Of a stretch of DNA of 64,000 bases, positions 1 to 64,000 are shown piece after piece. The first letter of the stretch is position 1, and each line of letters starts with the position of its first letter. A program made the translations under genes and the position numbers. The notes beneath the pieces were generated by a model, which saw nothing but the letters and a program-made list of their open reading frames with translations, had not been told where the DNA came from and made no database searches. Location of the stretch: NCBI GenBank assembly GCA_000092065.1, contig CP000594.1; one strand, given 5' to 3'. The DNA comes from Ostreococcus lucimarinus. Lineage: Eukaryota.

Positions 1-3000
1 ACGCTGGCGCACGTAGAATACCGGGAGTCTGGCGGGGTGAAAGCGGCGGTAGCGAGAGAACGAGCGGCTCGCTTTGGCAAACGTCGCGTCGTCAGAGCAG
101 TCGTCGGTCTCGCGGGCGGTGGTGCGAAGAACACGGCAAAGGTATTGAAAGGGCTGTCGGCGCCGATTCGTGGTCTTGCTCGAGCAGTTAACAAACGCGA
201 CTCGACAGCATTATTAGTCGAGAGGCAAAAGCGTTTGCGAAAGTCGCAACCGGAAGAAGATGATGATTCAAACTGGCGAGAAAGTCTAGAGAATACGGTG
301 CAATTGAGCCAGCGAATGGTGGCTCTAGAAGAAGAAGCCGTGCACTCTTCGGTTGAGCTATCCGGAGTGGTGAATGTTGAAAAAGTATTAGTTTGCATGG
401 TTGATGACGAGGTTGACAATCCAATCGGTGAGCAGGAGATTTTTAGAATAGGTGTCCATGAAGTCAGTTTGGGAACGCTGCGAGGTTCTGGACGACGAGA
501 ACAACGCGTTTCTATCCGCCGATTGGCGATCGTAAGCCCGGAAGGGACACTACTCGATTCCAGTAAGACCACTGATAATGAAGAGAGAGCGACCTCTCTC
601 GATCGTTCACAAGTTGCGTTATGGGACAAGGCGTCCGAGTGTAACGCGGTGCAATTGCAAATAGTCAAAGGCGATGTCGAGACAGAAGAAGATATCTTCA
701 TAAAGTTTCAGATGAGGCAGTCGATCGTGCACTTATTGCGAGAGCCTTTAGATAGAGTGGCGCGAGTGGCTGTGCGACACAAAGTGACGACGGCATATCT
801 CGAATCTTTCATTTACGACGATGAAGCGAAACAGCGCAATCACACACACTCCATCGAAAAGCAGGCAGATGAGTTCAAAATCAGACCAAGAGTGCGATTA
901 GACGCGCGAGTTCACGGTCCCGTGATTATTTTGGATGGCGACGGCGTAAACTTACGCATAGACCTTGGTACAACGGTAATTGAGTCTATGACGCCAGTTT
1001 CAGCTGGCATCGAGAGCTCACTAGCAAAAGAACACAATGTTTTCTCATTTCAATGCACAGGATTCCAAGTCGGATTTATCGACGATGAATGGGATACGAA
1101 TTCGAACCGACCTGTGGAAGATGAACAGATAATACTTCCGCTGTTGAGTGCACCGTCGTCAAACACCGTCGTGATTCAAAATTTGAATGCCGCATCCGAT
1201 GCGCCGAATCTCAAGGTGCACTCAAAGTTCAGCGCCATTGATATTTCGGTTTCTCCTGTGCGAGTGTTTAAGATCCGTTCTTTGGTCAAGGCATTGAAGC
1301 CAACAACGTCCATAAGTGAGGAACACGTCGCCGCGGTTGTCACCGAAAACGAGGTCCGAGTGCTGCTGCTGCAATTGGATGAAAGCGGCGAAGTGTGTTG
1401 GATACCGGCGACGATATCGTTGCAAAACAATAGTTCTATGGATATTAGAACGATTAATGGGCTCAAAAGTCGAACAATTCACATCAACCTCATGGAAAGC
1501 AACGGGGCGAGCAAATTGCGAAGTGACATTTGCGCGAAACTCTCCTTGCACAAGGACGTACTCACTATCGGTGAAACTGTGCATTCTTTGGACGAGTTAA
1601 TGATTTCAGCTATGTCGGATGATAGTCTCAGCGTGATGTTTGATATTGACGATGATGATGCGAGATCTCGCGACACGGTCCTGTTCGATGCATGGTACGC
1701 ACGGATTAACGGCGTCGCTCGCGAAAATATCACTAGGCTGACAAATGCTGCAAAGAACGGCAAGCTGTCGAAGACTCAAGTGATTTTAAGTGTCGGCGCC
1801 GAAAAGCTGTCTGTTCATGTTTTTGCACCTCTCAAAGCACATCCATCCGAAGATGATTCCGCTGTGATAAATGACGAATCAGATTCTGAACGAGCGCTCG
1901 CAAGCCTTTGTTTCGACGAGCTCAACTACGACTCGTCGTTGGCTCGTACCGTGAAAGTCCATCATATAAAAGCAAACTCACTCGTTTTGTACGACAGATA
2001 TGCAAGTGAAGGTCTTGGACGCGAGTGCATCGCCGGAATTGGAGGACAGGGCTCCGGTCAACCCCTACTTACAGTCACGGTCGCCGTTCGCCATCAGAGC
2101 GATCCCCAATATTGCGGATTGGACAAGCTGATCGAAGTCGACATTCACAAAGAGTTAGTGATGAATATTCGTCGGCCCACGCTCCTTGCATTGATCTCGT
2201 TGAGATTCAGACTGCGTCCACCCGGTTTCAAGATTATTAAGATCATGCCTGATGTATCGTCGCGCATCATGATTTCTGGCAAGCTCGTAAAACGGATCAA
2301 ACGCGAGATACGCGTGAACGTTGCGGCAGTGACTGCGAATGGCTTTTATGATCACGACAAAGAGATGGATGTTCCTGTGCTAGTGTTGCGTGCCGAAGAT
2401 TCGTATTGGAGCACCATTATCAGTCCTCCAACACGTGAAACAAGCGTAAGCGTTGGCACCATAAAACTTGCGACGGGACAGATGCAAGCTCGGGGCGCTT
2501 GGAATCTACAACCTTCACCCGAGTCGAGCTCAAACATCATACTTTTACGTAATGACGTGTACGACAGAGGAGAAGAATTAGACGGGGCCGATGTGTCGTG
2601 GGAGATCGAGCTCGGAAATTTGGACATAGTTATGACTCCTGAGATGAAGGAAATTGGATCGTGGTTCGCATTCTTTCGTCAAATAAGACCTGATCATATT
2701 GAAAAGTACGTCCACCCATGTGCACGACCTCGAGCTGGATTTCAAGTGCTCAAATCCCGTCTCTTGATCAAGATGGACGATCAAAGGATCACCTTGCCCG
2801 TCGCCCTCAGCGAGGGCGAGTCAAATCACGACGTCGTCATCAACTCAGGATGTGTAGAAATCACCAGATCATTTTCTTCGAAAGCAATCAATGAAGCGCA
2901 TTCAATATTTTGGCAAACAACGGCATTGAGCGTGTCAGAGTTTGAAGTAAGTGTCATCTCATTTGCGGAGAAGCGGAGAGAAAGCGTTTCTAAAATTACG

Positions 3001-6000
3001 CAGAAGCCGTTTGGTGTGAAATTGTCTTTGCGGAAGAGAATTGACAGTGGCCCCGCAATCGTGAATGAACTCGATGATAAGAACAAAATCAGAGTGCAGC
3101 CTATTTTCCTCGACTTATCCGGTAGCGAATTTCGATGTATCCACGATTCCATCAAGAACATTCAGTTGAGTAAAGTTCGGCCGAACGTCAAAGTGGAAAA
3201 TCCTATCAGATGGGGTAGCGTCGGACCGCTCCCTGTTTCAGACGTGCTCGCGCCGGCATCGTTGAAGTCGATGGAATTGAGCGTTATTCTGAGCAGCGCA
3301 AAACTCCGCGTCTTCCGGCTACCGATGCAAAGTCGTCCCCTCTCAACGATAAAGGTAGTTGGCGTCGACGTGTTTGTCGTAAAAAACTTGAATCGCAAGT
3401 CTGGAATCAATCTCGACGCTACCGTGGATATGATTGGCGTCGACGATAATTCTCGACAATCCCAGAACCTTAAAGTCAAGCACGTTCTCTATGCGGGTTC
3501 TCCGAAATTACCATTGCTTCATTTGACGCTCGGTGTGAATGATGACAGCACGCGCCTGCGAATTTCGCTACAGCATGTAGAAGTATTGCTGCGTGTGGGA
3601 ATCATTTTGGATACCATACGGACTTTCGCACCTCGAAAATTTGGAGGGGTCTTTTTAGCCAGTACGATTCTTCCTCAAGACATTAAGTGCGTGCACGGCA
3701 GTGACTTCCATCTCGATAAGGATGTCACTCTGACGAAAAGTACGAGACTGCTGGCCGACGATCCCAAAATTGTTGCTGGCAAATATGTGCTGCGCGGAGG
3801 TGGACATACCATAAAATTCGCCGATGGCAAAGGAGCGATCATTCGTCATTATTCCCATGGCTCTCGACGCAAGACGATGCCACGCATTATTATCGGTCAT
3901 GGCGCAACGCTGAAGATTGAAAACGTCACCTTCAATTGTACACGCTCAACATTGTCAAGGTTTATCAAAATGATGCCCGGCGGTAGTTACTCCCTCGGTA
4001 AGAGTGTTTCCTTTGACGAGACCGAAGAAGAGTTGATACCGGTTCACGATGGTCTTGTTGAAAGCACACCAGTTATTGATGCCGCAACAAAGCGTGCAGA
4101 AGAAGGACCAGGGCGAAGAATGAAGGAAATTAAAAAGAAACCGCTGTTGGTCGAGGTGGATGTGTCATGCGTACATATAGTCATCGGTGAAGAATTGAGA
4201 GCTGATCAGATCAACTTGATGTTTGGAGTCGATGTGGCAATAATTCGGGACGAAGAATTGAACACGACGGGAACTTATCAGCTACTTCGTCTTCGTACGA
4301 AGGACACTATGAAACCACCGCTTCTGGAACCAGCAAGCGTGACAATGCACGTTGTATCGCGTGATGGCGGCACCACAACTTGCACGGGGTGTGTGACACC
4401 TATCAAGATGCAGTTGAGTCCCAACAGGATTTGTATCTTGAAGAATTTCACGGAACGTATTGAGCGATCATTTGCAATTGCGCCCATCTTGCAAACCGGC
4501 GTGTATTCGTGTGTCTGGGCAGGACATGCAACCACTTTAACAAAAAAAGTAACTGAGGCGGGTGTGCTCCGACAAAATCAAGCCGGTAGCAATACTTCCT
4601 ACTCTATCTGGAGACCCGTTGCTCCACCTGGTTACGCCATACTATCTGATGTCGTGAAGTCTGAAGGAGGAGCTCCTGAAACGCAAGTTTTGATCGTTCG
4701 GGATGCGCCCGCTCTGTGCACGTTGCCAGAGAGATTTGAGAAAGTCAAAGGCACCGCAAATCCTTGCCTGTGGCGCCCGATCGCACCGACGGGTTTCGTG
4801 AGCTTAGGCGATATTGCGTCAGTATCGGATGCGGATGAACCGTCGCTGGACGTCGTCCGGTGTATTCGAGAAGAGCTCGTGACGAACATCGGTCAAGCGT
4901 CTACACTCGCAAACTTTCGCTTGTACGGAGATTTCAGTCAATCGAATACAACGTTGTGGCAAATGAATAACAGAGTCCGCGGATTCGTGGTGGTCTCGAA
5001 GTCGAATATTCGGCCTTACGCGTACGACATTCGCTCCCCTCCTGGATTTCAACGCAAAGTTTCGACGGGAACCAAGGAGAAGATAAAGCTGCAGGAAAAG
5101 GAGTGCGAGTGTGCCACCGCGGTGAATTTCAAAAAGATTGGCATGGCACAAAACGCGAAGTCAACTGTTGGGTTTTGGGAAGTCATTCCGCCTACGGGTT
5201 ATGTATCCACCGGACACTGCATGAGTGTGGGCAAACTTCCGCCTTTAAGCAGTAGAGTGTTCGCGGACGATAAACGTACTTTTCGACAACCAGAGTCATA
5301 TGAAAAAGTTGCTTCAGCGCGTACGTACGGCACCACACAGCGTTTGACAATTTGGAAACCAGTGCCATGCGCCGGGTTTGTGAGCGTCGGGTTTGTTGTC
5401 ACCACTGAAGATAACGAGCCTTCTGTGAATGACTCGATCGTCTGCGTCCGAGCAGAATTGGTATCTTACATGCATCAAAGGAACTGGACTACAGACAACT
5501 CTGTTTGGACAGTTGACGAAAATGCTACAGACACCACGCACTTCTGGATCACAAATGATCACACGAAAAATTTCGTTATGAGTGTTTTGACGACTGGCAT
5601 GACGCCCGATTTCGGCTTTGATATCGGCTTCCTAGAAAGCTCTTCGTTAAGGGGGCAAGTACAAATGCCAAATTTCATTATGAAATTCGACGTGCCTCTT
5701 GTGAGCGTCGGACTCTCATTTGAAAGATTGTTTCGCAACCAGATGCTCTTCTTGCTTCGATTGGAAAAAACGAAGTTGAGTTGTACGAAAACGTCGAAAT
5801 TGAATCTGTCGTTAGATTCTTCGCTGTCTCTCCTGCATAGAAATACGCGACTGGGATACAGTCTAGAACCCATTGTGGCGCCGTGGAAGTTTTCGGTTCT
5901 GTTGGATGACTCAAAAAATGATGTTTCGGGCGTGAATCCCGCGGGGTTGGACATGTTCATTGAAAGTAAAAAGAAGATTGAGATAATCGTCAATCAAGCC

Positions 6001-9000
6001 TCCATAGTTGACGCAGTGGATGCCGTGATGCAGTTTAAGAAACCACGCGACAAAAACTCAAAAATTGCACATTTGTTGGCTTACGAAGCCGTGCAAAACA
6101 ACGTCATTGTGAATTCCACGGGACGCGACTTATGGGTTCGCGAACTGAATGGCAATATACAAGAAGTACCGCCTGGAAATAGCATTTCGCATTTGGTACA
6201 TGCCGCTGAAACCGAAGCAAATTCTGGATTCGAGAGTGCATCAAATGAGCAGACGATGCGCGGTATGACTGACGTCGTTGATGACATGAATCATCACGGT
6301 GACGAACAGCTCATTATCGCATACCTGATGATGGATATCGTGGCAATTGACTCGTTGGATGACTGGCTTTACCCCCGCATAACTTTCAAGATTTGGGATG
6401 AGGCTTTGCAGGGTCATCGTACCGATCCATTACCCATCGGCGTTACGCGCGGCTCAGCAAAGTTACCGATCCCTCATCCTTTTTTCCATCGCGATAGTGA
6501 TAGCGAGTTCATCAACAATGACGATATCACCATTATCGTCGAAATTTCTCATATTGGGCCAAATGGCGAAACATTGAGCTTCAGTGGTGACTTTGAAGCT
6601 CCAATCGAACAACAACGCGGTGGATGGATTGGCGGTAAAACTGGAAGCTGGATAGACTGTGCTGCAGGCAATGGTGACTCCGTGAGAATTAAGCTGCGCG
6701 CTCGAGTGGTGGAAGGTTTGAATGCGACGCCAGTCACAGAAACGGTAGAGTTGTATCAACTCTTAAAGAGTCCGCAGAAAACGATTATCAAGAGTAAATT
6801 ACAAGTTGAATCACCACCTCTCATCGTGTGTCGTACGAATGACATGGTGAAGCAATGGTGGACAAGAGATCATCAGCAAAGTAAAAGTGCCCTAAGTGCT
6901 TGGAAGCCGCACGTCCCATCGACGTATGAACTCGAGACGAGATATAAGTTTTGTTCGAGTAGAGCTGAAAACGAGTATAAACTCGTACCTTTTGGGACCA
7001 TCCTCTTGCCCGGCCTCATCGCGCCTCGCAGTGCGCTCATGGCAGTTGTCTTAGAACATAATTCAGATCAGCGGGCACCGACTGCTTTTCCCTCGGGGTT
7101 CGAAAATATTTGGACGAGCGATAAAAATGATGTCTCATTTTGGAAGCCCATTGCACCAGACGGTTACGTTGCAGTTGGTAACGTGGTTGCGGCGAGCGCC
7201 GAAATGCCTTCCACCGATTGCGTCGTTTGTGTTCGCGAGGATTTGACAAAACTTGCAGAAGTGCCTCCGGATGTTGCATGGAAATCGAACAGACGATTTC
7301 GCAATAATGATGAAAGAGAATTGGCGCTTATTCAAAACGGCCAACTGAGTACTGGTGGATGGTCGTTCTTGAAGGAGAAAATCAAGCGCACGAGTCCAGG
7401 CGTGATTTCGAACGTCATTCCATCTATGCATAGACTTAATGACAGGATGTGCATTCATTCTTTGGATGACGAAGGTATTCGCGAGTTTTGGATCGATAAC
7501 CGCACTCATATAGATCATATAAAGCAAGAATTACAAGCTGGAGAGTCAATTCTCGCCATTTCGTTTTCTCCTTCCGGGCCGTTTGAGCAAGTGCGTCTTA
7601 ATCTAGGCGCTTCACACGTTGTTCGTCACAAGACTCACGATTTAGTCTTTGACAGTCAAAAGGGGCATCTTTTGAGCTATGTTTCGTGCGAAAACGAAAC
7701 AGATTCTGATATATTCGTTGATGTTCATCCAGCTATGAAGAGAGAACTCACGACTTCTAATTTGGACATATCTCTGAGTGAGAAGTATGAGTCGCCGAGC
7801 GATGTCGCGGATATAGAAGTATTTGAATCGGAACGATATTACCCGTTGAGAGGATGGCGTGCTCCAAAAGACGCTATCGTAAAAGCTCGTTATAGCAGGC
7901 ATAAAAGTGGACGAGGTTCGCAAAAACGGTTTCCAGACGTCAAAGCTCCAAAAGGTTTCAGATTTGAAGGACCGTGGGAGCTCGACAAACCACCAAATCT
8001 GGTGAATGACGACGGTTGGGCGTACGGTGCTATTTGGCTAAGGAAGTGGCCACCGCCTCGTGGATCAGACAAAAGTAAAGGTCGTGCAACCCGTCGCCGA
8101 CGATGGTTTCGTCGTGTCGTTCGATTGAAATCAGCTGAAGAAATTGAATCGCGCGTTTCCCTTCATAACATGAAGCGAGATTTCATCGAAGATTGGCACG
8201 GCACGTTGGCGGTACACGGACGTCTTACGCTACCTTCTTGTTCACGAACCGAGTCCTACATGTTGGCGTTACGCACGGGGGCTGACGTCGCATCAATTAC
8301 CGCTCCGTCGTTTACCGAGAGAGATGACGCGCTGGATATTCGTGACGTGTTATCAGAGCAAGGCAACTGTGCGCTTGCTTACAACAACCTGCACGATCAC
8401 TTTCTTTTGGTCAAAGAAGAATTGTCGAATGATGTGCAAAGTAGCGCGATAGGTGCTATTCCAGGCGTCAAGATTCGTGTCGTTGCCCCTGTTCACGTTG
8501 TCTCATTGATGGATTGTCCGTCGCAAGTTGTTTTGTACGCCAATGGCGAAGAAAGAATTGCCATGCATCTTGCCGCGAACGAAACGAAACGTATCACGGC
8601 GATCGATGCAAACTGTGATACAATAGAGGTGCTCGTGTCTTTGTTCGAAGATTATCTCAGCCTTAGTAACGACAGGCCGCTGCGTCTAGATGTCACCCCG
8701 GCTGGAAGTCCACCGGCGCCACAGGTAAACTGGTTGAACATCAAAGGCTATCCGTATGTGGTTTCTATGCTGTTGATGGAGACGTGTAGAACTAGAATGG
8801 CGGGTGATAAATTCAACGATGATCCTTCGCAGCATCTCTTGAGTCTGACGTATCGCAATGTGCTGATGGTTACAAATGCATCACCGATCGACATTAAGTG
8901 TTTGGCGTGGGTCGCTGGCACAAGTACGACAAACGCGCACATAGATGCATACGTTGGGGTACCCAAAGGCGAGTCGCAACCTGCCATGTTTCTGAAATCG

Positions 9001-11901
9001 AGTGCGAAAACCCTCGCCAAAGTTTCGAGCAAAGAATTTGTGCTCGGTTTTTGTATCGATTCGTCTCCAGTACTAGTGAAAATTTCACCAAGTTCTGAGC
9101 CCGTGATGTTTACGCTTATGACAGCAAGTGGGGACGAACTTGCCTTTCAATGTTCCGTAGTATTATGGGAGGGTCAAAACACCAACGCCGCGACATGGCC
9201 AACGCTTGAAGTTGTTTTACAACCCGTGCTCGTGGCGATCAACTTGACTCGAATTCCTCTCGCGATTCGCTCAAACACTATGGAACACAAGATACTCGAG
9301 CCAGGTTCATATCCCACGCCGTTTTCTTTGGATATTAAGTCTTCGAAAAGCGTAGACGAAGTTGAAGCCGTGCTTAATCAAGCCGCGATTCAAATAGCGG
9401 ATATGTCGTGTCATTCGGAAGGAAAAGATATACTTTGGAGTTCGCCGCTGCAGAATTTGGTGCGCTATTCTGGAGCGATGTGGAGCATCCCACAAGGTGC
9501 CTCCCCCTTGGCGGATGAAATTAATGCATTTAGAAGACTTGGAGGTATCGACGAGTCTGGCGAAAACGTAAATTTCAAGGCACCTATCATCGTTCAGTTT
9601 CTTGTCGAGCGCGGTGAGCACGGTTGCTTCAGGGTCTTTTTTAGGGGGGGCGACGGAGCATCTCTGCAGAAGGCGCCAATCATGATCAAAAACCATTTGC
9701 ACGAACCTTTACTCATTCGACAAGTGAAAGCGAACGACTTTGAGGACGTAGAAAAGAAGTCGGTGCAAAAGTCCACCGTGCGACTACTGCAAGGTATTAA
9801 GAAAGCCTCACACGGCGTAGGACAGTCTTTTGCAATTCGCCCGTTCTCAGCGATATCTTGGGCGTGGAGCGTCCCAGGTATTCCTATGAGATTGGACAAC
9901 TTGAAAAAACAGGAGCTCGAGGCAAACGCCGCGGAGCTCGCATTTCGAAAGCGGAAATTTTTGGAGATATCGAACAATACAGGGGATCACGTCATCATAG
10001 AGATAAACGCGTTCAGCTCGCGATTCAAGGGTTTCATGCACCTCGGCGACATGCAATTTGGAGAACTAGGCAAGCGCACGTTACAGGCAACGATTATTGG
10101 TGAATGGCGTGACGCATCGTTCGTGATCTTCGTGGTTGATAAAACGATAACGTTTGACAACTTTTCTTTCACGACTGAAATGACGAATCAAGCGAAAGCA
10201 TTGACGTTGTACGCGCGGCAGCAAGAAACGCACATCTCTGTCAATTTGGCTGGCTTCTCCGTAACAATCATCGATCGCCTCCGCGACTCATTCGTCGAGT
10301 TATTCCATCTCACGATCGACGACGTGATGATCAGGCACGGAATCAACTTAATCAACAGCAGTTCTGTCTATAGTTATCTCAGAATTGGTGCACTGCAGAT
10401 AGATTTTAGCACGCATGACGCAAGCTATCCAGTCTTCGTTTGGCACGACCCGGCGGACGGGCACTTGCTTGAAGCGTACGCTACTTTGAGTATGAATTCT
10501 CATATCGGTGGTGACTCGATCGATGTTTATCACGTCCAACTAACGACAACGAAGAAAGGCCTCGTGATTCGCGCCGGTGAAGATCTCGTCTGGACAATCT
10601 TGAACTTTTGCAGACTCCTCCAAACGCAACTTCCACAACGCAACGCTTCAGCAGGTTCCGCCATCGCGCCACGCGAAACGTTTGTTGGAAAGCAAACCTC
10701 ACAAGATAGTTTGCTGAATATCGCCACTTTATACGTGGAACCGACATCTTTTGTTGTCACGTTTGCTCCAAATTCCGATATCCGACCTGCAGACGCCGAC
10801 GCTCGGATGATCGCCGCGTTGACGTTTGCAAGTTTACAGCGCCTGCATTTGGTGCTCAACAAATTTGATAAATTCGATGAGAGCATACTTCGTTCGAATT
10901 TGATTCGCGAATTCCGAAACTATTTCAAGTCACAAATGATAGCGCAAACGCTCAGTGTCATGACATCGATGCACACGCTGACAAACGTTTCCACGGGTCT
11001 AGATGCAGTGAGCAAGGCGGTCGAAACCGGCTTCGGCGTACTCGCGCCTTCTCGTACGGCGCCTTTGGCTCGTTTGCCATCTTCTGTCGTCGGCCGAGGA
11101 AGCAGAAGCGACGGTCAGGGCAACTTTGCGAAAAGTGTATTCGTTGGTCTGAAACGACTGGGGGGTGGTATTTCTAAGGGAATTATCGGCCTTTTCGTCA
11201 GCCCTGTAAAAGGTTGCATGGAAGGCGGCGTCGTGGGCGGGTGTAAAGGATGCGCTCGAGGCGTCGCCGACTTGGTAGCTAAACCGACCGCTGGCGCGTT
11301 AGCTCTCGCCTCAAAGACGGTCGAAGGCGTAGCCAATGCCGCTAAAGGCGTACAGACTGCCGCGTGGGACATCATCACCACGAATAATGTCTCAAAAGCG
11401 TGCATTAAACGCCTCCCCATCGCCGTGCGATCGGATGGCATCATTCGAAGATGGGATGCGCACGACGCGTTGGGTGTTTATTGCATGCGCACATGCGTCG
11501 TGTCCAGTCGAACACTGGGCATTTCTTACTGTCCGGGCGTGAAAGACTCATTCTCCTCGATGCATGACATTTTCGGTGAATATTTGTTGCTTGTCACCGA
11601 CAAGCGCGCGTTGTGCGTTCGGACGCCGGAGATGGACGGGGCCATGCCGGCGCGCGCGCCGACTTGCGCGTGGTACATCTCTTGGAGTGATGTGAGCTCG
11701 ATATGGATCGAAAACTCTGTGATCATAAAGTTGCAGATGAACGTCACGAGTGAGGGCGACACTTCCAACCTGGGTGCGCAGAAGCGTGAAACCGAATCTT
11801 GTTTTTCGATTCGCGCTAGAGCCCAAGACGAGGCGGCGAACATCGAAGCCGCGATGCGTCAAAGCTGGAACGCCTACCTGGATACAACAGAAGAAGAATA
11901 G
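1..11901 (+). CDS. VPS13-like bridge-like lipid transfer protein, C-terminal >3954 aa. The N-terminus lies upstream of the window. Single exon.
   Basis: Reading frame is open from nt 1 with no stop before the listed GTG at 37. The C-terminal glycine-rich G-x-x-G...KP-x-x-G-x-x-D/A-x-AS-x-T-x-EG-x-x-N stretch (translated ~11150-11350) matches the VPS13/ATG_C signature. Size fits VPS13. Five repeats of W-x-P-x-x-P-x-G-[YF]-x-x-x-G-[DH]...C-[IV]-R-x-[ED]-L (Vps62/DUF946-like) at ~4596-4720, 4765-4885, 5170-5265, 5345-5465, 7140-7255. Confidence 0.7.
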   Translation, partial: TLAHVEYRESGGVKAAVARERAARFGKRRVVRAVVGLAGGGAKNTAKVLKGLSAPIRGLARAVNKRDSTALLVERQKRLRKSQPEEDDDSNWRESLENTVQLSQRMVALEEEAVHSSVELSGVVNVEKVLVCMVDDEVDNPIGEQEIFRIGVHEVSLGTLRGSGRREQRVSIRRLAIVSPEGTLLDSSKTTDNEERATSLDRSQVALWDKASECNAVQLQIVKGDVETEEDIFIKFQMRQSIVHLLREPLDRVARVAVRHKVTTAYLESFIYDDEAKQRNHTHSIEKQADEFKIRPRVRLDARVHGPVIILDGDGVNLRIDLGTTVIESMTPVSAGIESSLAKEHNVFSFQCTGFQVGFIDDEWDTNSNRPVEDEQIILPLLSAPSSNTVVIQNLNAASDAPNLKVHSKFSAIDISVSPVRVFKIRSLVKALKPTTSISEEHVAAVVTENEVRVLLLQLDESGEVCWIPATISLQNNSSMDIRTINGLKSRTIHINLMESNGASKLRSDICAKLSLHKDVLTIGETVHSLDELMISAMSDDSLSVMFDIDDDDARSRDTVLFDAWYARINGVARENITRLTNAAKNGKLSKTQVILSVGAEKLSVHVFAPLKAHPSEDDSAVINDESDSERALASLCFDELNYDSSLARTVKVHHIKANSLVLYDRYASEGLGRECIAGIGGQGSGQPLLTVTVAVRHQSDPQYCGLDKLIEVDIHKELVMNIRRPTLLALISLRFRLRPPGFKIIKIMPDVSSRIMISGKLVKRIKREIRVNVAAVTANGFYDHDKEMDVPVLVLRAEDSYWSTIISPPTRETSVSVGTIKLATGQMQARGAWNLQPSPESSSNIILLRNDVYDRGEELDGADVSWEIELGNLDIVMTPEMKEIGSWFAFFRQIRPDHIEKYVHPCARPRAGFQVLKSRLLIKMDDQRITLPVALSEGESNHDVVINSGCVEITRSFSSKAINEAHSIFWQTTALSVSEFEVSVISFAEKRRESVSKITQKPFGVKLSLRKRIDSGPAIVNELDDKNKIRVQPIFLDLSGSEFRCIHDSIKNIQLSKVRPNVKVENPIRWGSVGPLPVSDVLAPASLKSMELSVILSSAKLRVFRLPMQSRPLSTIKVVGVDVFVVKNLNRKSGINLDATVDMIGVDDNSRQSQNLKVKHVLYAGSPKLPLLHLTLGVNDDSTRLRISLQHVEVLLRVGIILDTIRTFAPRKFGGVFLASTILPQDIKCVHGSDFHLDKDVTLTKSTRLLADDPKIVAGKYVLRGGGHTIKFADGKGAIIRHYSHGSRRKTMPRIIIGHGATLKIENVTFNCTRSTLSRFIKMMPGGSYSLGKSVSFDETEEELIPVHDGLVESTPVIDAATKRAEEGPGRRMKEIKKKPLLVEVDVSCVHIVIGEELRADQINLMFGVDVAIIRDEELNTTGTYQLLRLRTKDTMKPPLLEPASVTMHVVSRDGGTTTCTGCVTPIKMQLSPNRICILKNFTERIERSFAIAPILQTGVYSCVWAGHATTLTKKVTEAGVLRQNQAGSNTSYSIWRPVAPPGYAILSDVVKSEGGAPETQVLIVRDAPALCTLPERFEKVKGTANPCLWRPIAPTGFVSLGDIASVSDADEPSLDVVRCIREELVTNIGQASTLANFRLYGDFSQSNTTLWQMNNRVRGFVVVSKSNIRPYAYDIRSPPGFQRKVSTGTKEKIKLQEKECECATAVNFKKIGMAQNAKSTVGFWEVIPPTGYVSTGHCMSVGKLPPLSSRVFADDKRTFRQPESYEKVASARTYGTTQRLTIWKPVPCAGFVSVGFVVTTEDNEPSVNDSIVCVRAELVSYMHQRNWTTDNSVWTVDENATDTTHFWITNDHTKNFVMSVLTTGMTPDFGFDIGFLESSSLRGQVQMPNFIMKFDVPLVSVGLSFERLFRNQMLFLLRLEKTKLSCTKTSKLNLSLDSSLSLLHRNTRLGYSLEPIVAPWKFSVLLDDSKNDVSGVNPAGLDMFIESKKKIEIIVNQASIVDAVDAVMQFKKPRDKNSKIAHLLAYEAVQNNVIVNSTGRDLWVRELNGNIQEVPPGNSISHLVHAAETEANSGFESASNEQTMRGMTDVVDDMNHHGDEQLIIAYLMMDIVAIDSLDDWLYPRITFKIWDEALQGHRTDPLPIGVTRGSAKLPIPHPFFHRDSDSEFINNDDITIIVEISHIGPNGETLSFSGDFEAPIEQQRGGWIGGKTGSWIDCAAGNGDSVRIKLRARVVEGLNATPVTETVELYQLLKSPQKTIIKSKLQVESPPLIVCRTNDMVKQWWTRDHQQSKSALSAWKPHVPSTYELETRYKFCSSRAENEYKLVPFGTILLPGLIAPRSALMAVVLEHNSDQRAPTAFPSGFENIWTSDKNDVSFWKPIAPDGYVAVGNVVAASAEMPSTDCVVCVREDLTKLAEVPPDVAWKSNRRFRNNDERELALIQNGQLSTGGWSFLKEKIKRTSPGVISNVIPSMHRLNDRMCIHSLDDEGIREFWIDNRTHIDHIKQELQAGESILAISFSPSGPFEQVRLNLGASHVVRHKTHDLVFDSQKGHLLSYVSCENETDSDIFVDVHPAMKRELTTSNLDISLSEKYESPSDVADIEVFESERYYPLRGWRAPKDAIVKARYSRHKSGRGSQKRFPDVKAPKGFRFEGPWELDKPPNLVNDDGWAYGAIWLRKWPPPRGSDKSKGRATRRRRWFRRVVRLKSAEEIESRVSLHNMKRDFIEDWHGTLAVHGRLTLPSCSRTESYMLALRTGADVASITAPSFTERDDALDIRDVLSEQGNCALAYNNLHDHFLLVKEELSNDVQSSAIGAIPGVKIRVVAPVHVVSLMDCPSQVVLYANGEERIAMHLAANETKRITAIDANCDTIEVLVSLFEDYLSLSNDRPLRLDVTPAGSPPAPQVNWLNIKGYPYVVSMLLMETCRTRMAGDKFNDDPSQHLLSLTYRNVLMVTNASPIDIKCLAWVAGTSTTNAHIDAYVGVPKGESQPAMFLKSSAKTLAKVSSKEFVLGFCIDSSPVLVKISPSSEPVMFTLMTASGDELAFQCSVVLWEGQNTNAATWPTLEVVLQPVLVAINLTRIPLAIRSNTMEHKILEPGSYPTPFSLDIKSSKSVDEVEAVLNQAAIQIADMSCHSEGKDILWSSPLQNLVRYSGAMWSIPQGASPLADEINAFRRLGGIDESGENVNFKAPIIVQFLVERGEHGCFRVFFRGGDGASLQKAPIMIKNHLHEPLLIRQVKANDFEDVEKKSVQKSTVRLLQGIKKASHGVGQSFAIRPFSAISWAWSVPGIPMRLDNLKKQELEANAAELAFRKRKFLEISNNTGDHVIIEINAFSSRFKGFMHLGDMQFGELGKRTLQATIIGEWRDASFVIFVVDKTITFDNFSFTTEMTNQAKALTLYARQQETHISVNLAGFSVTIIDRLRDSFVELFHLTIDDVMIRHGINLINSSSVYSYLRIGALQIDFSTHDASYPVFVWHDPADGHLLEAYATLSMNSHIGGDSIDVYHVQLTTTKKGLVIRAGEDLVWTILNFCRLLQTQLPQRNASAGSAIAPRETFVGKQTSQDSLLNIATLYVEPTSFVVTFAPNSDIRPADADARMIAALTFASLQRLHLVLNKFDKFDESILRSNLIREFRNYFKSQMIAQTLSVMTSMHTLTNVSTGLDAVSKAVETGFGVLAPSRTAPLARLPSSVVGRGSRSDGQGNFAKSVFVGLKRLGGGISKGIIGLFVSPVKGCMEGGVVGGCKGCARGVADLVAKPTAGALALASKTVEGVANAAKGVQTAAWDIITTNNVSKACIKRLPIAVRSDGIIRRWDAHDALGVYCMRTCVVSSRTLGISYCPGVKDSFSSMHDIFGEYLLLVTDKRALCVRTPEMDGAMPARAPTCAWYISWSDVSSIWIENSVIIKLQMNVTSEGDTSNLGAQKRETESCFSIRARAQDEAANIEAAMRQSWNAYLDTTEEE

Positions 11902-11951
11902 AATCACAATTAATGATAGTACTAGCAGTAATTCGCAGTGCGCGCGCCGCG

Positions 11952-12653
11952 TCAACGCCCTAACCCAATCTTTTTCAACAGCGATTTTGATTCGCTCGCG
12001 AGCGCCAACCTCTCCGTGAGCTCGTCAATCTCCTCCTCCGTGAGCTCCGTCTTCACCTGATCGCCGTCCGGCGATTTCCCTTGTATCTTACGCACGAGAT
12101 AAATGATGGAATCCCGCTCGTCGTTCGCCTTACGCAGTCGCTCTTGAAGACTTTCCAACAGTTGCGTCTCCCGTTCGTCCGTCGGCGCTCGCGCCTCCCT
12201 CGACCCATCTCCCCGCTCATCCCGCGCCTTCGTCTCGCGCGTCGCCACCATCTCCATCGCATCGTTCGCGCCTCCGCGCCTCGCGCTCCCTCCGTCGTCC
12301 GCGCGCGCCGCCGCGCCTCGCGCGCCGCCGAACCATCCGAATCCGCGTCTCCCCCTCGCCTCCATCGCCGCCGCCCGCGCCGCCTCCCGCGCCGCCTCCC
12401 GCGCCCGTATCCTCGCCTCGATCCGATCCCCGATCGACTGCCCCCCCCGCTCGCCGAACACGTCGATGTACGACGCGTACCACGCCCGCGGCGCCGCGCA
12501 CAGCGTCATCAACCCGAGCGTCATCCACGCGATGCACGCCCTCGCCCGTCGCGTCCCGCGCTCGTGCGTCGCCCGCGCGTGTTGCGGCGTCACCTGCGCG
12601 TGTCTCGTCGGCGCCCGCGCGTCGCGCTCGCGTCGCTCGACGCGCGCGCGCAT
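11952..12653 (-). CDS. Hypothetical protein with an N-terminal hydrophobic segment and a C-terminal coiled-coil. The true start is probably the internal ATG near 12521.
   Basis: ORF whose C-terminal ~100 aa (RETQLLESLQERLRKANDERDSIIYLVRKIQ...EEEIDELTERLALASESKSLLKKIGL) have normal protein-like composition. Upstream part is R/A/G-rich and may be non-coding. No family recognised. Confidence 0.35.
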   Translation of the reverse strand: MRARVERRERDARAPTRHAQVTPQHARATHERGTRRARACIAWMTLGLMTLCAAPRAWYASYIDVFGERGGQSIGDRIEARIRAREAAREAARAAAMEARGRRGFGWFGGARGAAARADDGGSARRGGANDAMEMVATRETKARDERGDGSREARAPTDERETQLLESLQERLRKANDERDSIIYLVRKIQGKSPDGDQVKTELTEEEIDELTERLALASESKSLLKKIGLGR

Positions 12654-13060
12654 GTTTTCTTCGATTCGGCGCGACGTCGAGTGGCGCGCGTCGCGTCACT
12701 TCGCGCCATGTCGCTTCGACTCCGCTTCGCCGGCCGCGGCGTCGGCGGCGCGGACGACGCGCGCGAGCGCGCGAGCGACGATCGCGTCTCCTTCGGCGTT
12801 TTGCGGCTGTGCGTCGGTCGAGGGACGTTCGCGCGGTGGAAGAGCGTGCTCTTGCACTTTAATCCGGAATCCGCGAGCGTCGTCGCGCGCGGACGCGCGA
12901 ACGCGCAGAAGCGCGCGGTCGAGGTGCGACGAGCGAGCGCGCGACGCGCGACGAACGAACGCGCGACGCGACGAGCGAACGCGCGACGGCGCGCTGACGA
13001 TGCGGGCGAAAACTTTAAATCGATGCACTTCATTCGCAGGAACGGTTATCGCCGTTTTCG

Positions 13061-13915
13061 ATGTCGATGACGTTTGAGACGCGAGAGGCGTGCGATGCGG
13101 ATCGAATCGTCGAGGCGCTGGCGCGCGTGGTGGTGGACGACGGCGCGCTGGGCGCGGAGGGGGAGACGCCGAGCGATTTTGAGGCGCGCGTGACGACGAT
13201 GAAGGCGGACGTGGCGGCGCAACTGGACGAGGCGAAGAAAATGTACGAAGAGAGGGCGAGGACGGGAGGCGCGCCGCGACGATTGACGCTGCGAGAGATG
13301 GATAGGAAGATGAGCTTCAGGGACGTCGCGAACGCGGTACGCGCGGACGCGGGAGCGTTCAATTGGTACCTGGTTCGCGGAGACGCGAACGGCGCTTCGG
13401 AGGTGTTTAACGCCGGCGGCGGGAGCTTGGACGAGATGAAGAAATCGTTGGCGTCCGACGAGGTGTTTTTCGGGCTTCTGCGCATGGGTTTCGGGCGCGG
13501 CGCGTTTCGGCGCGTGAAGCACATATTCATTCACTGGTCCGGCGCCGACGTCAATCCTTTGAAACGCGGCCAACACAACGCGAATGAGGAGGCGATTCGC
13601 AAACTCGTCGGACCGGTGAATCTGAGCCACTTCGCGACTGAGATGGATGAGATGAATCTAAACGATTTACTCGACAAGGTGAAAACTAAGGTGGTGCTGG
13701 ACGGCGAGGCAATCGACGATGTGGAAGATCTGTTCAGTTTGGAATCGTACATGGTTTCGTGCGAAGACGACGCCGAGGCGATGAAGCGTGAATTTCCCGA
13801 CGCGATACGTGAAGGCGACGGCGAGGAAGACGAGCAAGAACCAACGTTTGAAGAGGCTTTGGAGTCCGTGCGGGATAAGTCTCAGCCGTACAATTGGATG
13901 TTGTGCACGCTTTAA
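13061..13915 (+). CDS. ADF-H (actin-depolymerising-factor homology) domain protein of the coactosin/drebrin/Abp1 type, with an acidic C-terminal tail.
   Basis: ATG at 13061. The segment FNWYLVRGDANG...GGGSLDEM...VFFGLLRMGFGRGAFRRVKHIFIHWSGADVNPLKRGQHNANEEAIRKL matches ADF-H domain conservation (NW-l-Y, GGG-l-El, KFvfI-W-Ge-v-l-rg). Confidence 0.6.
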   Translation: MSMTFETREACDADRIVEALARVVVDDGALGAEGETPSDFEARVTTMKADVAAQLDEAKKMYEERARTGGAPRRLTLREMDRKMSFRDVANAVRADAGAFNWYLVRGDANGASEVFNAGGGSLDEMKKSLASDEVFFGLLRMGFGRGAFRRVKHIFIHWSGADVNPLKRGQHNANEEAIRKLVGPVNLSHFATEMDEMNLNDLLDKVKTKVVLDGEAIDDVEDLFSLESYMVSCEDDAEAMKREFPDAIREGDGEEDEQEPTFEEALESVRDKSQPYNWMLCTL

Positions 13916-13954
13916 AGCCGGCGTTCTCTCCATAGCGACGCAAGGTACCGTAGT

Positions 13955-13959
13955 TTGTA
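13955..13959 (+). promoter_or_regulatory. TGTAA candidate poly(A) signal of the green-algal type, in the 88-nt gap between convergent genes.
   Basis: TGTAA lies 40 nt after the stop of the ADF-H gene and is followed by the (AAAGTT)x3 repeat at 13972-13989. TGTAA is the canonical polyadenylation signal in chlorophyte algae. Confidence 0.4.
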
Positions 13960-14002
13960 AAACAATTGAATAAAAGTTAAAGTTAAAGTTGTTGTCACAT
14001 TT

Positions 14003-17000
14003 CTAAACTTCGCGCTTCGACTTCTTGCCGCGTAAGATTCCCGCCGCCTTTGCTGATTTCACGACGCCACCAAGCTGCGCGCGAGCGGCAACTTTTTTGC
14101 TATTGCGTCGATTCAAAAGTTTTGGATCAAGCGGCCAATACGCGTACGGCTCGAGCTTGGTTTGCTTCGAGTAGACGTCACCAGTCGTCTTACCCTTCGC
14201 CTTGTACAAATCAGCGCTGTGGCGCTCGTGCGTCGTGCGCTGCCGTTTGACACCGTTGGAATTGTGCGTACCAACCGTACGCGAAGACTTGCCGGTAGCA
14301 TTCGTCCGCGCGGTGGCGGCGCCTCGCGATTTACCAGTTTTGGACGTGTAACGTGAGCGACCGCCTTCAGACGCGTTGTCTTCCTCTTCTTCGCGTCGAC
14401 GCTTCGCGCCTTCGCTCTCTTCAACAATCATGAGCTTGCCATCAGCGCCCGTACGGTAGCCACTGTCATCGTCATCGTCTTCGAACTTCACACGACGACG
14501 TTCTCCTTGCGGTAGCATCGATCGGCGCATGGCGCTATCGTCCAACAAATCAAGCGGGGCGTCGCCGGAAGCAGGAAGTCGTGCACCGCCCGTCGCGCGC
14601 TTCGCAGCCGCGGCTGCGGCGGAACGAGGACCCTCGCCACCACCTCGTCTAGAGGCTGGGGCAAAAGATCCTCCATCACGACCTCCGCGTCCACTTCTGC
14701 GCGATCGGCCGTCGTCGCTGTCGTCGCCCTCGTCGTCGCTGAAAATGTCGCCGTCGCGCCATTCTGAACGTCTCGCCGTTCGCGTGGACTTGGCGCCGTG
14801 TTCACTACCTGCAACGGACGATTTCTTCTTCTTTTCTAATCGTGTCTCCTCGCGCTTGATGTGCGCGATAAGTGCCATGTGTTCTTTTGGCATGCTCGCT
14901 TCGACGACTTCGTAACCACAACGTTTGCACATGCGTTCCAACACGACACGCACCTTGAGCTTGAAGCGATTCTTCGAATCTTCCGACCAATGCAACAGCG
15001 CTGGGACAAGTCGCGGAAGTTCGGCGGCGAGATCTTGTTGAGGTAGACGCACGACGACAACCTTCACGAAGCCGAGGCACGACTTGACCACTTCGCGAGA
15101 TTTTCCTTCGAGCAACGCGCACACTGCCGGTAAGAGTTCAGGAACGGTGGACACGAGCGCAGAGGAAAATTCGTAGAGCAAACGAGCGAGAGCCATGATG
15201 GTGGCCGATTGCATCTGAGGTGACGAGCCGACGATGCCAGCGAGCACGGTGAGGAAAAATCGTCGAACGCCCACACCCATTTGCTCAGTCTCCATCGCCT
15301 CGTCGTCCTCCTCCTCTGTAGCCGCGCCGAGCCAGGCGGCGACGCCTGCGTTACCAGAGCGCGCAACTCCGCGTGCCGCTTCTGCATTCTTGCGCTCGAT
15401 TGATCGTGGAATGCTTATCAAGAGCTGATACGCCAGCGTGCGCGTGCGCGCGTTGGTTTCTTTTGTGGCGAGAATGAGTTCGGAGAGAAGCACAGTGAGC
15501 GATCCAGTTTCGGCGATGCTCCCGGCACCGTCGCCGCCTTCCTCAGCGTCCGCCGCAGCGTCGCGTTCTTGAAGCGCTGGTAAAATCTTACCGATAACTT
15601 TCAATCGATACCGTCGCGCCGATGGTAAGCAACAATCAACGCCAGAAACGAGGAGCTCTTCGATTTCCGCCGCGCGCGGTTCAAGCCACTTCCCGTCTTG
15701 TGCCTCGCACAGCTCGTTGAGCAACTTGTATGCGCGCTTTTGAATCACACTTTCCTTCTCCAGACACGCGGGTTTGGCAATTTTGTAAACCATTTCCAAG
15801 CCCTGATCGTCCAAGCCGGAAACGAGCGCGAAGACGAGATCCATGAAGGTGCACCTTCGTGCGGTCTTGTCGTCTCCGCCCTCCACCAAAGCGTCCGGCG
15901 CGCCCGGATCGTCCGCGGTCACTTTGACGAGTTTGCGCAGTACAGTCCTGAAGAAGCCGCCCAACTGCGCTTGATCGGTCACTTTTGCAAATGCACCGAT
16001 TGTATGCGACAGCTCACCACGTCGTGACGTCGGTGACGAAACGAAGAGATTAAAAAGAATGGGCAAAAAGTTCCGAGCGTACTTGCTCACCGCCGCGAGC
16101 TGCGCTTCGGCGATATCAACCGTGAAAGTCGCGGGCATTTGATCATCGTTGGGCTCACCCGCGGCGATTGTGGACGCACCGTCACCGGCTTCGTCGTCAT
16201 CGTCGACTTCGTACACACCAGCGCCGATTCTTCCTTGACGAATCAAGCGCTTCAAGCCTTCGCAAATGGGCCCTTGCAAATCGATTCTCGAACTCAACGC
16301 ATTGCCTAAATCCTTGGCAATCAACGGAAACGCGTCCGAGGCGTCGCTCGGCCAATTAGCAAACGCTGGAAACAGGCTCCAAAGTGCGTGCTCGGCGGCA
16401 CCGCAGCGCTGCGCTTCGTACGAACTTTGAGAGTTTCGCGCGTGCTCGGCGCGAGCGCCCAACGCGCGCGCTTGCGGCAAAATGGCGTCAGCAAAAAATC
16501 CCATATTCGCTCCAACCAAACCAGAGCGCAACAACGGCACGAGCCAAAGTCGTCCAGTCTCTTGACTCGCTGCATTCATGACGTCTTGCTCGTCCACTTC
16601 CATGCCGTCTCCGTCGCCTTGACGGTTAGCGAGCTCGGCGTCGATGGCTTCTTCGAGTTTTAACGGAAGCGACGCGAGCACCTGCTCAGGACCTATGGCT
16701 TGAATCGCCGCCGTGATGCAGTCTTGCAGCTGTTGTTTGCACATCAACTCGCTCGCGTGCTCGCCCATCTCGCCGAGCGCGTTCAAAGTACCAGCCAAGA
16801 TTGGCCCGGACGCGGGACCAAGGCGCATGAACGCGCATGTGGCGACGGGAATGGAAACAGCCCACGCGCCGCGATAGCGGAACCCGATCGCGGACTCAAT
16901 GCTCGACGCCACGGACATCAACGTCGTCGGTTTGGACGGCGCGGACTTCCCCGCCGCTCGCGCAGATGCAATAGCCTTGATCCCTTCTTGCACCATACCG

Positions 17001-18226
17001 GAATCGATGCATGAGCGCACGAGCGAAATCAACGCTTCGGCGACCTCGGTCGCAACGCCCTCATGAGGCGACGCGAAGAGCTTCACGAGGGAATGAAACG
17101 TCGTCGGCAACGCTTTTGCAGAGGCTTGCGCGTCGATGGCGTGGAGCTTACACTGCGCGCGAGAGAGCAAGCGCGCCAAAGAAATCACCATCGTCGGCGC
17201 CGTGTTCAAGTTCGCATTCGCCACGGCGGCGATGGGCGCCATCAGCCCTACGATCGTGTCCGCGCTCACGCCTTCGCTGCCGTCATCGGCATCCATCGTG
17301 GGCGAATTTGCGAGCGCCAGAAGCGCTTCCGTGGCGTGTTGCGTGAGCAAAGGCTCATCCAAATCCAATAATCCCGCGCACGCATCCGCGCACGCCCCGC
17401 ACGCGGGTTCGGCGAGTTCGGGCAACAAAACCTTCATCGCGCCGAGCATGTACAGCGCCTCCGTCGCCGCCGCCGTCGCGCGCGCGCGAGCATCTTTCGC
17501 ACCCGCCGCACCTCGCGCCTTTTGCATCTCCGCCGCCGCGCGTTCGGGCGCCTCGCCAATCTTTCTCGCGAACGCCGCCGTCATCTCCCCGTACGCCGCC
17601 GCGCGCGCCGCGTCCCCACGCACCCTTCGCACGACGTCTCCCAGCGCGTGCACCGCCGCCTTCCGCACCTTTGGCCTTCCATCGATCGACAGATTCAACG
17701 TCGCCTGAAACGCGCGCTTCCCGTGTTTCTCGCTCGTCTCTCCTCCCGACTCGCCCTTCGTCGTCGCCGCCGCCGCCGCGCACGACGCCAACAATCTCGC
17801 CACGTGTCGCATGCTCTTCGGCGACCTCTCGCTCACCACTCGTCCGCATCCCATCACCACCTCGATCGTCCGCTCCATCTTCGCCCGTATCACGCGTCCA
17901 TCGACGTCCGCCGCCGCCTCGGCCGCGCACGCGCACACCGCCTCGAGCGCCTCCAGCGCGTCCTCGCTCCCGTCCGTCCCCGCCCGCGCGCTCGCCCGCT
18001 CCAGCGCCCCGAACGCCGCCGCGAACACCGACGTCGCGTTCACTCGCATGTCTCCCTCCGCGATCGCGCGCTCGACCGCGTCGCACGCGCGCACGACGCG
18101 CGCCGAGCTCGCGCTCGCGCTTCGTCCGTGCGCGCGCCGCAACCGCTCGAGCGCGCCCTCGGGCGTCGCGCGCGCGTCGCGCGCGTCCGCGGTCGGGCGC
18201 GCGTCGTCGTCATCGCTCGACGCCAT
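14003..18226 (-). CDS. RRP12: RRP12-like HEAT-repeat pre-ribosome nuclear export factor, about 1407 aa.
   Basis: The C-terminal region (KNRFKLKVRVVLERMCKRCGYEVVEASMPKEHMALIAHIKREETRLEKKKK), followed by an acidic/basic tail, matches the RRP12 C-terminus. Long HEAT-like repeats lie upstream. Start is placed at the ATG at 18226 (MASSDDDD), not the GC-rich extension to 18439. Confidence 0.7.
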   Translation of the reverse strand: MASSDDDDARPTADARDARATPEGALERLRRAHGRSASASSARVVRACDAVERAIAEGDMRVNATSVFAAAFGALERASARAGTDGSEDALEALEAVCACAAEAAADVDGRVIRAKMERTIEVVMGCGRVVSERSPKSMRHVARLLASCAAAAATTKGESGGETSEKHGKRAFQATLNLSIDGRPKVRKAAVHALGDVVRRVRGDAARAAAYGEMTAAFARKIGEAPERAAAEMQKARGAAGAKDARARATAAATEALYMLGAMKVLLPELAEPACGACADACAGLLDLDEPLLTQHATEALLALANSPTMDADDGSEGVSADTIVGLMAPIAAVANANLNTAPTMVISLARLLSRAQCKLHAIDAQASAKALPTTFHSLVKLFASPHEGVATEVAEALISLVRSCIDSGMVQEGIKAIASARAAGKSAPSKPTTLMSVASSIESAIGFRYRGAWAVSIPVATCAFMRLGPASGPILAGTLNALGEMGEHASELMCKQQLQDCITAAIQAIGPEQVLASLPLKLEEAIDAELANRQGDGDGMEVDEQDVMNAASQETGRLWLVPLLRSGLVGANMGFFADAILPQARALGARAEHARNSQSSYEAQRCGAAEHALWSLFPAFANWPSDASDAFPLIAKDLGNALSSRIDLQGPICEGLKRLIRQGRIGAGVYEVDDDDEAGDGASTIAAGEPNDDQMPATFTVDIAEAQLAAVSKYARNFLPILFNLFVSSPTSRRGELSHTIGAFAKVTDQAQLGGFFRTVLRKLVKVTADDPGAPDALVEGGDDKTARRCTFMDLVFALVSGLDDQGLEMVYKIAKPACLEKESVIQKRAYKLLNELCEAQDGKWLEPRAAEIEELLVSGVDCCLPSARRYRLKVIGKILPALQERDAAADAEEGGDGAGSIAETGSLTVLLSELILATKETNARTRTLAYQLLISIPRSIERKNAEAARGVARSGNAGVAAWLGAATEEEDDEAMETEQMGVGVRRFFLTVLAGIVGSSPQMQSATIMALARLLYEFSSALVSTVPELLPAVCALLEGKSREVVKSCLGFVKVVVVRLPQQDLAAELPRLVPALLHWSEDSKNRFKLKVRVVLERMCKRCGYEVVEASMPKEHMALIAHIKREETRLEKKKKSSVAGSEHGAKSTRTARRSEWRDGDIFSDDEGDDSDDGRSRRSGRGGRDGGSFAPASRRGGGEGPRSAAAAAAKRATGGARLPASGDAPLDLLDDSAMRRSMLPQGERRRVKFEDDDDDSGYRTGADGKLMIVEESEGAKRRREEEEDNASEGGRSRYTSKTGKSRGAATARTNATGKSSRTVGTHNSNGVKRQRTTHERHSADLYKAKGKTTGDVYSKQTKLEPYAYWPLDPKLLNRRNSKKVAARAQLGGVVKSAKAAGILRGKKSKREV

Positions 18227-18805
18227 CGCGTCGAGCGCGTCGAGCGCGTCGAGCGTCGGCGCGCGCGCGAATGGCGTCGCGCGCGCGTGGCGGCGGATGG
18301 CGGCGATCGACGTCGCGCGCTCGATCCGACGCCGTTCGCGCGGCGCGCGCGGAGGGGCGCGCGCGAGCGTTTTTATCGGCGAGTCCGTCCGCGCGACGAC
18401 GCGCGATGACTCGCGTCGCGTCCACGCGCGACGATTCATTCATTCGTGCATTCATTCACGGTTCGCTGGCTACCGCTAACGCGCGCGCCGGCGCTGGCTA
18501 TCGCCGATGCGCGCGACGACGCGCGCGCGATCACGCGCCCTCGAGCGTCGCCGCGCGCGCCTCGCGCACGGCGCCCGCGAAGGCGTAGAACTGCGCGACG
18601 CTCATCTCCATCTGCTCGAACCAACGCCCGTCTCGCGCGTCGTCGTCGCTTCGCGCGTCGTCGTCCTCGAGCGTCAGCCTGACGACGACGCGCGAGACGC
18701 CGCTGGCGTTCGTCTCGCTCGTGCTCGCGGTCACGGCGAGGCGCCAGGCGAGATCGACGCACCGCGGCGGCATGGAGTGCGGCGCGCGCGGGACACCGCG
18801 ACGCG

Positions 18806-19816
18806 ATGGCGAACCCGTTCGCGACGCTCGACGGCGACGCGCGCGGCGACGACGGGCGAGACGACGGCGAGAGTGGCGACGCGGCGCGCGGCGCGCGCGC
18901 GGCGACGGCGGCGACGCGCGCGAGACGGACGACGACGACGACGACGAGGGCGGCGAAGAAGCGCGAGACGGCGGCGCGGCGAGCCGAGGCGGAGGCGATG
19001 CGCGCGCGCGCGCACGCGGCGATGGCGATGGAAAAACGAGAGGACGATCGTTGGGGGAAGGTGGCGAAGGGATCGGGAATCGCGAGGAAGGCGGCGAAGG
19101 AGATGGCGAAGACGATGACGACGACGGCGGCGAGGGACGACGACGACGCGACTGGAGAGACGACGACGGAGACGACGGAGACGACGGAGACGACGACGAC
19201 GACGAGTGATGCGATGGCGAAGGTGAGTGAGGTGTTCTGGCACACGTTCGAGGACACGGGGGCGTCGTGTTGGTGCGTGCGAGTGGAGGACGAGGACGGC
19301 GAGTCGACGACGATGTCGATTACGAAATCCGTGCCTCGCGCGAGAAAAATTCCGAGCGATGGGGGCGAACGACCGGTGTTGGTGAGCGGCGAGATTCGAC
19401 TATTACTCGCTGAGTGGGACGATCGCACGCGCATCGATCGAGCGAGGCGCGCGAAGGCGAAATTGAAGGCGGCCAAGGCGGCGGCCAAGGCGGCCGCGGA
19501 GGCGGCCGAGGCGCCGGCCGAGGCGCCGGCCGAGGCGCCGGCGGTCGAGACATCGCCCGCGCCGGTGGCGGAGACGCTGTCCGCGGCACCGCCTGATTTC
19601 GGCGCGACGCGTAGAGCGCCGCCGCCCGGGTTCGAAAAACCTGCGTTTCGAGTCGTGCACGTGCCGGTTGTCGATCCTGCTGTCGAGGCGAGGCAACGCG
19701 AGCTCGAGGCGCAAGTCGCGGCGTTGCAAGCGCAACTCGCCGCACAGCAGATGATGCAACAGACGACGTACGCGCCACCGCCGCCAAGCTTTTCGGGAGG
19801 ATCATCGATCTGGTAA
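18806..19816 (+). CDS. Hypothetical low-complexity protein, rich in D/E/R/A/T with coiled-coil Ala-Gln stretches.
   Basis: ATG-initiated 336-aa ORF with internal tandem repeats (ETT x3, AEAP x3). Contains a non-repetitive core (VSEVFWHTFEDTGASCWCVRVEDEDGESTTMSITKSV). Sits between two minus-strand genes. No family recognised. Confidence 0.35.
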   Translation: MANPFATLDGDARGDDGRDDGESGDAARGARAATAATRARRTTTTTTRAAKKRETAARRAEAEAMRARAHAAMAMEKREDDRWGKVAKGSGIARKAAKEMAKTMTTTAARDDDDATGETTTETTETTETTTTTSDAMAKVSEVFWHTFEDTGASCWCVRVEDEDGESTTMSITKSVPRARKIPSDGGERPVLVSGEIRLLLAEWDDRTRIDRARRAKAKLKAAKAAAKAAAEAAEAPAEAPAEAPAVETSPAPVAETLSAAPPDFGATRRAPPPGFEKPAFRVVHVPVVDPAVEARQRELEAQVAALQAQLAAQQMMQQTTYAPPPPSFSGGSSIW

Positions 19817-19891
19817 CTCGTTATTTGTTCGTTGTAATTGTCACATTGACAAATCTAGCAAACGCGAGCGCAAAATAATCTACAAATAATC

Positions 19892-20344
19892 TCAAGACGA
19901 TTCTTCGTCGTCGCAACGCTGGAACTCGAGCTTCATCTTTCGAGGCGCGGGCCACGTAGAGATAGCCGCCATAACGACGTCGAACGACTCTCCACGAGTG
20001 GAAAATCTGATTTGCTCTTCGCCTTTTTTAACGCTCACTCCGCCGTAGTCCATTTCGCTGTTGAACACGATCGCCGACGTAGCGATTAATCTATCACCCA
20101 CGCTAATCAGGCCGCTCTGCTCGGCCGCACCGCCGGGCACGAGTTCTTCGACAAAAATATTTCCATTTTTATCGTTCGCCAGAAACATGCCGAGCGGTTT
20201 CTTCAGTTCCACCGCGTATCTCGCGCATCCCGGGGGAACCGGTTCGTCGTCCGCCGCCGCCGCGCGGCGGCGGGTGAGCCGACGCCGAGACGGTCCCGCG
20301 CGCGGCGTCGCGACGGCGCAACGAATGGCAGCACTCGTTGTCAT
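19892..20344 (-). CDS. Small PDZ-domain protein with a chloroplast-transit-like N-terminus.
   Basis: ATG at 20344. N-terminus MTTSAAIRCAVATPRAGPSRRRLTRRRAAAA is S/T/A/R-rich. PDZ-like core: YAVELKKPLGMFLANDKNGNIFVEELVPGGAAEQSGLISVGDRLIATSAIVF. Confidence 0.6.
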   Translation of the reverse strand: MTTSAAIRCAVATPRAGPSRRRLTRRRAAAADDEPVPPGCARYAVELKKPLGMFLANDKNGNIFVEELVPGGAAEQSGLISVGDRLIATSAIVFNSEMDYGGVSVKKGEEQIRFSTRGESFDVVMAAISTWPAPRKMKLEFQRCDDEESS

Positions 20345-21545
20345 CTGCGTTCGAAAATAAGAAGCGAAAAAGTGAAAATGTCAGTCTTCGTCCGCTCGCT
20401 CGTTCATCGTCTCAGAGAGTATGGTCACAAAATATCCACATTGGGTATTCGGTAAAGTTTTTGGGTTAAGGTTTTCATCTTCCTTGACGACGGCGCGATT
20501 GAAGTCGAAGAAAAACGAACGTCGAGAACGACGACGACGACGACGGATGTAGCAGGGGTTCTAGAGGCCGTTAGTCATGGACAGACACGAAGCCCGCTTT
20601 ACCCAAGCGTCACTCTACGGGCGTCTTCTGACGCGTCCGCGAATCTTTGAATCGCGGCGCGCACGTTCGAGATAAATCTCGCACCCAACATCGATCGAAA
20701 AGTAAAATGAATCCATTCAGCGGCGTGTCAGTGTTTCGTGAATCTTTTCACCGCGCCGAAACGCTCTAAAGGTGTCCTAAGATATATTGACGAAGTCATC
20801 ACCCACACCGCCGAAACGGCGAGAAAAACCAAACAAACAAACCAACGATCGCGTCAGGAATCAAAAATGATTTCGTTTCAAAGGAAGCCACTGAACACGG
20901 AGTCCTCAATTGAACTATGCCTTGATTCGAGCATCACCCGCGTCGTCGTCCGTCGTCTTCGTCGTCTTCGTCGTCGCTCGACGAGAGAAAAATCCACCCG
21001 CCGCTCGCGCGCGTTTCCAAGCCTCAGCTTAACGAGATTCACAAGTTTGATCGTCACCGAAATCAGATGGTACGGACAAGTGTGTCTCATCATCGGCTTC
21101 GCGCGCGCGACGGGCGGTCGCGCGTTTTCGTTTATCCGGCTAGCGTTCCGGCGTCGCGGGACCGGCCCGCGCGCCTCGCTCACGGTTCGCCGCGTCTCGC
21201 GCGTCGCTCGCGCTCTCGCGCCCGTCCCGAGAGACGCGCGCTCGATCGCGTGCGTCATCGCTCGACGGTGGTTTATCTCGGCGCGACCGAGCGCTGCGCG
21301 CGTCATGAGCGGGACGCGGCAGTGACTCTAGAGTGGATCGGCCTCTCGCGTTCTCGCGCGTCGCGTCGTCGTCGTCGTCGTCGTCGTCCTCGTCGCGTCG
21401 CGTCGCGTCGTCGCGCACCTCGTCGCGCGTCTCTCGCGCGCGCGTCTCGCGTTCGCGCGCGCTCGCGTCGCGCGGTGCGGTCGGGTCCGATTCGCCGCCG
21501 CCGCCGCACACCGCGACGCCGCGTCGACGCGCCGCGACGACGCGC

Positions 21546-22580
21546 ATGGAGACGGACGCCGACACCGGACGGGTGCGCGTGAAACCTGCGCTCGAGGCCG
21601 TGCGCGCGCACGACGGCCCGCTCGAGATCGATCTCGGGACGCTGCGCGTCGTCGACGCCGCGCCGCTCGATGTCACCGCCGCCGACTCGGGCGAGGCGGA
21701 GGCGCACGCGCGCGAGCGCGCGCGAGACGTCCTCCAGCGCCTGGTCGCGGAGTTGTTCGCGCTGCCGAGCGAAACGGACGCGCACGGACGGTTCGCGCAG
21801 TTGCCCGAACCGACGACGACGTTCCCGAGGCTGCGCGCGTTGCCCCCGAGCGAGGCGCCGCTGACGAAGTGGGAAAAGTTCGCGAAGGAGAAGGGGATCA
21901 AGAAACGGAAGCGAAGCAAGGAGGTGTTCGATGAGAAGACGGATGAATGGAAACGGCGGTATGGGTATCAACGCGCGAGGGACGGGAACGATGTCATCAT
22001 CGCGCCGGGGAAGATGACGGACGTGCCGGGGAAGACGGAGGACCCGTTTACGCGCGAGGAGCGAGAGAAACGGGAACGGACGTTGAAGAATCGAGAGAAA
22101 CAAGATAAGAATTTGATGAACGCGGTGGCGGAGAAGGGTGCGAAGGCGTTACCGCCGACGCTGCGATTGGCGGTGACTGGTAAGAAGGACTCCGTGGGGA
22201 GCGGGAAGCTAGGGAAACGGGAGATGAAGGACGTGGCGGCGCGCGTCTCGCACTCCACGGCGTCGGTCGGCAAATTCAACGCCCCAGTGCCGGGAGACGA
22301 TAAGGTCAAGGTTCGCGGCAAGCGACGTCAGTTTGCGAGCGTGACGGATATGGATTCTGAGCGTAAGAAGAGCTCGGAAATCATCGATAAGTTGCTCGCG
22401 AAGGAGAAGCGCGGCGGCGTCGTCGACGTCAACGCGGCGGCGCGGAAGATTCAGCAAGAGAAGGAAAAGGCGAACCGCGTGAGCAAGCGCAAGAAGGCTG
22501 ACGGCGAGAGTAAGGAGCGGGCGTCCGGTAAGCGAGGGAAACCATCCGCAGCCGGAGGCGCTCGCGCGAAGAAGAAGTGA
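21546..22580 (+). CDS. RRS1: RRS1 ribosome biogenesis regulatory protein homolog.
   Basis: LPEPTTTFPRLRALPPSEAPLTKWEKFAKEKGIKKRKRSKEVFDEKTDEWKRRYGYQRARDG and TASVGKF motifs match RRS1. The first ATG is at 21546 (METDADTG...). The listed start at 21333 is a GTG. Confidence 0.8.
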   Translation: METDADTGRVRVKPALEAVRAHDGPLEIDLGTLRVVDAAPLDVTAADSGEAEAHARERARDVLQRLVAELFALPSETDAHGRFAQLPEPTTTFPRLRALPPSEAPLTKWEKFAKEKGIKKRKRSKEVFDEKTDEWKRRYGYQRARDGNDVIIAPGKMTDVPGKTEDPFTREEREKRERTLKNREKQDKNLMNAVAEKGAKALPPTLRLAVTGKKDSVGSGKLGKREMKDVAARVSHSTASVGKFNAPVPGDDKVKVRGKRRQFASVTDMDSERKKSSEIIDKLLAKEKRGGVVDVNAAARKIQQEKEKANRVSKRKKADGESKERASGKRGKPSAAGGARAKKK

Positions 22581-22739
22581 TTAGATTGTGATATAACCAA
22601 ACGACGACACGACGTTAAAGAACCGTAACAAACATCGCGAGTACATGTCGCGACCCGGGGCGACCACGACTTATGTTCCCTCGTATAGTTGCGTCTTCTC
22701 ATAGTGATTTGAAGTCGTAAAGTATGAAAAAAGTTGGTG

Positions 22740-22837
22740 ATCAACAGGTCCGGAGTTCGATTCTCCGAGGCCCCTACGACAGACCCATACCTAGGGCACT
22801 CGGGGTCTTAGCTCAGTGGTAGAGCGGTTGACTGCAG
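22740..22837 (+). tRNA. Circularly permuted tRNA-Cys(GCA) gene. The 3' half (22740-22775) lies upstream, then a 26-nt linker (22776-22801), then the 5' half (22802-22837).
   Basis: 5' half GGGGTCTTAGCTCAGTGGTAGAGCGGTTGACTGCAG carries the acceptor 5' strand, a D-arm with the A box, the anticodon stem 5' strand, and CUGCAG of the anticodon loop. The upstream 3' half ATCAACAGGTCCGGAGTTCGATTCTCCGAGGCCCCT carries anticodon stem 3' strand TCAAC, T-arm CGGAG-TTCGATT-CTCCG with the B box, acceptor 3' strand AGGCCCC and discriminator T. The joined halves give a canonical cloverleaf nearly identical to animal and plant tRNA-Cys-GCA. The junction is at position 37/38. Confidence 0.85.
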
Positions 22838-22971
22838 TTAAAAACCATTTCTTTTTTGGACGTTTCTCGTCTCGACGCGTTTAGGGCACTCGGGGTCTTA
22901 GCTCAGTGGTAGAGCGGTTGACTGCAGTTAAAAACCATTTCTTTTTTGGACGTTTCTCGTCTCGACGCGTA
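22792..22971 (+). repeat. Perfect 90-bp tandem duplication. Each unit holds the tRNA-Cys 5' half plus the T6 terminator. The second unit (5' half at 22892-22927) has no 3' half in front of it.
   Basis: The unit tagggcactcggggtcttagctcagtggtagagcggttgactgcagttaaaaaccatttcttttttggacgtttctcgtctcgacgcgt occurs twice, back to back. Confidence 0.9.
22852..22857 (+). terminator. T6 RNA polymerase III terminator directly after the 5' half of the permuted tRNA-Cys. A second T6 at 22942-22947 follows the duplicated copy.
   Basis: TTTTTT lies 15 nt downstream of the 5' half, as expected for a permuted tRNA transcription unit. Confidence 0.6.
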
Positions 22972-23067
22972 ACGCGATAGACGTGCGCGCGCCGACGTGT
23001 CTTCGTGATGTCTTCGTCTAAATCAGCACTTCACTTTTTATCACAATAGTTGACGACGACGACGCGT

Positions 23068-24864
23068 CTATTTCTTCGCGACGACTTGCGCGAAGCTCAC
23101 TTTGACCTTCTTCGCCGCCGCGGTCTCCGTCCCCGCGTGTAAATCATCGTTGAGCGAGTCCAATTGCGTGATTGAATCGTCTTCTTGCATTTCTTTGCGT
23201 TTGCGAGCCGCCTTCGTATCGTCTCCCAGGGGCAAAGGTTTCTCTTCGGAGATTTTCTTTTCCTCGTCCTCCGCGCTCGCCGCTTTCTTCTCCTTCTCCG
23301 GCGCGTAGATGTCCTTGACGTAGCCGTCGATTTCTTCTTTCACGAAGCTCGGTAAATCCTTGCGCTTCAAATATTTGACGTTCGCCTGCATCCCGGGTAC
23401 CCAGTTCGATTCCCCAGTCGCGCGATCCATCCACGACGTCACAGTCATTTGGAACTGCTCCACCGCGGGATTCAAGTTGAGCGAAACCTTCTCCTCCTTC
23501 TTCTTCAGGCTCGAAGGAAATAACCCCAAGAACAGCGTGACGTGCGAGTTTTCGTCCTTCTCCGGATCTTTGTACCTCGACGTGCCGGGATGCGCAAGCA
23601 TTTGCCCTCCCGTGGCGTTTTCGATGCCTTGGATTAAAAGCTTGATTCGCGAGCCGACCCAACCTTCCCACTTCTTAAAGTCATCTTCGTTCTTGGCCGA
23701 GATGGTAACCATCAAATAATGCTTGTATTTTTCTAAAAAGTTCAACGAACACCACAGCTGCTCCCACTTCGCGGTGTTTAAAAGAATCATCTTGGTCACT
23801 TCCTTGCCGCGCTTGAACTCGGCTTTGAGCACCTCGAGCGTGCTGACGCTCACGTTGAACGTAGAGTTTTGCGCCGGATACGCCGGAGTTAAGATTTTCA
23901 TCAACTGATATCGCTCTGCCTTGTTCACACGCTCGTCCCACACTCGCATCCCGGGTAAGCCTTCGTCGACGATGGGTACGAGCATCACCGGCGTCGTCCA
24001 TTGCCACGCCGACCATAGTTGGAAAAAGCTGTACACGAGCATGGAAGGTGCGGCGTTGGGGTACAACTGACACACGCGCGCTACTAAAATCGCCAGGTTT
24101 ACGCCACCGAAAAACCCGACGACGTTGCTATACACCCCGCGCCGCTGCGCCCACAGACGCAACGTGCGAAGCGCCACTCGAAACGCGTCGTGGTTTGGCA
24201 CGACGCGCAACAACTGATCCGCCACGCGACAACCATTCAGGGATTTCACCCCTGGGTCGTCCAAATTCATCATCACCGACGTCTGACACACGTCTAAGTC
24301 CTCTGGCACGTGCGTGTACGACGGTAAGCTCGTGTACGCCATATCTATTTCAAAACCTCTAAACACGAGTTTGATTTCTGGCACGATGGCGTCGCGCACG
24401 GGCACGATGCTCTCCGTTCCAGGGTGTTTCCGCATCACGTCATAAAACGACCCTTCGTAATCATTCTCATCCCATCCAAAGAAATCCTCCTCTCGGCTCA
24501 GATGTCTCGGCCCGAGGCACAGCGTATCGATATCCGCAGCCGGTCCGTGCACGCCCAATCTATAGCTCCCAAACGTGTACAAGTTACACGACGGCCGCAT
24601 ATCCTCTGTGATCCCCTTTCGCTCGCTCGCCGCCAGCACCCAGTCTTGCAACAACGCGTTTATCTCCCCCAGCACCTCCTCGCGTCGCACGCACTCGTCC
24701 GCGTCTTCGTACACGTCCTCTTCCCGCAGTTTGTCATCGAGCGCCTTGCTCAACTTTTCGTCGAACGCCGTCGGCATCTCGTTCGACATCACGCGATTCA
24801 GCGCCTCCGCGGACGCCGACTGGGTCATGACCGACGGTGCGGAGGGCGTCTGCGCGCCGATCAT
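23068..24864 (-). CDS. PAP: Nuclear poly(A) polymerase.
   Basis: Nucleotidyltransferase motif YTFGSYRLGVHGPAADIDTLCLGPRH. PAP central domain and C-terminal RNA-binding region. ATG at 24864. Confidence 0.85.
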   Translation of the reverse strand: MIGAQTPSAPSVMTQSASAEALNRVMSNEMPTAFDEKLSKALDDKLREEDVYEDADECVRREEVLGEINALLQDWVLAASERKGITEDMRPSCNLYTFGSYRLGVHGPAADIDTLCLGPRHLSREEDFFGWDENDYEGSFYDVMRKHPGTESIVPVRDAIVPEIKLVFRGFEIDMAYTSLPSYTHVPEDLDVCQTSVMMNLDDPGVKSLNGCRVADQLLRVVPNHDAFRVALRTLRLWAQRRGVYSNVVGFFGGVNLAILVARVCQLYPNAAPSMLVYSFFQLWSAWQWTTPVMLVPIVDEGLPGMRVWDERVNKAERYQLMKILTPAYPAQNSTFNVSVSTLEVLKAEFKRGKEVTKMILLNTAKWEQLWCSLNFLEKYKHYLMVTISAKNEDDFKKWEGWVGSRIKLLIQGIENATGGQMLAHPGTSRYKDPEKDENSHVTLFLGLFPSSLKKKEEKVSLNLNPAVEQFQMTVTSWMDRATGESNWVPGMQANVKYLKRKDLPSFVKEEIDGYVKDIYAPEKEKKAASAEDEEKKISEEKPLPLGDDTKAARKRKEMQEDDSITQLDSLNDDLHAGTETAAAKKVKVSFAQVVAKK

Positions 24865-24991
24865 GATCGCGGGCGACGACGCGCGCGCGTCGATCGCGTC
24901 GGAGTGTGAAGTCGGGCGCGATTAATTTCGACGGCGCGACCGTATTTCGCGGCGCGCGCGCGCGCGTTCGTTCGCGCGCGATTCGGTTTCG

Positions 24992-25883
24992 ATGCTCGGG
25001 ACTCAATCTCGCGGTCACGCCGCGGGCGATCGCAAGAGCGCGCTCGTGCGCTACGGACTCGTGGCGATCGCGTTGATGAATGTCGGTGTCGAATTGATTA
25101 AGATGTACTTTGGAACGAGCGCGCGCGGCGTGGAGGGGCGATACGGACGCGTGCGCGCGGAGGTGGCGTCGGTAAATCATCGCACGTCGTCGCTCGAGCG
25201 GACGATGCCGCGCGCGGATGCGCTGGCGCCCGAGGTGGAGGAGACGCGGGCCGAAACGGCGGCGGCGACGGCGCTGGCGCCCGAGGTGGAGGAGACGACG
25301 ACGCCGGCGAACGTTCGGCGGCGAGAGAGAGAGTGCGGTTCGCCCGCCGTCGATGGCTACGCGCACGTAAATTTGACGTGCTTGGCGATGAGTGCGACGG
25401 CGAGAGAATTCGCTCACGCGTCGGCGAGCGGGCGCGAGAAGTTGCGAGCGCACATCGAAGAACACGCGTCGTACGACGGCGTGGCGGTTCGTTGGGGAAT
25501 CCATCACACGACGGAAACCGCGGAGGAGTGCGGTGAGCGGTGCAAAGAACACGTGGTAAAGCCGGACGGAATCGGTGCAGAAGTTTTGCCGTGCAACGTG
25601 TTCGTTTGGCCGTCCCAAAGACGTCGGTGAGGGCGGTTGCTTTGAACCAGACGCGCACCAGCACTTCGCGGGCGACTGTTGGCTCAAGTTTAGCGAGACT
25701 CCGGAGAACGTCGAGGTGAACCAGCGAGGGGCCAACGACGCACCTGGGTTCGTGAATAAGGATGGAAAGACGTTCGCCGAGCGACACGCGAACGCGCCGA
25801 AATTAGTCCATTGGTCGAGCGGCGTGCTGCTTCCGGAATCGATGACAGCTTCGAGCACGCTCGGGCCGCGCGCAACGTGGTAG
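24992..25883 (+). CDS. Hypothetical signal-anchor (type II-like) membrane protein. The coding frame switches from frame 2 to frame 0 near 25600-25630, by an intron or an indel.
   Basis: Two consecutive ORFs (24992-25630 and 25575-25883) overlap in different frames. The N-terminal TM is LVRYGLVAIALMNVGVELIKMYFG. A tandem 48-bp repeat encodes ALAPEVEET twice. One candidate intron is 25627-25693 (GTGAGG...TTTAG, 67 nt). Confidence 0.4.
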
Positions 25884-25927
25884 ACATGTAGAAAATTTGT
25901 TGTTATACATATACTTGTACACTTTGA

Positions 25928-26548
25928 TTACTGTACGCGGGCCATCCAGTTTGCAGGCGGTGACCAGGTTGTCACCGCCGCATGGTGATCTCTCTGGTCT
26001 TTAGGTGGGCAAGGCCCCATAGCCAAAAACTTCAAAGAACTACTATATTCCAGCGTGTCCAGTGCTTCCACATTGCGAAGCTTTTCGTCATCTCTTTTTT
26101 CCACCAACACGCAGAATTCATTTACTTCCACTGCCCAGGCCTGGCCGGTGTTTCTTTCTATTTTGTACATGCCGGCTCTGCATTGGAGGCCCATATTGAA
26201 AAGCTTAGCCTCGTTGACTTGCTAACAAACTTTCTCAAATGCCTCTACCATTTTCGGCGGTGTGCAACCCACCGGGAAGCGTATAGCAGACCAGCATCGG
26301 ATCGTTTCACAAATGGGCCACCCCCCCATGTCCTTCAGTGCGCCGTTCAAGATATCTACAAGCTCGATCGCCACGGGTGAGTTTCTCGACCAATCTGGGT
26401 CACGGGCACGCATGTAGAGAGGCGACGGCGCATGGGTTTTCAGCAGGGGGGCGATGCGCCAGGACGTGAAGTCGTGTTTCCCCTGAACTTGAAGAACTGC
26501 GAGCAGGTCGGGGTGATAGAATGCTGGGGTGCTCAGGCAACAACCCAT
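25928..26548 (-). CDS. Hypothetical protein with an N-terminal MGCCLS motif (consensus for N-myristoylation plus palmitoylation). The reading frame is interrupted by one in-frame TAG at 26222-26224.
   Basis: ATG at 26548. A TATA box (TATATAAAG on the minus strand, 26687-26695) lies ~140 nt upstream. The same frame continues after the TAG into ORF 25928-26194. No family recognised. Confidence 0.35.
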
Positions 26549-26686
26549 GATGCGCTGTGTTTCTTTTCTCGGCCACGCGCGCGTTTTCTTTTGTCCGCCT
26601 CTCTCTCGCGCGCGCGTCGTCGAGTGATGCTGGTGCCGCTCGTGACGGATTTAAGGGCGTGAACACCCGCGTGTAAAAGCAGACAC

Positions 26687-26695
26687 TTTATATAG
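26687..26695 (-). promoter_or_regulatory. TATA box for the MGCCLS gene.
   Basis: TATATAAAG on the minus strand, about 140 nt upstream of the ATG at 26548. Confidence 0.4.
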
Positions 26696-26756
26696 CACTT
26701 TGGGAGGTTAAAAGGTGTCCCAAAGTCTCATACATTGGCCTATACTTTGGCAACAT

Positions 26757-26794
26757 CCCGCGCTTTGATTACTGTACAGTAATCAAAGCGCGGG
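26757..26794. promoter_or_regulatory. Perfect 38-bp palindrome cccgcgctttgattactgt|acagtaatcaaagcgcggg in the ~340-bp divergent promoter between the MGCCLS gene and the 2OG-oxygenase/DOMON gene.
   Basis: Exact reverse-complement symmetry. Its 15-nt core ctttgattactgtac recurs at 25922-25936, followed there by gcggg. Confidence 0.5.
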
Positions 26795-26889
26795 ATACCG
26801 TGGAATGGACTCGGAAAAACCTCTAGAAGTTCGGCGGCGCCATTCCGCGCGCGATCTCAGCGGGCGAGCGTGATCACCAACGTGGACCG

Positions 26890-28959
26890 ATGAGGCACCG
26901 ATCGTACCGTGTATGCAATGGACGCACGCTCGCACTCATCGCGCTCGTCGTGCTTGTCGCACGCACGCAGCGCGTCTTCGCTTCGCCGACCGACGAGCGA
27001 AGATTCTGGACGCCCACTGTCGTCGCCGTGGACGACGGCGTCGGTTCGAAGATCCGACGCATGGGAAACGATGTGGAGAAATCGAAGTCTTTCGTGTTTG
27101 AGAACACGGTAGCGGAATCGCTGACAAGAGATGGCGTCGTCGCGGTGCGAGTGCGAGGCTTGAACGAAGCAAAGACACAGAGCGCAAAACTCTTCATGGA
27201 TTGCGCGCGGGTTACGGATAATGTTGCAGTAGAAGAGTACGACGATGGATCCAGGCGCGTGACGCTCGCCACGACGACGAAGCAGAGGGGGAGTGGTTTC
27301 GGGGAACCCACGTCCAAAGCATGTAAGAAGTTCGAGGTCACGACGAAAATGCTTCGCGCGAAAGTTTCTGTGGCCGAACAAGCAATCACGGACGTGTTTC
27401 AGAGCAAGTTTTCAGATCTGAGTGAATTTGCGAACGGGGTACTGATGCAGGGAGAGAACGGCGAGACCTATAAAACTTTCTCGGAAGTATTGAAAGACTG
27501 CGAGCACCTTGAACATTTTCACGGCTACACGATTTCACCACAACAAAAATTGAAGAATAGTAAAGTGCGGACGATCGAAGAGCACACGGATCAAGGTCTA
27601 CTCATCGCATTCGTCCCGGCCATAATTGTCGATGCAGTGACGGGAAGGCGCGATAAGTTTTCCTCAACCGGCGATTTTTATATGACGCTTCCTGGGCATC
27701 GCAAGGTGCTTCTCCATTTTGACACGCTTCCAGACGATGTCGTTATTTTTATGCTGGGTCAAGCAATCGAGCAACAAATCACTCCCAAACTTGCAAACGG
27801 CCTTGAGCTTCACGCTGTACCACACGCAATGGATATGCCCAATCTTAAATCTAATCAGTTCAGATTTTGGTATGGGCGAATGTTCCTCCCACCTGAGAAT
27901 GCCTTGGACGAAAGCCATGGTCTCTCTTTTGGGACAGTGCGCGCTAACATCATCGAAGATTTCGCACGTGGGCTGAAGACATCCGTGGGATGTGGTCGTG
28001 AGCTCCTCTCCGTGGCAGGGAGCGGTTCATGCGCTAGCAACCAGATATGGTGCTGGATGCGATGCATGAATCACTCAGCGCCGGCGAGCAATCCACTCAC
28101 ATGCAGGACGGGTCATAGTGTCCAATGTTTGAGCCAAAGACTGGAAGTCTGGACGGATGCCGACAGTCATGGTGATTATAATCCTGGATGCACCGACGAG
28201 ACCAACGAGACAAAGCCCGTCACCGATCCACCGACCATCCCAGCTCGAGCAGCCTCTTGTACAGATGGAAACGCCTGGGAAACTTTTTTGAACCACTCCG
28301 AATATGAAAACAGCTTGGAGCTGTTACAAGATAAGTTATATTTACTCTGGACTGTTCAAAATGGTAAGTTAAAAGCCCGAGTTGCCTTCAATGGCAAGAT
28401 TGGTTGGTTTGCTCTCGGCATCAAAAACCTAGGAGGGAAACACAACGGGATGAACGGGGCGAACATCGTCATGGGCGTCCACGACCCTCATCCAATGGGT
28501 CACGACAGCAATTTCGGTTCTCCTTATGTTGGAAAGAGCAGTGCGAAACAATACAAAATCCACGATCATTCTTCTGCTTTTCGACATTGGAATGACACTG
28601 CTGACGTTGCCTCACCCTTCGTGAGTTCGACGACGTTCAATTCATGTTTCAGTTGTATGCGTTTCGAGACGGCCTCGATACGGGGCGAGGCTCTGAATCT
28701 CACCTCTGGTATTAATGAACTCATCTGGGCTGCTCATGATGGCACTTACCTCAAAGGCTACCATGAAGTACAAGGATTCGATCGGAGAGATGCACGCGGG
28801 CATCTCACGCTTGACCTGACGCGAAATTACGGTCGTGTAACGTGCGGCTTCTCAAGAGGCTGGGCTGCGGCGAGTCAAACATGTGCTTTTTCGGCAGCAA
28901 GCACTCCTTCAGCGATAGTTTCTATATCCATTGCTGTCATTGCAATCCTCGTTATGTGA
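26890..28959 (+). CDS. Secreted, membrane-anchored fusion of a 2-oxoglutarate/Fe(II)-dioxygenase-like domain and a DOMON domain. Has a signal peptide and a C-terminal hydrophobic tail (GPI or TM).
   Basis: Signal peptide MRHRSYRVCNGRTLALIALVVLVARTQRVFA. H-x-D...H motif (EEHTDQGLLIAF ... LELHAVPHA) typical of 2OG-Fe(II) oxygenases. C-terminal DOMON-like region (LYLLWTVQNGKLKARVAFNGKIGWFALGIKN...LIWAAHDG). C-terminal tail AIVSISIAVIAILVM. Confidence 0.6.
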   Translation: MRHRSYRVCNGRTLALIALVVLVARTQRVFASPTDERRFWTPTVVAVDDGVGSKIRRMGNDVEKSKSFVFENTVAESLTRDGVVAVRVRGLNEAKTQSAKLFMDCARVTDNVAVEEYDDGSRRVTLATTTKQRGSGFGEPTSKACKKFEVTTKMLRAKVSVAEQAITDVFQSKFSDLSEFANGVLMQGENGETYKTFSEVLKDCEHLEHFHGYTISPQQKLKNSKVRTIEEHTDQGLLIAFVPAIIVDAVTGRRDKFSSTGDFYMTLPGHRKVLLHFDTLPDDVVIFMLGQAIEQQITPKLANGLELHAVPHAMDMPNLKSNQFRFWYGRMFLPPENALDESHGLSFGTVRANIIEDFARGLKTSVGCGRELLSVAGSGSCASNQIWCWMRCMNHSAPASNPLTCRTGHSVQCLSQRLEVWTDADSHGDYNPGCTDETNETKPVTDPPTIPARAASCTDGNAWETFLNHSEYENSLELLQDKLYLLWTVQNGKLKARVAFNGKIGWFALGIKNLGGKHNGMNGANIVMGVHDPHPMGHDSNFGSPYVGKSSAKQYKIHDHSSAFRHWNDTADVASPFVSSTTFNSCFSCMRFETASIRGEALNLTSGINELIWAAHDGTYLKGYHEVQGFDRRDARGHLTLDLTRNYGRVTCGFSRGWAAASQTCAFSAASTPSAIVSISIAVIAILVM

Positions 28960-29210
28960 CGCGGAAGTTTGCATTCTTCACGATCTTTCAATCGACACCC
29001 GAAACAGTCTGAGCACGCACCGACAGTCACGCCGTTGTAGGTCCCGGCGTGATAACAGAACTCTTCGCTTGATGCGAGTGCGTTCGTGCTCGCGTACGCA
29101 CTCGAAACGGTGCAGTCGGCGTGAGAGAAACACACGTCGCCCGGGTCCGCGCGCGCGGTGTGCGCGACGGCGAGAGCGAAAACGAACGGCACGAGGAGGT
29201 TCTGAAACAT
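28875..29210 (-). CDS. Candidate small secreted cysteine-rich protein. Its 3' end overlaps the C-terminal coding sequence of the convergent oxygenase/DOMON gene by 85 nt.
   Basis: ATG at 29210. Signal peptide MFQNLLVPFVFALAVAHTARA, then 8 Cys in ~70 aa. Could be spurious. Confidence 0.25.
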   Translation of the reverse strand: MFQNLLVPFVFALAVAHTARADPGDVCFSHADCTVSSAYASTNALASSEEFCYHAGTYNGVTVGACSDCFGCRLKDREECKLPRHITRIAMTAMDIETIAEGVLAAEKAHV

Positions 29211-29345
29211 TTTTGGTGTGGGTTTAGCTCGCGAAAAAGTTTCAGCGAGGCTTGACGTGCGCCGCAAAGTGAGGTTCGGAGATCCGGAGATCCGCCGGTT
29301 GACGCCCCGCGGGGCGTGTGTGCCAGCCCGTAGGGTTTAGGGGAT

Positions 29346-29437
29346 CGGACATATGGAGCCTCACTATTAAGACACACTGTCATATATATTAATGGATTTA
29401 TGACAGTGTGTCTTAATAGTGAGGCTCCATATGTCCG
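29346..29437. repeat. Hairpin-forming inverted repeat: perfect 39-bp arms (29346-29384 and 29399-29437) around a 14-nt AT loop. Imperfect arm extensions reach ~29300-29466 (shared ccccgcggggcg).
   Basis: cggacatatggagcctcactattaagacacactgtcata and its exact reverse complement. Confidence 0.85.
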
Positions 29438-29703
29438 ACCGCGGGCACACATCCCCGCGGGGCGCCAGCAGGGTCAGGTCGCAATTTTGCGTTTTCCCGC
29501 TCAGCCTTCACTAGAAACGTGTCTAAACCGGCCACTTTTTAAATCTTGTTTTTTGCTAGGTTTTTACTGTCTCCGGGTCTCGGAGGAATCGCGTGGAGTG
29601 ACCGGTTATGGGTTTAGTGGTTGGAGGTCCTGTGAGGAACTTTCTCTCCGTCACTTTTTTTCCATTTTTGAAAAAAAAAACGTCACATGTAAACTTTATA
29701 AAT

Positions 29704-29729
29704 AAACCTATAACCTATAACCTATAACC
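29704..29729 (+). repeat. (AACCTAT)n heptamer microsatellite, about 3.7 copies.
   Basis: aacctataacctataacctataacct. Confidence 0.8.
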
Positions 29730-29862
29730 TTGAAGGTTGAAATTTCTTAAGACCCGGGGTCCGCTGTTAAGGGGGGTCGGAACGCACAGAGAAATCGGGC
29801 TCGTCGTCCTGTGTATCAGCAGTCCTGTAGTAGGAAGTCATTTTTTGCTGTTTTGGGCATCC

Positions 29863-30172
29863 CTTGCGTTCAGAGATTCCATTCTGAAGAAATCTTAAGC
29901 GAGGGCACCAAAAACTCAAGGTCTCAACGGTCGCACGCTTCAGACTAGTTACATCTTCTGTACCTCCAAGCAGCGAAGTGCTCCTGTGTGTCAGGTTTGT
30001 CTCACCAAACACCGAGATCTTCGAGAAGACGAACACGTTCCGCTGAGAGTTTGCACGTGCACCTGTCTTCCTTTGCCTGATTTGTGAGCCATCACCCCAG
30101 ATTTGAATGTGGCGTATCTTATCGCGACACTCTCGCTTAAGATCTCTTCAGAATGGAATCTCTGAACGCAAG
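29863..30172. mobile_element. MITE-like 310-bp element bounded by 41-bp terminal inverted repeats with one mismatch. It is nested inside an imperfect outer inverted-repeat pair (29793-29829 and 30313-30357).
   Basis: TIR-L cttgcgttcagagattccattctgaagaaatcttaagcgag at 29863-29903. TIR-R at 30132-30172 is its reverse complement (a/g mismatch). No internal ORF. The surrounding context is an AT-rich, low-complexity intergenic region. Confidence 0.5.
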
Positions 30173-30996
30173 CCGTGGATGTATTAAACTGTGAACGAGG
30201 CTAGTCATGGTTCGATTTTTTGGATTACAAGTGTAGGTCTACTTTTACGTTTCGTGGACTCCGCTTGAGTCGGCCGATGTCACCACGTCAGGTGTTTCGA
30301 GTGCACTAGAGACGTGACCGCCGATACACAGGACGTCGAGCTCGGCGTGCCTGATTTCACGACTCGGTGACCATGGTTTGAAACCGAAATGACCATCGGC
30401 TTCAGGCCCAGGCGCGGCCGCAATGCTACTTTAAACTTAATATATTTTTTTTGAAAAAAGAGTAGTAAGAGTAATAAAAATAAACTTTTTTTTTGAGTTG
30501 GGGCACCCCAACATGATAAAACCGCACATCGCGGCGAGCCATGCGCGACCATCAATTTGATGTCATGTCTAGTCAGGCTCTCGTGGTAAAAACGTAAGAT
30601 GTGCTTATTACAGCATATGCCAATTGCGCAGTAAATCTCGAAGGACGACATCAAACATATCACAGAGCGCGCGCTTCACACCGTACAACACCATCTAAGG
30701 TACTTTCGACCGACGTTTTAGGCAATTTTGACTCGCCGACTGGTCTTTTCCAGTTGTGACGTCAGATTCGATACGATACTGGGTTACGATGCGTTGAGTT
30801 GGACTGTAGAGGCCTGTACCCTTACATGCACATCTTCCATGGAGCGCTGGAGAAAAGGCATTGTTGCATAATTATTGTCAAAATATAGATATTTTAATTT
30901 GACGCCACCATTATTAACTTTAAAATCAAGCCAGATCGCGACGACACTGAACATTTGAATGTGTATTCACACTTGAGAGACACTGGTTTCGGCAAC

Positions 30997-31980
30997 TCAC
31001 GATCGAGTACCGAAGACAAAATTAGCGCACTTTTTTCTATCATCTGCAGAATGCGAGTTTGGCGCATTTTTTACTGCGTCGCAGTGTTTCTTAGCCGCTT
31101 TGCACTGTTTGGAGCAGACATGCGGACATGCTGCCACCCAGGTTGGGTTGGAACATAGATGGCGCCTGCCTTCCGGCTTGCCGCAGCCCCGCGGAATCGA
31201 TTCACAGGGAGCCATGTTGGGTAGATCAGGCGTTTCCCAGACGGTACCAGAGATACCATCGAAACCTGGGCACGTGTAATCGTCACTCAGAGTACAGCCA
31301 GTCGCCGCCGAGCCTTGACAAGATCTTTTCCAACCACCCAAACGCCTATGGCCCTTTGTACGCTTTTGGCAAGTACCCGTCGACACGTTGTACGCTTGTT
31401 TAGCTTCCTTAGTATCAAACGAGTGACACACGCATGAATCAATCAGTGGCAAAGCGCGGACCTGTACGGCCGGCTCATGCTCGCACGCCCAACACGAGTG
31501 TCCTCCAATACTGATCCCGAACCGCTGGCGCATCTCTGACGCGCAGACTTTCGCGCGTTCCTCCTCGTTGAGCTCCATTCCCGCGCAGGCACAAGCGCAC
31601 TGTGCACGCGACCACTCCACTCCATCTGTCGCACCAACATAACCTCTCATATCATTCTCCAGTTGGGCGTGTTGGTCGTGGCATATTCTCGCACACGCCG
31701 CGAATGTCTTCATAGATTCTGGTAGTCCGTAGTGCACCGCGGCCTGGGACACCGCGTCGTCATCCATGAGTTTCCACCCCGTGACCCCCGAGCTCACTGG
31801 CCGCCGCCGCCGCCCGAGCTCACTTGACGGTGCATCCAAATCACCGCCCGCATCGCCTGGGTCCGTCGCCACCGCCGTGAACGGCGCATCCGCGTCAACG
31901 CCCGCGGCGACGTTCAGCGCCGCGGCCCCCACGAACAGCGCCAACGTCAAAGGTGACACACATTGCCTTCGAAACCCCAT
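30997..31980 (-). CDS. Secreted cysteine-rich hypothetical protein, about 327 aa.
   Basis: ATG at 31980 (MGFRRQCVSPLTLALFVGAAALNVAAGVDA, a signal peptide). About 30 Cys in clustered patterns in the C-terminal half. The listed ORF starts further upstream at a non-ATG codon. Confidence 0.45.
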   Translation of the reverse strand: MGFRRQCVSPLTLALFVGAAALNVAAGVDADAPFTAVATDPGDAGGDLDAPSSELGRRRRPVSSGVTGWKLMDDDAVSQAAVHYGLPESMKTFAACARICHDQHAQLENDMRGYVGATDGVEWSRAQCACACAGMELNEEERAKVCASEMRQRFGISIGGHSCWACEHEPAVQVRALPLIDSCVCHSFDTKEAKQAYNVSTGTCQKRTKGHRRLGGWKRSCQGSAATGCTLSDDYTCPGFDGISGTVWETPDLPNMAPCESIPRGCGKPEGRRHLCSNPTWVAACPHVCSKQCKAAKKHCDAVKNAPNSHSADDRKKCANFVFGTRS

Positions 31981-32270
31981 CCCGCGCGCGCGATCTGCTT
32001 TTTCGTCCACGCGGCGTCCACTCGCGAACGCGCGGATACCGTTCGCTCTCTCAGCGCCCTCCACGTCCGATCGGTTCGGAAGTGACGCGCGCGCGCAGAA
32101 TAGTTTCGCGTCACAACGCAATTATTCATTCCCGTGTTGATTTTATTCTATTCCAGGGGGTATGGGTATAGAGTTTACAGTGCCTTCGTACGAGATATTT
32201 CCCAACACCCTTTAGTACCAAAACCTAATTGCGTATCTTCCCTCACTTTCCGACGTCACGCGCGCACGCG

Positions 32271-35200
32271 ATGACGTCGGCGACGCCGAAACGACGGCGC
32301 GCGCGCAGATTTTTGTATGCGTTCGGAGGACCGACACTCTTATTTAACCTCATGCGCGTGTTTGCCATGTCCGGGCTCGTGGCAACAATTACAATGTCAA
32401 CAGCCGCGGGCGCCGCCCACGGTGGAGGTGCGAGCATGGACGAGGGACCGGCGCAAATGCATTATATGCCTGATCGATTTCGCAGCCTCGCGGGCGGCGG
32501 CTGGCTTACTATCTCATCGAGAGACGTGCACAAGAGCCTGATGCCCATGCCTGGGATGCGCGGTGGCGGGGAAGGCGCGAATGAGTCAGCAGTAAGTGGC
32601 AGCGCGATGAAGGACGAGGTGAAGATCGATCTGGCCCACGGTGACCCAGACGGTGAGCGATCGTGCGATCTCGTGCATTACAAGTCATCCTCGAATGAGT
32701 TGGTGTGTTCACCACGTGCGGTGGATTGCTGTTTGGACGGACTCACGGCGCAGGAGCTCGCCAGCGTAAGCGATGGGTGCCCGTCGGTGAGACCAGAGCT
32801 GAACGTCGAGGTCAACGGTCAGCGATTGACGTGGGGCAGCGCTGGTAGAAATGGAAGGGACACGCTCACGGACGAAAGTCTCAAAGTGAGCCATGGGCAG
32901 ACGCCGACGATCGTGGCGGTCGAGCCGGCTGAGGTTCGTCCCGGTGAGTTGATCACGGTGTACGGACGAACGTGCTTTGGCGATGTTTGGAAGAAAGATG
33001 AAGATGATGGTTCGTCTCTACGTGATGATCCCGACGCACTGCGAGATCTATTCTCGGTTGAAGCGAGCGCAAGAGAGGATCCGCGCCAAGAAATTGGATT
33101 GGAAAAGTCTCTCTACAAGGTGCTCATCGGTGACCTACCGTGCGAGGTTCGAGATCCACTCACAAACAGGTACTACCGATCCGAGCGCGGCGATGGTCCA
33201 TACACAGCCCACCGGCAAACAGAGTGTGGACCCGTTAACGGTTGGTTTCAGTGCCGTGTACCCCAAGACATCGATTCCGGTCTTCATCTACTTCATTACG
33301 AGACGTACACCAGAGGCAATGCTGTGATCCTGTCTGAGGCGCTCAGATGGAATGCATCGGACGCGTCCAAGGGCTACGTGCTGTCAGTGGTTGATGATAA
33401 GTCGGAAGATGAAGATCCACCGCGTGTTTATAACATAACGCAGCTCTCGAAGGATGAGTCCAAACAGCGACTCCTTGTTGAGGGTGCGTCTCTTGATGCG
33501 CCAAATATCGTCGTCGAGCTTGACGGGGAGCGCTGTGGTGGAAAAAAGGTTGTGTCCAGATCTGGCATCGAGGTTGAATGCTCAGGTTCAGCTGGAGCGA
33601 GCTCGCAGTATCACTACGGCCCCCCCGCGTGGCTGCGTGAAGACTGGGTGTTCAAGGACAAGAATAATAAGTTTGTCGGTGGCAAAGCGTGGTCTAACGC
33701 TCTCCACGTTTTGAAGCAGCGTGGAGAAAGGTACAACCCTCTCGCCGACGAAGTCATGGACGCTTTAAGCTCGGCATTGGCAACGAATGGCATTGTCCGC
33801 GGGTACAAGATCGAGAAAGTTCAACAGTATCTCACGAGCCCATCGGTTGGATCACCATATGTTGAGGCAACTAGCGGCATGAAAGCGGCGCACGCCGGAC
33901 TCATCCGTCACCGAAGGATACGGAATGCTGTGTTTGAACGTGTAAGCGGAGTCATCACCGCCAAAGCAAACGGGCGAATGCGCGTGGCGATCGCCAATGC
34001 GGCGGGCAATAACATGGTGCTTCGTGTGCGACATGTTTCCGACAACTTAAATGTATTCAAACCTTGGTTGTTAGTTTCCAAATTTTGCGGCACCAGATAC
34101 AGCAGACAAAACATTTATCGATACGGCTTTTCACAGTGGTTCAGTGTTCGTGGTAACGAAAAATACTATATGGAATTTCTGATGAACTTGGACCCCAGAT
34201 ACTTGCACAATTTCGGGGGATTCGATGTTAAGATGGAATTTTCCTACGACGCGGGTAATCCTGCGGGATCAATTGGGCAACTTACGCACACGACAACGCC
34301 TCACGTGCCCAAACGAGCGCATGGTGGCGATTACGTCGTGCGCTTTAGCGGCGCTTCGAAAACTGCGATCAGATTCGCTCATAATGCAACTTCTTCAAGA
34401 AGCAATTTTGAGTGGAAACTCTTCAGTGGCGGCAAGACCATCGAGTTCAATACGAAGAATTGGTTGCATGCACGCGAACACGTGCGGAAAGTTAGAGACG
34501 CTCTGCGATGGGCTAACTGTACCGCGCTGCCTGAAGACTCAAAGATGTGGGACGCGGACTCGACCCATTCTTCGCACCCATTCGACGTCGAGAATCGATG
34601 GCTCATGGTGCGTGATACGCAGACCTTCAAAGAGCCCACCACAGATTGGAACTTCATATGGCAACGTCGCATGGGCGGATTCAGAGGCGCGTCGATCGAC
34701 TGGAGTACCTCGTACTGTTCGACACACAGTCAAAAATTTGATTTGTCGTCACTACCCCCAGGAAGAGTCATCACTCCTTCTTCTCATTTCGACGTACCTG
34801 CATCTTCTCGTGCGACGACGAATAAGTTTCTGAACTTTGCCTACAAAGTCACTCCGGGTACGCGAGCGACCTTGTTACTTCGTCTAAAGTACCGAAGCGG
34901 TAATCGGGACATATCGACCACGTGCGCGGTTCTCCTCACCCATGAACAAGCGACTGGGAACGTGAAGAACTTCGATCACCCAGCGTGTGTGGACCTTCGA
35001 AGCGTCTTCAAGGATGATGGAGAGTGGCACTTTATTTCATTCGATTGGCGAACTGCGTTGGCCGGTGGTGAGTATGCCCCGAGTTATTTGGGCGAGGCTA
35101 TGTTCCCGCATAAAGTGCAAGTTCAACTCGATGGTATCGGTGTCGGCGCGCAGAGATTCCTCGGCAAGTGTCCGAATAAACAGCGCTTAGCGGAAATGTA

Positions 35201-38200
35201 TGTCGGTGATGAAGGAAGTGAACTGCGCGGTTACCTCTGGTTGGATAGCGTTTCTGTGACACAGGAACGCTACTCTCCTCAACGAGTCGAGACGCCCTCT
35301 GCACAGCTCGGAGGTATGCAAGAAGGCGTTCACGCAATCACAGATATTGAATATTCGGTCATCAGCCGAAGCGATGGCTCTAAGTGCAAATCGCTGTCGG
35401 ACTGTGATATCATCGTGAGCCTGCGTCAGGTGAAGAGATGCATTGATGCGCAGTCGCGAGGCGATTTCAATATTTCGCCGATGGTGATGTCACAGACGAG
35501 TCCAAACCCGCAACCCGCGACGGTCTCGTGTGGTCGTCACTATGCAGCGAACTGCTCGACTTGTCCGTGGAAGGTGTCCGCGGAAGGTGTCCGTGGAAGG
35601 TGGATGGGCTGGAAATATTGCAATGGTGCGTGCGAATGGAGATGGCACGGGCGTATCAATGCAGGTGGCACGTGCGTGTCAAAGCCAGCTCCAACTCCTC
35701 CGGCAATAACAGTCACGGATCGTACTTCTTCAACACGTGGAACCGTCACTGCACAGATCACAGGGGGGACGATGACGCAATTTTCCACCTCTGCCAATTC
35801 ATCTGAAGTGCAGGACGCATTACGTCATGTCCTCGGAGCGCACGACGGAGGCTTCGTGGTGAGTCCAAGCATGGATTTGTTTGATGCGTGCGGTGTGAGC
35901 GCTCATCGCATGCGCGTTGCGCATGCGAGCGATCTCGAATCGATCCAAGCGCGGTACAAAGAAGTCGTCAATGGTGTGCCCCTGGGAATGCTACCGAAAT
36001 CTTCCCGAGGCCGCACTGCGGAAAATGACGCAGGTCTCCTTAATATAACTGTGAATGTCTCAGGCGGCCTCGCTGAGATAGTCGCGACAGACGAGTCGAG
36101 CGATTTCATCGGTATGGTGCCCCTGGACACGAGAACAGATCTCGATGTGCGCGCCTTGATTCGCGGTGGCGACGCCGTGTTGGCGACGGCTGTTGTGACG
36201 GATGGCGACACAGTCGTACCATGTTCTGTCTCACCTGACCGTATGTCTGCGACTGGCTTCAAACAAGTTCCGAACGGGCAGGCATTCGTTGGCGATGCTT
36301 CTTGCCACATCATTGTGCCACACGAGGAAGTTGCATCTGACGCGACCGTGCACGCTCCGACGGAGTTGAATCAGGATGGTTTTCCCTCACTCGGTGAGTC
36401 CGTGAGTCAATCGAGTCCGACAGACCAGAAACGTCGACGGGACGTCGAAACTATCCGTCGGCGCAGCATGTCAAACTCGCTAAAATTTCCTGGCCATGAT
36501 ACCTGGGCAAAACGAGATCTATCGATGAGTAGATCCGATCTTGGACGATTAACAGTCACAGTGGTTGGTTTTGGTGCGCGTGTGCACAACGGCGCCGCGC
36601 ACCGTAGAGCTGCGAATCACGCGCGGAAACTGTTGAAAACGGAACTCGTCGCGAAGGATGCAGGTCAGGGGAGTCTCAACAATACGAAAAGCAAGTATGA
36701 ATTTCCGGCGGGCGCGGGTCGATTCAGTGATCCATCGACGTGGGGTCCTCGGGGAGTGCCGGACCAAAACTCGACGGATATGCTCTTTATTCCTGCCGGT
36801 TTCAATCTTACTCTGGATGTCGCCGATACGTACTTCCGCGTGTGGGTGATTGAGGGGCACCTAAATTTCCAACGGGGCATGAACATCACGATGCAAGCAG
36901 AAATGATCGTCATCAACGGCGACGACGCACACTTTAGCATTGGGAGTGAAACACGTCCCTTTGAAGATCAGGCGAATATCATCATGCACGGTCACTGGCG
37001 ATCCCTCGGCTTGCCCAAATATGGGGTGAAGTGCATCTCACTGACGAGCGGACGATTAACATTCTATGGTCAGCACGTCACGCCTTGGATGGAACTGGCC
37101 ACTACGGCTTCAGCTAACGCAAACGTTATTTCCGTCAGAAGCAAGGAAGGCAAGACTCCAGATCTCGCCGGATGGAAACCGGGTGCGAGTATTGTGGTGA
37201 CGTCAACCTCTTACGGGGACAGGAGATGTCGGCAAAACCGTACAGACGACTGTCAACCCGAGGAGCGCGTTATTGAATCTGTCACTCCTAGAGGCAACTT
37301 TGCGGACATAACTCTCGATCGACCGTTGAAGTATGAACATTTGGGTGAATCCGTGAATGTGGCGGGAAGCCCCCGCGGGGCTACGATTGAGCGTCGTGCT
37401 GAAGTAATGCTTCTCACGAGAAATATCAACGTGCGCGGCACGACTGAACACAATGGGTATAAGCTCGTCGGCTTTGGCGCGCACACTATGATGATGTCTG
37501 GTCAAATGGTGTTGAAAAATGTTGAATTCGGCCCAAACGTCGGACAGGCCTTCCAACTGGGTCGGTATGCCATCCACTACCACACGCCCAATGAAAAGAT
37601 GTTCAAATATGGTTTGACAGCCTCAAATGACCCGAGGATGCAGGGCGCAGACCAGCGCTTGAGTCGTGTGGAGGGAGTCTCGGTCCACCAATCAAACAAC
37701 CGTGCGATCGCGGTGCATGGTTGTTATCGACTGAACATCATTAACAACGTCGCGTACAACATCTTGGGACATGGGATGTTCGTTGAAGATGGTGTGGAAA
37801 TGTGGAACCTCTTCAAGGACAACGTTGTTTCTCTAGTGCATCGCTCTTTCTCTCTTTTGAACACTGATCAAACACCTGCAGCGTTTTGGATATCGAACGC
37901 TAACAATTTCTTCATCGGTAATCGAGTGTCATCGAGTAATCATCATGGATATTGGTTTGACCCACCAGGAGGACCTACCGGACCGTCGTCGCGAACGCTC
38001 ACGGGGCCTTTGGAAATCCAAAAATTAAGCACTCGGAAGGTACCGCTCGGCCAGTTTGAAAATAACAGAGCCCACTCGAATGGCCACTCCGGACTTTGGA
38101 TTGATCAAATAAACACGGTCTTGCAGCAAGGCGGCAGGCTCAGAATGTACATGGTCGGTACCCACGTATGGAACAATGGAATCAACGGTTTCGGAATGAT

Positions 38201-41200
38201 TACCGGCGTTGGGCATCTACAGATTGTGAATACGTTTGCCATGGGCAACGGGATTGACATCATGTATATCAAGTCGACTGGTGCGACGTGGGCGATGCCG
38301 ACGAATGGTTGGTCCGGTAACTTGGTGTACAACGCCACCCTTCGCGGTGACCCGAAACGCAATACCCAGGCAATCGGCTGTCCGCACGGCGGATGGGTAA
38401 CATTTAACGATATCCTCATTAGTGGCTATCAAAGTAGGTTGCCCCCAATACACCACTGCGCTGTGTGTCCGGGTTTCAAAGGCGGCATGGAAGTTCGTTT
38501 CATGAATATGAAATTCGTCGACAGTGATACAAGGCGGCTCCGCGGTGGTTCAACATCTCGACCGCGCGTATTCTGGAACGGGTACAACTCCAACCTTTTG
38601 CTCGACGTGGATGGGACCCTGAGTGGATCGCCAGGTCCACGATGGGCGCATTCAGTCAAGGGCGCCAGTGATGATCCCAGGAACCGGCCGACGGGTCATT
38701 TTCCGCCAGAACACTGCACCCTCAATGATCACATCGGAGGTGTTGTTTGCGACGCCAACACTGTGTCGTTGCGAGAGGTGCAGTGGCGCCGTATCAAGCC
38801 CATGACCCTTATACCCATGGCGATGCAGACAGCACCTGATCAAAATGCAGGGCAAGTGAACTTTTATCATTACGACCATATCGAGCGACGTTTCAATTGG
38901 CGTACGACATTGGTTATGGTTAAAAGTCCGAACGCGAAGCCATACATCCATAACTTTACGTTTAAGTTTAAAACATGGCAAATTGATGACCCGGACGCTT
39001 GGTACATGGAGGTCCGTGAGCTTCAGCCCAATGAATGGGCTATAATGCGATTCCCCACACTCCGCAATCCGTGGCGTTGGAACTTGAATTCAAGAATACC
39101 GACGGTCACATTGAATAACTACAATCAAAGTGATTATAGTTTCAATGAGAGCAAGGCCATCACCACCACGAGCAACGAATGGCTGAGTTGGAAAAATCAC
39201 AAGTTCGGCGACCACACATACCTACCCGTTGTGGAGACAAGGGATGTTAATGTAAAGCCAGATCCAGGGCTGCTCGATATCATGATATCTGGCAAGCGCG
39301 AACAAGGATGGACACAATCGTACGCCCTCGGTGCCAACTATGATGGCGCGCGTGAAGATATGCCCGTCTGCACCACTTCATGCGGAAGCTCGGCAAAGTC
39401 AACATGTGGCATGAAACGCTACAACTGCAGACCGGGCGACAAGAAACGATGTTTGCCGATGGAAAAGCCTGCAAACTGCTTCGACAATCGACCTATACCC
39501 GAGGTAGATCCCGAGCCTAAAACTTTTTCCTGGTGCGACTCAAACGAAGTTTGGTCTCCGCCGGCATTCGGGGATGACGTCATGATCAAGGCTGGTTGGA
39601 CGGTCATCTTAGATGAAACCTGTCTGGTGACCAACATAACTAGACACGTGGATTTATATGGGTCCCTGTTGCTTCGTGATCCAGGCGCTGGTAAAACCAT
39701 CAAGTTCCGAGCGCAGACCATCCACGTCGCGGCTGGGATTGGATACCTCGAAGCTGGTGACCAGGATGATCCGATATCGAATGGCGACGTTCGTATCGAG
39801 CTTTATGGGAACAGATTTTCTAACGCTCGAATGGGCTACGGTATGGAGACAAAGTACATCGCCGTTCTCGGACACCTCAGCCTCGTCGGAAAGGCGAGCG
39901 TGGAGCAAACGTGGTCGACGCTTAGAAGCGATGCGCCCGCGGGAAGCAGTACAATTGAAACGACAGCCTGTGGCGGTTGGAATACTGGCGACACGCTCAT
40001 GATTGGTGGCGCTATGCACAATTGGACCGGGATCAAGCATGCTTGGTTTTTGAGCGCGGAGCGCTGTGATATTTCCTCCATAGCAGTTGCGAGCGAAGGT
40101 TGCGTCATACGGTGTACTTCCAGCTTCAACTACACGCACTCAGGCCCGGCCCAAAAGCACGAGGTCAGTTTTGGTGGAATGCCAGTGACTCTCATGCATA
40201 GGCGCTCTCCAGGTGGGCGCGTGCAGGTAGTTGGCATGGAAGACAAAAACAAGGCACTGGCAGAGCAGCACTATGGTGCTGTTATTACTATCCTGAAACC
40301 GAAAAAGAAAGGCTATGACGCAAAATTGGCTAAGAGATTCAAGATAGAACTCAAGACGCCCGAGCGCATGCAAGCGGCAACTGAAAGCATGAAACATGAT
40401 CCCCCGCCTGAATGCCACCGCAGACAAGGTTCGGCTGTGATCGTCAATGTCAACTTTGCGCATTGCGGTCAGCGGCACTCTAGTCGCGCGTGTGTTTCTT
40501 TTGCCGCCGGTATTGGCGCTGAGTATCGAGCTACGTTCGCAGAAACGACATCGATGGCACTCGTTGCGAACAACACATTTGCGGACGCCTACAATTTTGC
40601 CGTGAGCGCAGCAGGAGATGGAATTATTATAGAGAATAACGCCATCGCACAAACCTATCACGGTGGATTCGAGGTCTCTGGTGCGAACAACACAATGTCT
40701 AATAACGCAGCTGTTCGATTATTCGACGATGTTAGTGATTACTTTCACGACATTGGGTCGGTTGGTTTCAAGTTGTCGGGATCAGGGAAATGGTATACTA
40801 ACGTCGTCGCCTCCGTGCAGTACACTGGGTTTAAAATTCCTGGATATCCGTGCGAAATGATGACTCCAGACGTGGAGGATGAGGGTTTAGACGTTCGCGC
40901 TGTGACCACCGTTCCCGCCGAACCTACAATGCGTGACCTTCGCGCGTATGGTGGCATGGTAGGCGTGAATCTGCGGGGCGGGCGTACTCGGATGGTCACA
41001 CGTGAACCGGTGGAGGCCTACGCGCCGCTCGAGTGTCGCCAATGGAGCGACTTCGAGATTCGTTCAATGGTTTGGTACGGCGTAACCACGTTTGGTCAGG
41101 GAAAAACGTCTATTGTGTTGAAAAACTTTAATATTTGGGACACCGGACTTGGTTTCGCGCTGTGGATGGTCAACGGTGGCTCAGCCGCAGGTTCGAGCAG

Positions 41201-42095
41201 CGAGCGAGGGCATTTCGCAGAAATCAGTGACACGACGATAATCGGTTCTGCAAGTCGATGTAGAAACGACGGCATTGGGTTTCCCGCGTTTTACTTAACG
41301 GCAGAACCGTACCGGCCGGATCAAGGAGTGAAAACGCCATCGCGCTTTGGTGGAACGACGCTAAGAAACATAAGGTTTCGCGATTTCGGCGCATGTGAAA
41401 AGAAAGGCGTTCGTCAAGTTCGTCAAAAGAATTACGCATTGGTGAACGCCATGAACCGTGGGCGATACGCGTGGGTTTACTACGACAACGCGAACCCCGT
41501 GCGATCTTCTGGCTTGAGCTTTAAGGGTGTACCATTCGAAAACAGGTTACTCATGATCCATCCAAGCTGGGGTCGAATAGGCAATGGGAAATGGGGCTGT
41601 GCCCAAATGTACTGCGACGGACATCGCAACACGTTTGTGATGGATGAGGACGGTTCGCTGCTCGGTGATAACGCCGCATTCGGGACCATCTTGCCCGAAA
41701 ACGAGATTGGTTGGTTCAAGAAACTGGCCTATATCGATCCGCTCAGCCGTGACATTCTTGAAGATTTGGTTCCATTCACACACCAGTGGCTGCCCAACGG
41801 TACCAAACTGACGCCCATGCGAGGGAAGCTCTACGACGAGCCAGGCCATCTCAAAATGGGCTGTCGAAAGGAGGCTTCATGGCAGGCGTGGCTCTGTCCC
41901 GAACACAGGCACAGGCAAATAATCCACGAAAGTTTGGACGGCGATCACACGAAGAGGCGCATCTCCCCAACTTCTGTTCTCACAGAGCTACCATCTCAGA
42001 GCAAGCGTTTCATGTCTCTGTACACTGGGCCTGCGAAATACGGAGGAAACTCCTCGACCGAGGGCAATAACATCCAAGCGCTCGATCGAGGCTAG
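32271..42095 (+). CDS. Giant PKHD1/fibrocystin-TMEM2/CEMIP-like cell-surface protein, about 3274 aa, single exon. N-terminal signal anchor, IPT/TIG domains, two G8 domains and two blocks of PbH1 parallel-beta-helix repeats.
   Basis: IPT/TIG-like segments (~32895-33330 and 33420-33600). G8 domain 1 at ~36700-37080 (W-G-P-RGVP...PFEDQANIIMHG...YGVKCISLTSGRLTFYG) and G8 domain 2 at ~39520-39900 (FSWCDSNEVWSPPAFGDDVMIKAGWTVILDE...). PbH1-like repeats at ~37440-38350 and ~40500-41300 (NNVAYNILGHGMFVEDG..., NNTFADAYNFAVSAAGDGIIIENNAIAQTYHGGFEVSGANNTMSNNAAV). First ATG at 32271. The listed start at 32229 is TTG. Confidence 0.75.
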   Translation: MTSATPKRRRARRFLYAFGGPTLLFNLMRVFAMSGLVATITMSTAAGAAHGGGASMDEGPAQMHYMPDRFRSLAGGGWLTISSRDVHKSLMPMPGMRGGGEGANESAVSGSAMKDEVKIDLAHGDPDGERSCDLVHYKSSSNELVCSPRAVDCCLDGLTAQELASVSDGCPSVRPELNVEVNGQRLTWGSAGRNGRDTLTDESLKVSHGQTPTIVAVEPAEVRPGELITVYGRTCFGDVWKKDEDDGSSLRDDPDALRDLFSVEASAREDPRQEIGLEKSLYKVLIGDLPCEVRDPLTNRYYRSERGDGPYTAHRQTECGPVNGWFQCRVPQDIDSGLHLLHYETYTRGNAVILSEALRWNASDASKGYVLSVVDDKSEDEDPPRVYNITQLSKDESKQRLLVEGASLDAPNIVVELDGERCGGKKVVSRSGIEVECSGSAGASSQYHYGPPAWLREDWVFKDKNNKFVGGKAWSNALHVLKQRGERYNPLADEVMDALSSALATNGIVRGYKIEKVQQYLTSPSVGSPYVEATSGMKAAHAGLIRHRRIRNAVFERVSGVITAKANGRMRVAIANAAGNNMVLRVRHVSDNLNVFKPWLLVSKFCGTRYSRQNIYRYGFSQWFSVRGNEKYYMEFLMNLDPRYLHNFGGFDVKMEFSYDAGNPAGSIGQLTHTTTPHVPKRAHGGDYVVRFSGASKTAIRFAHNATSSRSNFEWKLFSGGKTIEFNTKNWLHAREHVRKVRDALRWANCTALPEDSKMWDADSTHSSHPFDVENRWLMVRDTQTFKEPTTDWNFIWQRRMGGFRGASIDWSTSYCSTHSQKFDLSSLPPGRVITPSSHFDVPASSRATTNKFLNFAYKVTPGTRATLLLRLKYRSGNRDISTTCAVLLTHEQATGNVKNFDHPACVDLRSVFKDDGEWHFISFDWRTALAGGEYAPSYLGEAMFPHKVQVQLDGIGVGAQRFLGKCPNKQRLAEMYVGDEGSELRGYLWLDSVSVTQERYSPQRVETPSAQLGGMQEGVHAITDIEYSVISRSDGSKCKSLSDCDIIVSLRQVKRCIDAQSRGDFNISPMVMSQTSPNPQPATVSCGRHYAANCSTCPWKVSAEGVRGRWMGWKYCNGACEWRWHGRINAGGTCVSKPAPTPPAITVTDRTSSTRGTVTAQITGGTMTQFSTSANSSEVQDALRHVLGAHDGGFVVSPSMDLFDACGVSAHRMRVAHASDLESIQARYKEVVNGVPLGMLPKSSRGRTAENDAGLLNITVNVSGGLAEIVATDESSDFIGMVPLDTRTDLDVRALIRGGDAVLATAVVTDGDTVVPCSVSPDRMSATGFKQVPNGQAFVGDASCHIIVPHEEVASDATVHAPTELNQDGFPSLGESVSQSSPTDQKRRRDVETIRRRSMSNSLKFPGHDTWAKRDLSMSRSDLGRLTVTVVGFGARVHNGAAHRRAANHARKLLKTELVAKDAGQGSLNNTKSKYEFPAGAGRFSDPSTWGPRGVPDQNSTDMLFIPAGFNLTLDVADTYFRVWVIEGHLNFQRGMNITMQAEMIVINGDDAHFSIGSETRPFEDQANIIMHGHWRSLGLPKYGVKCISLTSGRLTFYGQHVTPWMELATTASANANVISVRSKEGKTPDLAGWKPGASIVVTSTSYGDRRCRQNRTDDCQPEERVIESVTPRGNFADITLDRPLKYEHLGESVNVAGSPRGATIERRAEVMLLTRNINVRGTTEHNGYKLVGFGAHTMMMSGQMVLKNVEFGPNVGQAFQLGRYAIHYHTPNEKMFKYGLTASNDPRMQGADQRLSRVEGVSVHQSNNRAIAVHGCYRLNIINNVAYNILGHGMFVEDGVEMWNLFKDNVVSLVHRSFSLLNTDQTPAAFWISNANNFFIGNRVSSSNHHGYWFDPPGGPTGPSSRTLTGPLEIQKLSTRKVPLGQFENNRAHSNGHSGLWIDQINTVLQQGGRLRMYMVGTHVWNNGINGFGMITGVGHLQIVNTFAMGNGIDIMYIKSTGATWAMPTNGWSGNLVYNATLRGDPKRNTQAIGCPHGGWVTFNDILISGYQSRLPPIHHCAVCPGFKGGMEVRFMNMKFVDSDTRRLRGGSTSRPRVFWNGYNSNLLLDVDGTLSGSPGPRWAHSVKGASDDPRNRPTGHFPPEHCTLNDHIGGVVCDANTVSLREVQWRRIKPMTLIPMAMQTAPDQNAGQVNFYHYDHIERRFNWRTTLVMVKSPNAKPYIHNFTFKFKTWQIDDPDAWYMEVRELQPNEWAIMRFPTLRNPWRWNLNSRIPTVTLNNYNQSDYSFNESKAITTTSNEWLSWKNHKFGDHTYLPVVETRDVNVKPDPGLLDIMISGKREQGWTQSYALGANYDGAREDMPVCTTSCGSSAKSTCGMKRYNCRPGDKKRCLPMEKPANCFDNRPIPEVDPEPKTFSWCDSNEVWSPPAFGDDVMIKAGWTVILDETCLVTNITRHVDLYGSLLLRDPGAGKTIKFRAQTIHVAAGIGYLEAGDQDDPISNGDVRIELYGNRFSNARMGYGMETKYIAVLGHLSLVGKASVEQTWSTLRSDAPAGSSTIETTACGGWNTGDTLMIGGAMHNWTGIKHAWFLSAERCDISSIAVASEGCVIRCTSSFNYTHSGPAQKHEVSFGGMPVTLMHRRSPGGRVQVVGMEDKNKALAEQHYGAVITILKPKKKGYDAKLAKRFKIELKTPERMQAATESMKHDPPPECHRRQGSAVIVNVNFAHCGQRHSSRACVSFAAGIGAEYRATFAETTSMALVANNTFADAYNFAVSAAGDGIIIENNAIAQTYHGGFEVSGANNTMSNNAAVRLFDDVSDYFHDIGSVGFKLSGSGKWYTNVVASVQYTGFKIPGYPCEMMTPDVEDEGLDVRAVTTVPAEPTMRDLRAYGGMVGVNLRGGRTRMVTREPVEAYAPLECRQWSDFEIRSMVWYGVTTFGQGKTSIVLKNFNIWDTGLGFALWMVNGGSAAGSSSERGHFAEISDTTIIGSASRCRNDGIGFPAFYLTAEPYRPDQGVKTPSRFGGTTLRNIRFRDFGACEKKGVRQVRQKNYALVNAMNRGRYAWVYYDNANPVRSSGLSFKGVPFENRLLMIHPSWGRIGNGKWGCAQMYCDGHRNTFVMDEDGSLLGDNAAFGTILPENEIGWFKKLAYIDPLSRDILEDLVPFTHQWLPNGTKLTPMRGKLYDEPGHLKMGCRKEASWQAWLCPEHRHRQIIHESLDGDHTKRRISPTSVLTELPSQSKRFMSLYTGPAKYGGNSSTEGNNIQALDRG

Positions 42096-43349
42096 GAGCT
42101 CGAGCGCTTGTTCCACCGCGGCGTCTCCGATGGCGTGCACGGCGATCTGAAGACCCGCTGCGTCCGCGAGAGTGGCTTGCTTGCGCAAAATTTTCTCTCT
42201 TTTACCTCTGGGGTACATCAAATGTCCAGACGTCGACCCGTCGTCTAGATACGGCGCCATCATCGCCGCGGTTCGCCCGCCCAAGCTACCGTCGAGAAAC
42301 GCCTTGACGCCGCCCAATCGAACCCGAGAAGCCGCGGTCTCATTCTCTCGCGTCCAACCACTGTTCCACGCGACGTGGGATTGAACGCTTGCCCAGTCCC
42401 CGAGTGGCATGTACGACGTGATGCGAATCGGAAGGTCGCCGACCGCGTCCCATCGCTCGAGCGTCTCAAAATCTTCCCAGAGCTGCGCGTATCCATCCGC
42501 GCCCGCCACCAAGCTCTCGATGTCCCCGAAATCACCCACGGTCGTGATTCCTTTACTGAGTAAGTACTCAAACGCCCGTTTAAACGCTTCATCGCGCTCG
42601 CTCCGCGACCGCTTCGGCACCGCGTTCGACATCGCCGCCGTGGCCAACTCCTTTAGAATCCCAGTCGGCGCCCCCTCGTCGTCCAACTCCACGATCCCAC
42701 CCGCGATCACCGTCTTCGCGCCCGTGATCTTCGCGATTTCCAACGCCGCCTCGCTCGCGAATCCGACGTGTCCGCACGTCCGCGTGACCCACACCTTCGC
42801 TCCGACGAATCGTTCGTCGCCGCGCGTCCACGCGTTCGACGGCGTCTCGCCGCCCCACGACGTCTCGTCCCAACCGTGTCCCAGCACCCATTTTTCCTTC
42901 CCAGCGTCGATCGCTCGCGCGAGGGTCTCTATGAACTCTTCTTTGGACCGCACGCCTCGCAGATCGAGCGCGTCGAGCGCGAATCCGCCCGTGACGACGT
43001 GCGCGTGCGCGTCGACGAAGCCGCTTCGCAGCGCGCGCCCGCCGCAGTCCAACACGACGCCGAATCTCGTCGACGGAACGTCTTCGACGGCGATGATTCG
43101 CCCGTGTCGGGATACCGTGATGTCTTTGATCGCGCCCGCGTCGCCGACGGCGCAGTTCGCGAACGTGGTGACGTCGGCGTCGCGTTCGGCGTCGGTCGAG
43201 TGATGACGCGCGCGAGCTGGACCGGTGGTTTTAGCGCCGTAGCCGAGCGGGCAGGCGGAGAATCGAGCCTCGAACGCGGGCCAGGCGATCGCGAGGAGTG
43301 CGCTCGCGATTGCGAGGGCGAACGCGACGTCGCGGGGGGTCCATCGCAT
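41988..43349 (-). CDS. Amidohydrolase-3 family (YtcJ/LAF3-like) metal-dependent hydrolase with an N-terminal TM anchor. Apparently truncated C-terminally, possibly a pseudogene.
   Basis: ATG at 43349. TM MRWTPRDVAFALAIASALLAIAW. H-x-H metal site (VDAHAHVV), LGHGWDETSW, and ...IAVHAIGDAAVEQALELLAS. After HAIGD, about 40 aa remain and they overlap the 3' end of the PKHD1-like gene. The expected ~150-aa C-terminal part of the fold (RIEH..., GSD, final metal ligands) is absent. Confidence 0.5.
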   Translation of the reverse strand: MRWTPRDVAFALAIASALLAIAWPAFEARFSACPLGYGAKTTGPARARHHSTDAERDADVTTFANCAVGDAGAIKDITVSRHGRIIAVEDVPSTRFGVVLDCGGRALRSGFVDAHAHVVTGGFALDALDLRGVRSKEEFIETLARAIDAGKEKWVLGHGWDETSWGGETPSNAWTRGDERFVGAKVWVTRTCGHVGFASEAALEIAKITGAKTVIAGGIVELDDEGAPTGILKELATAAMSNAVPKRSRSERDEAFKRAFEYLLSKGITTVGDFGDIESLVAGADGYAQLWEDFETLERWDAVGDLPIRITSYMPLGDWASVQSHVAWNSGWTRENETAASRVRLGGVKAFLDGSLGGRTAAMMAPYLDDGSTSGHLMYPRGKREKILRKQATLADAAGLQIAVHAIGDAAVEQALELLASIERLDVIALGRGVSSVFRRPSVQRHETLALRW

Positions 43350-43479
43350 GGCGCGGGAGCGCGCGCGAGGCGGACGCTGACGCGAGGAGCGGCGAGCGGG
43401 CGCGTGGCGGCGGCGGCGGTATGATTACATGAATGCCTGCGTGCTGGACGATCGGTGGTCGTCGTGAACGCGAGACGCT

Positions 43480-45918
43480 CTATTTGTTGTTGCTTTCGGC
43501 TTCGGAAATTTTTCTGAGAGCCTCCTTTTGAGACGCGTCGAACGCGTGCTGCATGTCTCGCTCGTTCCAACGCAAACATCTTCGAAGCGAATTGATGAAA
43601 TCGCCCGTTTGATCGGCGTAGTTGATGGTGGGAATCGGGTATTGGCTCATGCGGACGAACACGGAATCCCCGCTCTCGAGCTCGCAGCGATCGCGGCCGT
43701 CGAAGGAGACCCAGGCGGAACATCGAGCGTCTTGCGCAACGCGTAGCTCGATTTCGACGCTGTCGGGGAAAATGACGGGTCGGAAAGACAGCGTGTGTGG
43801 GCAAATCGGAGTCATCAAGATTGCTGGAACGTTCGGGTGCACCATCGAACCTCCAGCGGACACGCTGTAAGCAGTGGAACCGGTGGCGGTGGCGACAATG
43901 ACGCCGTCGGCTTGAATAGTCGTGATGAGTTCTCCGCGATCGTACGCCTCAATTTGAGATAAATACGGACTTGGACCTCGATCAACGAGCAACTCATTCA
44001 AGACGGTGATCTTTTTCGTGAATTCGCCCGTTCCACCGCTTCCGATCTTGTCCTTTGCCTTGACCAGTGTACACTCGAGACGCATGCGAAGCGTAATCGG
44101 CACGCCTCCTTGGATGTTCACCACGGGCTTCCCTCGTCCGATGGATTGAAGCAAGCTCGAAGCCATTTCGTCCGATGGGTGGCTTGTCAAAAACCCGAGC
44201 GAGCCGAAATGGAACCCGAGAAGCGGCGGCACTGGCCCTTGGAATAACTTGCTCGCGTGCAGGATGACGCCGTCACCGCCCAAACACACGATGATATCAG
44301 TTGTACCCCAGTCCTCTTGAGGGATGATGCCGTCCACTTTGCGCAGTTTTTCGGCATTTTTTAAAACTACCGCTCTGTGCAGGGTGTCTTCGAGGATGTC
44401 TGCGTTCGCCAATTCATCCATGACGTCTTCGTCGAGGACGACGGTGATCCCCATCGTCATCATCGCGTGCGCGATCTCTATGAGTTCTGGCAGCAGGCCA
44501 AAGCCAATCTTCTTCAGTAAGAAAACACGCCGCGGTTGTTGACGCCATACCAATATCAATTGTTGCGTGCTCGGGTGAGATATCTTCAGTTCCCGGTTCT
44601 CGACGAGCTCGCGCGTGCACGAGAAACCGTCGGTTCGAATTATGTACATATCCGGAGCGTCCGTCAGAGAGCTGTGTTCGCCAACGACAATTTCTTCCCC
44701 GTTTGCAGTACTATCGAATTCATGATCCGCGATAAACTTTTCTCCGTTGAATGTCTTGTTATTCAACTTCGCGGCGTACTCGCGAACAAACGCCTCCTGT
44801 GCGATCGATCCGAAGTCGCACACGAGCGATTCAGCCGAGAGCGCCTCGTCGACGTCCATTCCTTGGTGCACACGCCAGCACGCGACGAGTGATCCGGTCC
44901 GTCCAATTCCAGCTTTACAGTGCACCAGGATCGGTCGCATCTTGTCATCGTTTACAGTCTCGATGAATCGTTTCACATCCTCCTCCGTCGGCGGCTCCAT
45001 GTCGGGAATCGGTATGTGTACGATGTTGAGCGCGCTCGCGCCGAACGTCCCTTGGCCCGAGCCTCCCCCGAACGCTTGTAGCCACTGGTTATCTCTATCG
45101 CTCCCGCGCAAATCGATGACAGTTTTGAAGTTGTTGCGAACCAGCCAAGCTCGACCTTCCGCGGTGGGCTGCCCTCCTCGATAATACGCCGCAGCGCTCT
45201 CGTCGCCAACTTCGGTGACGATTTGCAAGTTTGGGATCGCCGTTCCGCTCGGCGCGTTCGGCGCGCGTAATCGCGGATGCACCAAGTCCAGCGACGCGCT
45301 TCGAAGCGCCTCGAAGCGATGCCGCACCGTTACCGAGCATCCGCCGATCTCTTCGCACGACTGTTCCAGTATCACTCGCAACTCCCACAGCGCCGTGCGA
45401 AGACGCGACAACTCCTTACTTCGCAAGTTGTTACTGAACCTCCCGGCGACTTCCGCGGCGGACGCGTACACGACCATCCTCCCCAACGCCTCCGTCACCT
45501 CTCCCGAGCATGAAGCGAGCGTGTTATTCGAAAAGTCCACCTCGCACTCCGCCGATAAGACGTCGGCGAACGACGCCAGCACCGCGCGTTCTAATTGCGC
45601 CGCCAACTGCGGCAACGGGACGTAACTCTGATCCGAGGTCGAAGGAAACTCCACGACATCTCCCTTTTCCTGTTTCTTCGCCCCGGTATCGACCGACGGG
45701 AACATTTCAGACTCTGAAATCGCGCGTCGCTCGCCGCCGCCTCGACCTCGCGACGCGTCCCGCGCGTTCGGGCGCGCACCTCCGAAGGCCGAGCGCCGTC
45801 CGGGCAAATGCGCGCGCCGCGCCGTCACTGTGCATACATTAGACCGTTCACGCGCGAGTTTCGTCGTCGACGACGCGCTGACGCGCGATGCCGCGGCGAT
45901 CATCGTCCCGCTCGCCAT
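43480..45918 (-). CDS. NADK: NAD kinase with an N-terminal plant/fungal atypical dual-specificity phosphatase (PFA-DSP/Tyr_Pase_2)-like domain and a transit-peptide-like N-terminus.
   Basis: NAD kinase motifs GGDGVIL, NE..VDRG, DGVIVATATGSTAYSVSAGGSMVHP in the C-terminal third. Upstream C-x5-R phosphatase P-loop ILVHCKAGIGRTGSLVACWRV (pattern HCK-G--RTG-LV-C-R as in PFA-DSP/Siw14-type enzymes). ATG at 45918 (MASGTMIAAASRVSASSTTK...). Confidence 0.75.
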   Translation of the reverse strand: MASGTMIAAASRVSASSTTKLARERSNVCTVTARRAHLPGRRSAFGGARPNARDASRGRGGGERRAISESEMFPSVDTGAKKQEKGDVVEFPSTSDQSYVPLPQLAAQLERAVLASFADVLSAECEVDFSNNTLASCSGEVTEALGRMVVYASAAEVAGRFSNNLRSKELSRLRTALWELRVILEQSCEEIGGCSVTVRHRFEALRSASLDLVHPRLRAPNAPSGTAIPNLQIVTEVGDESAAAYYRGGQPTAEGRAWLVRNNFKTVIDLRGSDRDNQWLQAFGGGSGQGTFGASALNIVHIPIPDMEPPTEEDVKRFIETVNDDKMRPILVHCKAGIGRTGSLVACWRVHQGMDVDEALSAESLVCDFGSIAQEAFVREYAAKLNNKTFNGEKFIADHEFDSTANGEEIVVGEHSSLTDAPDMYIIRTDGFSCTRELVENRELKISHPSTQQLILVWRQQPRRVFLLKKIGFGLLPELIEIAHAMMTMGITVVLDEDVMDELANADILEDTLHRAVVLKNAEKLRKVDGIIPQEDWGTTDIIVCLGGDGVILHASKLFQGPVPPLLGFHFGSLGFLTSHPSDEMASSLLQSIGRGKPVVNIQGGVPITLRMRLECTLVKAKDKIGSGGTGEFTKKITVLNELLVDRGPSPYLSQIEAYDRGELITTIQADGVIVATATGSTAYSVSAGGSMVHPNVPAILMTPICPHTLSFRPVIFPDSVEIELRVAQDARCSAWVSFDGRDRCELESGDSVFVRMSQYPIPTINYADQTGDFINSLRRCLRWNERDMQHAFDASQKEALRKISEAESNNK

Positions 45919-46608
45919 CCCTCGTCACCGGGCGCCGCACACGATTCCCGCGCGCTCGCGCGTCCGCGGGACTCGCGAGACCTCGCGACGGGCGCGAACG
46001 ATGCTCTCGCGCTCGTTCCACGCGCTCTTCCGGCGATCGCGGCGTGCGCGTGCGTCGACGCGCGCGCGTGTGCGCCCGGGCGCGACGCGACGGCGAAGCG
46101 CGAAAACGCCCTCGCGCGCGTCGCGACGCCCAGCTTCGCGAAACCGAAACGTCCGAACCTTTAAGCGCCGTCATCGCAATCTACTCGAAGCACGATCAGT
46201 GTCGCGAACCACACCATCGATCGAACGCGCGACGAGCACCGCTTCGCGAAACATGAAACCGATCGACCCACCGTCAGGTTCACGAACCTGCAAGCCCCGA
46301 ACCCGCGCGCGGGTTCGATTCGACATCAACGAACCTCGCGCGGTTCAGCGAACCTTCGATCGGGTGACAAAAATAGCATCCCGAATGATGCGCGCCATCG
46401 TGGATCGCGGAATGGATGTCCGATCGAAAAAATACGACCGCGATCCCACGGATGCGTGGGTGTGCGAACATCGATATCGATATCATCGATGACCGGGGTT
46501 TCGATCGTTTCGTCGCCCCGTCCGCGATCGCGCGCGCGGGCCCGGTCGCGCGCGCGATTGCGATTACAAGGGGCCTCCCGACGCGTCGCATCGCGACGCG
46601 CGCACGCC

Positions 46609-47959
46609 ATGGCCCTCTCTCTCGCGCAGGTCGCGCCCGCGGCGCAGGTGCGTCGCGTCTCGCACCGTCGCGCGCGTCGCGCGCGTCTCTCGGCGTCGCG
46701 AACGCGCGCGCGTCGTCGCGAACGGCGGCATCGCTCGGCATCGGATAGGATGGCCATCGGCGCGTCGTCGCGGGTCGACGCGCGACCGGGACGCGACGAC
46801 GCGCGACGTCGACGGAGGGCGAGAGAAAAATCGACGACCGCGGACGCGCGGGTGACTGACGAGAGGTTTCGCGGCGCAGTTTTCTTCGCGTAAGCGCGTC
46901 TGCGGCGCGCCGGCGGCGGCGTCCCGGACGCGCGTCGTCGTCCCGCGGGCTCGAGCGGTCGCGGCGCGCGCGAGCGGAGAGAAGAAGTCGGTGTTGATCG
47001 TGAACACGAATGGTGGCGGACACGCGAACATCGGGTTCTGGCTGGCGAAGACGCTGGCGGGGGCTGGGCACGACGTGACGATGAACGTCGTCGGCGCCGA
47101 GGACGATAAGAAGATGGCCAAGACTCCGTTCTCGTTGTTCGATGAGATTCGAGGGATGGGTGTGAAGACGGTGTGGGCGAACCCCGATGAAGTGGCGTCC
47201 AAGCATGCCGGGGCGAAGTTCGACGTGGTCGTCGATAACAACGGTAAGGACATGGACACCGTTGGTCCGGTGGCGGATTTCGCCGTCGCCGCGGGGGCGT
47301 CGCAGTTCTTGTTCGTCTCGAGCGCGGGTATCTACAAGCCCACGCCGTGCCCGCCGCACGTCGAGGGCGATGCCGTGAAGGAGACGAGCGGCCACGCCGT
47401 CGTCGAGGCGCACTTGAAGACGTTGCCGTTGAAGATGAGCTCTTTCCGCCCGCAATACTTGACGGGATACGGATCGAACAAGGACTGCGAGGAGTGGTTC
47501 TTCGATCGCGCCGTGCGCGGCCGACCGATCTTGGTCCCGGGCTCGGGTGATCAGCTCTCGTCGGTGACGCACGCCGAAGATTTGGCCACCATGATCGCCG
47601 CCGCCGTCGGCAACGACGCCGCCGCTGGGGAAATCTTCAACTGCGTGACGACGAAAGCCGTCACGCTGAACGGCATGGCGGAACTTTGCGCCAAGGCTGC
47701 GGGCGTCGAACCGAACGTGATCAACTACGACCCGAAGGATGTCCCGGATGTCGAAGTTAAGAAGGCGTTCCCGTTCCGCCCGATCCACTTCTACAGCTCC
47801 AGCGCCAAGGCGCAAGCCGTGCTCGGCTGGTCGCCCAAGCACCCGGATTTGGCCGCCGAGCTCAAGGAACGCTTCGCGTACTACAAGTCCATCGGACGCG
47901 ATAAGAAGGAGATGTCGTTCGAAACCGACGACAAAATTCTCGCCGCGATCGGCAAGTAA
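46609..47959 (+). CDS. CSP41: CSP41-type chloroplast stem-loop-binding protein (NAD-dependent epimerase/dehydratase fold). Two exons: 46609-46647 and 46880-47959, with a 232-nt GC-rich intron at 46648-46879.
   Basis: The mature part (KKSVLIVNTNGGGHANIGFWLAKTLAGAGHDV...) has no in-frame ATG. The listed start at 46991 is GTG. A transit-peptide-like ATG exon (MALSLAQVAPAAQ) lies upstream in another frame. Donor CAG|GTGCGT at 46648. Branch-like ACTGAC 22 nt before the acceptor GCGCAG| at 46879. Splicing restores a continuous ~50-aa R/A/S-rich transit peptide. Confidence 0.6.
46648..46879 (+). other. Predicted spliceosomal intron of the CSP41 gene (232 nt, GTGCGT...CTGAC...CAG).
   Basis: See the CSP41 CDS entry. 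The frame change from 1 to 2 is exactly compensated. Confidence 0.5.
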
Positions 47960-48043
47960 ATAGCGAGCTTGATTTTATATTAAACGAACATATTGAACGT
48001 GCAACGCGAGCTAAAACGTACAGTACACGGATCGGCGACGTCG

Positions 48044-49222
48044 TCATCGGTTTGGAACTTGGGAGAAACCACCTAGAAAGTTGAGCGCCAAATTCTTCGC
48101 CGAGTCCGCCGTCAGGGATTGTATTTCACGATCCAAGTGCGCGCGATGCGTCGCCCGCGGACTGGCGTAGGCGTAACTCGCGTGTCGAAGCGTGACCTCG
48201 ACCCCTCGCGTCAACGACTCGTACGCCTCGCCGAGATCGGAATCTTTGAACCTTTCTAACTCATCCATATCACCGTCGATGATGTGCCAATGCTCGCCCG
48301 GACGCGCGGTGGTGGCGATGAGATTCGCCGCGGCGAGCGAGCGCGAGGCAAAGTTTTCGGTCGGGATCACGCAGACCCCGTAACCGTCGACGTCTTCGGC
48401 GACTTCGAAACCGTTTTCTCTAAATATTTCGCGGCACCTCTCCACCGCGCGTCCGCGCGAATTCAAGACGAACACCTTGCTCCCGCGCGCCAGCGCGGCG
48501 TGCAAGAGCGGTTTCAGGTCCTCGTACACGACCTGCTCGCCCGCGCTCGTCCCCGGCTCGCCGTCCGCCGTCGTCTCCATCCGACGCGCGTCCACCGACG
48601 CTTGCAAACCCGCCGGCATCATCCGTCGCCCGTCCCACCCGACGCTCGACTCCACCTCCTCCCCCCACTTCAACACGCTCATCAACTTTATCTCCGGCCA
48701 GCTCGACACGATCTCGTCCACCGTCAACGGCCTCGTTCTTCGCTCGAACCGCTGCTCGTTTGAAAACACCGGCCCCGGCCGCCCGCCGCTCGTCGTCCGC
48801 CCGCCGATGATCGCCTCGTCCGCGATCACCCGCACCATCACCACCGCCTCGCACGACGTCGACTCCGCGATCGCTCGTCGCATCGTTCGCATCGCCTCGA
48901 CGTACGACGACGCGTCTCCCGGGACGTGCTCCGGCCAGCGCTCGCGCGCCACCGCGTGGCTCACCCTCGTCATCTCCACCGTCGCGTCCACGACGGCGTC
49001 GTACGCGAACAGCACGACGTCGCGCGACCGCTCGATGGCGTCGTCGTCGCTCGCGTCGCTCGCGTCCGCCGCGCGTCGCGCGACGCGTCGGCGTCGCGCC
49101 GACGCCGACGCCGATGTCCCGCTCGATCGCGTCGCGCGGTCGCGCGCGCCTCGCGCGGTCGCGGTCGCGCGCGCGCGCGGCTCCGGACGCGCGCGCGACG
49201 CGTCGATCGCCCGCGCGTCCAT
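48044..49222 (-). CDS. Hypothetical organelle-targeted protein, weakly HAD-hydrolase-like, about 392 aa.
   Basis: ATG at 49222 (MDARAIDASRARPEP..., a transit-peptide-like run). Core with protein-like composition (VVLFAYDAVVDATVEM ... KVFVLNSRGRAVERCREIFRENGFEV ... HIIDGDMDEL). The upstream part of the listed ORF (to 50206) is GC-rich antisense of the neighbouring gene. Confidence 0.4.
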   Translation of the reverse strand: MDARAIDASRARPEPRARATATARGARDRATRSSGTSASASARRRRVARRAADASDASDDDAIERSRDVVLFAYDAVVDATVEMTRVSHAVARERWPEHVPGDASSYVEAMRTMRRAIAESTSCEAVVMVRVIADEAIIGGRTTSGGRPGPVFSNEQRFERRTRPLTVDEIVSSWPEIKLMSVLKWGEEVESSVGWDGRRMMPAGLQASVDARRMETTADGEPGTSAGEQVVYEDLKPLLHAALARGSKVFVLNSRGRAVERCREIFRENGFEVAEDVDGYGVCVIPTENFASRSLAAANLIATTARPGEHWHIIDGDMDELERFKDSDLGEAYESLTRGVEVTLRHASYAYASPRATHRAHLDREIQSLTADSAKNLALNFLGGFSQVPNR

Positions 49223-49282
49223 GGCGCGCGCGCGTGTCGCGCCGCGCGCCGCGACGACGCTCGGAGGGACGCGGGACGCGCG

Positions 49283-50761
49283 ATGCGACGAAAAGATATT
49301 TTGTTTCGCGCCGGACGCCGCGAGCGTTTTAATCGCGCGACACACTCGTCGTCGCGCGGCCGATTCGGGACGCGCGCGACGCCGCGGGGCGCGACGTTGC
49401 GCGGAAAAACATATCGAAGATCGATCTCGCACGGCGGCATACGCGCGTACGGCGCGCGAGGCGTCGCGAGACGGGACGACGATGGGGAATCGCGCGAGGC
49501 GAGCGTTTCTGAAGACGAGACGACGCGCGGGACGGGGGGGTGGACGCCGCGCGCGCGCGAGGATTTCGGGACGTCGGGAGGGGCGTTTCCGGAGATTAAC
49601 GTCGTGCAGTTCGTGGACGCGGAAGACGGGGCGCCGGTGAGTTGTTTTGGGATGGATTACGAGACGCTGCGGCGGCGCGCGGCGGAGGCGGCGTTCGACG
49701 AGACGTCGACGACGCCCGAGTATCGTGGGTTTTTGAATCACGCGAGACGGTGCGTCGATGGGAGCGGAAAGATCGACTGGGGTTCGGTGACGCGCGTGGG
49801 GGGGCTGGCTGGGTCGAGAGAGGTGCGGCGGGCGCGCGGGGTGGACCCTCGGGACGTCGAGGCGGCGTGTTTGCGAGGCGAAGGCGAACCTTTGATCGTC
49901 GAGGACGGAGGGAAAGATTGGGCCAAGTGGGATTTTGAAACGCTTCAAAACGAAATCGGTGATTTTGAGGTGTTGTGTAACGATCGAGCGCCCGCGCGGC
50001 GACGAGAGATCGATGGATCCAAGCAGCGGTCGCACCTGATTCCGTTTCGGGCGTACGCCGACTACGTACGAAAGCGCGACGGCGTCGCCGGCACAGTCTT
50101 TGACGATCGCCGCACGCCGTTTTATGCAAACGGCATGCGCGTATTCAGCGAGTGCAAGCGCGCCGACGCCCTCTCGCGGGCGTTTCCACGACCTTATTTC
50201 ACGCACGAGTGCGATAATACGGAGACGCTGCTCATGGCGACAACGAACGAGCTCGGGTCGATACTCAAATTTGACTCGGAAATCGCGCTCAGAATGCGTG
50301 ACAGCGTCTCAAAATCGCTCGACAAGATGTTTGTCGGGCCTCGAGGCGCACTCACGCGCCTTCATTACGACGCCGGGGACGCTCACGGTTGGCTGGGACA
50401 GGTCGAGGGGCGGAAGCTCTTCGTGTTTTATCCGCCCAGCGCGTCGCCGATGCTTTATCCGATTGAAGACTCGCACGCCAGCGTCGATCCACTGGAGCCA
50501 GACTACGATCGATTTCCACTATTTCGCGAAGCGCAATCGCGCGCGCGAGTGTGCGTGCTGAATCCGGGAGAAGTCGTACTGTGTCCTCGACGATGGTGGC
50601 ACTACGCCGTGGCCCTGGACACTAGCGTCACGGTTATGAGGAATTGGTACAACGTCAATACCAACGCCCAGGCGTTGGTCGAGCAGATATGCTCCACGAT
50701 TAAACAAACAGTAGACAATAGAGCGAAAGGATCCGTGCCTCGAAACGAAGCGTCTCGATGA
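49283..50761 (+). CDS. JmjC/cupin-domain protein (JMJD/HSPBAP1/TYW5-like hydroxylase family).
   Basis: JmjC core LHYDAGDAHGWLGQVEGRKLFVFYPP...VDP..PDYDRFPLFREA...VLNPGEVVLCPRRWWHYAVALDTSVTV. First ATG at 49283. The listed start at 48926 is GTG. The start is uncertain: an internal M at ~49649 is also possible. Confidence 0.6.
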   Translation: MRRKDILFRAGRRERFNRATHSSSRGRFGTRATPRGATLRGKTYRRSISHGGIRAYGARGVARRDDDGESREASVSEDETTRGTGGWTPRAREDFGTSGGAFPEINVVQFVDAEDGAPVSCFGMDYETLRRRAAEAAFDETSTTPEYRGFLNHARRCVDGSGKIDWGSVTRVGGLAGSREVRRARGVDPRDVEAACLRGEGEPLIVEDGGKDWAKWDFETLQNEIGDFEVLCNDRAPARRREIDGSKQRSHLIPFRAYADYVRKRDGVAGTVFDDRRTPFYANGMRVFSECKRADALSRAFPRPYFTHECDNTETLLMATTNELGSILKFDSEIALRMRDSVSKSLDKMFVGPRGALTRLHYDAGDAHGWLGQVEGRKLFVFYPPSASPMLYPIEDSHASVDPLEPDYDRFPLFREAQSRARVCVLNPGEVVLCPRRWWHYAVALDTSVTVMRNWYNVNTNAQALVEQICSTIKQTVDNRAKGSVPRNEASR

Positions 50762-50994
50762 AGATACGTCGCGGCGCTAGTCGGTGAATTCGCTCGCTCG
50801 CGCGTCGCGTCGTTTACGGATGAATGGAATCGAAAGATTAAAAGCCTATGGTAATTAATCAGCAGCGATACACGTGCGCTTGAGCGTCGTCCGCGCTTAA
50901 TGCTTGAACACCCGCTCGCGTGCGGCGAAAACTCGCGGCGAAAGAGATGATATTCGTCGTACAAACGAACGACTCGAACGACTCGCTCGAGCGT

Positions 50995-51735
50995 CTACGC
51001 CGAGAACAACTCCTCCAAAGTCATGTCCCGCATCTTGGCCACTTCCTTGAACGTTCGCATCTCGTTCAACCCCGCAACGACCGCCCGCGCATTATTCAAC
51101 GGGTTCGAGCTTCCGAGCTGTTTCGCGAAGCAATTCTTATAGCCCGCCAGCTCCAAAACCGTGCGGCACGCGCCCCCCGCGATGACCCCCGTCCCCGGGC
51201 TCGCCGGGCGCAGCATCACCACCGCGCCGCCCTTCCCCTTCACCGTCACTCGATGCGGGAACGTGTCCCCTTTAGTTATCGGCGCTCGCTTCGCGCTCTT
51301 TCGCGCATCGCTCGCCGCCTTCGTCACCGCGATTTGCACCTCCTTCGCCTTCTGGCACCCGACGCCAACCAAACCCTTGCCGTCGCCCACGACCACGGTG
51401 GCGCGGAAGCTCATCTGCGACCCGCCCTTGGTGATTTTCGTGACGCGCGACACCTGGACGACGGACTCTTGCATCCCGTCGTCCTCCTTGCCGCCGCGAC
51501 CGCGGCCTCGGCCGCCGCGACCACCGCGTCCGCCGCCGCGCCCGCCGCGCGCGCGCGGGGTCTCGGACTCGCCTTCGACTGCCGACGCGTCTGCGTCGTC
51601 GCCGGCGCGCGCGACCGTCGCCGTGCGCCGCGGGGCGACGGCGACAATTTTATCGCATCGGTTCGCGCGGCTCGGGAGGCGCGCGGACGCCGCGCGAGAC
51701 GCGGGCGCGGCGGTGAGGGCGATGGAGGCCATCAT
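50995..51735 (-). CDS. RPS5: Plastid 30S ribosomal protein S5 (uS5c), nuclear-encoded with a transit peptide.
   Basis: Gly-Arg-rich linker, then [62 protein letters not shown]...[34 protein letters not shown], a canonical S5 double-psi fold sequence. ATG at 51735. Confidence 0.85.
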
Positions 51736-52055
51736 GATTCGCGGCGCGACGTCGATGGTTGAATCGACGCGTGGAAGCGCGCGTGGGCGGCGGTCGTCCG
51801 GGCGTGCGGTGGGCGCGCGACGAAACGATCGACGGTGCGCGTCGAGCGTGCGCGAGCGGCGACGATGGCGTCGCGGTGTGCGGCGCGGCGGCGGCGACGT
51901 TCGAGGGCGAGGGCGAGAGAAACCCTATTGCTCCTTCAGGGTAGAGATGGGGTGGCGACCGACCGCGTGTGGGTAAACAGTGATAAATCGACGCGATCAG
52001 GACGCCGCGGCGCGCGCGAGTCGCTCGAAAAGGCGCGCGGGGATCGATCACAACG

Positions 52056-53363
52056 TTAATCGCGACCGGAATCGCGCGCGGCGTTCCGGATTTCGGTGCT
52101 ACTGACGTCGACGCGAAAAGACGGGAGGGCGGCGAAGAGGTCGGCGGCGCGGCGCGCGGCGGCGGCGGCGAGGACGTCGGCGGCGGGGACGAAGGCGCGA
52201 GAGACGCGGTCGACGCGGCCGGCGACGAGGAAATCGCACGCGTTGGCTCGGATTTCGTTGAGGGATTCGTCGAGGGCGGCGTCGGAGCCGGCGTATTTGG
52301 GGTCGAGGAGACGCGCGGCGGTGTCGGCGCCGACGACGAAGGCGGCGCCGGGGGCGGCGCGGGTCTTGTCCACGAAGAGTGGGGTTTTGGTGAGTAAACA
52401 CACCGTGCCGGGGGTGGAGAACTGCTCGAGTCGACGCATGATCTCGTCTATGGAGAGCGTCCCCTTGTCGGCGTTCGTGACGCCGATTTCGTACGCGCCG
52501 AGCGCGCCCGGGGGCTTTGTCGCCGTCGCCGCGGCGAGCAAGTCGCGGTGGCCGTCGTGCAAAGGGTTGAACGACCCACTCAACACGACGTTCGCACGCG
52601 TGGCGCCCACTGCGGTGAGCACGCCCCCCGTGAATTCCAAAATCATCGGCGCCGCGGTGGTGGCACCGCTCGTCGACGAGTCGTCCTCCGCCAACCACCG
52701 CTCGACGACGGCGCGAGCGTCGCTCGCGTTTGCGTACGCCGAATCCTCCATCGTCGTCACCGAAACCTCGTCGAACTCGCGTTCGCTCAGAACTTCTCGC
52801 ACTAAATCTACACCCGCGTCCGCGTCCGCGTCATCGACGCTCCGCCTCGCTTCCTCGTACAGCGCTCGCAACACCAACCGCGACGCGCAGCCCTCCTCGT
52901 CGAACCGCGAGCGCCCGCTCGTCTTCTCCAATCGCATCTCGTACGTCGTCATCCGCCCCAGCGTCTTCGCCGCCACGAAACATCTGTGGTCGCCTCGTTT
53001 GACGACGTCCTCCGTCGTCAGCGCGCACGTCGCGCCGAGGCCCGTCGTCGCTCGCGCGTCGCTCGCCGACGCCGTCGCTCGCGAGCTTCCGTGTCGCACC
53101 GCCCTCGCGTACGCCGCGCTCGCCAGCGCCTCCGCGACTTCCCGCGAGCAGTACGATTCCACGTCATCGTCCGTCGCCCTCCCGAGCGTCTCGAGCGCGC
53201 TCTCGCGCGCGTACGGCACGCGCGCGTCCAATAAAGTGTTCGAGCACCTCGGGACGCTCGTCAGCCACCCGAGCGCGCGCGCCCCGCCGCCCGTGACGTG
53301 CAGCACCGCCCTGACCTTGCTCGCGTGGATCGTCTCCACGATGGCGCGGATTCCGGGCTCCAT
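52056..53363 (-). CDS. Two-domain NAD-biosynthesis protein: N-terminal CinA-C/PncC-like domain fused to a C-terminal nicotinate/nicotinamide mononucleotide adenylyltransferase (NadD/NMNAT) domain.
   Basis: N-terminal LHVTGGGARALGWLTSVPRCSNTLLDARVPYARESALETLG resembles the CinA-C core (ESCTGG...GsS...V.YsneAK..lGV), but the conserved Cys is replaced. C-terminal GSFNPLHDGH plus ISSTEIRNA match the adenylyltransferase (H-x-G-H) signature. ATG at 53363. Confidence 0.65.
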   Translation of the reverse strand: MEPGIRAIVETIHASKVRAVLHVTGGGARALGWLTSVPRCSNTLLDARVPYARESALETLGRATDDDVESYCSREVAEALASAAYARAVRHGSSRATASASDARATTGLGATCALTTEDVVKRGDHRCFVAAKTLGRMTTYEMRLEKTSGRSRFDEEGCASRLVLRALYEEARRSVDDADADAGVDLVREVLSEREFDEVSVTTMEDSAYANASDARAVVERWLAEDDSSTSGATTAAPMILEFTGGVLTAVGATRANVVLSGSFNPLHDGHRDLLAAATATKPPGALGAYEIGVTNADKGTLSIDEIMRRLEQFSTPGTVCLLTKTPLFVDKTRAAPGAAFVVGADTAARLLDPKYAGSDAALDESLNEIRANACDFLVAGRVDRVSRAFVPAADVLAAAAARRAADLFAALPSFRVDVSSTEIRNAARDSGRD

Positions 53364-53905
53364 CGGCGCGCGCGCGACGCGGCGTCGCGCGGTGAAGTGC
53401 GACAGCGCGTCCCGGTCGTTCGTTCAAACGTTCGCGTCACACGTCGACGCGACGACGCGCTCGATCGCGCGCGCGCTCGCGAGCTCGAACGCAGGCGCGC
53501 ATCGCGCGGTCGTCGACGCATGCGCGCGAGGCGAACGGGCGCGGCGGCGGCGAACGAGGACGACGCGCGATTGGCCAAGTATCTCGTCGTGAACGCGGAA
53601 AACGTCGCGCACAACGCGCGAGTGAGCGCGCGAGTGTTCACGTACCTGAGCATCGTGTCCGGAATCGCGATCGGCGCGCTCGGATACACCGGAGTGCGAG
53701 GGTTCGCGGCGCACGGGGTGTTTATGCTGGCGAGCGCGTGCGCGGTGGCGGCGAGCAAGTGCGAGGGACGACCGACGAGTTTCTTTCCGTCCGTCGATAA
53801 GGTGTTCCTGGACGGACCGAACGCTGGATTGCCGACGTTTGTGTTGTTTTGGACGCTGTCGTATAATTGCTGGCACTTGTTTTAGACGGTCGGAGGAGAG
53901 GGATC

Positions 53906-56035
53906 ATGAACACGGCGGCGCTGGTGAAGCGACAGCGGCGACCGGTGACGTATTCGCTTCCGCAGCCCGAGTACGCGAACAAGCACGTCGGTGGGGTGAA
54001 CGCGGTGGACTTGGGAGGAGAGGGATCCGATAGCATATTCACCGGTGGGCGCGATGGGACGGTTCGGATGTGGGATCTGTCGGCGGGGATGCCAGCGTGC
54101 GCGCGGCGGTTTGAAGGTCACGGCGGGTGGGTGAACGACGTCGCGAGAGTGTCGAGCACACATTTGGCGAGCGCTTCTAGCGATCACACCGTGCGGCTGT
54201 GGGATATAAGTGAAGGATCGATGTCGTCGTCTTGCGCGGTGGCTTTGCAGGGACACACAGATTACGTCATGGCGTTGGCGTGCGCGTCGGAACGCTTGGA
54301 AGGAAAGTTTGCTTCGGGCGGGCTCAATCGCGAGATTTTCTTGTGGGACATCGAGCGATGTCTCGCGATCAATGCCGCGCCGTCGTATCTAAGCGTGAAG
54401 AATGATGGATGCGTCACCGCGCTGGGGGGCTCGAAGGAGTCCATCTACGCTTTGGGTATGGATGGGACTGGAAACTTGCTCGTCTCCGGCGGTACCGAGC
54501 TCGCGCTTCGCGTGTGGGACACGCGGAGCGCTCAAAAGGAAGGCAAACTCAAGGGACACACAGACAATGTTCGAGCAATCGTCGTCGACACGGATGGTAA
54601 AAAGTGCGTCACAGCGTCGAGCGATAGAACGATTCGTGTTTGGGACATTGGCGAGCAGCGATGCGTGCAGACGTTTGCGGGCATGCACACCGGGTCAATT
54701 TGGGCGCTCGCGTGCAACCGCGATTTCACTCGTGTATACTCGGGAGGTATCGATGCCCGGATATGCGTCACGTCGTTGCGTGATAGGAAAAGTAGTTTAG
54801 TCGCGAACGAATCGGCGGCTATTTTAAAGCTGCGCCTAGACGAGTCAACGCGCGCGAGCGGTTTCGCCGCGCACTCGTCGGACGGCGACTTGTGGACCGC
54901 CACTGCGTCGCGGTCGATCAAGCGCTGGCCGACGATCATCCCGGGCGAAGATGGCTCATCAGCGAACGTAGAAGACTCTCATGGAACGCCGACGAGCACC
55001 TCGTTCTCGCGTCGCGCCGCTGGATCGAGTCTTTTGCGGCAGCCGGGAACGTGGTTCGACGTCGGTTCGCCCGGGGCATTTTCGTTCGGCGGCACGACGC
55101 CGCGAAAGTTCGATAACTGGGGCGATCCGCACGATCGTGAGCCCCAGGACTTAGTGCCGTCGATGGAGATTATCGGTGTGAGCCCGATCGTTCGTCACAG
55201 CGTGCTGAAGAACAAGATGGAGGTGTTGACGCAAGACTCCATGGGTGCCATCGCGCTGTGGGACGTGTCGCGATCGACCCCAATACGCACGTTCGACGGC
55301 GTCACCGATGGATCAGACTTCGAAATTTTACTCGAAAATGAAAGTTTGAATCCAGATGTCGTCGTTCCATCGTGGTTTACCTGCAACACTCGTAGTGGTT
55401 CGCTCGCCATCACGCTCTCGCCAAGTTCGGCGTTCAACGCCGAGGCGTACGCGAGCGATCTGGGTATCGCTGACGCCGCGCCGGACGAGCGAAGAAATTT
55501 AGGTGTCGAAATCATTCGACTATTGATGGATGAGTGGGTAGAAAAATTTACGTCGTCGAAACCTCCGCGATCAACGAAACGGGCGTTCGCCGAGCCGCTC
55601 CCGAGCGAGTGTGCGGTTTCGTTCGCGCACCCCATCGACGACAGCGGTCGCGTGTGCGTCAAGATTCGCGAAGACTTCTCGGGCACACCCACCGAGCGTG
55701 AGTTGCTTCCCAAATGGTTCGCCGATCACGCCCTGAATCAAGCGCCCGAGCCGGAATCTCCAAAGATCAGTTTCCGCCTCGCCCCTCGCGCAGGCTCGGG
55801 TCTCGCTGAAATTTCCCCCGCGAGCGTCTCGGCGCCCAAGATTCTCGGCGCTCAGAAGATTCGCGAATACATCGCACAGAAGTTAGACGAAACAGATGGC
55901 GGAACGAGCACCGATGCCAGCGCGCTCGCGCTCTGGTGCGCCGGCCAACCCGTGCCGTCGTCGGCCACGCTCGCCGCCGCGCTCGCGCGCGTCTGGAAAA
56001 AATCGCCCCCGATCGAGCTCGAGTACTCCAACTAG
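53906..56035 (+). CDS. WDR48: WDR48/UAF1-like WD40-repeat protein (deubiquitinase activator family).
   Basis: N-terminal WD40 blades align closely with WDR48 (GGRDGTVRMWDL..., SASSDHTVRLWDI..., GGLNREIFLWDI..., GHTDNVRAIVVDTDGKKCVTASSDRTIRVWDI..., VYSGGIDARI). ATG at 53906. The listed start is TTG. Confidence 0.8.
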   Translation: MNTAALVKRQRRPVTYSLPQPEYANKHVGGVNAVDLGGEGSDSIFTGGRDGTVRMWDLSAGMPACARRFEGHGGWVNDVARVSSTHLASASSDHTVRLWDISEGSMSSSCAVALQGHTDYVMALACASERLEGKFASGGLNREIFLWDIERCLAINAAPSYLSVKNDGCVTALGGSKESIYALGMDGTGNLLVSGGTELALRVWDTRSAQKEGKLKGHTDNVRAIVVDTDGKKCVTASSDRTIRVWDIGEQRCVQTFAGMHTGSIWALACNRDFTRVYSGGIDARICVTSLRDRKSSLVANESAAILKLRLDESTRASGFAAHSSDGDLWTATASRSIKRWPTIIPGEDGSSANVEDSHGTPTSTSFSRRAAGSSLLRQPGTWFDVGSPGAFSFGGTTPRKFDNWGDPHDREPQDLVPSMEIIGVSPIVRHSVLKNKMEVLTQDSMGAIALWDVSRSTPIRTFDGVTDGSDFEILLENESLNPDVVVPSWFTCNTRSGSLAITLSPSSAFNAEAYASDLGIADAAPDERRNLGVEIIRLLMDEWVEKFTSSKPPRSTKRAFAEPLPSECAVSFAHPIDDSGRVCVKIREDFSGTPTERELLPKWFADHALNQAPEPESPKISFRLAPRAGSGLAEISPASVSAPKILGAQKIREYIAQKLDETDGGTSTDASALALWCAGQPVPSSATLAAALARVWKKSPPIELEYSN

Positions 56036-56078
56036 CCGCGATCGCAACGTTCATCGTCGCGCCTGTTGTCATCTCCAC

Positions 56079-56089
56079 AAAAAAAAATT
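56079..56089 (-). terminator. Poly-T RNA polymerase III terminator (T9 run on the minus strand) immediately 3' of tRNA-Ser.
   Basis: aaaaaaaaatt on the plus strand, directly abutting the tRNA 3' end. Confidence 0.7.
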
Positions 56090-56171
56090 CGCATTCGGCA
56101 GGATTTGAACCTACGCACGGAGACCGTATTCGATTTCTAGTCGAACCCCTTAACCACTCGGGCACGAATGC
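56090..56171 (-). tRNA. tRNA-Ser(AGA), type II with a long variable arm.
   Basis: Minus-strand GCATTCGTGCCCGAGTGGTTAAGGGGTTCGACTAGAAATCGAATACGGTCTCCGTGCGTAGGTTCAAATCCTGCCGAATGCG. Acceptor stem 7 bp perfect. Anticodon loop CUAGAAA. Close to animal tRNA-Ser-AGA. Confidence 0.9.
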
Positions 56172-56977
56172 TCGTCGCGGACGCCGCGCGCTTCGACACA
56201 TGGTCAAATCACACATTAAATACGTCGCACACACACCTAAAAAAACATAAACTTCAATCTCAGACCCCCGACGCGATCGCGCGACGCGTGTTACAGGTTT
56301 TTCCCGATCCCCCTCGATCGCGCGCCGACGTCACGCGATCGCGTCGCCGCGCGGTCGATCGATCGCCGATCGCCGTCGTCGAACCTCGCCGCGTCGATCG
56401 ATGATCACGCGCGGACGATGCGGTGAGGTTCGACGCCCGCGCGGGCGCGTCGATCGCGAATATTCTCGAGACGTCGGGCCGCCGCGCGCACTTTACTTTA
56501 CGTCGCGTGGTCGAACGACACACAGCAGGTGCGCGAGCGATGCGAGCGCGCGTGACCGAGACGCGCGCGCGCGGGAAATATTCCGCCGCGCGTTCGCGCG
56601 CGCGGAGGCGCGGCGCGGCGCGGGATCGGGGCGAACGGACGCGCGATGGGACGCGCGCGCGATGATGATCCGTCCGCGGCGGCGGGTTATCTTGACGCGT
56701 GGCGTCGCGCGCGACGCGAATATGTCGGGGCTCGCGCGGTAATACCGCGCGGGAAATCGCGTGCGTCGATCCTGCGCGTCCGTGGGGGATGTCGCGGCGC
56801 GATCGCGCGGTGGGATGGGAAGATGTTGAAGATCTTGGATTTTTGGGACGAGGCGCGGGTGACGGCGCGCGGCGGCGCGGACGTCGAGGCGAAACGAACG
56901 AACCGGAAGACTGACGACGGCGAACGCGCTGAAAACGAGCAGTAAACCGCACATCAACACACTCCACAGACATAAAT

Positions 56978-58141
56978 ATGGGATTTCTTTTCACTTCCGA
57001 ATCCGTGAACGAGGGTCACCCGGATAAGCTCGCGGATCAAATCTCCGACGGCATCTTGGATGCGTGCCTCGCGCAAGATCCGGATTCCAAGGTTGCGTGC
57101 GAGACCGCGACGAAGACCAACATGGTGATGGTTTTCGGTGAAATCACGACCAAGGCCAAGGTTGACTACGAAGCCGTCGTGCGCCAAGTGTGCCGCGACG
57201 TCGGTTTCATCTCTGATGAAACCGGCTTGGACGGTAACAAGTGCCGCGTGCTCGTCGAGTTGCACGACCAATCCCCGGACATTGGTCAAGGTGTGCACGG
57301 TATGGGCACCAAGTCCGATGAAGACATCGGTGCGGGTGACCAAGGTCACATGTTTGGCTACGCCACGGATGAAACTCCGGAACTCATGCCGTTGACGCAC
57401 GTTTTGGCCACCAAGCTCGGTCACCGCCTCACCGTCGTCCGCAAGGATGGTACGTGCCCGTGGGTGCTCCCGGATGGTAAGACGCAAGTCACCATCGAGT
57501 ACGAAAACGAAGGCGGCGCCATGGTGCCGAAGCGCGTGCACACCATCTTGATCTCCACCCAACACATCGAGGGCGTGACGAACGAGAAGATCGCCGAGGA
57601 TCTCATGAACGAAGTCATCAAGAAGGTTGTCCCGGAAAAGTACTTGGACGCCGACACCATCTTCCACTTGAACCCGTCTGGACGTTTCGTCATCGGTGGC
57701 CCGCACGGTGACGCCGGTTTGACCGGTCGTAAGATTATCATCGACACCTACGGTGGCTGGGGCGCGCACGGCGGTGGCGCCTTCTCCGGTAAGGACCCGA
57801 CCAAGGTCGACCGCTCTGGCGCGTACATCTCCCGCCAAGCGGCCAAGTCCGTCGTCGCCGCGGGTCTCGCGCGCCGATGCTTGTTCCAAATCTCCTACGC
57901 CATCGGCGTCGCCGAGCCGTTGTCCGTGCACGTCGACACCTACGGCACCGGTAAGATTCCGGATTCCGAAATCCTCGCCAAGGTCAAGGCCGCGTTCGAT
58001 TTCCGTCCGGGCATGATGGGCAAGGCGCTCGACCTCAAGCGCGGCGGTAACAAGCGTTACCAAACCACCGCCGCCTACGGTCACTTCGGCCGCGATGAAG
58101 ACCTCGACATCTTCACCTGGGAAAAGGTCGTCCCGCTCTAA
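56978..58141 (+). CDS. MAT: S-adenosylmethionine synthetase (methionine adenosyltransferase).
   Basis: [31 protein letters not shown]...GEITTKA...[12 protein letters not shown]..., a full-length canonical MAT. ATG at 56978. Confidence 0.95.
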
Positions 58142-58398
58142 GATAAAGTAACGAAGCCGTCGGCGCGGCGCGTCTCCTCGCGCGCGGCGTCGTCCCGACC
58201 CCGCGCGCGCGTCGTCCCCGCGCCGCACACGTTTGTCAAATTTTTAGACGGCGAGCATTTCGCTGTCCGACGGAACAGTCGGAATCATCACTAGACGAGT
58301 CGTAAGGATATTATTACGTTGTGAGGAGAGCCACCGTATAGAGCACTCGCGCCTTCGCGCATTCATGCATTCGCTCGCGTCACGCCGCGCCTCGGGCG

Positions 58399-59193
58399 AT
58401 GCCCGCGCGCGCGTCCGCGCCGCCTCGTCCCGCCGCGCGCGCGCGTCGCCCTCGCGCGCCGCGCCGCGCGTCGCGCGTCCCGCGCGCGTCCCCCCTCGAC
58501 CGCATCGATCCCGCCGCCGTCGTCGCCCGCCTCGCCGAGGCCGCGCTCGCCTCGCCGCTCGTCCTCAAGCGCTGCGACGACGTCCGCGTCGTCGTCGACG
58601 CCGACCTCGCGCGCGCGCTCGCGCTCGGCGAGCTCGGCGGCGCGCGCGTGCGCGGCCGCGGCTGGTCGAGCCCGCGCGACTTGACCGCGCGCGACGTCGA
58701 GCTCGTCGCGCGCGACGTCCGCGTCGACTGGAGCGCGGCGATGGCGATGCGAGGGGTGGTGCTCACGCGACCGGCGCGCGGCGAGGCGCGCCTGACGCTC
58801 GACGGGAGGGATTTCGAGAATTTCTTGAGGCACCCGCTGGCGAGACGCGCGGCGCGCGACGAAGCGTTCGAGTTCGAGCGAGGCGACGTCGCGAGCGACG
58901 ACGACGACGGGTACCTGGAGTGCGACGTGGTGATGCGAGACGGCGGCGCGCGGCGAACGGTGCGAATGCGACCGGGAGAGGGATCGACGGTTCGCGCGAC
59001 GTCGCGCGGCGACGGGGACGAGACGCTCGAGCGCGCGTTGGAGACGTTTTTCGAGCGACTCGTCCTCGATTTAGACGGCACGGAGCTGCGGTATCGCGAC
59101 ATGACGATCGACGCGCGCGCGACGGCGCCGACGGTGACGTTCGAGCTCGATCTGTGCGTCAAAAGGTTTCCGTCGCCCGGGATACGGTTTTAG
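58399..59193 (+). CDS. Hypothetical protein with an R/A-rich organelle-targeting-like N-terminus.
   Basis: ATG-initiated 264-aa ORF. The C-terminal two thirds have normal composition (DFENFLRHPLA...GYLECDVVMRDGGARRTVRMRPGEGSTVRATSRGDGDETLERALETFFERLVLDLDGTELRYRDMTIDA...). No family recognised. Confidence 0.35.
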   Translation: MPARASAPPRPAARARRPRAPRRASRVPRASPLDRIDPAAVVARLAEAALASPLVLKRCDDVRVVVDADLARALALGELGGARVRGRGWSSPRDLTARDVELVARDVRVDWSAAMAMRGVVLTRPARGEARLTLDGRDFENFLRHPLARRAARDEAFEFERGDVASDDDDGYLECDVVMRDGGARRTVRMRPGEGSTVRATSRGDGDETLERALETFFERLVLDLDGTELRYRDMTIDARATAPTVTFELDLCVKRFPSPGIRF

Positions 59194-59749
59194 CTCGCGT
59201 TCTCTCGCTCGCGCGCGAGACGCGCGCCTCTAATTCTAGCTCTACACATCTAGTTCGCGTTTTCCGGCGCCCGCGTTCGCCTCGACGCCTCCCTCGTCAC
59301 CGCCCGCATCGCGCTCGGCGGCCACAGCACCGCGGCGATCCGTCCTCGAAGCGCCCCCGTCGGCGTCTCGCCCGCGTCGCCGTCGTCTCGCGCGTCGCGT
59401 CCTCGCCATCCCGCGTCCGCTCGCAGCGCGCACGTCCCTCGCGAGGGCCCTCGCACGGCGTCGACGCGCTGAATCACGATGCCGTCGCCGTCGCGCGCGC
59501 GCACGGCGACGACGTCTCCCGCGTCGATCGCGCCGCGCGCGACGCTCGCGCGGTCGCACCACACCACCACCGCCTCGAACGCGTCGCGCGCGTCGCTCGA
59601 CGCGCTCGCGCGCCGCGCGAGCGCGCGCTCGGGCGCGCCGACGCGGTCGCCGACGACGGCGCCGAGCGCGAGCGCGAGCGCGCCGTCGCGCGCGACGCGC
59701 CGAAGCGTCATGCTCTGCCGCGCCGTCCCGGTCGCACTTCGCGACGCGC

Positions 59750-61018
59750 ATGCGCGACGCGCGGCGCCGCGCGCGCGCGCCGCGCGCGCGAATCGTCGCG
59801 GCGCTCGCGCTCGCGCTCGTCGCGGCGCGCGCGCGCGCGGGACGCGCGCGCGAGGCGACGGGACGCGCGAACGATGGCGACGACGTCGCGGCGCTGCGCG
59901 ACGCGCTGCCGAGCGACGGCGCGACGCTGAGCGAACTGTTCAGGTGGTCGATCGAGGCGGGACACCCGCGCGCGTCGAGCGACGCCGACGATCGGGCGCG
60001 CGGCGACGCGGGTCGGGCGGAGGGTTGGCGCGCGAGGGCGCGCGCGGCGCTCGCGCGAGCGACGGGACGACGCGACGACGGCGCGAGCGCGGTCGACGCG
60101 ATCGACGACGACGAGGGCGCGGAAGCGGAAGCGGGACGGTCGAAGACGGTGGATTCGATCGAGTCGAGGAAGAGGGAGGTGCGGGAGGCGCTGGACGCGA
60201 TGGCGGCGGCGCCGAGTCCGCACGCGCTCGCGCGAGAGTGCGGCGAAGTGGTGAGGGACGCGCGTAAGAATGAAACCAAGGCGCGAAGGGTGCGCGCGCT
60301 GGAGATTTTGTACGATTTGGTGGCGCCGATCGAGTTGGCGAACGATTTGGATAAGCTCGGGGTGGCGGAGGCGCTGATCGGGGCGCTGAGGGACGAGGAC
60401 GAGGACGTGGCGAGCGCGGCGGCGAGCGCGCTCGCGGCGGCGGCGTCGAATAACGTCGTCGTGCAGGGGATCATTCACGAGAGACGAGGGTTCGATGCGC
60501 TTTTAGAGCTCGTGTCGTCGCCCGCGACGCCCGCGGAGGTGCGTCATAAGTCGTTGTGGGTGCTCGGGATGTGCGCGCGGACGCACGAGGCGTCGCGCGC
60601 CGACTTTTTCGCCGCGGGCGGCGCCGGCGTGTTGGCTGATATTTTGTCTCCGAAAACGCCGGTCAAGACGCGCACGCGCGCGATGGTCTTATTCGGCGAC
60701 TTAGTTCTCATCGACGGCGTCGCGGACGCGATGTTTGCCGACGTAAAAGTCGCGAAATCCTTACTCGAGGACGTCGTCGCGAGCGCGCTCGACGCCGACG
60801 CCTCGCTCGACGCGCGCGAGAAAGCGATCGGCGCGCTTCTCGCCGCGCGCGAGCGCGGCCCTGAGATCGTGCGACATACGCTCGACGGATTCAAGCGCGA
60901 TCTCTCGACGCTCGCCGACGCGTTCGACGCCGCGGCAAAGGCGGAGGACGACGACTCCGCCGCCGACATCAGTCGTCTCGCGCGCGCGTTGAGCGTCTCG
61001 CCAAGGGTTGAATTGTAG
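59750..61018 (+). CDS. Fes1/HspBP1/Sil1-family armadillo-repeat Hsp70 nucleotide-exchange factor. Possibly ER-luminal and Sil1-like, given the signal-peptide-like N-terminus.
   Basis: N-terminal LSELFRWSIEAG resembles the Fes1 N-terminal WSI motif. ARM-like repeats (LEILYDLVAPIELANDLDKLG, ALIGALRDEDEDVASAAASALAAAASNN, ALLELVSSPATPAEVRHKSLWVLGMCA). Hydrophobic N-terminus IVAALALALVAARARA. ATG at 59750. Confidence 0.5.
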   Translation: MRDARRRARAPRARIVAALALALVAARARAGRAREATGRANDGDDVAALRDALPSDGATLSELFRWSIEAGHPRASSDADDRARGDAGRAEGWRARARAALARATGRRDDGASAVDAIDDDEGAEAEAGRSKTVDSIESRKREVREALDAMAAAPSPHALARECGEVVRDARKNETKARRVRALEILYDLVAPIELANDLDKLGVAEALIGALRDEDEDVASAAASALAAAASNNVVVQGIIHERRGFDALLELVSSPATPAEVRHKSLWVLGMCARTHEASRADFFAAGGAGVLADILSPKTPVKTRTRAMVLFGDLVLIDGVADAMFADVKVAKSLLEDVVASALDADASLDAREKAIGALLAARERGPEIVRHTLDGFKRDLSTLADAFDAAAKAEDDDSAADISRLARALSVSPRVEL

Positions 61019-61164
61019 CGCGCGCGCGTTGAAATAGCATCCTCGTTCGTTGGTCATGTGGACTTCTTCATCATCACATTTCTACTAGTGTTAGATGGCG
61101 CCTCGCTCGCGTCGTCGATCTCGAAAGACCGCCTCCGCTCGCGCGCGCTCGCGCCTCGCCCCGC

Positions 61165-61917
61165 TCAGATGCGGTCGCGCGGCCCGACGACGGCCGGTTG
61201 CTGCGGGCCGACCGTGATCGGAAGCTTGGCGTCCTTCGCCCCCTTCACGCCGTACCCGACGGTCAACAAACCCGCGGAAACGGCCAAGAGCGAGTACACG
61301 GCCTCGCGTCGGCCCAAGCCTTGCGCCGCGTATTCGAAAAACGCCGCCTGTTGATCCGGGTATCGGCTCGACGCGTCGACGCCGTAGACGTCCCACGACC
61401 CCGTCGTCGCCTCGACGTCGGACAGATCGAAGTACACCGACTCATCGCCGTACTTCGCGTTCGTCTTCATCGCGCTGCATCGTTCGCAAACCACCGCGCG
61501 CGCCGTCAGTCCCTCGTCCCGCCGTCTCGCCCTCGCGCCCCGCTCGCTATCCGTCCCGATCGCGCCCCTCGCGCGCGTCTCCGCCCCTTTTCCGAACCCT
61601 CGTCGCCGCTCGCGCCGCGTCCCGCTCGCGTCGCGCGCGCGCGTCCTGGAGCGCGTCTCGCGCCCCTCGCACGCCCATCGTTCGCTCGCGTCGCGCGTCG
61701 TCGCGCGTCGCGTCGTCGTCCCGCGTCGCTCGAGATACGATCGCGATTCGCCCCTCGCGCGCCGCGCGTCGTTCGCGCGCGATCGCGCGTCGCGTCGCGT
61801 CACGCGCGGTCGATCGCGACGTCGCGGCACGCACCGTTCGCGTCGCGCGCGCGTCGAGCGCGGCGCGCGCACGGCGACGCCGGTGGCGAACGAGGTGGTC
61901 TTCGCGGTGGCGAACAT
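61165..61917 (-). CDS. PSAH: Photosystem I reaction centre subunit VI (PsaH) precursor. Two exons: 61917-61835 and 61474-61165, with a 360-nt GC-rich intron at 61475-61834.
   Basis: Exon 2 encodes KYGDESVYFDLSDVEATTGSWDVYGVDASSRYPDQQAAFFEYAAQG...LLTVGYGV...LPITVGPQQPAVVGPRD, which matches the plant PsaH mature protein ([32 protein letters not shown]...LPIKRGPQEPPKLGPRG). Exon 1 (ATG at 61917) encodes transit peptide MFATAKTTSFATGVAVRAPRSTRARRE. Donor GTGCGT. Branch-like ACTGAC 33 nt upstream of the acceptor TGCAG|. Confidence 0.6.
   Translation of the reverse strand: MFATAKTTSFATGVAVRAPRSTRARRERCVPRRRDRPRVTRRDARSRANDARRARGESRSYLERRGTTTRRATTRDASERWACEGRETRSRTRARDASGTRRERRRGFGKGAETRARGAIGTDSERGARARRRDEGLTARAVVCERCSAMKTNAKYGDESVYFDLSDVEATTGSWDVYGVDASSRYPDQQAAFFEYAAQGLGRREAVYSLLAVSAGLLTVGYGVKGAKDAKLPITVGPQQPAVVGPRDRI
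61475..61834 (-). other. Predicted spliceosomal intron of PsaH (360 nt, GTGCGT...CTGAC...CAG), rich in CGCGACG-type low-complexity sequence.
   Basis: Without splicing, the transit peptide and the mature PsaH are separated by ~120 codons of Arg-rich nonsense. Phase-2 exon junctions are compatible. Confidence 0.45.
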
Positions 61918-62165
61918 GGCGCGTCGGGGTGTGGCGACCGGGGATTCGTTTCTCCGTATTCGACGTCCATCGAACGCCATCATAGGGACGTCGATCGCGG
62001 TTTATCGCGATCCACGTGGATTCGGCGCGATCGCGTGTGGAATCGGGGGGACGCGCGATGGTATTATACGTCATCGAGGGGTATATAATGCGTCGAAGTT
62101 TTACTATATAGAGGAGCGCGATCGGTCGGACGGTCGGTCGGACGCGGTCGGTCGGACGGCGCGCG

Positions 62166-64000
62166 CTACGCGTCGTCGTCGTCGTCGTCGTCGGCGGCGG
62201 GGCGTCGGCCGGCGTGCGCGGCGTTGATCTCGCGAGCCTCGCGGCGGAGGGACTTGACGACGCGGCGGTCGGCGCGGGCGGCGCGGGCGTCGGAGAGCGC
62301 GCGCGCGGAGGCGCGCGACGGACGCTGCCAGGCGCTGCTTCGGCGCGCGGGCGCGCGGGACGGGGCGTGGGAGTGGCCGTGGGCGTGGGCGTGGACGCGA
62401 GACGCGTCGGTGGACGCGGCGTGGGAGTGGCCGTGGGCGCGCTGGGCGCGTTTTTGGGCCTTGGCTTTGGCGGCGTCGGCGGAGGCGGCGGTTTCGGCGA
62501 CGGCGAGGGCGCGGTCGGCCCAGGCGTAGGCGCTTTGCATCGCGGCCTGCGCGCCTTTGGTGGATTTGAGTTCGGTTTTGAACTCCTTTCGCGTCGACAC
62601 CGGAACGAGGGCGCCGGCGTGATCTTTAGTCGCGCCGGGCGGCGCGACGACGAAGTCGTTCGCCGAACGAACGTCGACGAAGACGTCGGAAGAACGCGCG
62701 TCGACGTCGGCCGCGGACGCCGCGTTCGCCCTCGTCGCGGCTTTGTTAATTTCGTCGACGCGAAGCGCGTTCACGTCGTCCAGCATGCGGCGTCGCGCGC
62801 CTTCGAGATCTGTAATCATGCGCGTCGGGTACGTCGATCCCAACTCGACGCCCGCGGCGTCGAGCTGCTTCGCCGACGCTTCCCACGGGCGGTGTCGCAG
62901 GTGCCCTTTCGGCAGCGCCGCGAGCTCTGGAATCCATCGAGCGATGCTCTCGCCTTCGGGGTCGTGCGCTCGAGAGGATCCATCTGGGGTCAACGAACCC
63001 GCGAAGACGTCCCACTGATCGAGTCCGCTCTTTCCCGCGTTTTGCCACATCATGGAATTGATCGCCAAGTCCGCGTCCACGAGAGTGTCGAGGAACCAAT
63101 CTGCGCCGTGCGTCCAATGAACGCCGCAGTAATCGACGAGAAACGTGGCCGCAATCATGCGTTCACTCTGATGCATCCATCCGGTGGCCCAAAGCCGGCG
63201 CATGCCCGCGTCCACGGTGGGGAAGCCCGTCGTTCCAGTTTGCCATCGATGAAGCGCAACGGCGGCTTCGTCGCCCTCCAACCAAGCCTTGCGATTCTCG
63301 TAGTGCCCACGCACGGACTTGGACGGTAACTCGGGCCAGTTGTGCAGTTGCCAGTACGCAAACTCTCGGCGATAGAGACGGTGCCAAAACACGCGAGAGA
63401 GCTTTTTGCCCTCCACCCCGTCGCTGCCCATCTTTTTCGTCGCCAATTCGTGGTAAATCTGCCGCGGCGATATCTGACCATGGCGTAAATACGGTGAAAG
63501 CGTGCTCACCGCGGCCGGAGCGACGATATCCGCTCTTCCGTGATCGTCCTCAAACTTCTCCAACCCCACCGAAGCGAAGTGCTCCCAAGTAGAGGCGGCG
63601 CCCGACTCCGACATCGTCCACTCCGCGCGAATCCCAGCCGCCCAGTCCAAGCGTTTATCTACGTCTGATACTATCCCTAATTCTTCTAACGACGCCGCGA
63701 ATCCGTGCTCGGGGCCTAAATCCACCACTCGCGCGCTCGCCGGCGCCGCGCGCGGCGCCCCCACTTTCCCTCCGAGCTTCTCCGCGGCGTGCACGAACGG
63801 CATGAGCGTGCCGAAAAAGTACTTTTCCCTCCTCAGATCGATCTGAATCTTCTCTGGCTCAAACAACAAGTACCCCGGCAAGCGCACGATCTCGCACGCG
63901 TCCCGCACGCTCGCCGCCGTCTCTTCGTCGTCCGCGTCCGCCGTCGGTTCGTACCGCCTCGACGCGAACGCGCGCGTCGCTCCCACTCCCCCGCACGCCG
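62166..64000 (-). CDS. CRY: Plant-type cryptochrome/photolyase, partial (the N-terminal ~150 aa lie beyond the window end). Has a C-terminal His-rich, poly-Asp extension.
   Basis: FAD-binding domain motifs LSPYLRHGQISPRQIY, RVFWHRLYRREFAYW, W..GTTGFPTVDAGMRRLWATGWMHQSERMIAATFLV, LVDADLAINSMMWQNAG, WEASAKQLDAAGVELGSTYP align with plant CRY/class-I CPD photolyase. The ORF is open to nt 64000. Confidence 0.85.
   Translation of the reverse strand, partial: ACGGVGATRAFASRRYEPTADADDEETAASVRDACEIVRLPGYLLFEPEKIQIDLRREKYFFGTLMPFVHAAEKLGGKVGAPRAAPASARVVDLGPEHGFAASLEELGIVSDVDKRLDWAAGIRAEWTMSESGAASTWEHFASVGLEKFEDDHGRADIVAPAAVSTLSPYLRHGQISPRQIYHELATKKMGSDGVEGKKLSRVFWHRLYRREFAYWQLHNWPELPSKSVRGHYENRKAWLEGDEAAVALHRWQTGTTGFPTVDAGMRRLWATGWMHQSERMIAATFLVDYCGVHWTHGADWFLDTLVDADLAINSMMWQNAGKSGLDQWDVFAGSLTPDGSSRAHDPEGESIARWIPELAALPKGHLRHRPWEASAKQLDAAGVELGSTYPTRMITDLEGARRRMLDDVNALRVDEINKAATRANAASAADVDARSSDVFVDVRSANDFVVAPPGATKDHAGALVPVSTRKEFKTELKSTKGAQAAMQSAYAWADRALAVAETAASADAAKAKAQKRAQRAHGHSHAASTDASRVHAHAHGHSHAPSRAPARRSSAWQRPSRASARALSDARAARADRRVVKSLRREAREINAAHAGRRPAADDDDDDDA

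Follow-up and report, generated by a model that had tools for sequence, protein, structure and literature searches.

A two-domain gene of Ostreococcus lucimarinus joining a PncC-like domain to a putative Pof1-type nucleotidyltransferase

Results

An intron-less two-domain gene next to EMC6

The window, that is, the whole stretch of 64,000 nucleotides of O. lucimarinus DNA analysed here, holds according to its ORF listing a single ATG-started, uninterrupted ORF of 435 aa at 52056..53363 on the minus strand, and neither the ORF list nor the sequence revealed an in-frame start 5' of it. A public protein collection contains an identical 435-aa protein from marine metagenome assemblies, and homologues from prasinophytes, land plants, a red alga and Chloroflexota cover 97–100% of the protein in a collinear manner; therefore, we regard the ORF as a genuine, intron-less full-length gene. 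A preliminary description of this DNA had proposed that one ORF carries both a CinA/PncC-like and an H-x-G-H adenylyltransferase domain, and this architecture is now near certain. The gene, its parts and its immediate neighbour are as follows.

52056..53363, minus strand: two-domain protein gene, a single exon encoding 435 aa plus stop (ORF, full-length homologues, AlphaFold2)
52836..53363, minus strand: N-terminal CinA/PncC-fold domain, residues 1–176 (fold search, family profiles)
52593..52835, minus strand: linker, residues 177–257 (secondary structure and pLDDT; hhalign to Pof1)
52059..52592, minus strand: C-terminal domain, predicted Pof1-type nucleotidyltransferase, residues 258–435 (motifs, hhalign)
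53364..53516, unstranded: GC-rich intergenic spacer of ~150 bp separating the start of the two-domain gene (minus strand) and EMC6 (sequence)
53517–53885, plus strand: EMC6 gene, divergent from the two-domain gene (Pfam)

An AlphaFold2 model of the 435-aa protein, built on a 40-sequence alignment, has a mean pLDDT of 89.8 and a pTM of 0.90; it starts at the first conserved helix (residues 3–14), and the first 10-residue block has a pLDDT of 96. In this model, the linker comprises an acidic low-complexity loop, helices and a beta-hairpin, and its second half, from about residue 218, already matches the N-terminus of yeast Pof1 in hhalign. The spacer is probably a bidirectional promoter region common to the two-domain gene and EMC6. 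The divergent EMC6 neighbour is also present in three relatives (L004, L005 and L007), and a WD40/DUF3337 gene comes after EMC6 on that side of the two-domain gene.

The two-domain family is large and old

Prasinophyte-like homologues are 56–87% identical to the window protein, a second green-algal group ~40–46%, and land-plant (typically 380–390 aa) and Chloroflexota homologues each ~35%. Both halves reside in one gene in every lineage examined (plants, algae and bacteria) rather than being separate genes. A profile of the N-terminal domain retrieved 3557 representative clusters (50% identity) at E≤1e-3 and 809 at E≤1e-30, and most of the best 150 clusters are 370–460 aa in length. Using bacterial family members only as queries, we found relatives encoded in no fewer than 557 bacterial species genomes; each of the 80 top-ranking ones belongs to Dehalococcoidia, SAR202 or another group of Chloroflexota. 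We conclude that the two-domain family is large and old and is no lineage-specific fusion.

The land-plant members carry generic names ("uncharacterized protein", "Cytidyltransferase-like domain-containing protein" or "Nucleotidylyl transferase superfamily protein"). No paper on the two-domain family was found in the literature searched, and a literature search under At2g01220, which we take to be the Arabidopsis locus name for the family, returned nothing.

The N-terminal half has the CinA/PncC fold

In HMM scans, Pfam CinA (PF02464) did not match the window protein or its N-terminal domain at E≤1 or E≤10, and residues 1–250 had no Pfam match in a single-sequence search, although 20 of 25 homologous N-terminal domains individually match PF02464 (best E 5.5e-6), this being the only family that recurs among them. 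In a Foldseek search with the AlphaFold2 model, all of the 21 best PDB matches belong to the CinA superfamily, 5KOL among them. The only credible matches of a profile of the 25 N-terminal domains against the PDB are 2A9S (E 0.0067) and T. thermophilus CinA (E 0.01), and the PDB profile matches are weak at the sequence level for both domains of the protein. Using hhalign, the family profile of the N-terminal domain aligned with nine diverse CinA domains with 94.4% probability (E 8.5e-8); these nine were taken from E. coli and plasmid records (tblastn on plasmids; eight CinA genes). Against the single E. coli PncC sequence the same profile reached a probability of only 3.5%, which is too weak. 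Based on the fold search and the family-level profiles, the N-terminal half is confirmed to have the CinA/PncC fold and to be a homologue of these proteins, as the preliminary description had proposed.

A phmmer search against the PDB also returned Orf34/5KLP (E 9e-5, residues 44–131); we rejected this match as compositional because the fold and profile searches give it no support.

Loss of the catalytic dyad and retention of phosphate-binding residues

PncC of A. tumefaciens is a Ser/Lys amidohydrolase in which the S31A and K63A substitutions abolish activity while C32A keeps most of it (PMC5384747, from which we also took the roles of PncC residues, including those in phosphate binding). Because the C32A protein is still active, the Cys is not catalytic in PncC, and therefore the relevant finding is the loss of Ser and Lys and not that of Cys. 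The preliminary description, essentially right on the domains, had named the wrong catalytic residue, a Cys.

In the window protein, TGGG (residues 24–27) sits where PncC has ESCTGG. The position of the general-base Lys (K63 in A. tumefaciens, K61 in E. coli) is occupied by A56 (53196–53198); among 40 family members, this column contains M in 18, L in eight, T and F in four each, S in three, A in two and I in one, and never Lys. For the nucleophilic Ser (S31 in A. tumefaciens, S29 in E. coli), the register differs between the HMM and the hhalign alignments. In the hhalign register, the position corresponds to H22, in a column with H in 12 members, A in seven, Y in six, C in five, V in three and other residues in the remainder; in the ungapped register, it corresponds to T24, with T in 19, A in 11, S in nine and P in one of the 40 members. 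Neither H22 nor T24 is conserved. As judged from these alignments, the Ser/Lys dyad for NMN deamidation is shown to be absent from the N-terminal domain.

Other residues of the PncC site are kept. S41 (53241–53243), present in 39/40 members, corresponds to S46 in the phosphate-binding G-x-S loop of E. coli PncC; Y51 (53211–53213), present in all 40, corresponds to the phosphate-contacting Y56 of the same protein; and T112, at the position of the Thr/Ser that precedes the oxyanion Gly in PncC, is kept in 37/40. The P-II Gly of G-x-S is Arg (R39) in the window protein and Gly in 27/40 members. The family also has an invariant, mostly charged set of its own (H13, K122, G124, H126, R127, K147, R151, R153 and E156) and a conserved basic motif, PK[RK]G[DE]HR...KGxRDRxxE[DE]. 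From this residue pattern, the N-terminal domain is most likely a pseudo-deamidase with a retained capacity to bind a phosphorylated nucleotide.

Replacement of the nucleophile has precedents: in the CinA paralogues YdeJ (5KOL) and YfaY of E. coli and in fungal CinA-like proteins, the nucleophilic Ser is replaced, and these proteins are reportedly inactive as NMN deamidases (PMC3855486).

The C-terminal domain is homologous to Pof1

The C-terminal domain contains the following motifs, all encoded on the minus strand.

52548–52559: H269-D-G-H272 in GSFNPLHDGH (HxGH; sequence)
52086–52103: S421-S-T-E-I-R426 (SSTEIR; sequence)
Residues 297–300: NADK
Residues 344–357: VGADTAARLLDPKY
Residues 380–383: VAGR

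HxGH and SxxxxR, which are invariant or present in 39/40 family members, agree with the (T/H)xxH and SxxxxR ATP-binding motifs of NMNAT-type nucleotidyltransferases (PMC13191266). Pfam CTP_transf_like (PF01467) matched residues 261–427 (E 1.7e-4; 22.3 bits versus a cut-off of 21), and this generic model is the only canonical one that the domain passes: TIGR00482 scored 20.5 bits (cut-off 112.45) and NF000843 11.9 bits (cut-off 240) on the window protein. The closest structural neighbours in the fold search are NMNAT/NaMNAT, and PDB profile E-values for the domain are 0.002–0.06, likeness to canonical NMNAT being limited to the motifs.

BLASTP of the window protein against S. cerevisiae Pof1p gave an E-value of 5e-6. 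At the family level, hhalign against 17 Pof1-family sequences gave 99.5% probability (E 3.6e-23) over 198 columns, pairing residues 218–433 with Pof1 residues 3–234. The motifs common to the family and Pof1 are NADK, GxDTxxRxxDPKY and SS[ST]EIR; the family's own signatures in this domain are NADK, VGxDTxxRLxDPKY and VAGR. By these sequence comparisons, the C-terminal domain is shown to be a Pof1-family homologue, in line with the adenylyltransferase assignment of the preliminary description. The NMNAT activity of yeast Pof1 is reportedly specific for NMN (Kato and Lin 2014, cited in PMC13191266); Pof1 is further reported to act as an ATPase in protein quality control and to contribute to NAD metabolism in a non-canonical way, and its NMN-binding site is not mapped.

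Proximity to an NAD kinase gene probably reflects gene order

The preliminary description had also noted an NAD kinase gene at 43.5–45.9 kb and had considered its proximity unusual for a eukaryote, possibly reflecting co-regulation or common plastid targeting. This gene is real.

43480..45918, minus strand: NAD kinase gene, 812 aa (Pfam PTP-NADK, NAD_kinase and NAD_kinase_C)

Its distance from the stop codon of the two-domain gene is 6.1 kb; both genes are on the same strand, and four unrelated genes lie between the two: an epimerase-family gene (plus), a gene of unknown type (minus), a Cupin_8/JmjC gene (plus) and a gene for plastid-type rpS5 (minus). The rpS5 protein shares a 90% cluster with O. 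lucimarinus CCE9901, which places the window in Ostreococcus or a very close relative. In relatives L001 and L004, which are 69% and 61% identical to the two-domain protein, respectively, the whole block is collinear with the NAD kinase gene nearby. In L005 (46% identity), the order WD40–EMC6–two-domain gene–...–rpS5 is kept and no NAD kinase gene was found within 10 kb downstream; the contigs of L006 (43%) and L007 (57%) end 0.4–4 kb downstream of the two-domain gene. Because only L001 and L004, in which the entire block is collinear, show the linkage, it represents ordinary synteny among close relatives, and the 6-kb closeness looks like a gene order that Ostreococcus-level relatives have conserved rather than a functional cluster. 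Within this window the locus is ordinary, and the claim of an NAD(P) gene cluster fails.

Alignment with bacterial homologues starts at residue 1, and the two-domain protein has no N-terminal extension relative to them. Because its start is in register with these homologues and lies at the conserved domain, we see no transit peptide, and because there is no presequence, the protein is probably cytosolic. Unlike the two-domain protein, rpS5 and the NAD kinase have long N-terminal extensions; therefore, common plastid targeting is unsupported.

Bacterial gene neighbourhoods

In more than 30 of the best 80 Dehalococcoidia loci, UbiD-UbiA-UbiX follows immediately downstream of the gene on the same strand, and in ~42 of these 80 the gene lies 38 bp downstream of Flavin_Reduct and upstream of nuoA-B-C-D-H; because all 80 loci are from Dehalococcoidia/Chloroflexota, these counts are phylogenetically non-independent. 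The UbiD-UbiA-UbiX arrangement also occurs on three independent metagenomic contigs (L018, L020 and L106). UbiX-like and PNPOx genes adjoin the gene in L105 and a PNPOx gene in L103, and one further metagenomic contig has an unrelated gene context. The bacterial neighbourhoods indicate a link with flavin, quinone and complex-I genes and not with NAD salvage genes; in contrast, canonical PncC genes on plasmids adjoin nadE. At the eukaryotic loci, we observed nothing like the UbiD-UbiA-UbiX or nuo context.

Discussion

We consider it rather probable that the gene product is a cytosolic NMN adenylyltransferase of the Pof1 type to which an inactive, nucleotide-binding PncC-like domain is joined. 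As suggested by the homology to Pof1 and the intact ATP-binding motifs, the C-terminal domain would adenylylate NMN with ATP to NAD+, a step in NMN/NR salvage. The N-terminal domain has lost the Ser/Lys dyad, kept the residues for the mononucleotide phosphate and gained an invariant basic patch (K122, H126, R127, K147, R151 and R153); because of this combination, it most likely binds, and does not hydrolyse, a pyridine mononucleotide or a related nucleotide, and it may function as a substrate-capture or regulatory module rigidly packed against the transferase. Against this explanation, we count the scores far below the cut-offs of canonical NMNAT models, the non-canonical role and ATPase activity reported for Pof1, the differing registers at the PncC Ser position, the bacterial neighbourhoods, the weak PDB matches and R39.

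It is rather unlikely that the PncC-like domain is a dedicated sensor or delivery module for NMN (or a related nucleotide) that controls the Pof1-type transferase, or that the family serves flavin, quinone or complex-I cofactor metabolism in place of bulk NAD synthesis, a role hinted at by the Chloroflexota neighbourhoods. Taken by itself, a role in flavin or quinone-cofactor metabolism, in which the protein could, for example, be an FMN adenylyltransferase or a nucleotide helper for UbiX/UbiD prenyl-FMN or complex I, is unlikely; it would account for the UbiD-UbiA-UbiX, Flavin_Reduct and nuo contexts in the best 80 loci and for the Ubi and PNPOx genes on the five metagenomic contigs named above, but that sample of 80 represents one bacterial class and the eukaryotic loci show nothing alike. 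A bifunctional enzyme, in which the N-terminal domain would convert NMN to NaMN by means of substitute residues and the C-terminal domain would convert NaMN to NaAD to feed the Preiss-Handler route, appears quite unlikely. The CinA fold with its phosphate-binding Ser, Tyr and Thr is kept, position 24, beside an invariant Gly, is Ser or Thr in members from land plants and prasinophytes, and the invariant basic and His residues could in principle serve as a base. Yet none of the 40 members has Lys at the catalytic Lys position, 11 have Ala and one has Pro at position 24, position 22 is variable, loss of either dyad residue inactivates PncC (PMC5384747), the Ser-less paralogues YdeJ and YfaY are reported to be inactive (PMC3855486), and Pof1 accepts NMN but not NaMN (Kato and Lin 2014, cited in PMC13191266).

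A mainly non-catalytic, moonlighting protein, either an ATPase/chaperone-like factor or an NMN sensor for which NAD synthesis would be minor at most, would agree with the ATPase and non-canonical NAD roles reported for Pof1 and with an N-terminal domain that is a pseudoenzyme by its residues; however, the full set of nucleotidyltransferase motifs is invariant across plants, algae and bacteria, which argues for retained catalysis, and we regard such a protein as very unlikely. An NAD(P) locus in which the two-domain and NAD kinase genes are co-regulated or share plastid targeting is highly improbable. Both genes are on the minus strand, their linkage is kept in L001 and L004, and the N-terminal extensions of the NAD kinase and rpS5 are compatible with transit peptides, but the four genes in between are on both strands, the relatives share the entire collinear block, L005 keeps the gene order without the NAD kinase within 10 kb, and the two-domain protein itself has no extension. 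Moreover, with ~1 gene per 1.5–2 kb and at least a dozen NAD(P) genes, two of them within five genes would, as a rough estimate, not be improbable.

To our knowledge, only one NMNAT is usually ascribed to plants and green algae. If the reading as an NMN adenylyltransferase with an inactive PncC-like domain is true, the family would represent a second, Pof1-type NMNAT of plants and green algae, conserved from Chloroflexota to land plants and with a built-in dead NMN-deamidase domain; in the literature searched, we found no description of an NMNAT fused to a PncC-like pseudoenzyme. The family thus offers a concrete hypothesis for a plant-wide gene without specific annotation and may bear on how Pof1-type enzymes recognise their substrate. 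If instead the sensor/delivery or the flavin/quinone reading is true, a "nucleotidylyl transferase superfamily protein" would acquire a new plant-wide function.

Comparison with known systems

The N-terminal domain shares the CinA alpha/beta fold with the PncC/CinA proteins (PF02464), among them E. coli PncC/YgaD, A. tumefaciens 2A9S and T. thermophilus CinA (4CT8/4UOC). These proteins stand alone or follow a COG1058/MocF domain, whereas the domain described here is joined to a nucleotidyltransferase, is without the Ser/Lys catalytic dyad and reaches no Pfam CinA score alone. The inactive CinA paralogues (YdeJ, YfaY and the fungal proteins) resemble it in combining the CinA fold with a replaced Ser, but they are single-domain or MocF-fused, and the window family has its own conserved basic motif. 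S. cerevisiae Pof1 (YCL047C) is homologous to the C-terminal domain over essentially its entire length, and both carry SFNPxHxxH, NADK, GxDTxxRxxDxKY and SS[ST]EIR; Pof1 differs in being a 258-aa protein without a PncC-like domain, and its identity to the C-terminal domain is ~23–27%. Finally, canonical NMNAT/NadD and the bifunctional fusions NadR and NadM-Nudix resemble the C-terminal domain in sequence only at the motifs, and the partner in the two-domain protein is a putative PncC-like pseudoenzyme.

Gene order around the PncC-like/NMNAT gene

Upstream of the gene for the two-domain protein (window positions 52056-53363, minus strand; PncC-like domain plus Pof1-type NMNAT), and transcribed divergently from it, lies EMC6, followed by a WD40 gene:

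53517-53885, plus strand: EMC6, ~150 bp from the two-domain gene
within 53364-56035, after EMC6: WD40/DUF3337 gene

Because the order WD40, EMC6, two-domain gene is kept in relatives down to 46% identity, it is more stable than the linkage of the two-domain gene to the NAD kinase gene. On the NAD kinase side lie these features:

48044-49102, minus strand: conserved gene between the epimerase and Cupin_8 genes
43480-45918, minus strand: NAD kinase with a DSP/PTP-like phosphatase domain in its N-terminal part (PF22741 PTP-NADK, HCKAGIGRTG loop)
32229-42095, plus strand: single ORF of 3288 aa (Pfam: G8, CEMIP beta-helix, right-handed beta-helix)

The NAD kinase has a long N-terminal extension rich in Ala, Arg, and Ser, and its architecture is shared by the NAD kinases of the two collinear relatives' loci, L001 and L004. 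The gene at 48044-49102 has counterparts in the same loci (L001, 4462-5586; L004, 9023-10285), and a Pfam search with it gave no match; the Ala/Arg-rich N-terminus of its product resembles a presequence. Because of its G8, CEMIP beta-helix, and right-handed beta-helix matches, the product of the 3288-aa ORF looks like a giant secreted protein of the fibrocystin/CEMIP type. This ORF lies in a block (22-42 kb) of ~50% GC flanked by DNA of 60-70% GC. A second low-GC block occupies 1-12 kb.

A divergent copy of the two-domain protein

Encoded on a 61.5 kb ENA contig, the homologue P0002 shares 87% identity with the window protein, and the differences are confined to one block of ~55 residues while the rest is identical. 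The divergent block is the translation of another frame of the same DNA (ORF and compared region 52099-52698, minus strand), and with it the HxGH nucleotidyltransferase motif is lost. P0002 is thus a frameshifted copy, whether through misassembly or because the allele itself is disrupted.

Bacterial neighborhoods and canonical CinA/PncC genes

Bacterial orthologues (the Dehalococcoidia loci L023-L102 and the metagenomic contigs L018, L020, and L106) occur in two contexts, namely directly upstream of UbiD-UbiA-UbiX, and between a flavin reductase gene on one side and the nuo (complex I) operon on the other. In these contexts the bacterial genes are associated with flavin, quinone, and respiration; a link to NAD salvage is not obvious. 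A Klebsiella plasmid carries a CinA homologue whose annotation is 2-oxo-tetronate isomerase, showing that the CinA fold also serves other chemistry. On three unrelated plasmids (L011, L012, and L014), single-domain canonical CinA/PncC genes have nadE (NAD synthase) immediately downstream, the context expected for NAD recycling, and it is with this arrangement that the two-domain family contrasts.

What the first reader, a model, noticed from the sequence alone, without database searches (positions are those of the whole stretch)
61165..61917. PsaH gene split by a 360-nt low-complexity GC-rich intron inside the transit peptide
Mature PsaH is unmistakable in exon 2. The transit peptide ATG exon is separated from it by 360 nt of (CGCGACG)n-like sequence, bounded by GTGCGT and CAG, with ACTGAC 33 nt upstream of the acceptor. 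Read as a single ORF it would insert ~120 Arg-rich residues. Such repetitive GC-rich introns resemble the introner-type elements reported in Micromonas.
Basis: inference. Interest (0 to 1): 0.5.

Follow-up and report, generated by a model that had tools for sequence, protein, structure and literature searches.

The report
Ordinary ancient intron in PsaH gene
The 360-base GC-rich segment is a genuine but ordinary and already annotated intron in the photosystem I PsaH gene of the green alga Ostreococcus lucimarinus; it sits at a position shared across green algae and is not a mobile "introner" element.

Summary
On the minus strand, the PsaH coding sequence (61917 to 61165) is split by a 360-nt intron (61834-61475) in the transit-peptide region. 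The spliced 130-aa product is 100% identical to the public protein XP_001421408.1 (psaH, Ostreococcus lucimarinus CCE9901), so the intron is already in the annotation.

Its signals are exactly the published O. lucimarinus consensus: 5' site GTGCGTG and branch point GACTGACG. Three environmental contigs join the two exons at the predicted junction with no mismatch. Conspecific DNA contigs carry the intron with 1-nt indels, so it is not coding.

The introner idea fails:
- The best non-self match in 64 kb equals that of shuffled controls.
- A real introner, the second PsaH intron of Micromonas pusilla, shows three extra copies within 5 kb.
- The intron position (phase 2, splitting an Arg codon just before the mature N-terminus) is shared by every Mamiellales lineage sampled, Cymbomonas and probably Klebsormidium.
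- Its GC and CpG richness is genome-typical.

One unexpected result: the short motif CGTATCT(C) (reverse complement AGATACG, a LUX/GARP-type site) occurs once in each of nine otherwise unalignable Ostreococcus PsaH introns and nowhere in 27 kb of flanks. This hints at an intronic regulatory element.

The parts
61835..61917 (-). PsaH exon 1 (coding part): ATG plus 27 codons plus 2 nt. It encodes most of the chloroplast transit peptide (MFATAKTTSFATGVAVRAPRSTRARRE + CG of an Arg codon).
   Evidence: The spliced product is identical to XP_001421408.1. The peptide aligns with the N-termini of Micromonas and O. tauri PsaH.
61475..61834 (-). Spliceosomal intron, 360 nt, phase 2, 76% GC, CpG observed/expected 1.98, purine-rich on the sense strand.
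   Evidence: It is precisely absent from contigs L001, L002 and L096. It is present with 1-nt indels in conspecific DNA contigs L003-L005 and with mismatches only in L015 and L018.
61828..61834 (-). 5' splice site GTGCGTG.
   Evidence: Identical to the atypical O. lucimarinus non-chromosome-2 consensus GTGCGTG (PMC2483917).
61504..61511 (-). Extended branch-point motif GACTGACG. The branch A is at 61506, 31 nt from the intron end.
   Evidence: Identical to the published extended branch point of O. lucimarinus introns (PMC2483917; PMC3879977). It is conserved in the Ostreococcus-like lineages A to D (window, L018, L016, L020, L026, L033, L035); L043 and L047 carry TACTGAC instead.
61475..61477 (-). 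3' splice site CAG.
61165..61474 (-). PsaH exon 2: last base of the split Arg codon, 6 more transit-peptide codons, mature PsaH and the TGA stop (61165-61167).
   Evidence: Pfam PF03244 E=1.4e-47. It is 100% identical in all conspecific environmental contigs. GC by codon position is 0.64/0.47/0.87, typical of coding sequence, against a flat 0.71/0.76/0.81 in the intron.
61687..61794 (-). Degenerate heptad tract, (CGACGCG)n on the sense strand, inside the intron.
   Evidence: TRF reports period 7, 15.3 copies, 62% matches, score 54.
61729..61742 (-). Conserved intronic island GATCGTATCTCGAG. The core CGTATCTC is at 61732-61739; its reverse complement GAGATACG contains AGATACG.
   Evidence: CGTATCT is present once, on the sense strand, 67-156 nt from the 5' splice site in 9 of 9 Ostreococcus-lineage PsaH introns, and is absent from 27 kb of flanks. 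None of 1000 shuffles reached sharing by 6 of 6 lineages for 7-mers with at least 4 A/T. There are only 3 copies of CGTATCTC in the 64-kb window.

Best explanation
This is the nuclear PsaH gene (photosystem I subunit VI) of Ostreococcus lucimarinus. It carries one canonical U2-type spliceosomal intron of the class typical of the intron-poor bulk of that genome.

Splicing joins exon 1 (transit peptide) to exon 2 and restores an Arg codon (CG|C). The result is a 130-aa precursor whose transit peptide is removed on import into the chloroplast.

The intron is ancestral. A phase-2 intron that splits an Arg codon a few codons before the mature N-terminus is present in all Mamiellales lineages sampled and in Cymbomonas, and probably in the streptophyte Klebsormidium. 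The other ancestral PsaH introns have been lost in Mamiellales.

Its GC-rich, CpG-rich, low-complexity sequence reflects the composition of non-coding DNA in this genome. It drifts quickly by substitutions and slippage. It is not a repeated mobile element.

Shown here: gene identity, boundaries, splice signals, precise absence from intron-less contigs, non-coding behaviour, absence of copies in the window, and positional conservation. Inferred: that the intron-less contigs are cDNA, and that the intron survived because 5'-proximal introns are the last to be lost and/or help expression.
For: 1. The spliced product is 100% identical over 100% of its length to XP_001421408.1/ABO99701.1, 'psaH [Ostreococcus lucimarinus CCE9901]'.
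2. GTGCGTG and GACTGACG equal the published O. lucimarinus consensus. 87% of EST-confirmed non-chromosome-2 introns contain ACTGAC and 66.5% contain GACTGACG (PMC2483917).
3. Contigs L001 (JGI Ga0182095), L002 (SRR6824979) and L096 (SRR6824983) contain the 25+25-nt exon-exon junction with 0 mismatches. The DNA contig L018 has the same upstream haplotype with a 360-nt intron.
4. The same pairing of an intron-less contig with an intron-bearing DNA contig holds in three other lineages: L019/L026, L046/L050 and L012/L011.
5. The intron does not behave as coding sequence. It is 359 nt in L003-L005 and 355 nt in L016. It is 95.6-99.7% identical among the close window-type contigs (86.6% in the divergent L018 haplotype), while exon 2 is 100% identical. 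It shows no codon-position GC pattern.
6. Position and phase are conserved. M. commoda has an 86-nt exon 1 and a 329-nt intron. M. pusilla has 86 nt and 369 nt. The intron-bearing metagenome loci with an assessable 5' end have phase-2 introns of 241-535 nt. Cymbomonas and Klebsormidium have a phase-2 intron that splits Arg.
7. CpG observed/expected is 1.58 window-wide, and at least 10 other tracts of similar composition exist in the window.
Against: - Whether the samples behind L001, L002 and L096 are RNA or DNA could not be verified. The JGI sample Ga0182095 also yields intron-containing contigs of another species (L051, L054). An intron-less genomic allele is therefore not formally excluded.
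- No RNA-seq of strain CCE9901 itself was available here.
- Homology of the Klebsormidium intron position rests on phase and the split Arg codon within a length-variable transit peptide.
- At 360 nt the intron is longer than the median O. lucimarinus intron (111 nt, mean 168; PMC2483917).
Confidence: 0.93

Rival explanations
1. The intron is (or derives from) an introner-type mobile element, as in Micromonas pusilla, recently inserted into the transit-peptide region.
For: - The sequence is low-complexity and repetitive-looking.
- There are more hits of at least 40 bits to other GC-rich tracts of the window than for shuffles (34 against a mean of 12).
- A 7-nt direct repeat GCGAACG lies at the end of exon 1 and 6 nt before the 3' splice site.
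Against: - The best non-self hit is 56 bits (78% over 99 nt), which equals the shuffled controls (54.6 +/- 5.4, maximum 68.9).
- A genuine introner, the second PsaH intron of M. pusilla, finds 3 near-full-length copies at 83-87% identity within 5 kb by the same method, and has no hit in this window.
- The position and phase are shared by all Mamiellales lineages sampled, Cymbomonas and probably Klebsormidium.
- There are no terminal inverted repeats.
- Introner elements were reported absent from mamiellophycean genomes other than Micromonas (PMC3879977).
Confidence: 0.02
2. There is no intron. The 753-nt open frame (or the 272-aa ORF starting at 61983) is translated in full, giving PsaH with an Arg-rich insert of about 120 residues.
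For: The frame is open from 61983 to 61165. Prokaryote-style gene callers produce such products on metagenome contigs (P0105, 282 aa).
Against: - An open frame is expected by chance at this composition (27% of shuffles).
- 1-nt indels in conspecific contigs (359 nt) break the frame.
- Codon-position GC is flat.
- No homologue has such an insert; orthologues are 128-136 aa.
- Intron-less contigs exist.
Confidence: 0.01
3. Exon 1 is not used. Translation starts at the ATG at 61470 (MKTNAKYGDES...), giving a PsaH without a transit peptide, and the GC-rich tract is promoter or 5' UTR.
For: An in-frame ATG lies 4 nt into exon 2. Some gene calls start there (P0019).
Against: - A nuclear-encoded PSI subunit needs a transit peptide.
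- The exon-1 peptide is conserved across lineages, including O. tauri (chain 7yca_H).
- Contigs join exon 1 to exon 2 exactly.
- The splice signals match the consensus exactly.
Confidence: 0.02
4. Extension rather than alternative: the intron is retained because it carries a transcriptional cis-element. The conserved (T)CGTATCTC(G) motif reads AGATACG on the other strand, a LUX/GARP-type GATWCG site. Such an element could contribute to diel or clock control of PsaH in a genome with a very short promoter (248 nt to the upstream gene).
For: - The motif occurs once per intron in 9 of 9 Ostreococcus lineages whose introns are otherwise unalignable, always 67-156 nt from the 5' splice site, with 0 occurrences in 27 kb of flanks.
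- None of 1000 shuffles reproduce the sharing.
- GATACG occurs 14 times inside the introns against 6 times outside, in about 8-fold less sequence.
- The LUX consensus is GATWCG (PMC7299327, Table 1).
Against: - The shuffle test ignores shared ancestry.
- The motif is always on the sense strand, which equally fits an RNA-level role (for example a splicing enhancer) or simple descent.
- It is not found in Micromonas or Bathycoccus-like introns, which have GATATC-type motifs instead.
- No GARP factor of Ostreococcus was examined, there are no expression data, and the motif is not enriched window-wide.
Confidence: 0.2

Closest known systems
Canonical (non-chromosome-2 type) spliceosomal introns of Ostreococcus lucimarinus (Irimia & Roy 2008, PMC2483917)
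   Same: It has exactly the 5' site GTGCGTG, exactly the extended branch point GACTGACG close to the 3' end, a terminal AG, and GC-rich content.
   Different: It is longer (360 nt) than the median (111 nt) or mean (168 nt) and somewhat more GC-rich (76% against about 63% on average). It carries a short conserved internal motif.
Annotated psaH gene model of O. lucimarinus CCE9901 (XP_001421408.1 / ABO99701.1 / UniRef100_A4S781)
   Same: The spliced product from the window is identical residue for residue (130 aa).
   Different: Nothing. The intron is already implicit in the public model.
Micromonas introner elements (IE-A to IE-D; Worden 2009; Verhelst 2013, PMC3879977; Simmons 2015, PMC4540971)
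   Same: Both are spliceosomal introns of a few hundred nt in a mamiellophycean gene. The short IE-C class shares the GACTGACG branch motif.
   Different: Introner elements are multi-copy with conserved sequence, sit at novel positions and are lineage-specific. This intron is single-copy in the data available, is not similar to the IE copy in M. pusilla PsaH, and sits at an ancestral position.
BOC1 / chromosome-2 small AT-rich introns of Mamiellales
   Same: Both are introns of the same genomes.
   Different: Those are 40-65 bp, AT-rich and have weak signals (PMC3491373; PMC2483917). This one is 360 nt, GC-rich and has strong consensus signals.
First intron of PsaH in other green algae (M. commoda, M. 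pusilla, Cymbomonas tetramitiformis, Klebsormidium nitens)
   Same: It has the same phase (2), splits an Arg codon, and lies 5-12 codons before the conserved KYGDES start of the mature protein. Lengths in Micromonas are similar (329 and 369 nt).
   Different: There is no alignable sequence. Composition follows each genome. Cymbomonas and Klebsormidium keep 1-2 further introns that Mamiellales have lost.

Membership tests
PsaH (photosystem I subunit VI, Pfam PF03244) | Significant match to the family profile above the curated cut-off | tested here: met
   E=1.4e-47, 161 bits against a cut-off of 25. Best solved-structure match is O. tauri PSI chain 7yca_H, E=5.6e-63.
PsaH (photosystem I subunit VI, Pfam PF03244) | N-terminal chloroplast transit peptide ahead of the mature N-terminus | tested here: met
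   Mature chains in PDB entries start at query residue 35-36. The preceding 34 residues are Ser/Thr/Ala/Arg-rich and align with those of orthologues. Cleavage itself was not tested.
Canonical O. lucimarinus (non-chromosome-2 type) spliceosomal intron | 5' splice site consensus GTGCGTG | tested here: met
   61834-61828 reads GTGCGTG. Consensus from PMC2483917.
Canonical O. lucimarinus (non-chromosome-2 type) spliceosomal intron | Branch point ACTGAC / extended GACTGACG near the 3' end, followed by AG | tested here: met
   GACTGACG at 61511-61504, with the branch A 31 nt from the terminal CAG.
Canonical O. lucimarinus (non-chromosome-2 type) spliceosomal intron | Removed from the mature transcript | tested here: met
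   L001, L002 and L096 carry the exact exon-exon junction. Caveat: the RNA origin of these samples is inferred, not verified. Metatranscriptome-derived proteins P0008 and P0107 also show the ...ERAMKTN junction.
Introner elements (Micromonas-type) | Many copies with conserved sequence in other genes of the same genome | tested here: not met
   In 64 kb the best non-self hit equals shuffled controls. The positive control in M. pusilla finds 3 copies in 5 kb. The whole genome was not available, so this is a partial test.
Introner elements (Micromonas-type) | Novel, lineage-specific intron position not shared with relatives | tested here: not met
   The same phase-2, Arg-splitting position is found in all Mamiellales loci assessed, in Cymbomonas and probably in Klebsormidium.
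Introner elements (Micromonas-type) | Sequence similarity to a known introner family | tested here: not met
   The M. pusilla IE copy (L013 2602-2814) has no hit in the window. Only one IE family was tested.
Introner elements (DNA-transposon type) | Terminal inverted repeats / target-site duplication at the intron ends | tested here: not met
   Only degenerate low-complexity repeats were found. There are no terminal inverted repeats, and the 7-nt GCGAACG repeat is not at the boundary.
BOC1 (chromosome-2) introns | 40-65 bp, AT-rich, weak splice signals | tested here: not met
   360 nt, 76% GC, consensus signals.
LUX/GARP binding site (GATWCG) | Sequence match to the consensus | tested here: met
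   The reverse complement of the conserved CGTATC is GATACG. Consensus from PMC7299327, Table 1.
LUX/GARP binding site (GATWCG) | Bound by a GARP factor present in the organism; effect on transcription | not testable with these tools
   No binding or expression data were available, and the presence of a LUX-like factor in O. lucimarinus was not examined.

The most novel reading that the evidence does not exclude
The ancestral first intron of PsaH has been kept in intron-poor Ostreococcus because it houses a short conserved element, (T)CGTATCTC(G), whose reverse complement is AGATACG (a LUX/GARP-type site). The element would act as an intronic transcriptional control site, or alternatively as an RNA-level splicing signal, for this highly expressed and diel-regulated photosynthesis gene. 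The rest of the intron and the promoter would be a mutational or recombinational hot spot.
Probability: 0.2. Interest if true: 0.35.

Novelty: already known. Interest (0 to 1): 0.12.

Why it matters
As a finding it mostly matters as a negative. A GC-rich, repetitive-looking intron in a prasinophyte gene is not evidence of introner activity, and Ostreococcus remains without such elements in the data examined. The case is a clean example of how an intron-poor genome keeps only the 5'-most ancestral intron of a highly expressed gene, with very strict splice signals. The only lead worth following is the conserved intronic AGATACG-type motif. If functional, it would be one of the few defined cis-regulatory elements in Ostreococcus and would be easy to test with existing luciferase reporter tools.

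Tried and rejected
- BLAST of the intron against the window found only low-complexity partial hits, indistinguishable from dinucleotide shuffles.
- An Rfam scan of 61000-62200 at E<=1 found only a chance miRNA hit (20.6 bits against a gathering score of 83), so no intron-encoded snoRNA or other known RNA.
- The RNA fold of the intron has MFE -182 kcal/mol and z=+0.57 against shuffles, so there is no special structure.
- A repeat search at the intron ends found no terminal inverted repeats or target-site duplication.
- I considered that L001 and L002 might be intron-less genomic alleles, that is, an intron presence/absence polymorphism. I judged this less likely because L018 shows the same haplotype with the intron. 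In addition, intron-less contigs exist for four different lineages whose DNA contigs all carry the intron. Literature searches for the sample identifiers found nothing.
- I considered that the window lies in the low-GC outlier region of chromosome 2, because of GC of about 0.5 in 1-42 kb. The low GC coincides with two giant genes, and the intron is of the non-chromosome-2 type. This was not pursued.
- An exact look-up of P0001 in the contig index returned nothing.
- A paper on algal transcription factors did not include Ostreococcus in its table, so the presence of a GARP factor remains unchecked.

Full report
**Observation**

The gene lies on the minus strand. Reading the reverse complement of 61100-62160 gives the following layout:
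- ATG at 61917-61915.
- Exon 1: 83 coding nt ending ...CGCGAACG.
- Intron: GTGCGTG at 61834-61828, then 360 nt ending ...GCGAACGATGCAG at 61475.
- Exon 2: 61474 to the TGA stop at 61167-61165.

Joining the two exons gives a 393-nt coding sequence and a 130-aa product. The exon-2 part matches Pfam PSI_PsaH with E=1.4e-47.

The intron is 76% GC, with 98 CpG (observed/expected 1.98) and 64% purine on the sense strand. TRF finds a degenerate 7-nt periodic tract only at 61687-61794 (15 copies, 62% matches). Read through, the intron would add 120 codons, a stretch holding 39 Arg. One small correction: the branch A of ACTGAC is 31 nt, not 33, from the 3' end.

**Identity and prior knowledge**

The spliced product is 100% identical, over its full length, to 'psaH, PSI-H, subunit VI, photosystem I polypeptide [Ostreococcus lucimarinus CCE9901]' (XP_001421408.1 / ABO99701.1 / UniRef100_A4S781), which sits on a 708,927-bp record. 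The window therefore comes from O. lucimarinus, and this intron is already in the public gene model.

Irimia & Roy (2008, PMC2483917) described the introns of this genome. Outside the intron-rich half of chromosome 2, EST-confirmed introns have the atypical 5' consensus GTGCGTG. Of these, 87% contain ACTGAC and 66.5% contain the extended GACTGACG. The PsaH intron has exactly GTGCGTG and exactly GACTGACG (61511-61504), so it is a textbook member of that class. At 360 nt it is longer than the median (111 nt) and mean (168 nt) given there, but within the spread.

**Evidence that it is spliced and not coding**

Three environmental contigs carry exon 1 joined to exon 2. They are L001 (JGI Ga0182095), L002 (Logan SRR6824979) and L096 (SRR6824983). 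The 25+25-nt junction is found with zero mismatches.

These contigs have a divergent 5' haplotype (88% identity upstream, 100% downstream). The metagenome contig L018 has that same haplotype, including the same RraA-like upstream gene, together with a 360-nt intron. The simplest reading is that L001, L002 and L096 are cDNA of L018-like strains.

The same pairing recurs in three other lineages, each with an exact junction:

| Intron-less contig | Intron-bearing DNA contig |
|---|---|
| L019 | L026 |
| L046 | L050 |
| L012 | L011 (the M. commoda genome) |

I could not verify the library types. If these contigs were DNA, the alternative would be intron-less alleles, which would still define the same boundaries.

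Conspecific DNA contigs (L003-L008, L015) are 100% identical to the window in exon 2 and in the 146-nt 3' intergenic spacer. They differ in the intron (95.6-99.7% identity), and in L003-L005 1-nt indels make it 359 nt long; it is 355 nt in L016. Those lengths would shift the frame if the segment were translated.

GC by codon position is 0.64/0.47/0.87 in exon 2 but flat (0.71/0.76/0.81) in the intron. The open frame is not informative: 27% of dinucleotide shuffles are also open, and all three antisense frames are open too.

Mature PsaH chains in solved PSI structures begin at query residue 35-36.

**The introner test**

- BLAST of the intron against the 64-kb window gives only partial, 68-85% identical matches to other GC-rich tracts. 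The best is 56 bits, against 54.6 +/- 5.4 (maximum 68.9) for 40 dinucleotide shuffles.
- As a positive control, M. pusilla CCMP1545 PsaH (L013) has a second, 213-nt intron at a different position. The same BLAST finds three more copies of it at 83-87% identity over 180-214 nt within that 5-kb locus. That element has no hit in the O. lucimarinus window.
- There are no terminal inverted repeats or boundary duplications.
- The literature reports introner elements as absent from mamiellophycean genomes other than Micromonas (PMC3879977).
- The whole O. lucimarinus genome could not be searched here, so the copy-number test is partial.

**Age of the intron**

| Lineage | Exon 1 (nt) | Phase | Intron (nt) |
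|---|---|---|---|
| O. lucimarinus (window) | 83 | 2 | 360 |
| M. commoda | 86 | 2 | 329 |
| M. pusilla | 86 | 2 | 369 |
| Cymbomonas tetramitiformis | 104 | 2 | 497 |
| Klebsormidium nitens | 116 | 2 | 1233 |

In M. commoda and M. pusilla the intron sits at the same alignment position as in O. lucimarinus: the split Arg codon is followed by six codons before KYGDES.

Of 80 metagenome loci encoding PsaH relatives, every intron-bearing locus whose 5' end could be assessed has a phase-2 intron of 241-535 nt that splits an Arg codon 19-31 nt before the K of KYGDES. This covers at least ten distinct Ostreococcus-, Bathycoccus- and Micromonas-like lineages.

In Cymbomonas the intron splits Arg 5 codons before KYGDES, and in the streptophyte Klebsormidium 12 codons before it. 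These two species keep one or two further introns that Mamiellales lack.

The intron is therefore ancestral, certainly for Mamiellales plus Cymbomonas and probably for green plants. It is the only PsaH intron retained in these intron-poor genomes; Bathycoccus, for example, has about 0.15 introns per gene outside the outlier region (PMC3491373). Its sequence is unalignable between lineages and its composition tracks each genome, from 38% to 77% GC.

**Composition in context**

CpG is over-represented throughout the window (observed/expected 1.58; 1.72 in the last 18 kb). At least ten other tracts of 300 nt or more have GC >= 0.74 and >= 22 CpG per 100 nt. One of them is another candidate canonical intron, at 46648-46879 (GTGCGTC ... 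GACTGACG ... AG, 73% GC; unverified).

The 'low-complexity GC-rich' look is thus a genome property, not a signature of an element. No Rfam family matches, and the intron RNA folds no better than shuffles (z=+0.57).

**An unexpected detail**

Among nine Ostreococcus-type introns that otherwise share only splice signals and CG-repeats, the A/T-containing heptamer CGTATCT (mostly TCGTATCTCG) occurs exactly once in each. It is always on the sense strand, 67-156 nt (usually about 95 nt) from the 5' splice site. It does not occur in 27 kb of flanking sequence on either strand. In the window it is at 61739-61732.

None of 1000 dinucleotide shuffles gave a 7-mer with at least 4 A/T that was shared by six of six independent lineages. 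The shuffles ignore common descent, however.

Its reverse complement, (G)AGATACG, fits the LUX/PCL1 consensus GATWCG (PMC7299327, Table 1). Some lineages have two or three tandem CGTATC copies. This may be an intronic cis-regulatory site or an RNA-level signal. It is a lead, not a result, and I rate it at about 0.2.

**Verdict**

The gene and intron call are right. The introner interpretation is not supported. The feature is a known, annotated, canonical and ancient intron, so interest is low. The conserved intronic motif and the locally elevated diversity are the only items that might repay follow-up.

Noticed in passing
window 61729-61742 (-); also L016, L018, L020, L026, L033, L035, L043, L047 introns: A conserved island, (GA)TCGTATCTCG(AG), occurs once per PsaH intron in nine Ostreococcus-like lineages and is absent from 27 kb of flanks. 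Its reverse complement AGATACG fits the LUX/GARP GATWCG site. A second, weaker shared motif, GGATAG/GGATAA, lies nearer the 3' end (window 61552-61547).
   Followed up: partly
window 61475-62165 compared with L001:1-560, L002:1-340, L018:1-780: A second environmental haplotype has an RraA-like gene (Pfam PF03737, E=3.7e-13) upstream of PsaH instead of the photolyase gene. It is 85-88% identical through the promoter, 96% in exon 1 and 87% in the intron. From about the branch point onward it becomes 100% identical (exon 2, the 3' spacer and the Fes1-like gene). This looks like a sharp recombination or structural-variant boundary inside the intron.
   Followed up: partly
window 61475-61834 and 61918-62165: Among otherwise 99.8-100% identical conspecific contigs, the intron (0.3-4.4% divergence, with indels in most) and especially the 248-nt upstream region (3-15% divergence, many indels) are hypervariable. 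The 146-nt 3' intergenic spacer is invariant. The cause is unknown; candidates are slippage in CpG-rich low complexity, transcription-associated mutation and haplotype mixing.
   Followed up: partly
window 62117-62165: A (CCGA)n-type microsatellite lies directly upstream of PsaH and next to the photolyase stop codon. It varies in copy number between environmental contigs and marks the point where the two upstream haplotypes diverge completely.
   Followed up: no
L013 2602-2814 (M. pusilla CCMP1545 PsaH second intron); copies at L013 752-947, 3860-4038, 4402-4608: This is a genuine introner element in M. pusilla PsaH, at a position not shared with other species. Three further copies (83-87% identity) lie in neighbouring genes within 5 kb. 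The annotated model uses a GC donor and drops about 3 residues (AAQ) there, so the model is probably slightly wrong.
   Followed up: partly
window 61840-61872 (-), within exon 1: Two metatranscriptome-derived proteins (P0008 from ERR1712216, P0107 from ERR1712205) lack 11 residues (VRAPRSTRARR, 33 nt) of the transit peptide but keep the ...ERAMKTN junction. The missing stretch starts with GTGCGCG but does not end in AG. It is either a strain deletion or an assembly artefact in low-complexity sequence. Both proteins also look chimeric at the C-terminus.
   Followed up: no
window 61918-61983 (-): An in-frame upstream ATGATG would extend the ORF by 22 codons (MMAFDGRRIRRNESPVATPRRA), and prokaryote-style callers use it (P0002, P0003; 152 aa). 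The nucleotide block ATGATGGCGTTCGATGGACGT is conserved across most haplotypes, but the peptide varies and L005 has a 1-nt deletion just upstream. It is probably 5' UTR. The O. tauri sequence deposited for chain 7yca_H also carries a 36-aa extension.
   Followed up: no
window 37-11901 (+) and 32229-42095 (+): There are two giant open reading frames. One is at least 3954 aa (Vps62 and VPS13_C domains, so VPS13-like, and probably running off the window start). The other is 3288 aa (G8 and CEMIP beta-helix domains). Both have markedly lower GC (0.49-0.53) and fewer CpG than the surrounding genes (0.66).
   Followed up: partly
window 46648-46879 (+), 56761-56939 (+), 20345-20664 (-): These are other candidate canonical introns, each with a GTGCG[TC] donor, a (G)ACTGAC branch motif and an AG acceptor. 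The first is 232 nt, 73% GC, with 27 CpG per 100 nt, very like the PsaH intron in composition. None was verified against gene models.
   Followed up: no
window 59750-61018 (+), 62166-63986 (-); L003, L011, L013: Local gene order is conserved between Ostreococcus and Micromonas: PRPP synthetase, then (photolyase/cryptochrome), then PsaH, then a convergent Fes1-like gene. The photolyase gene lies between PRPP synthetase and PsaH only in the Ostreococcus CCE9901-type haplotype.
   Followed up: no
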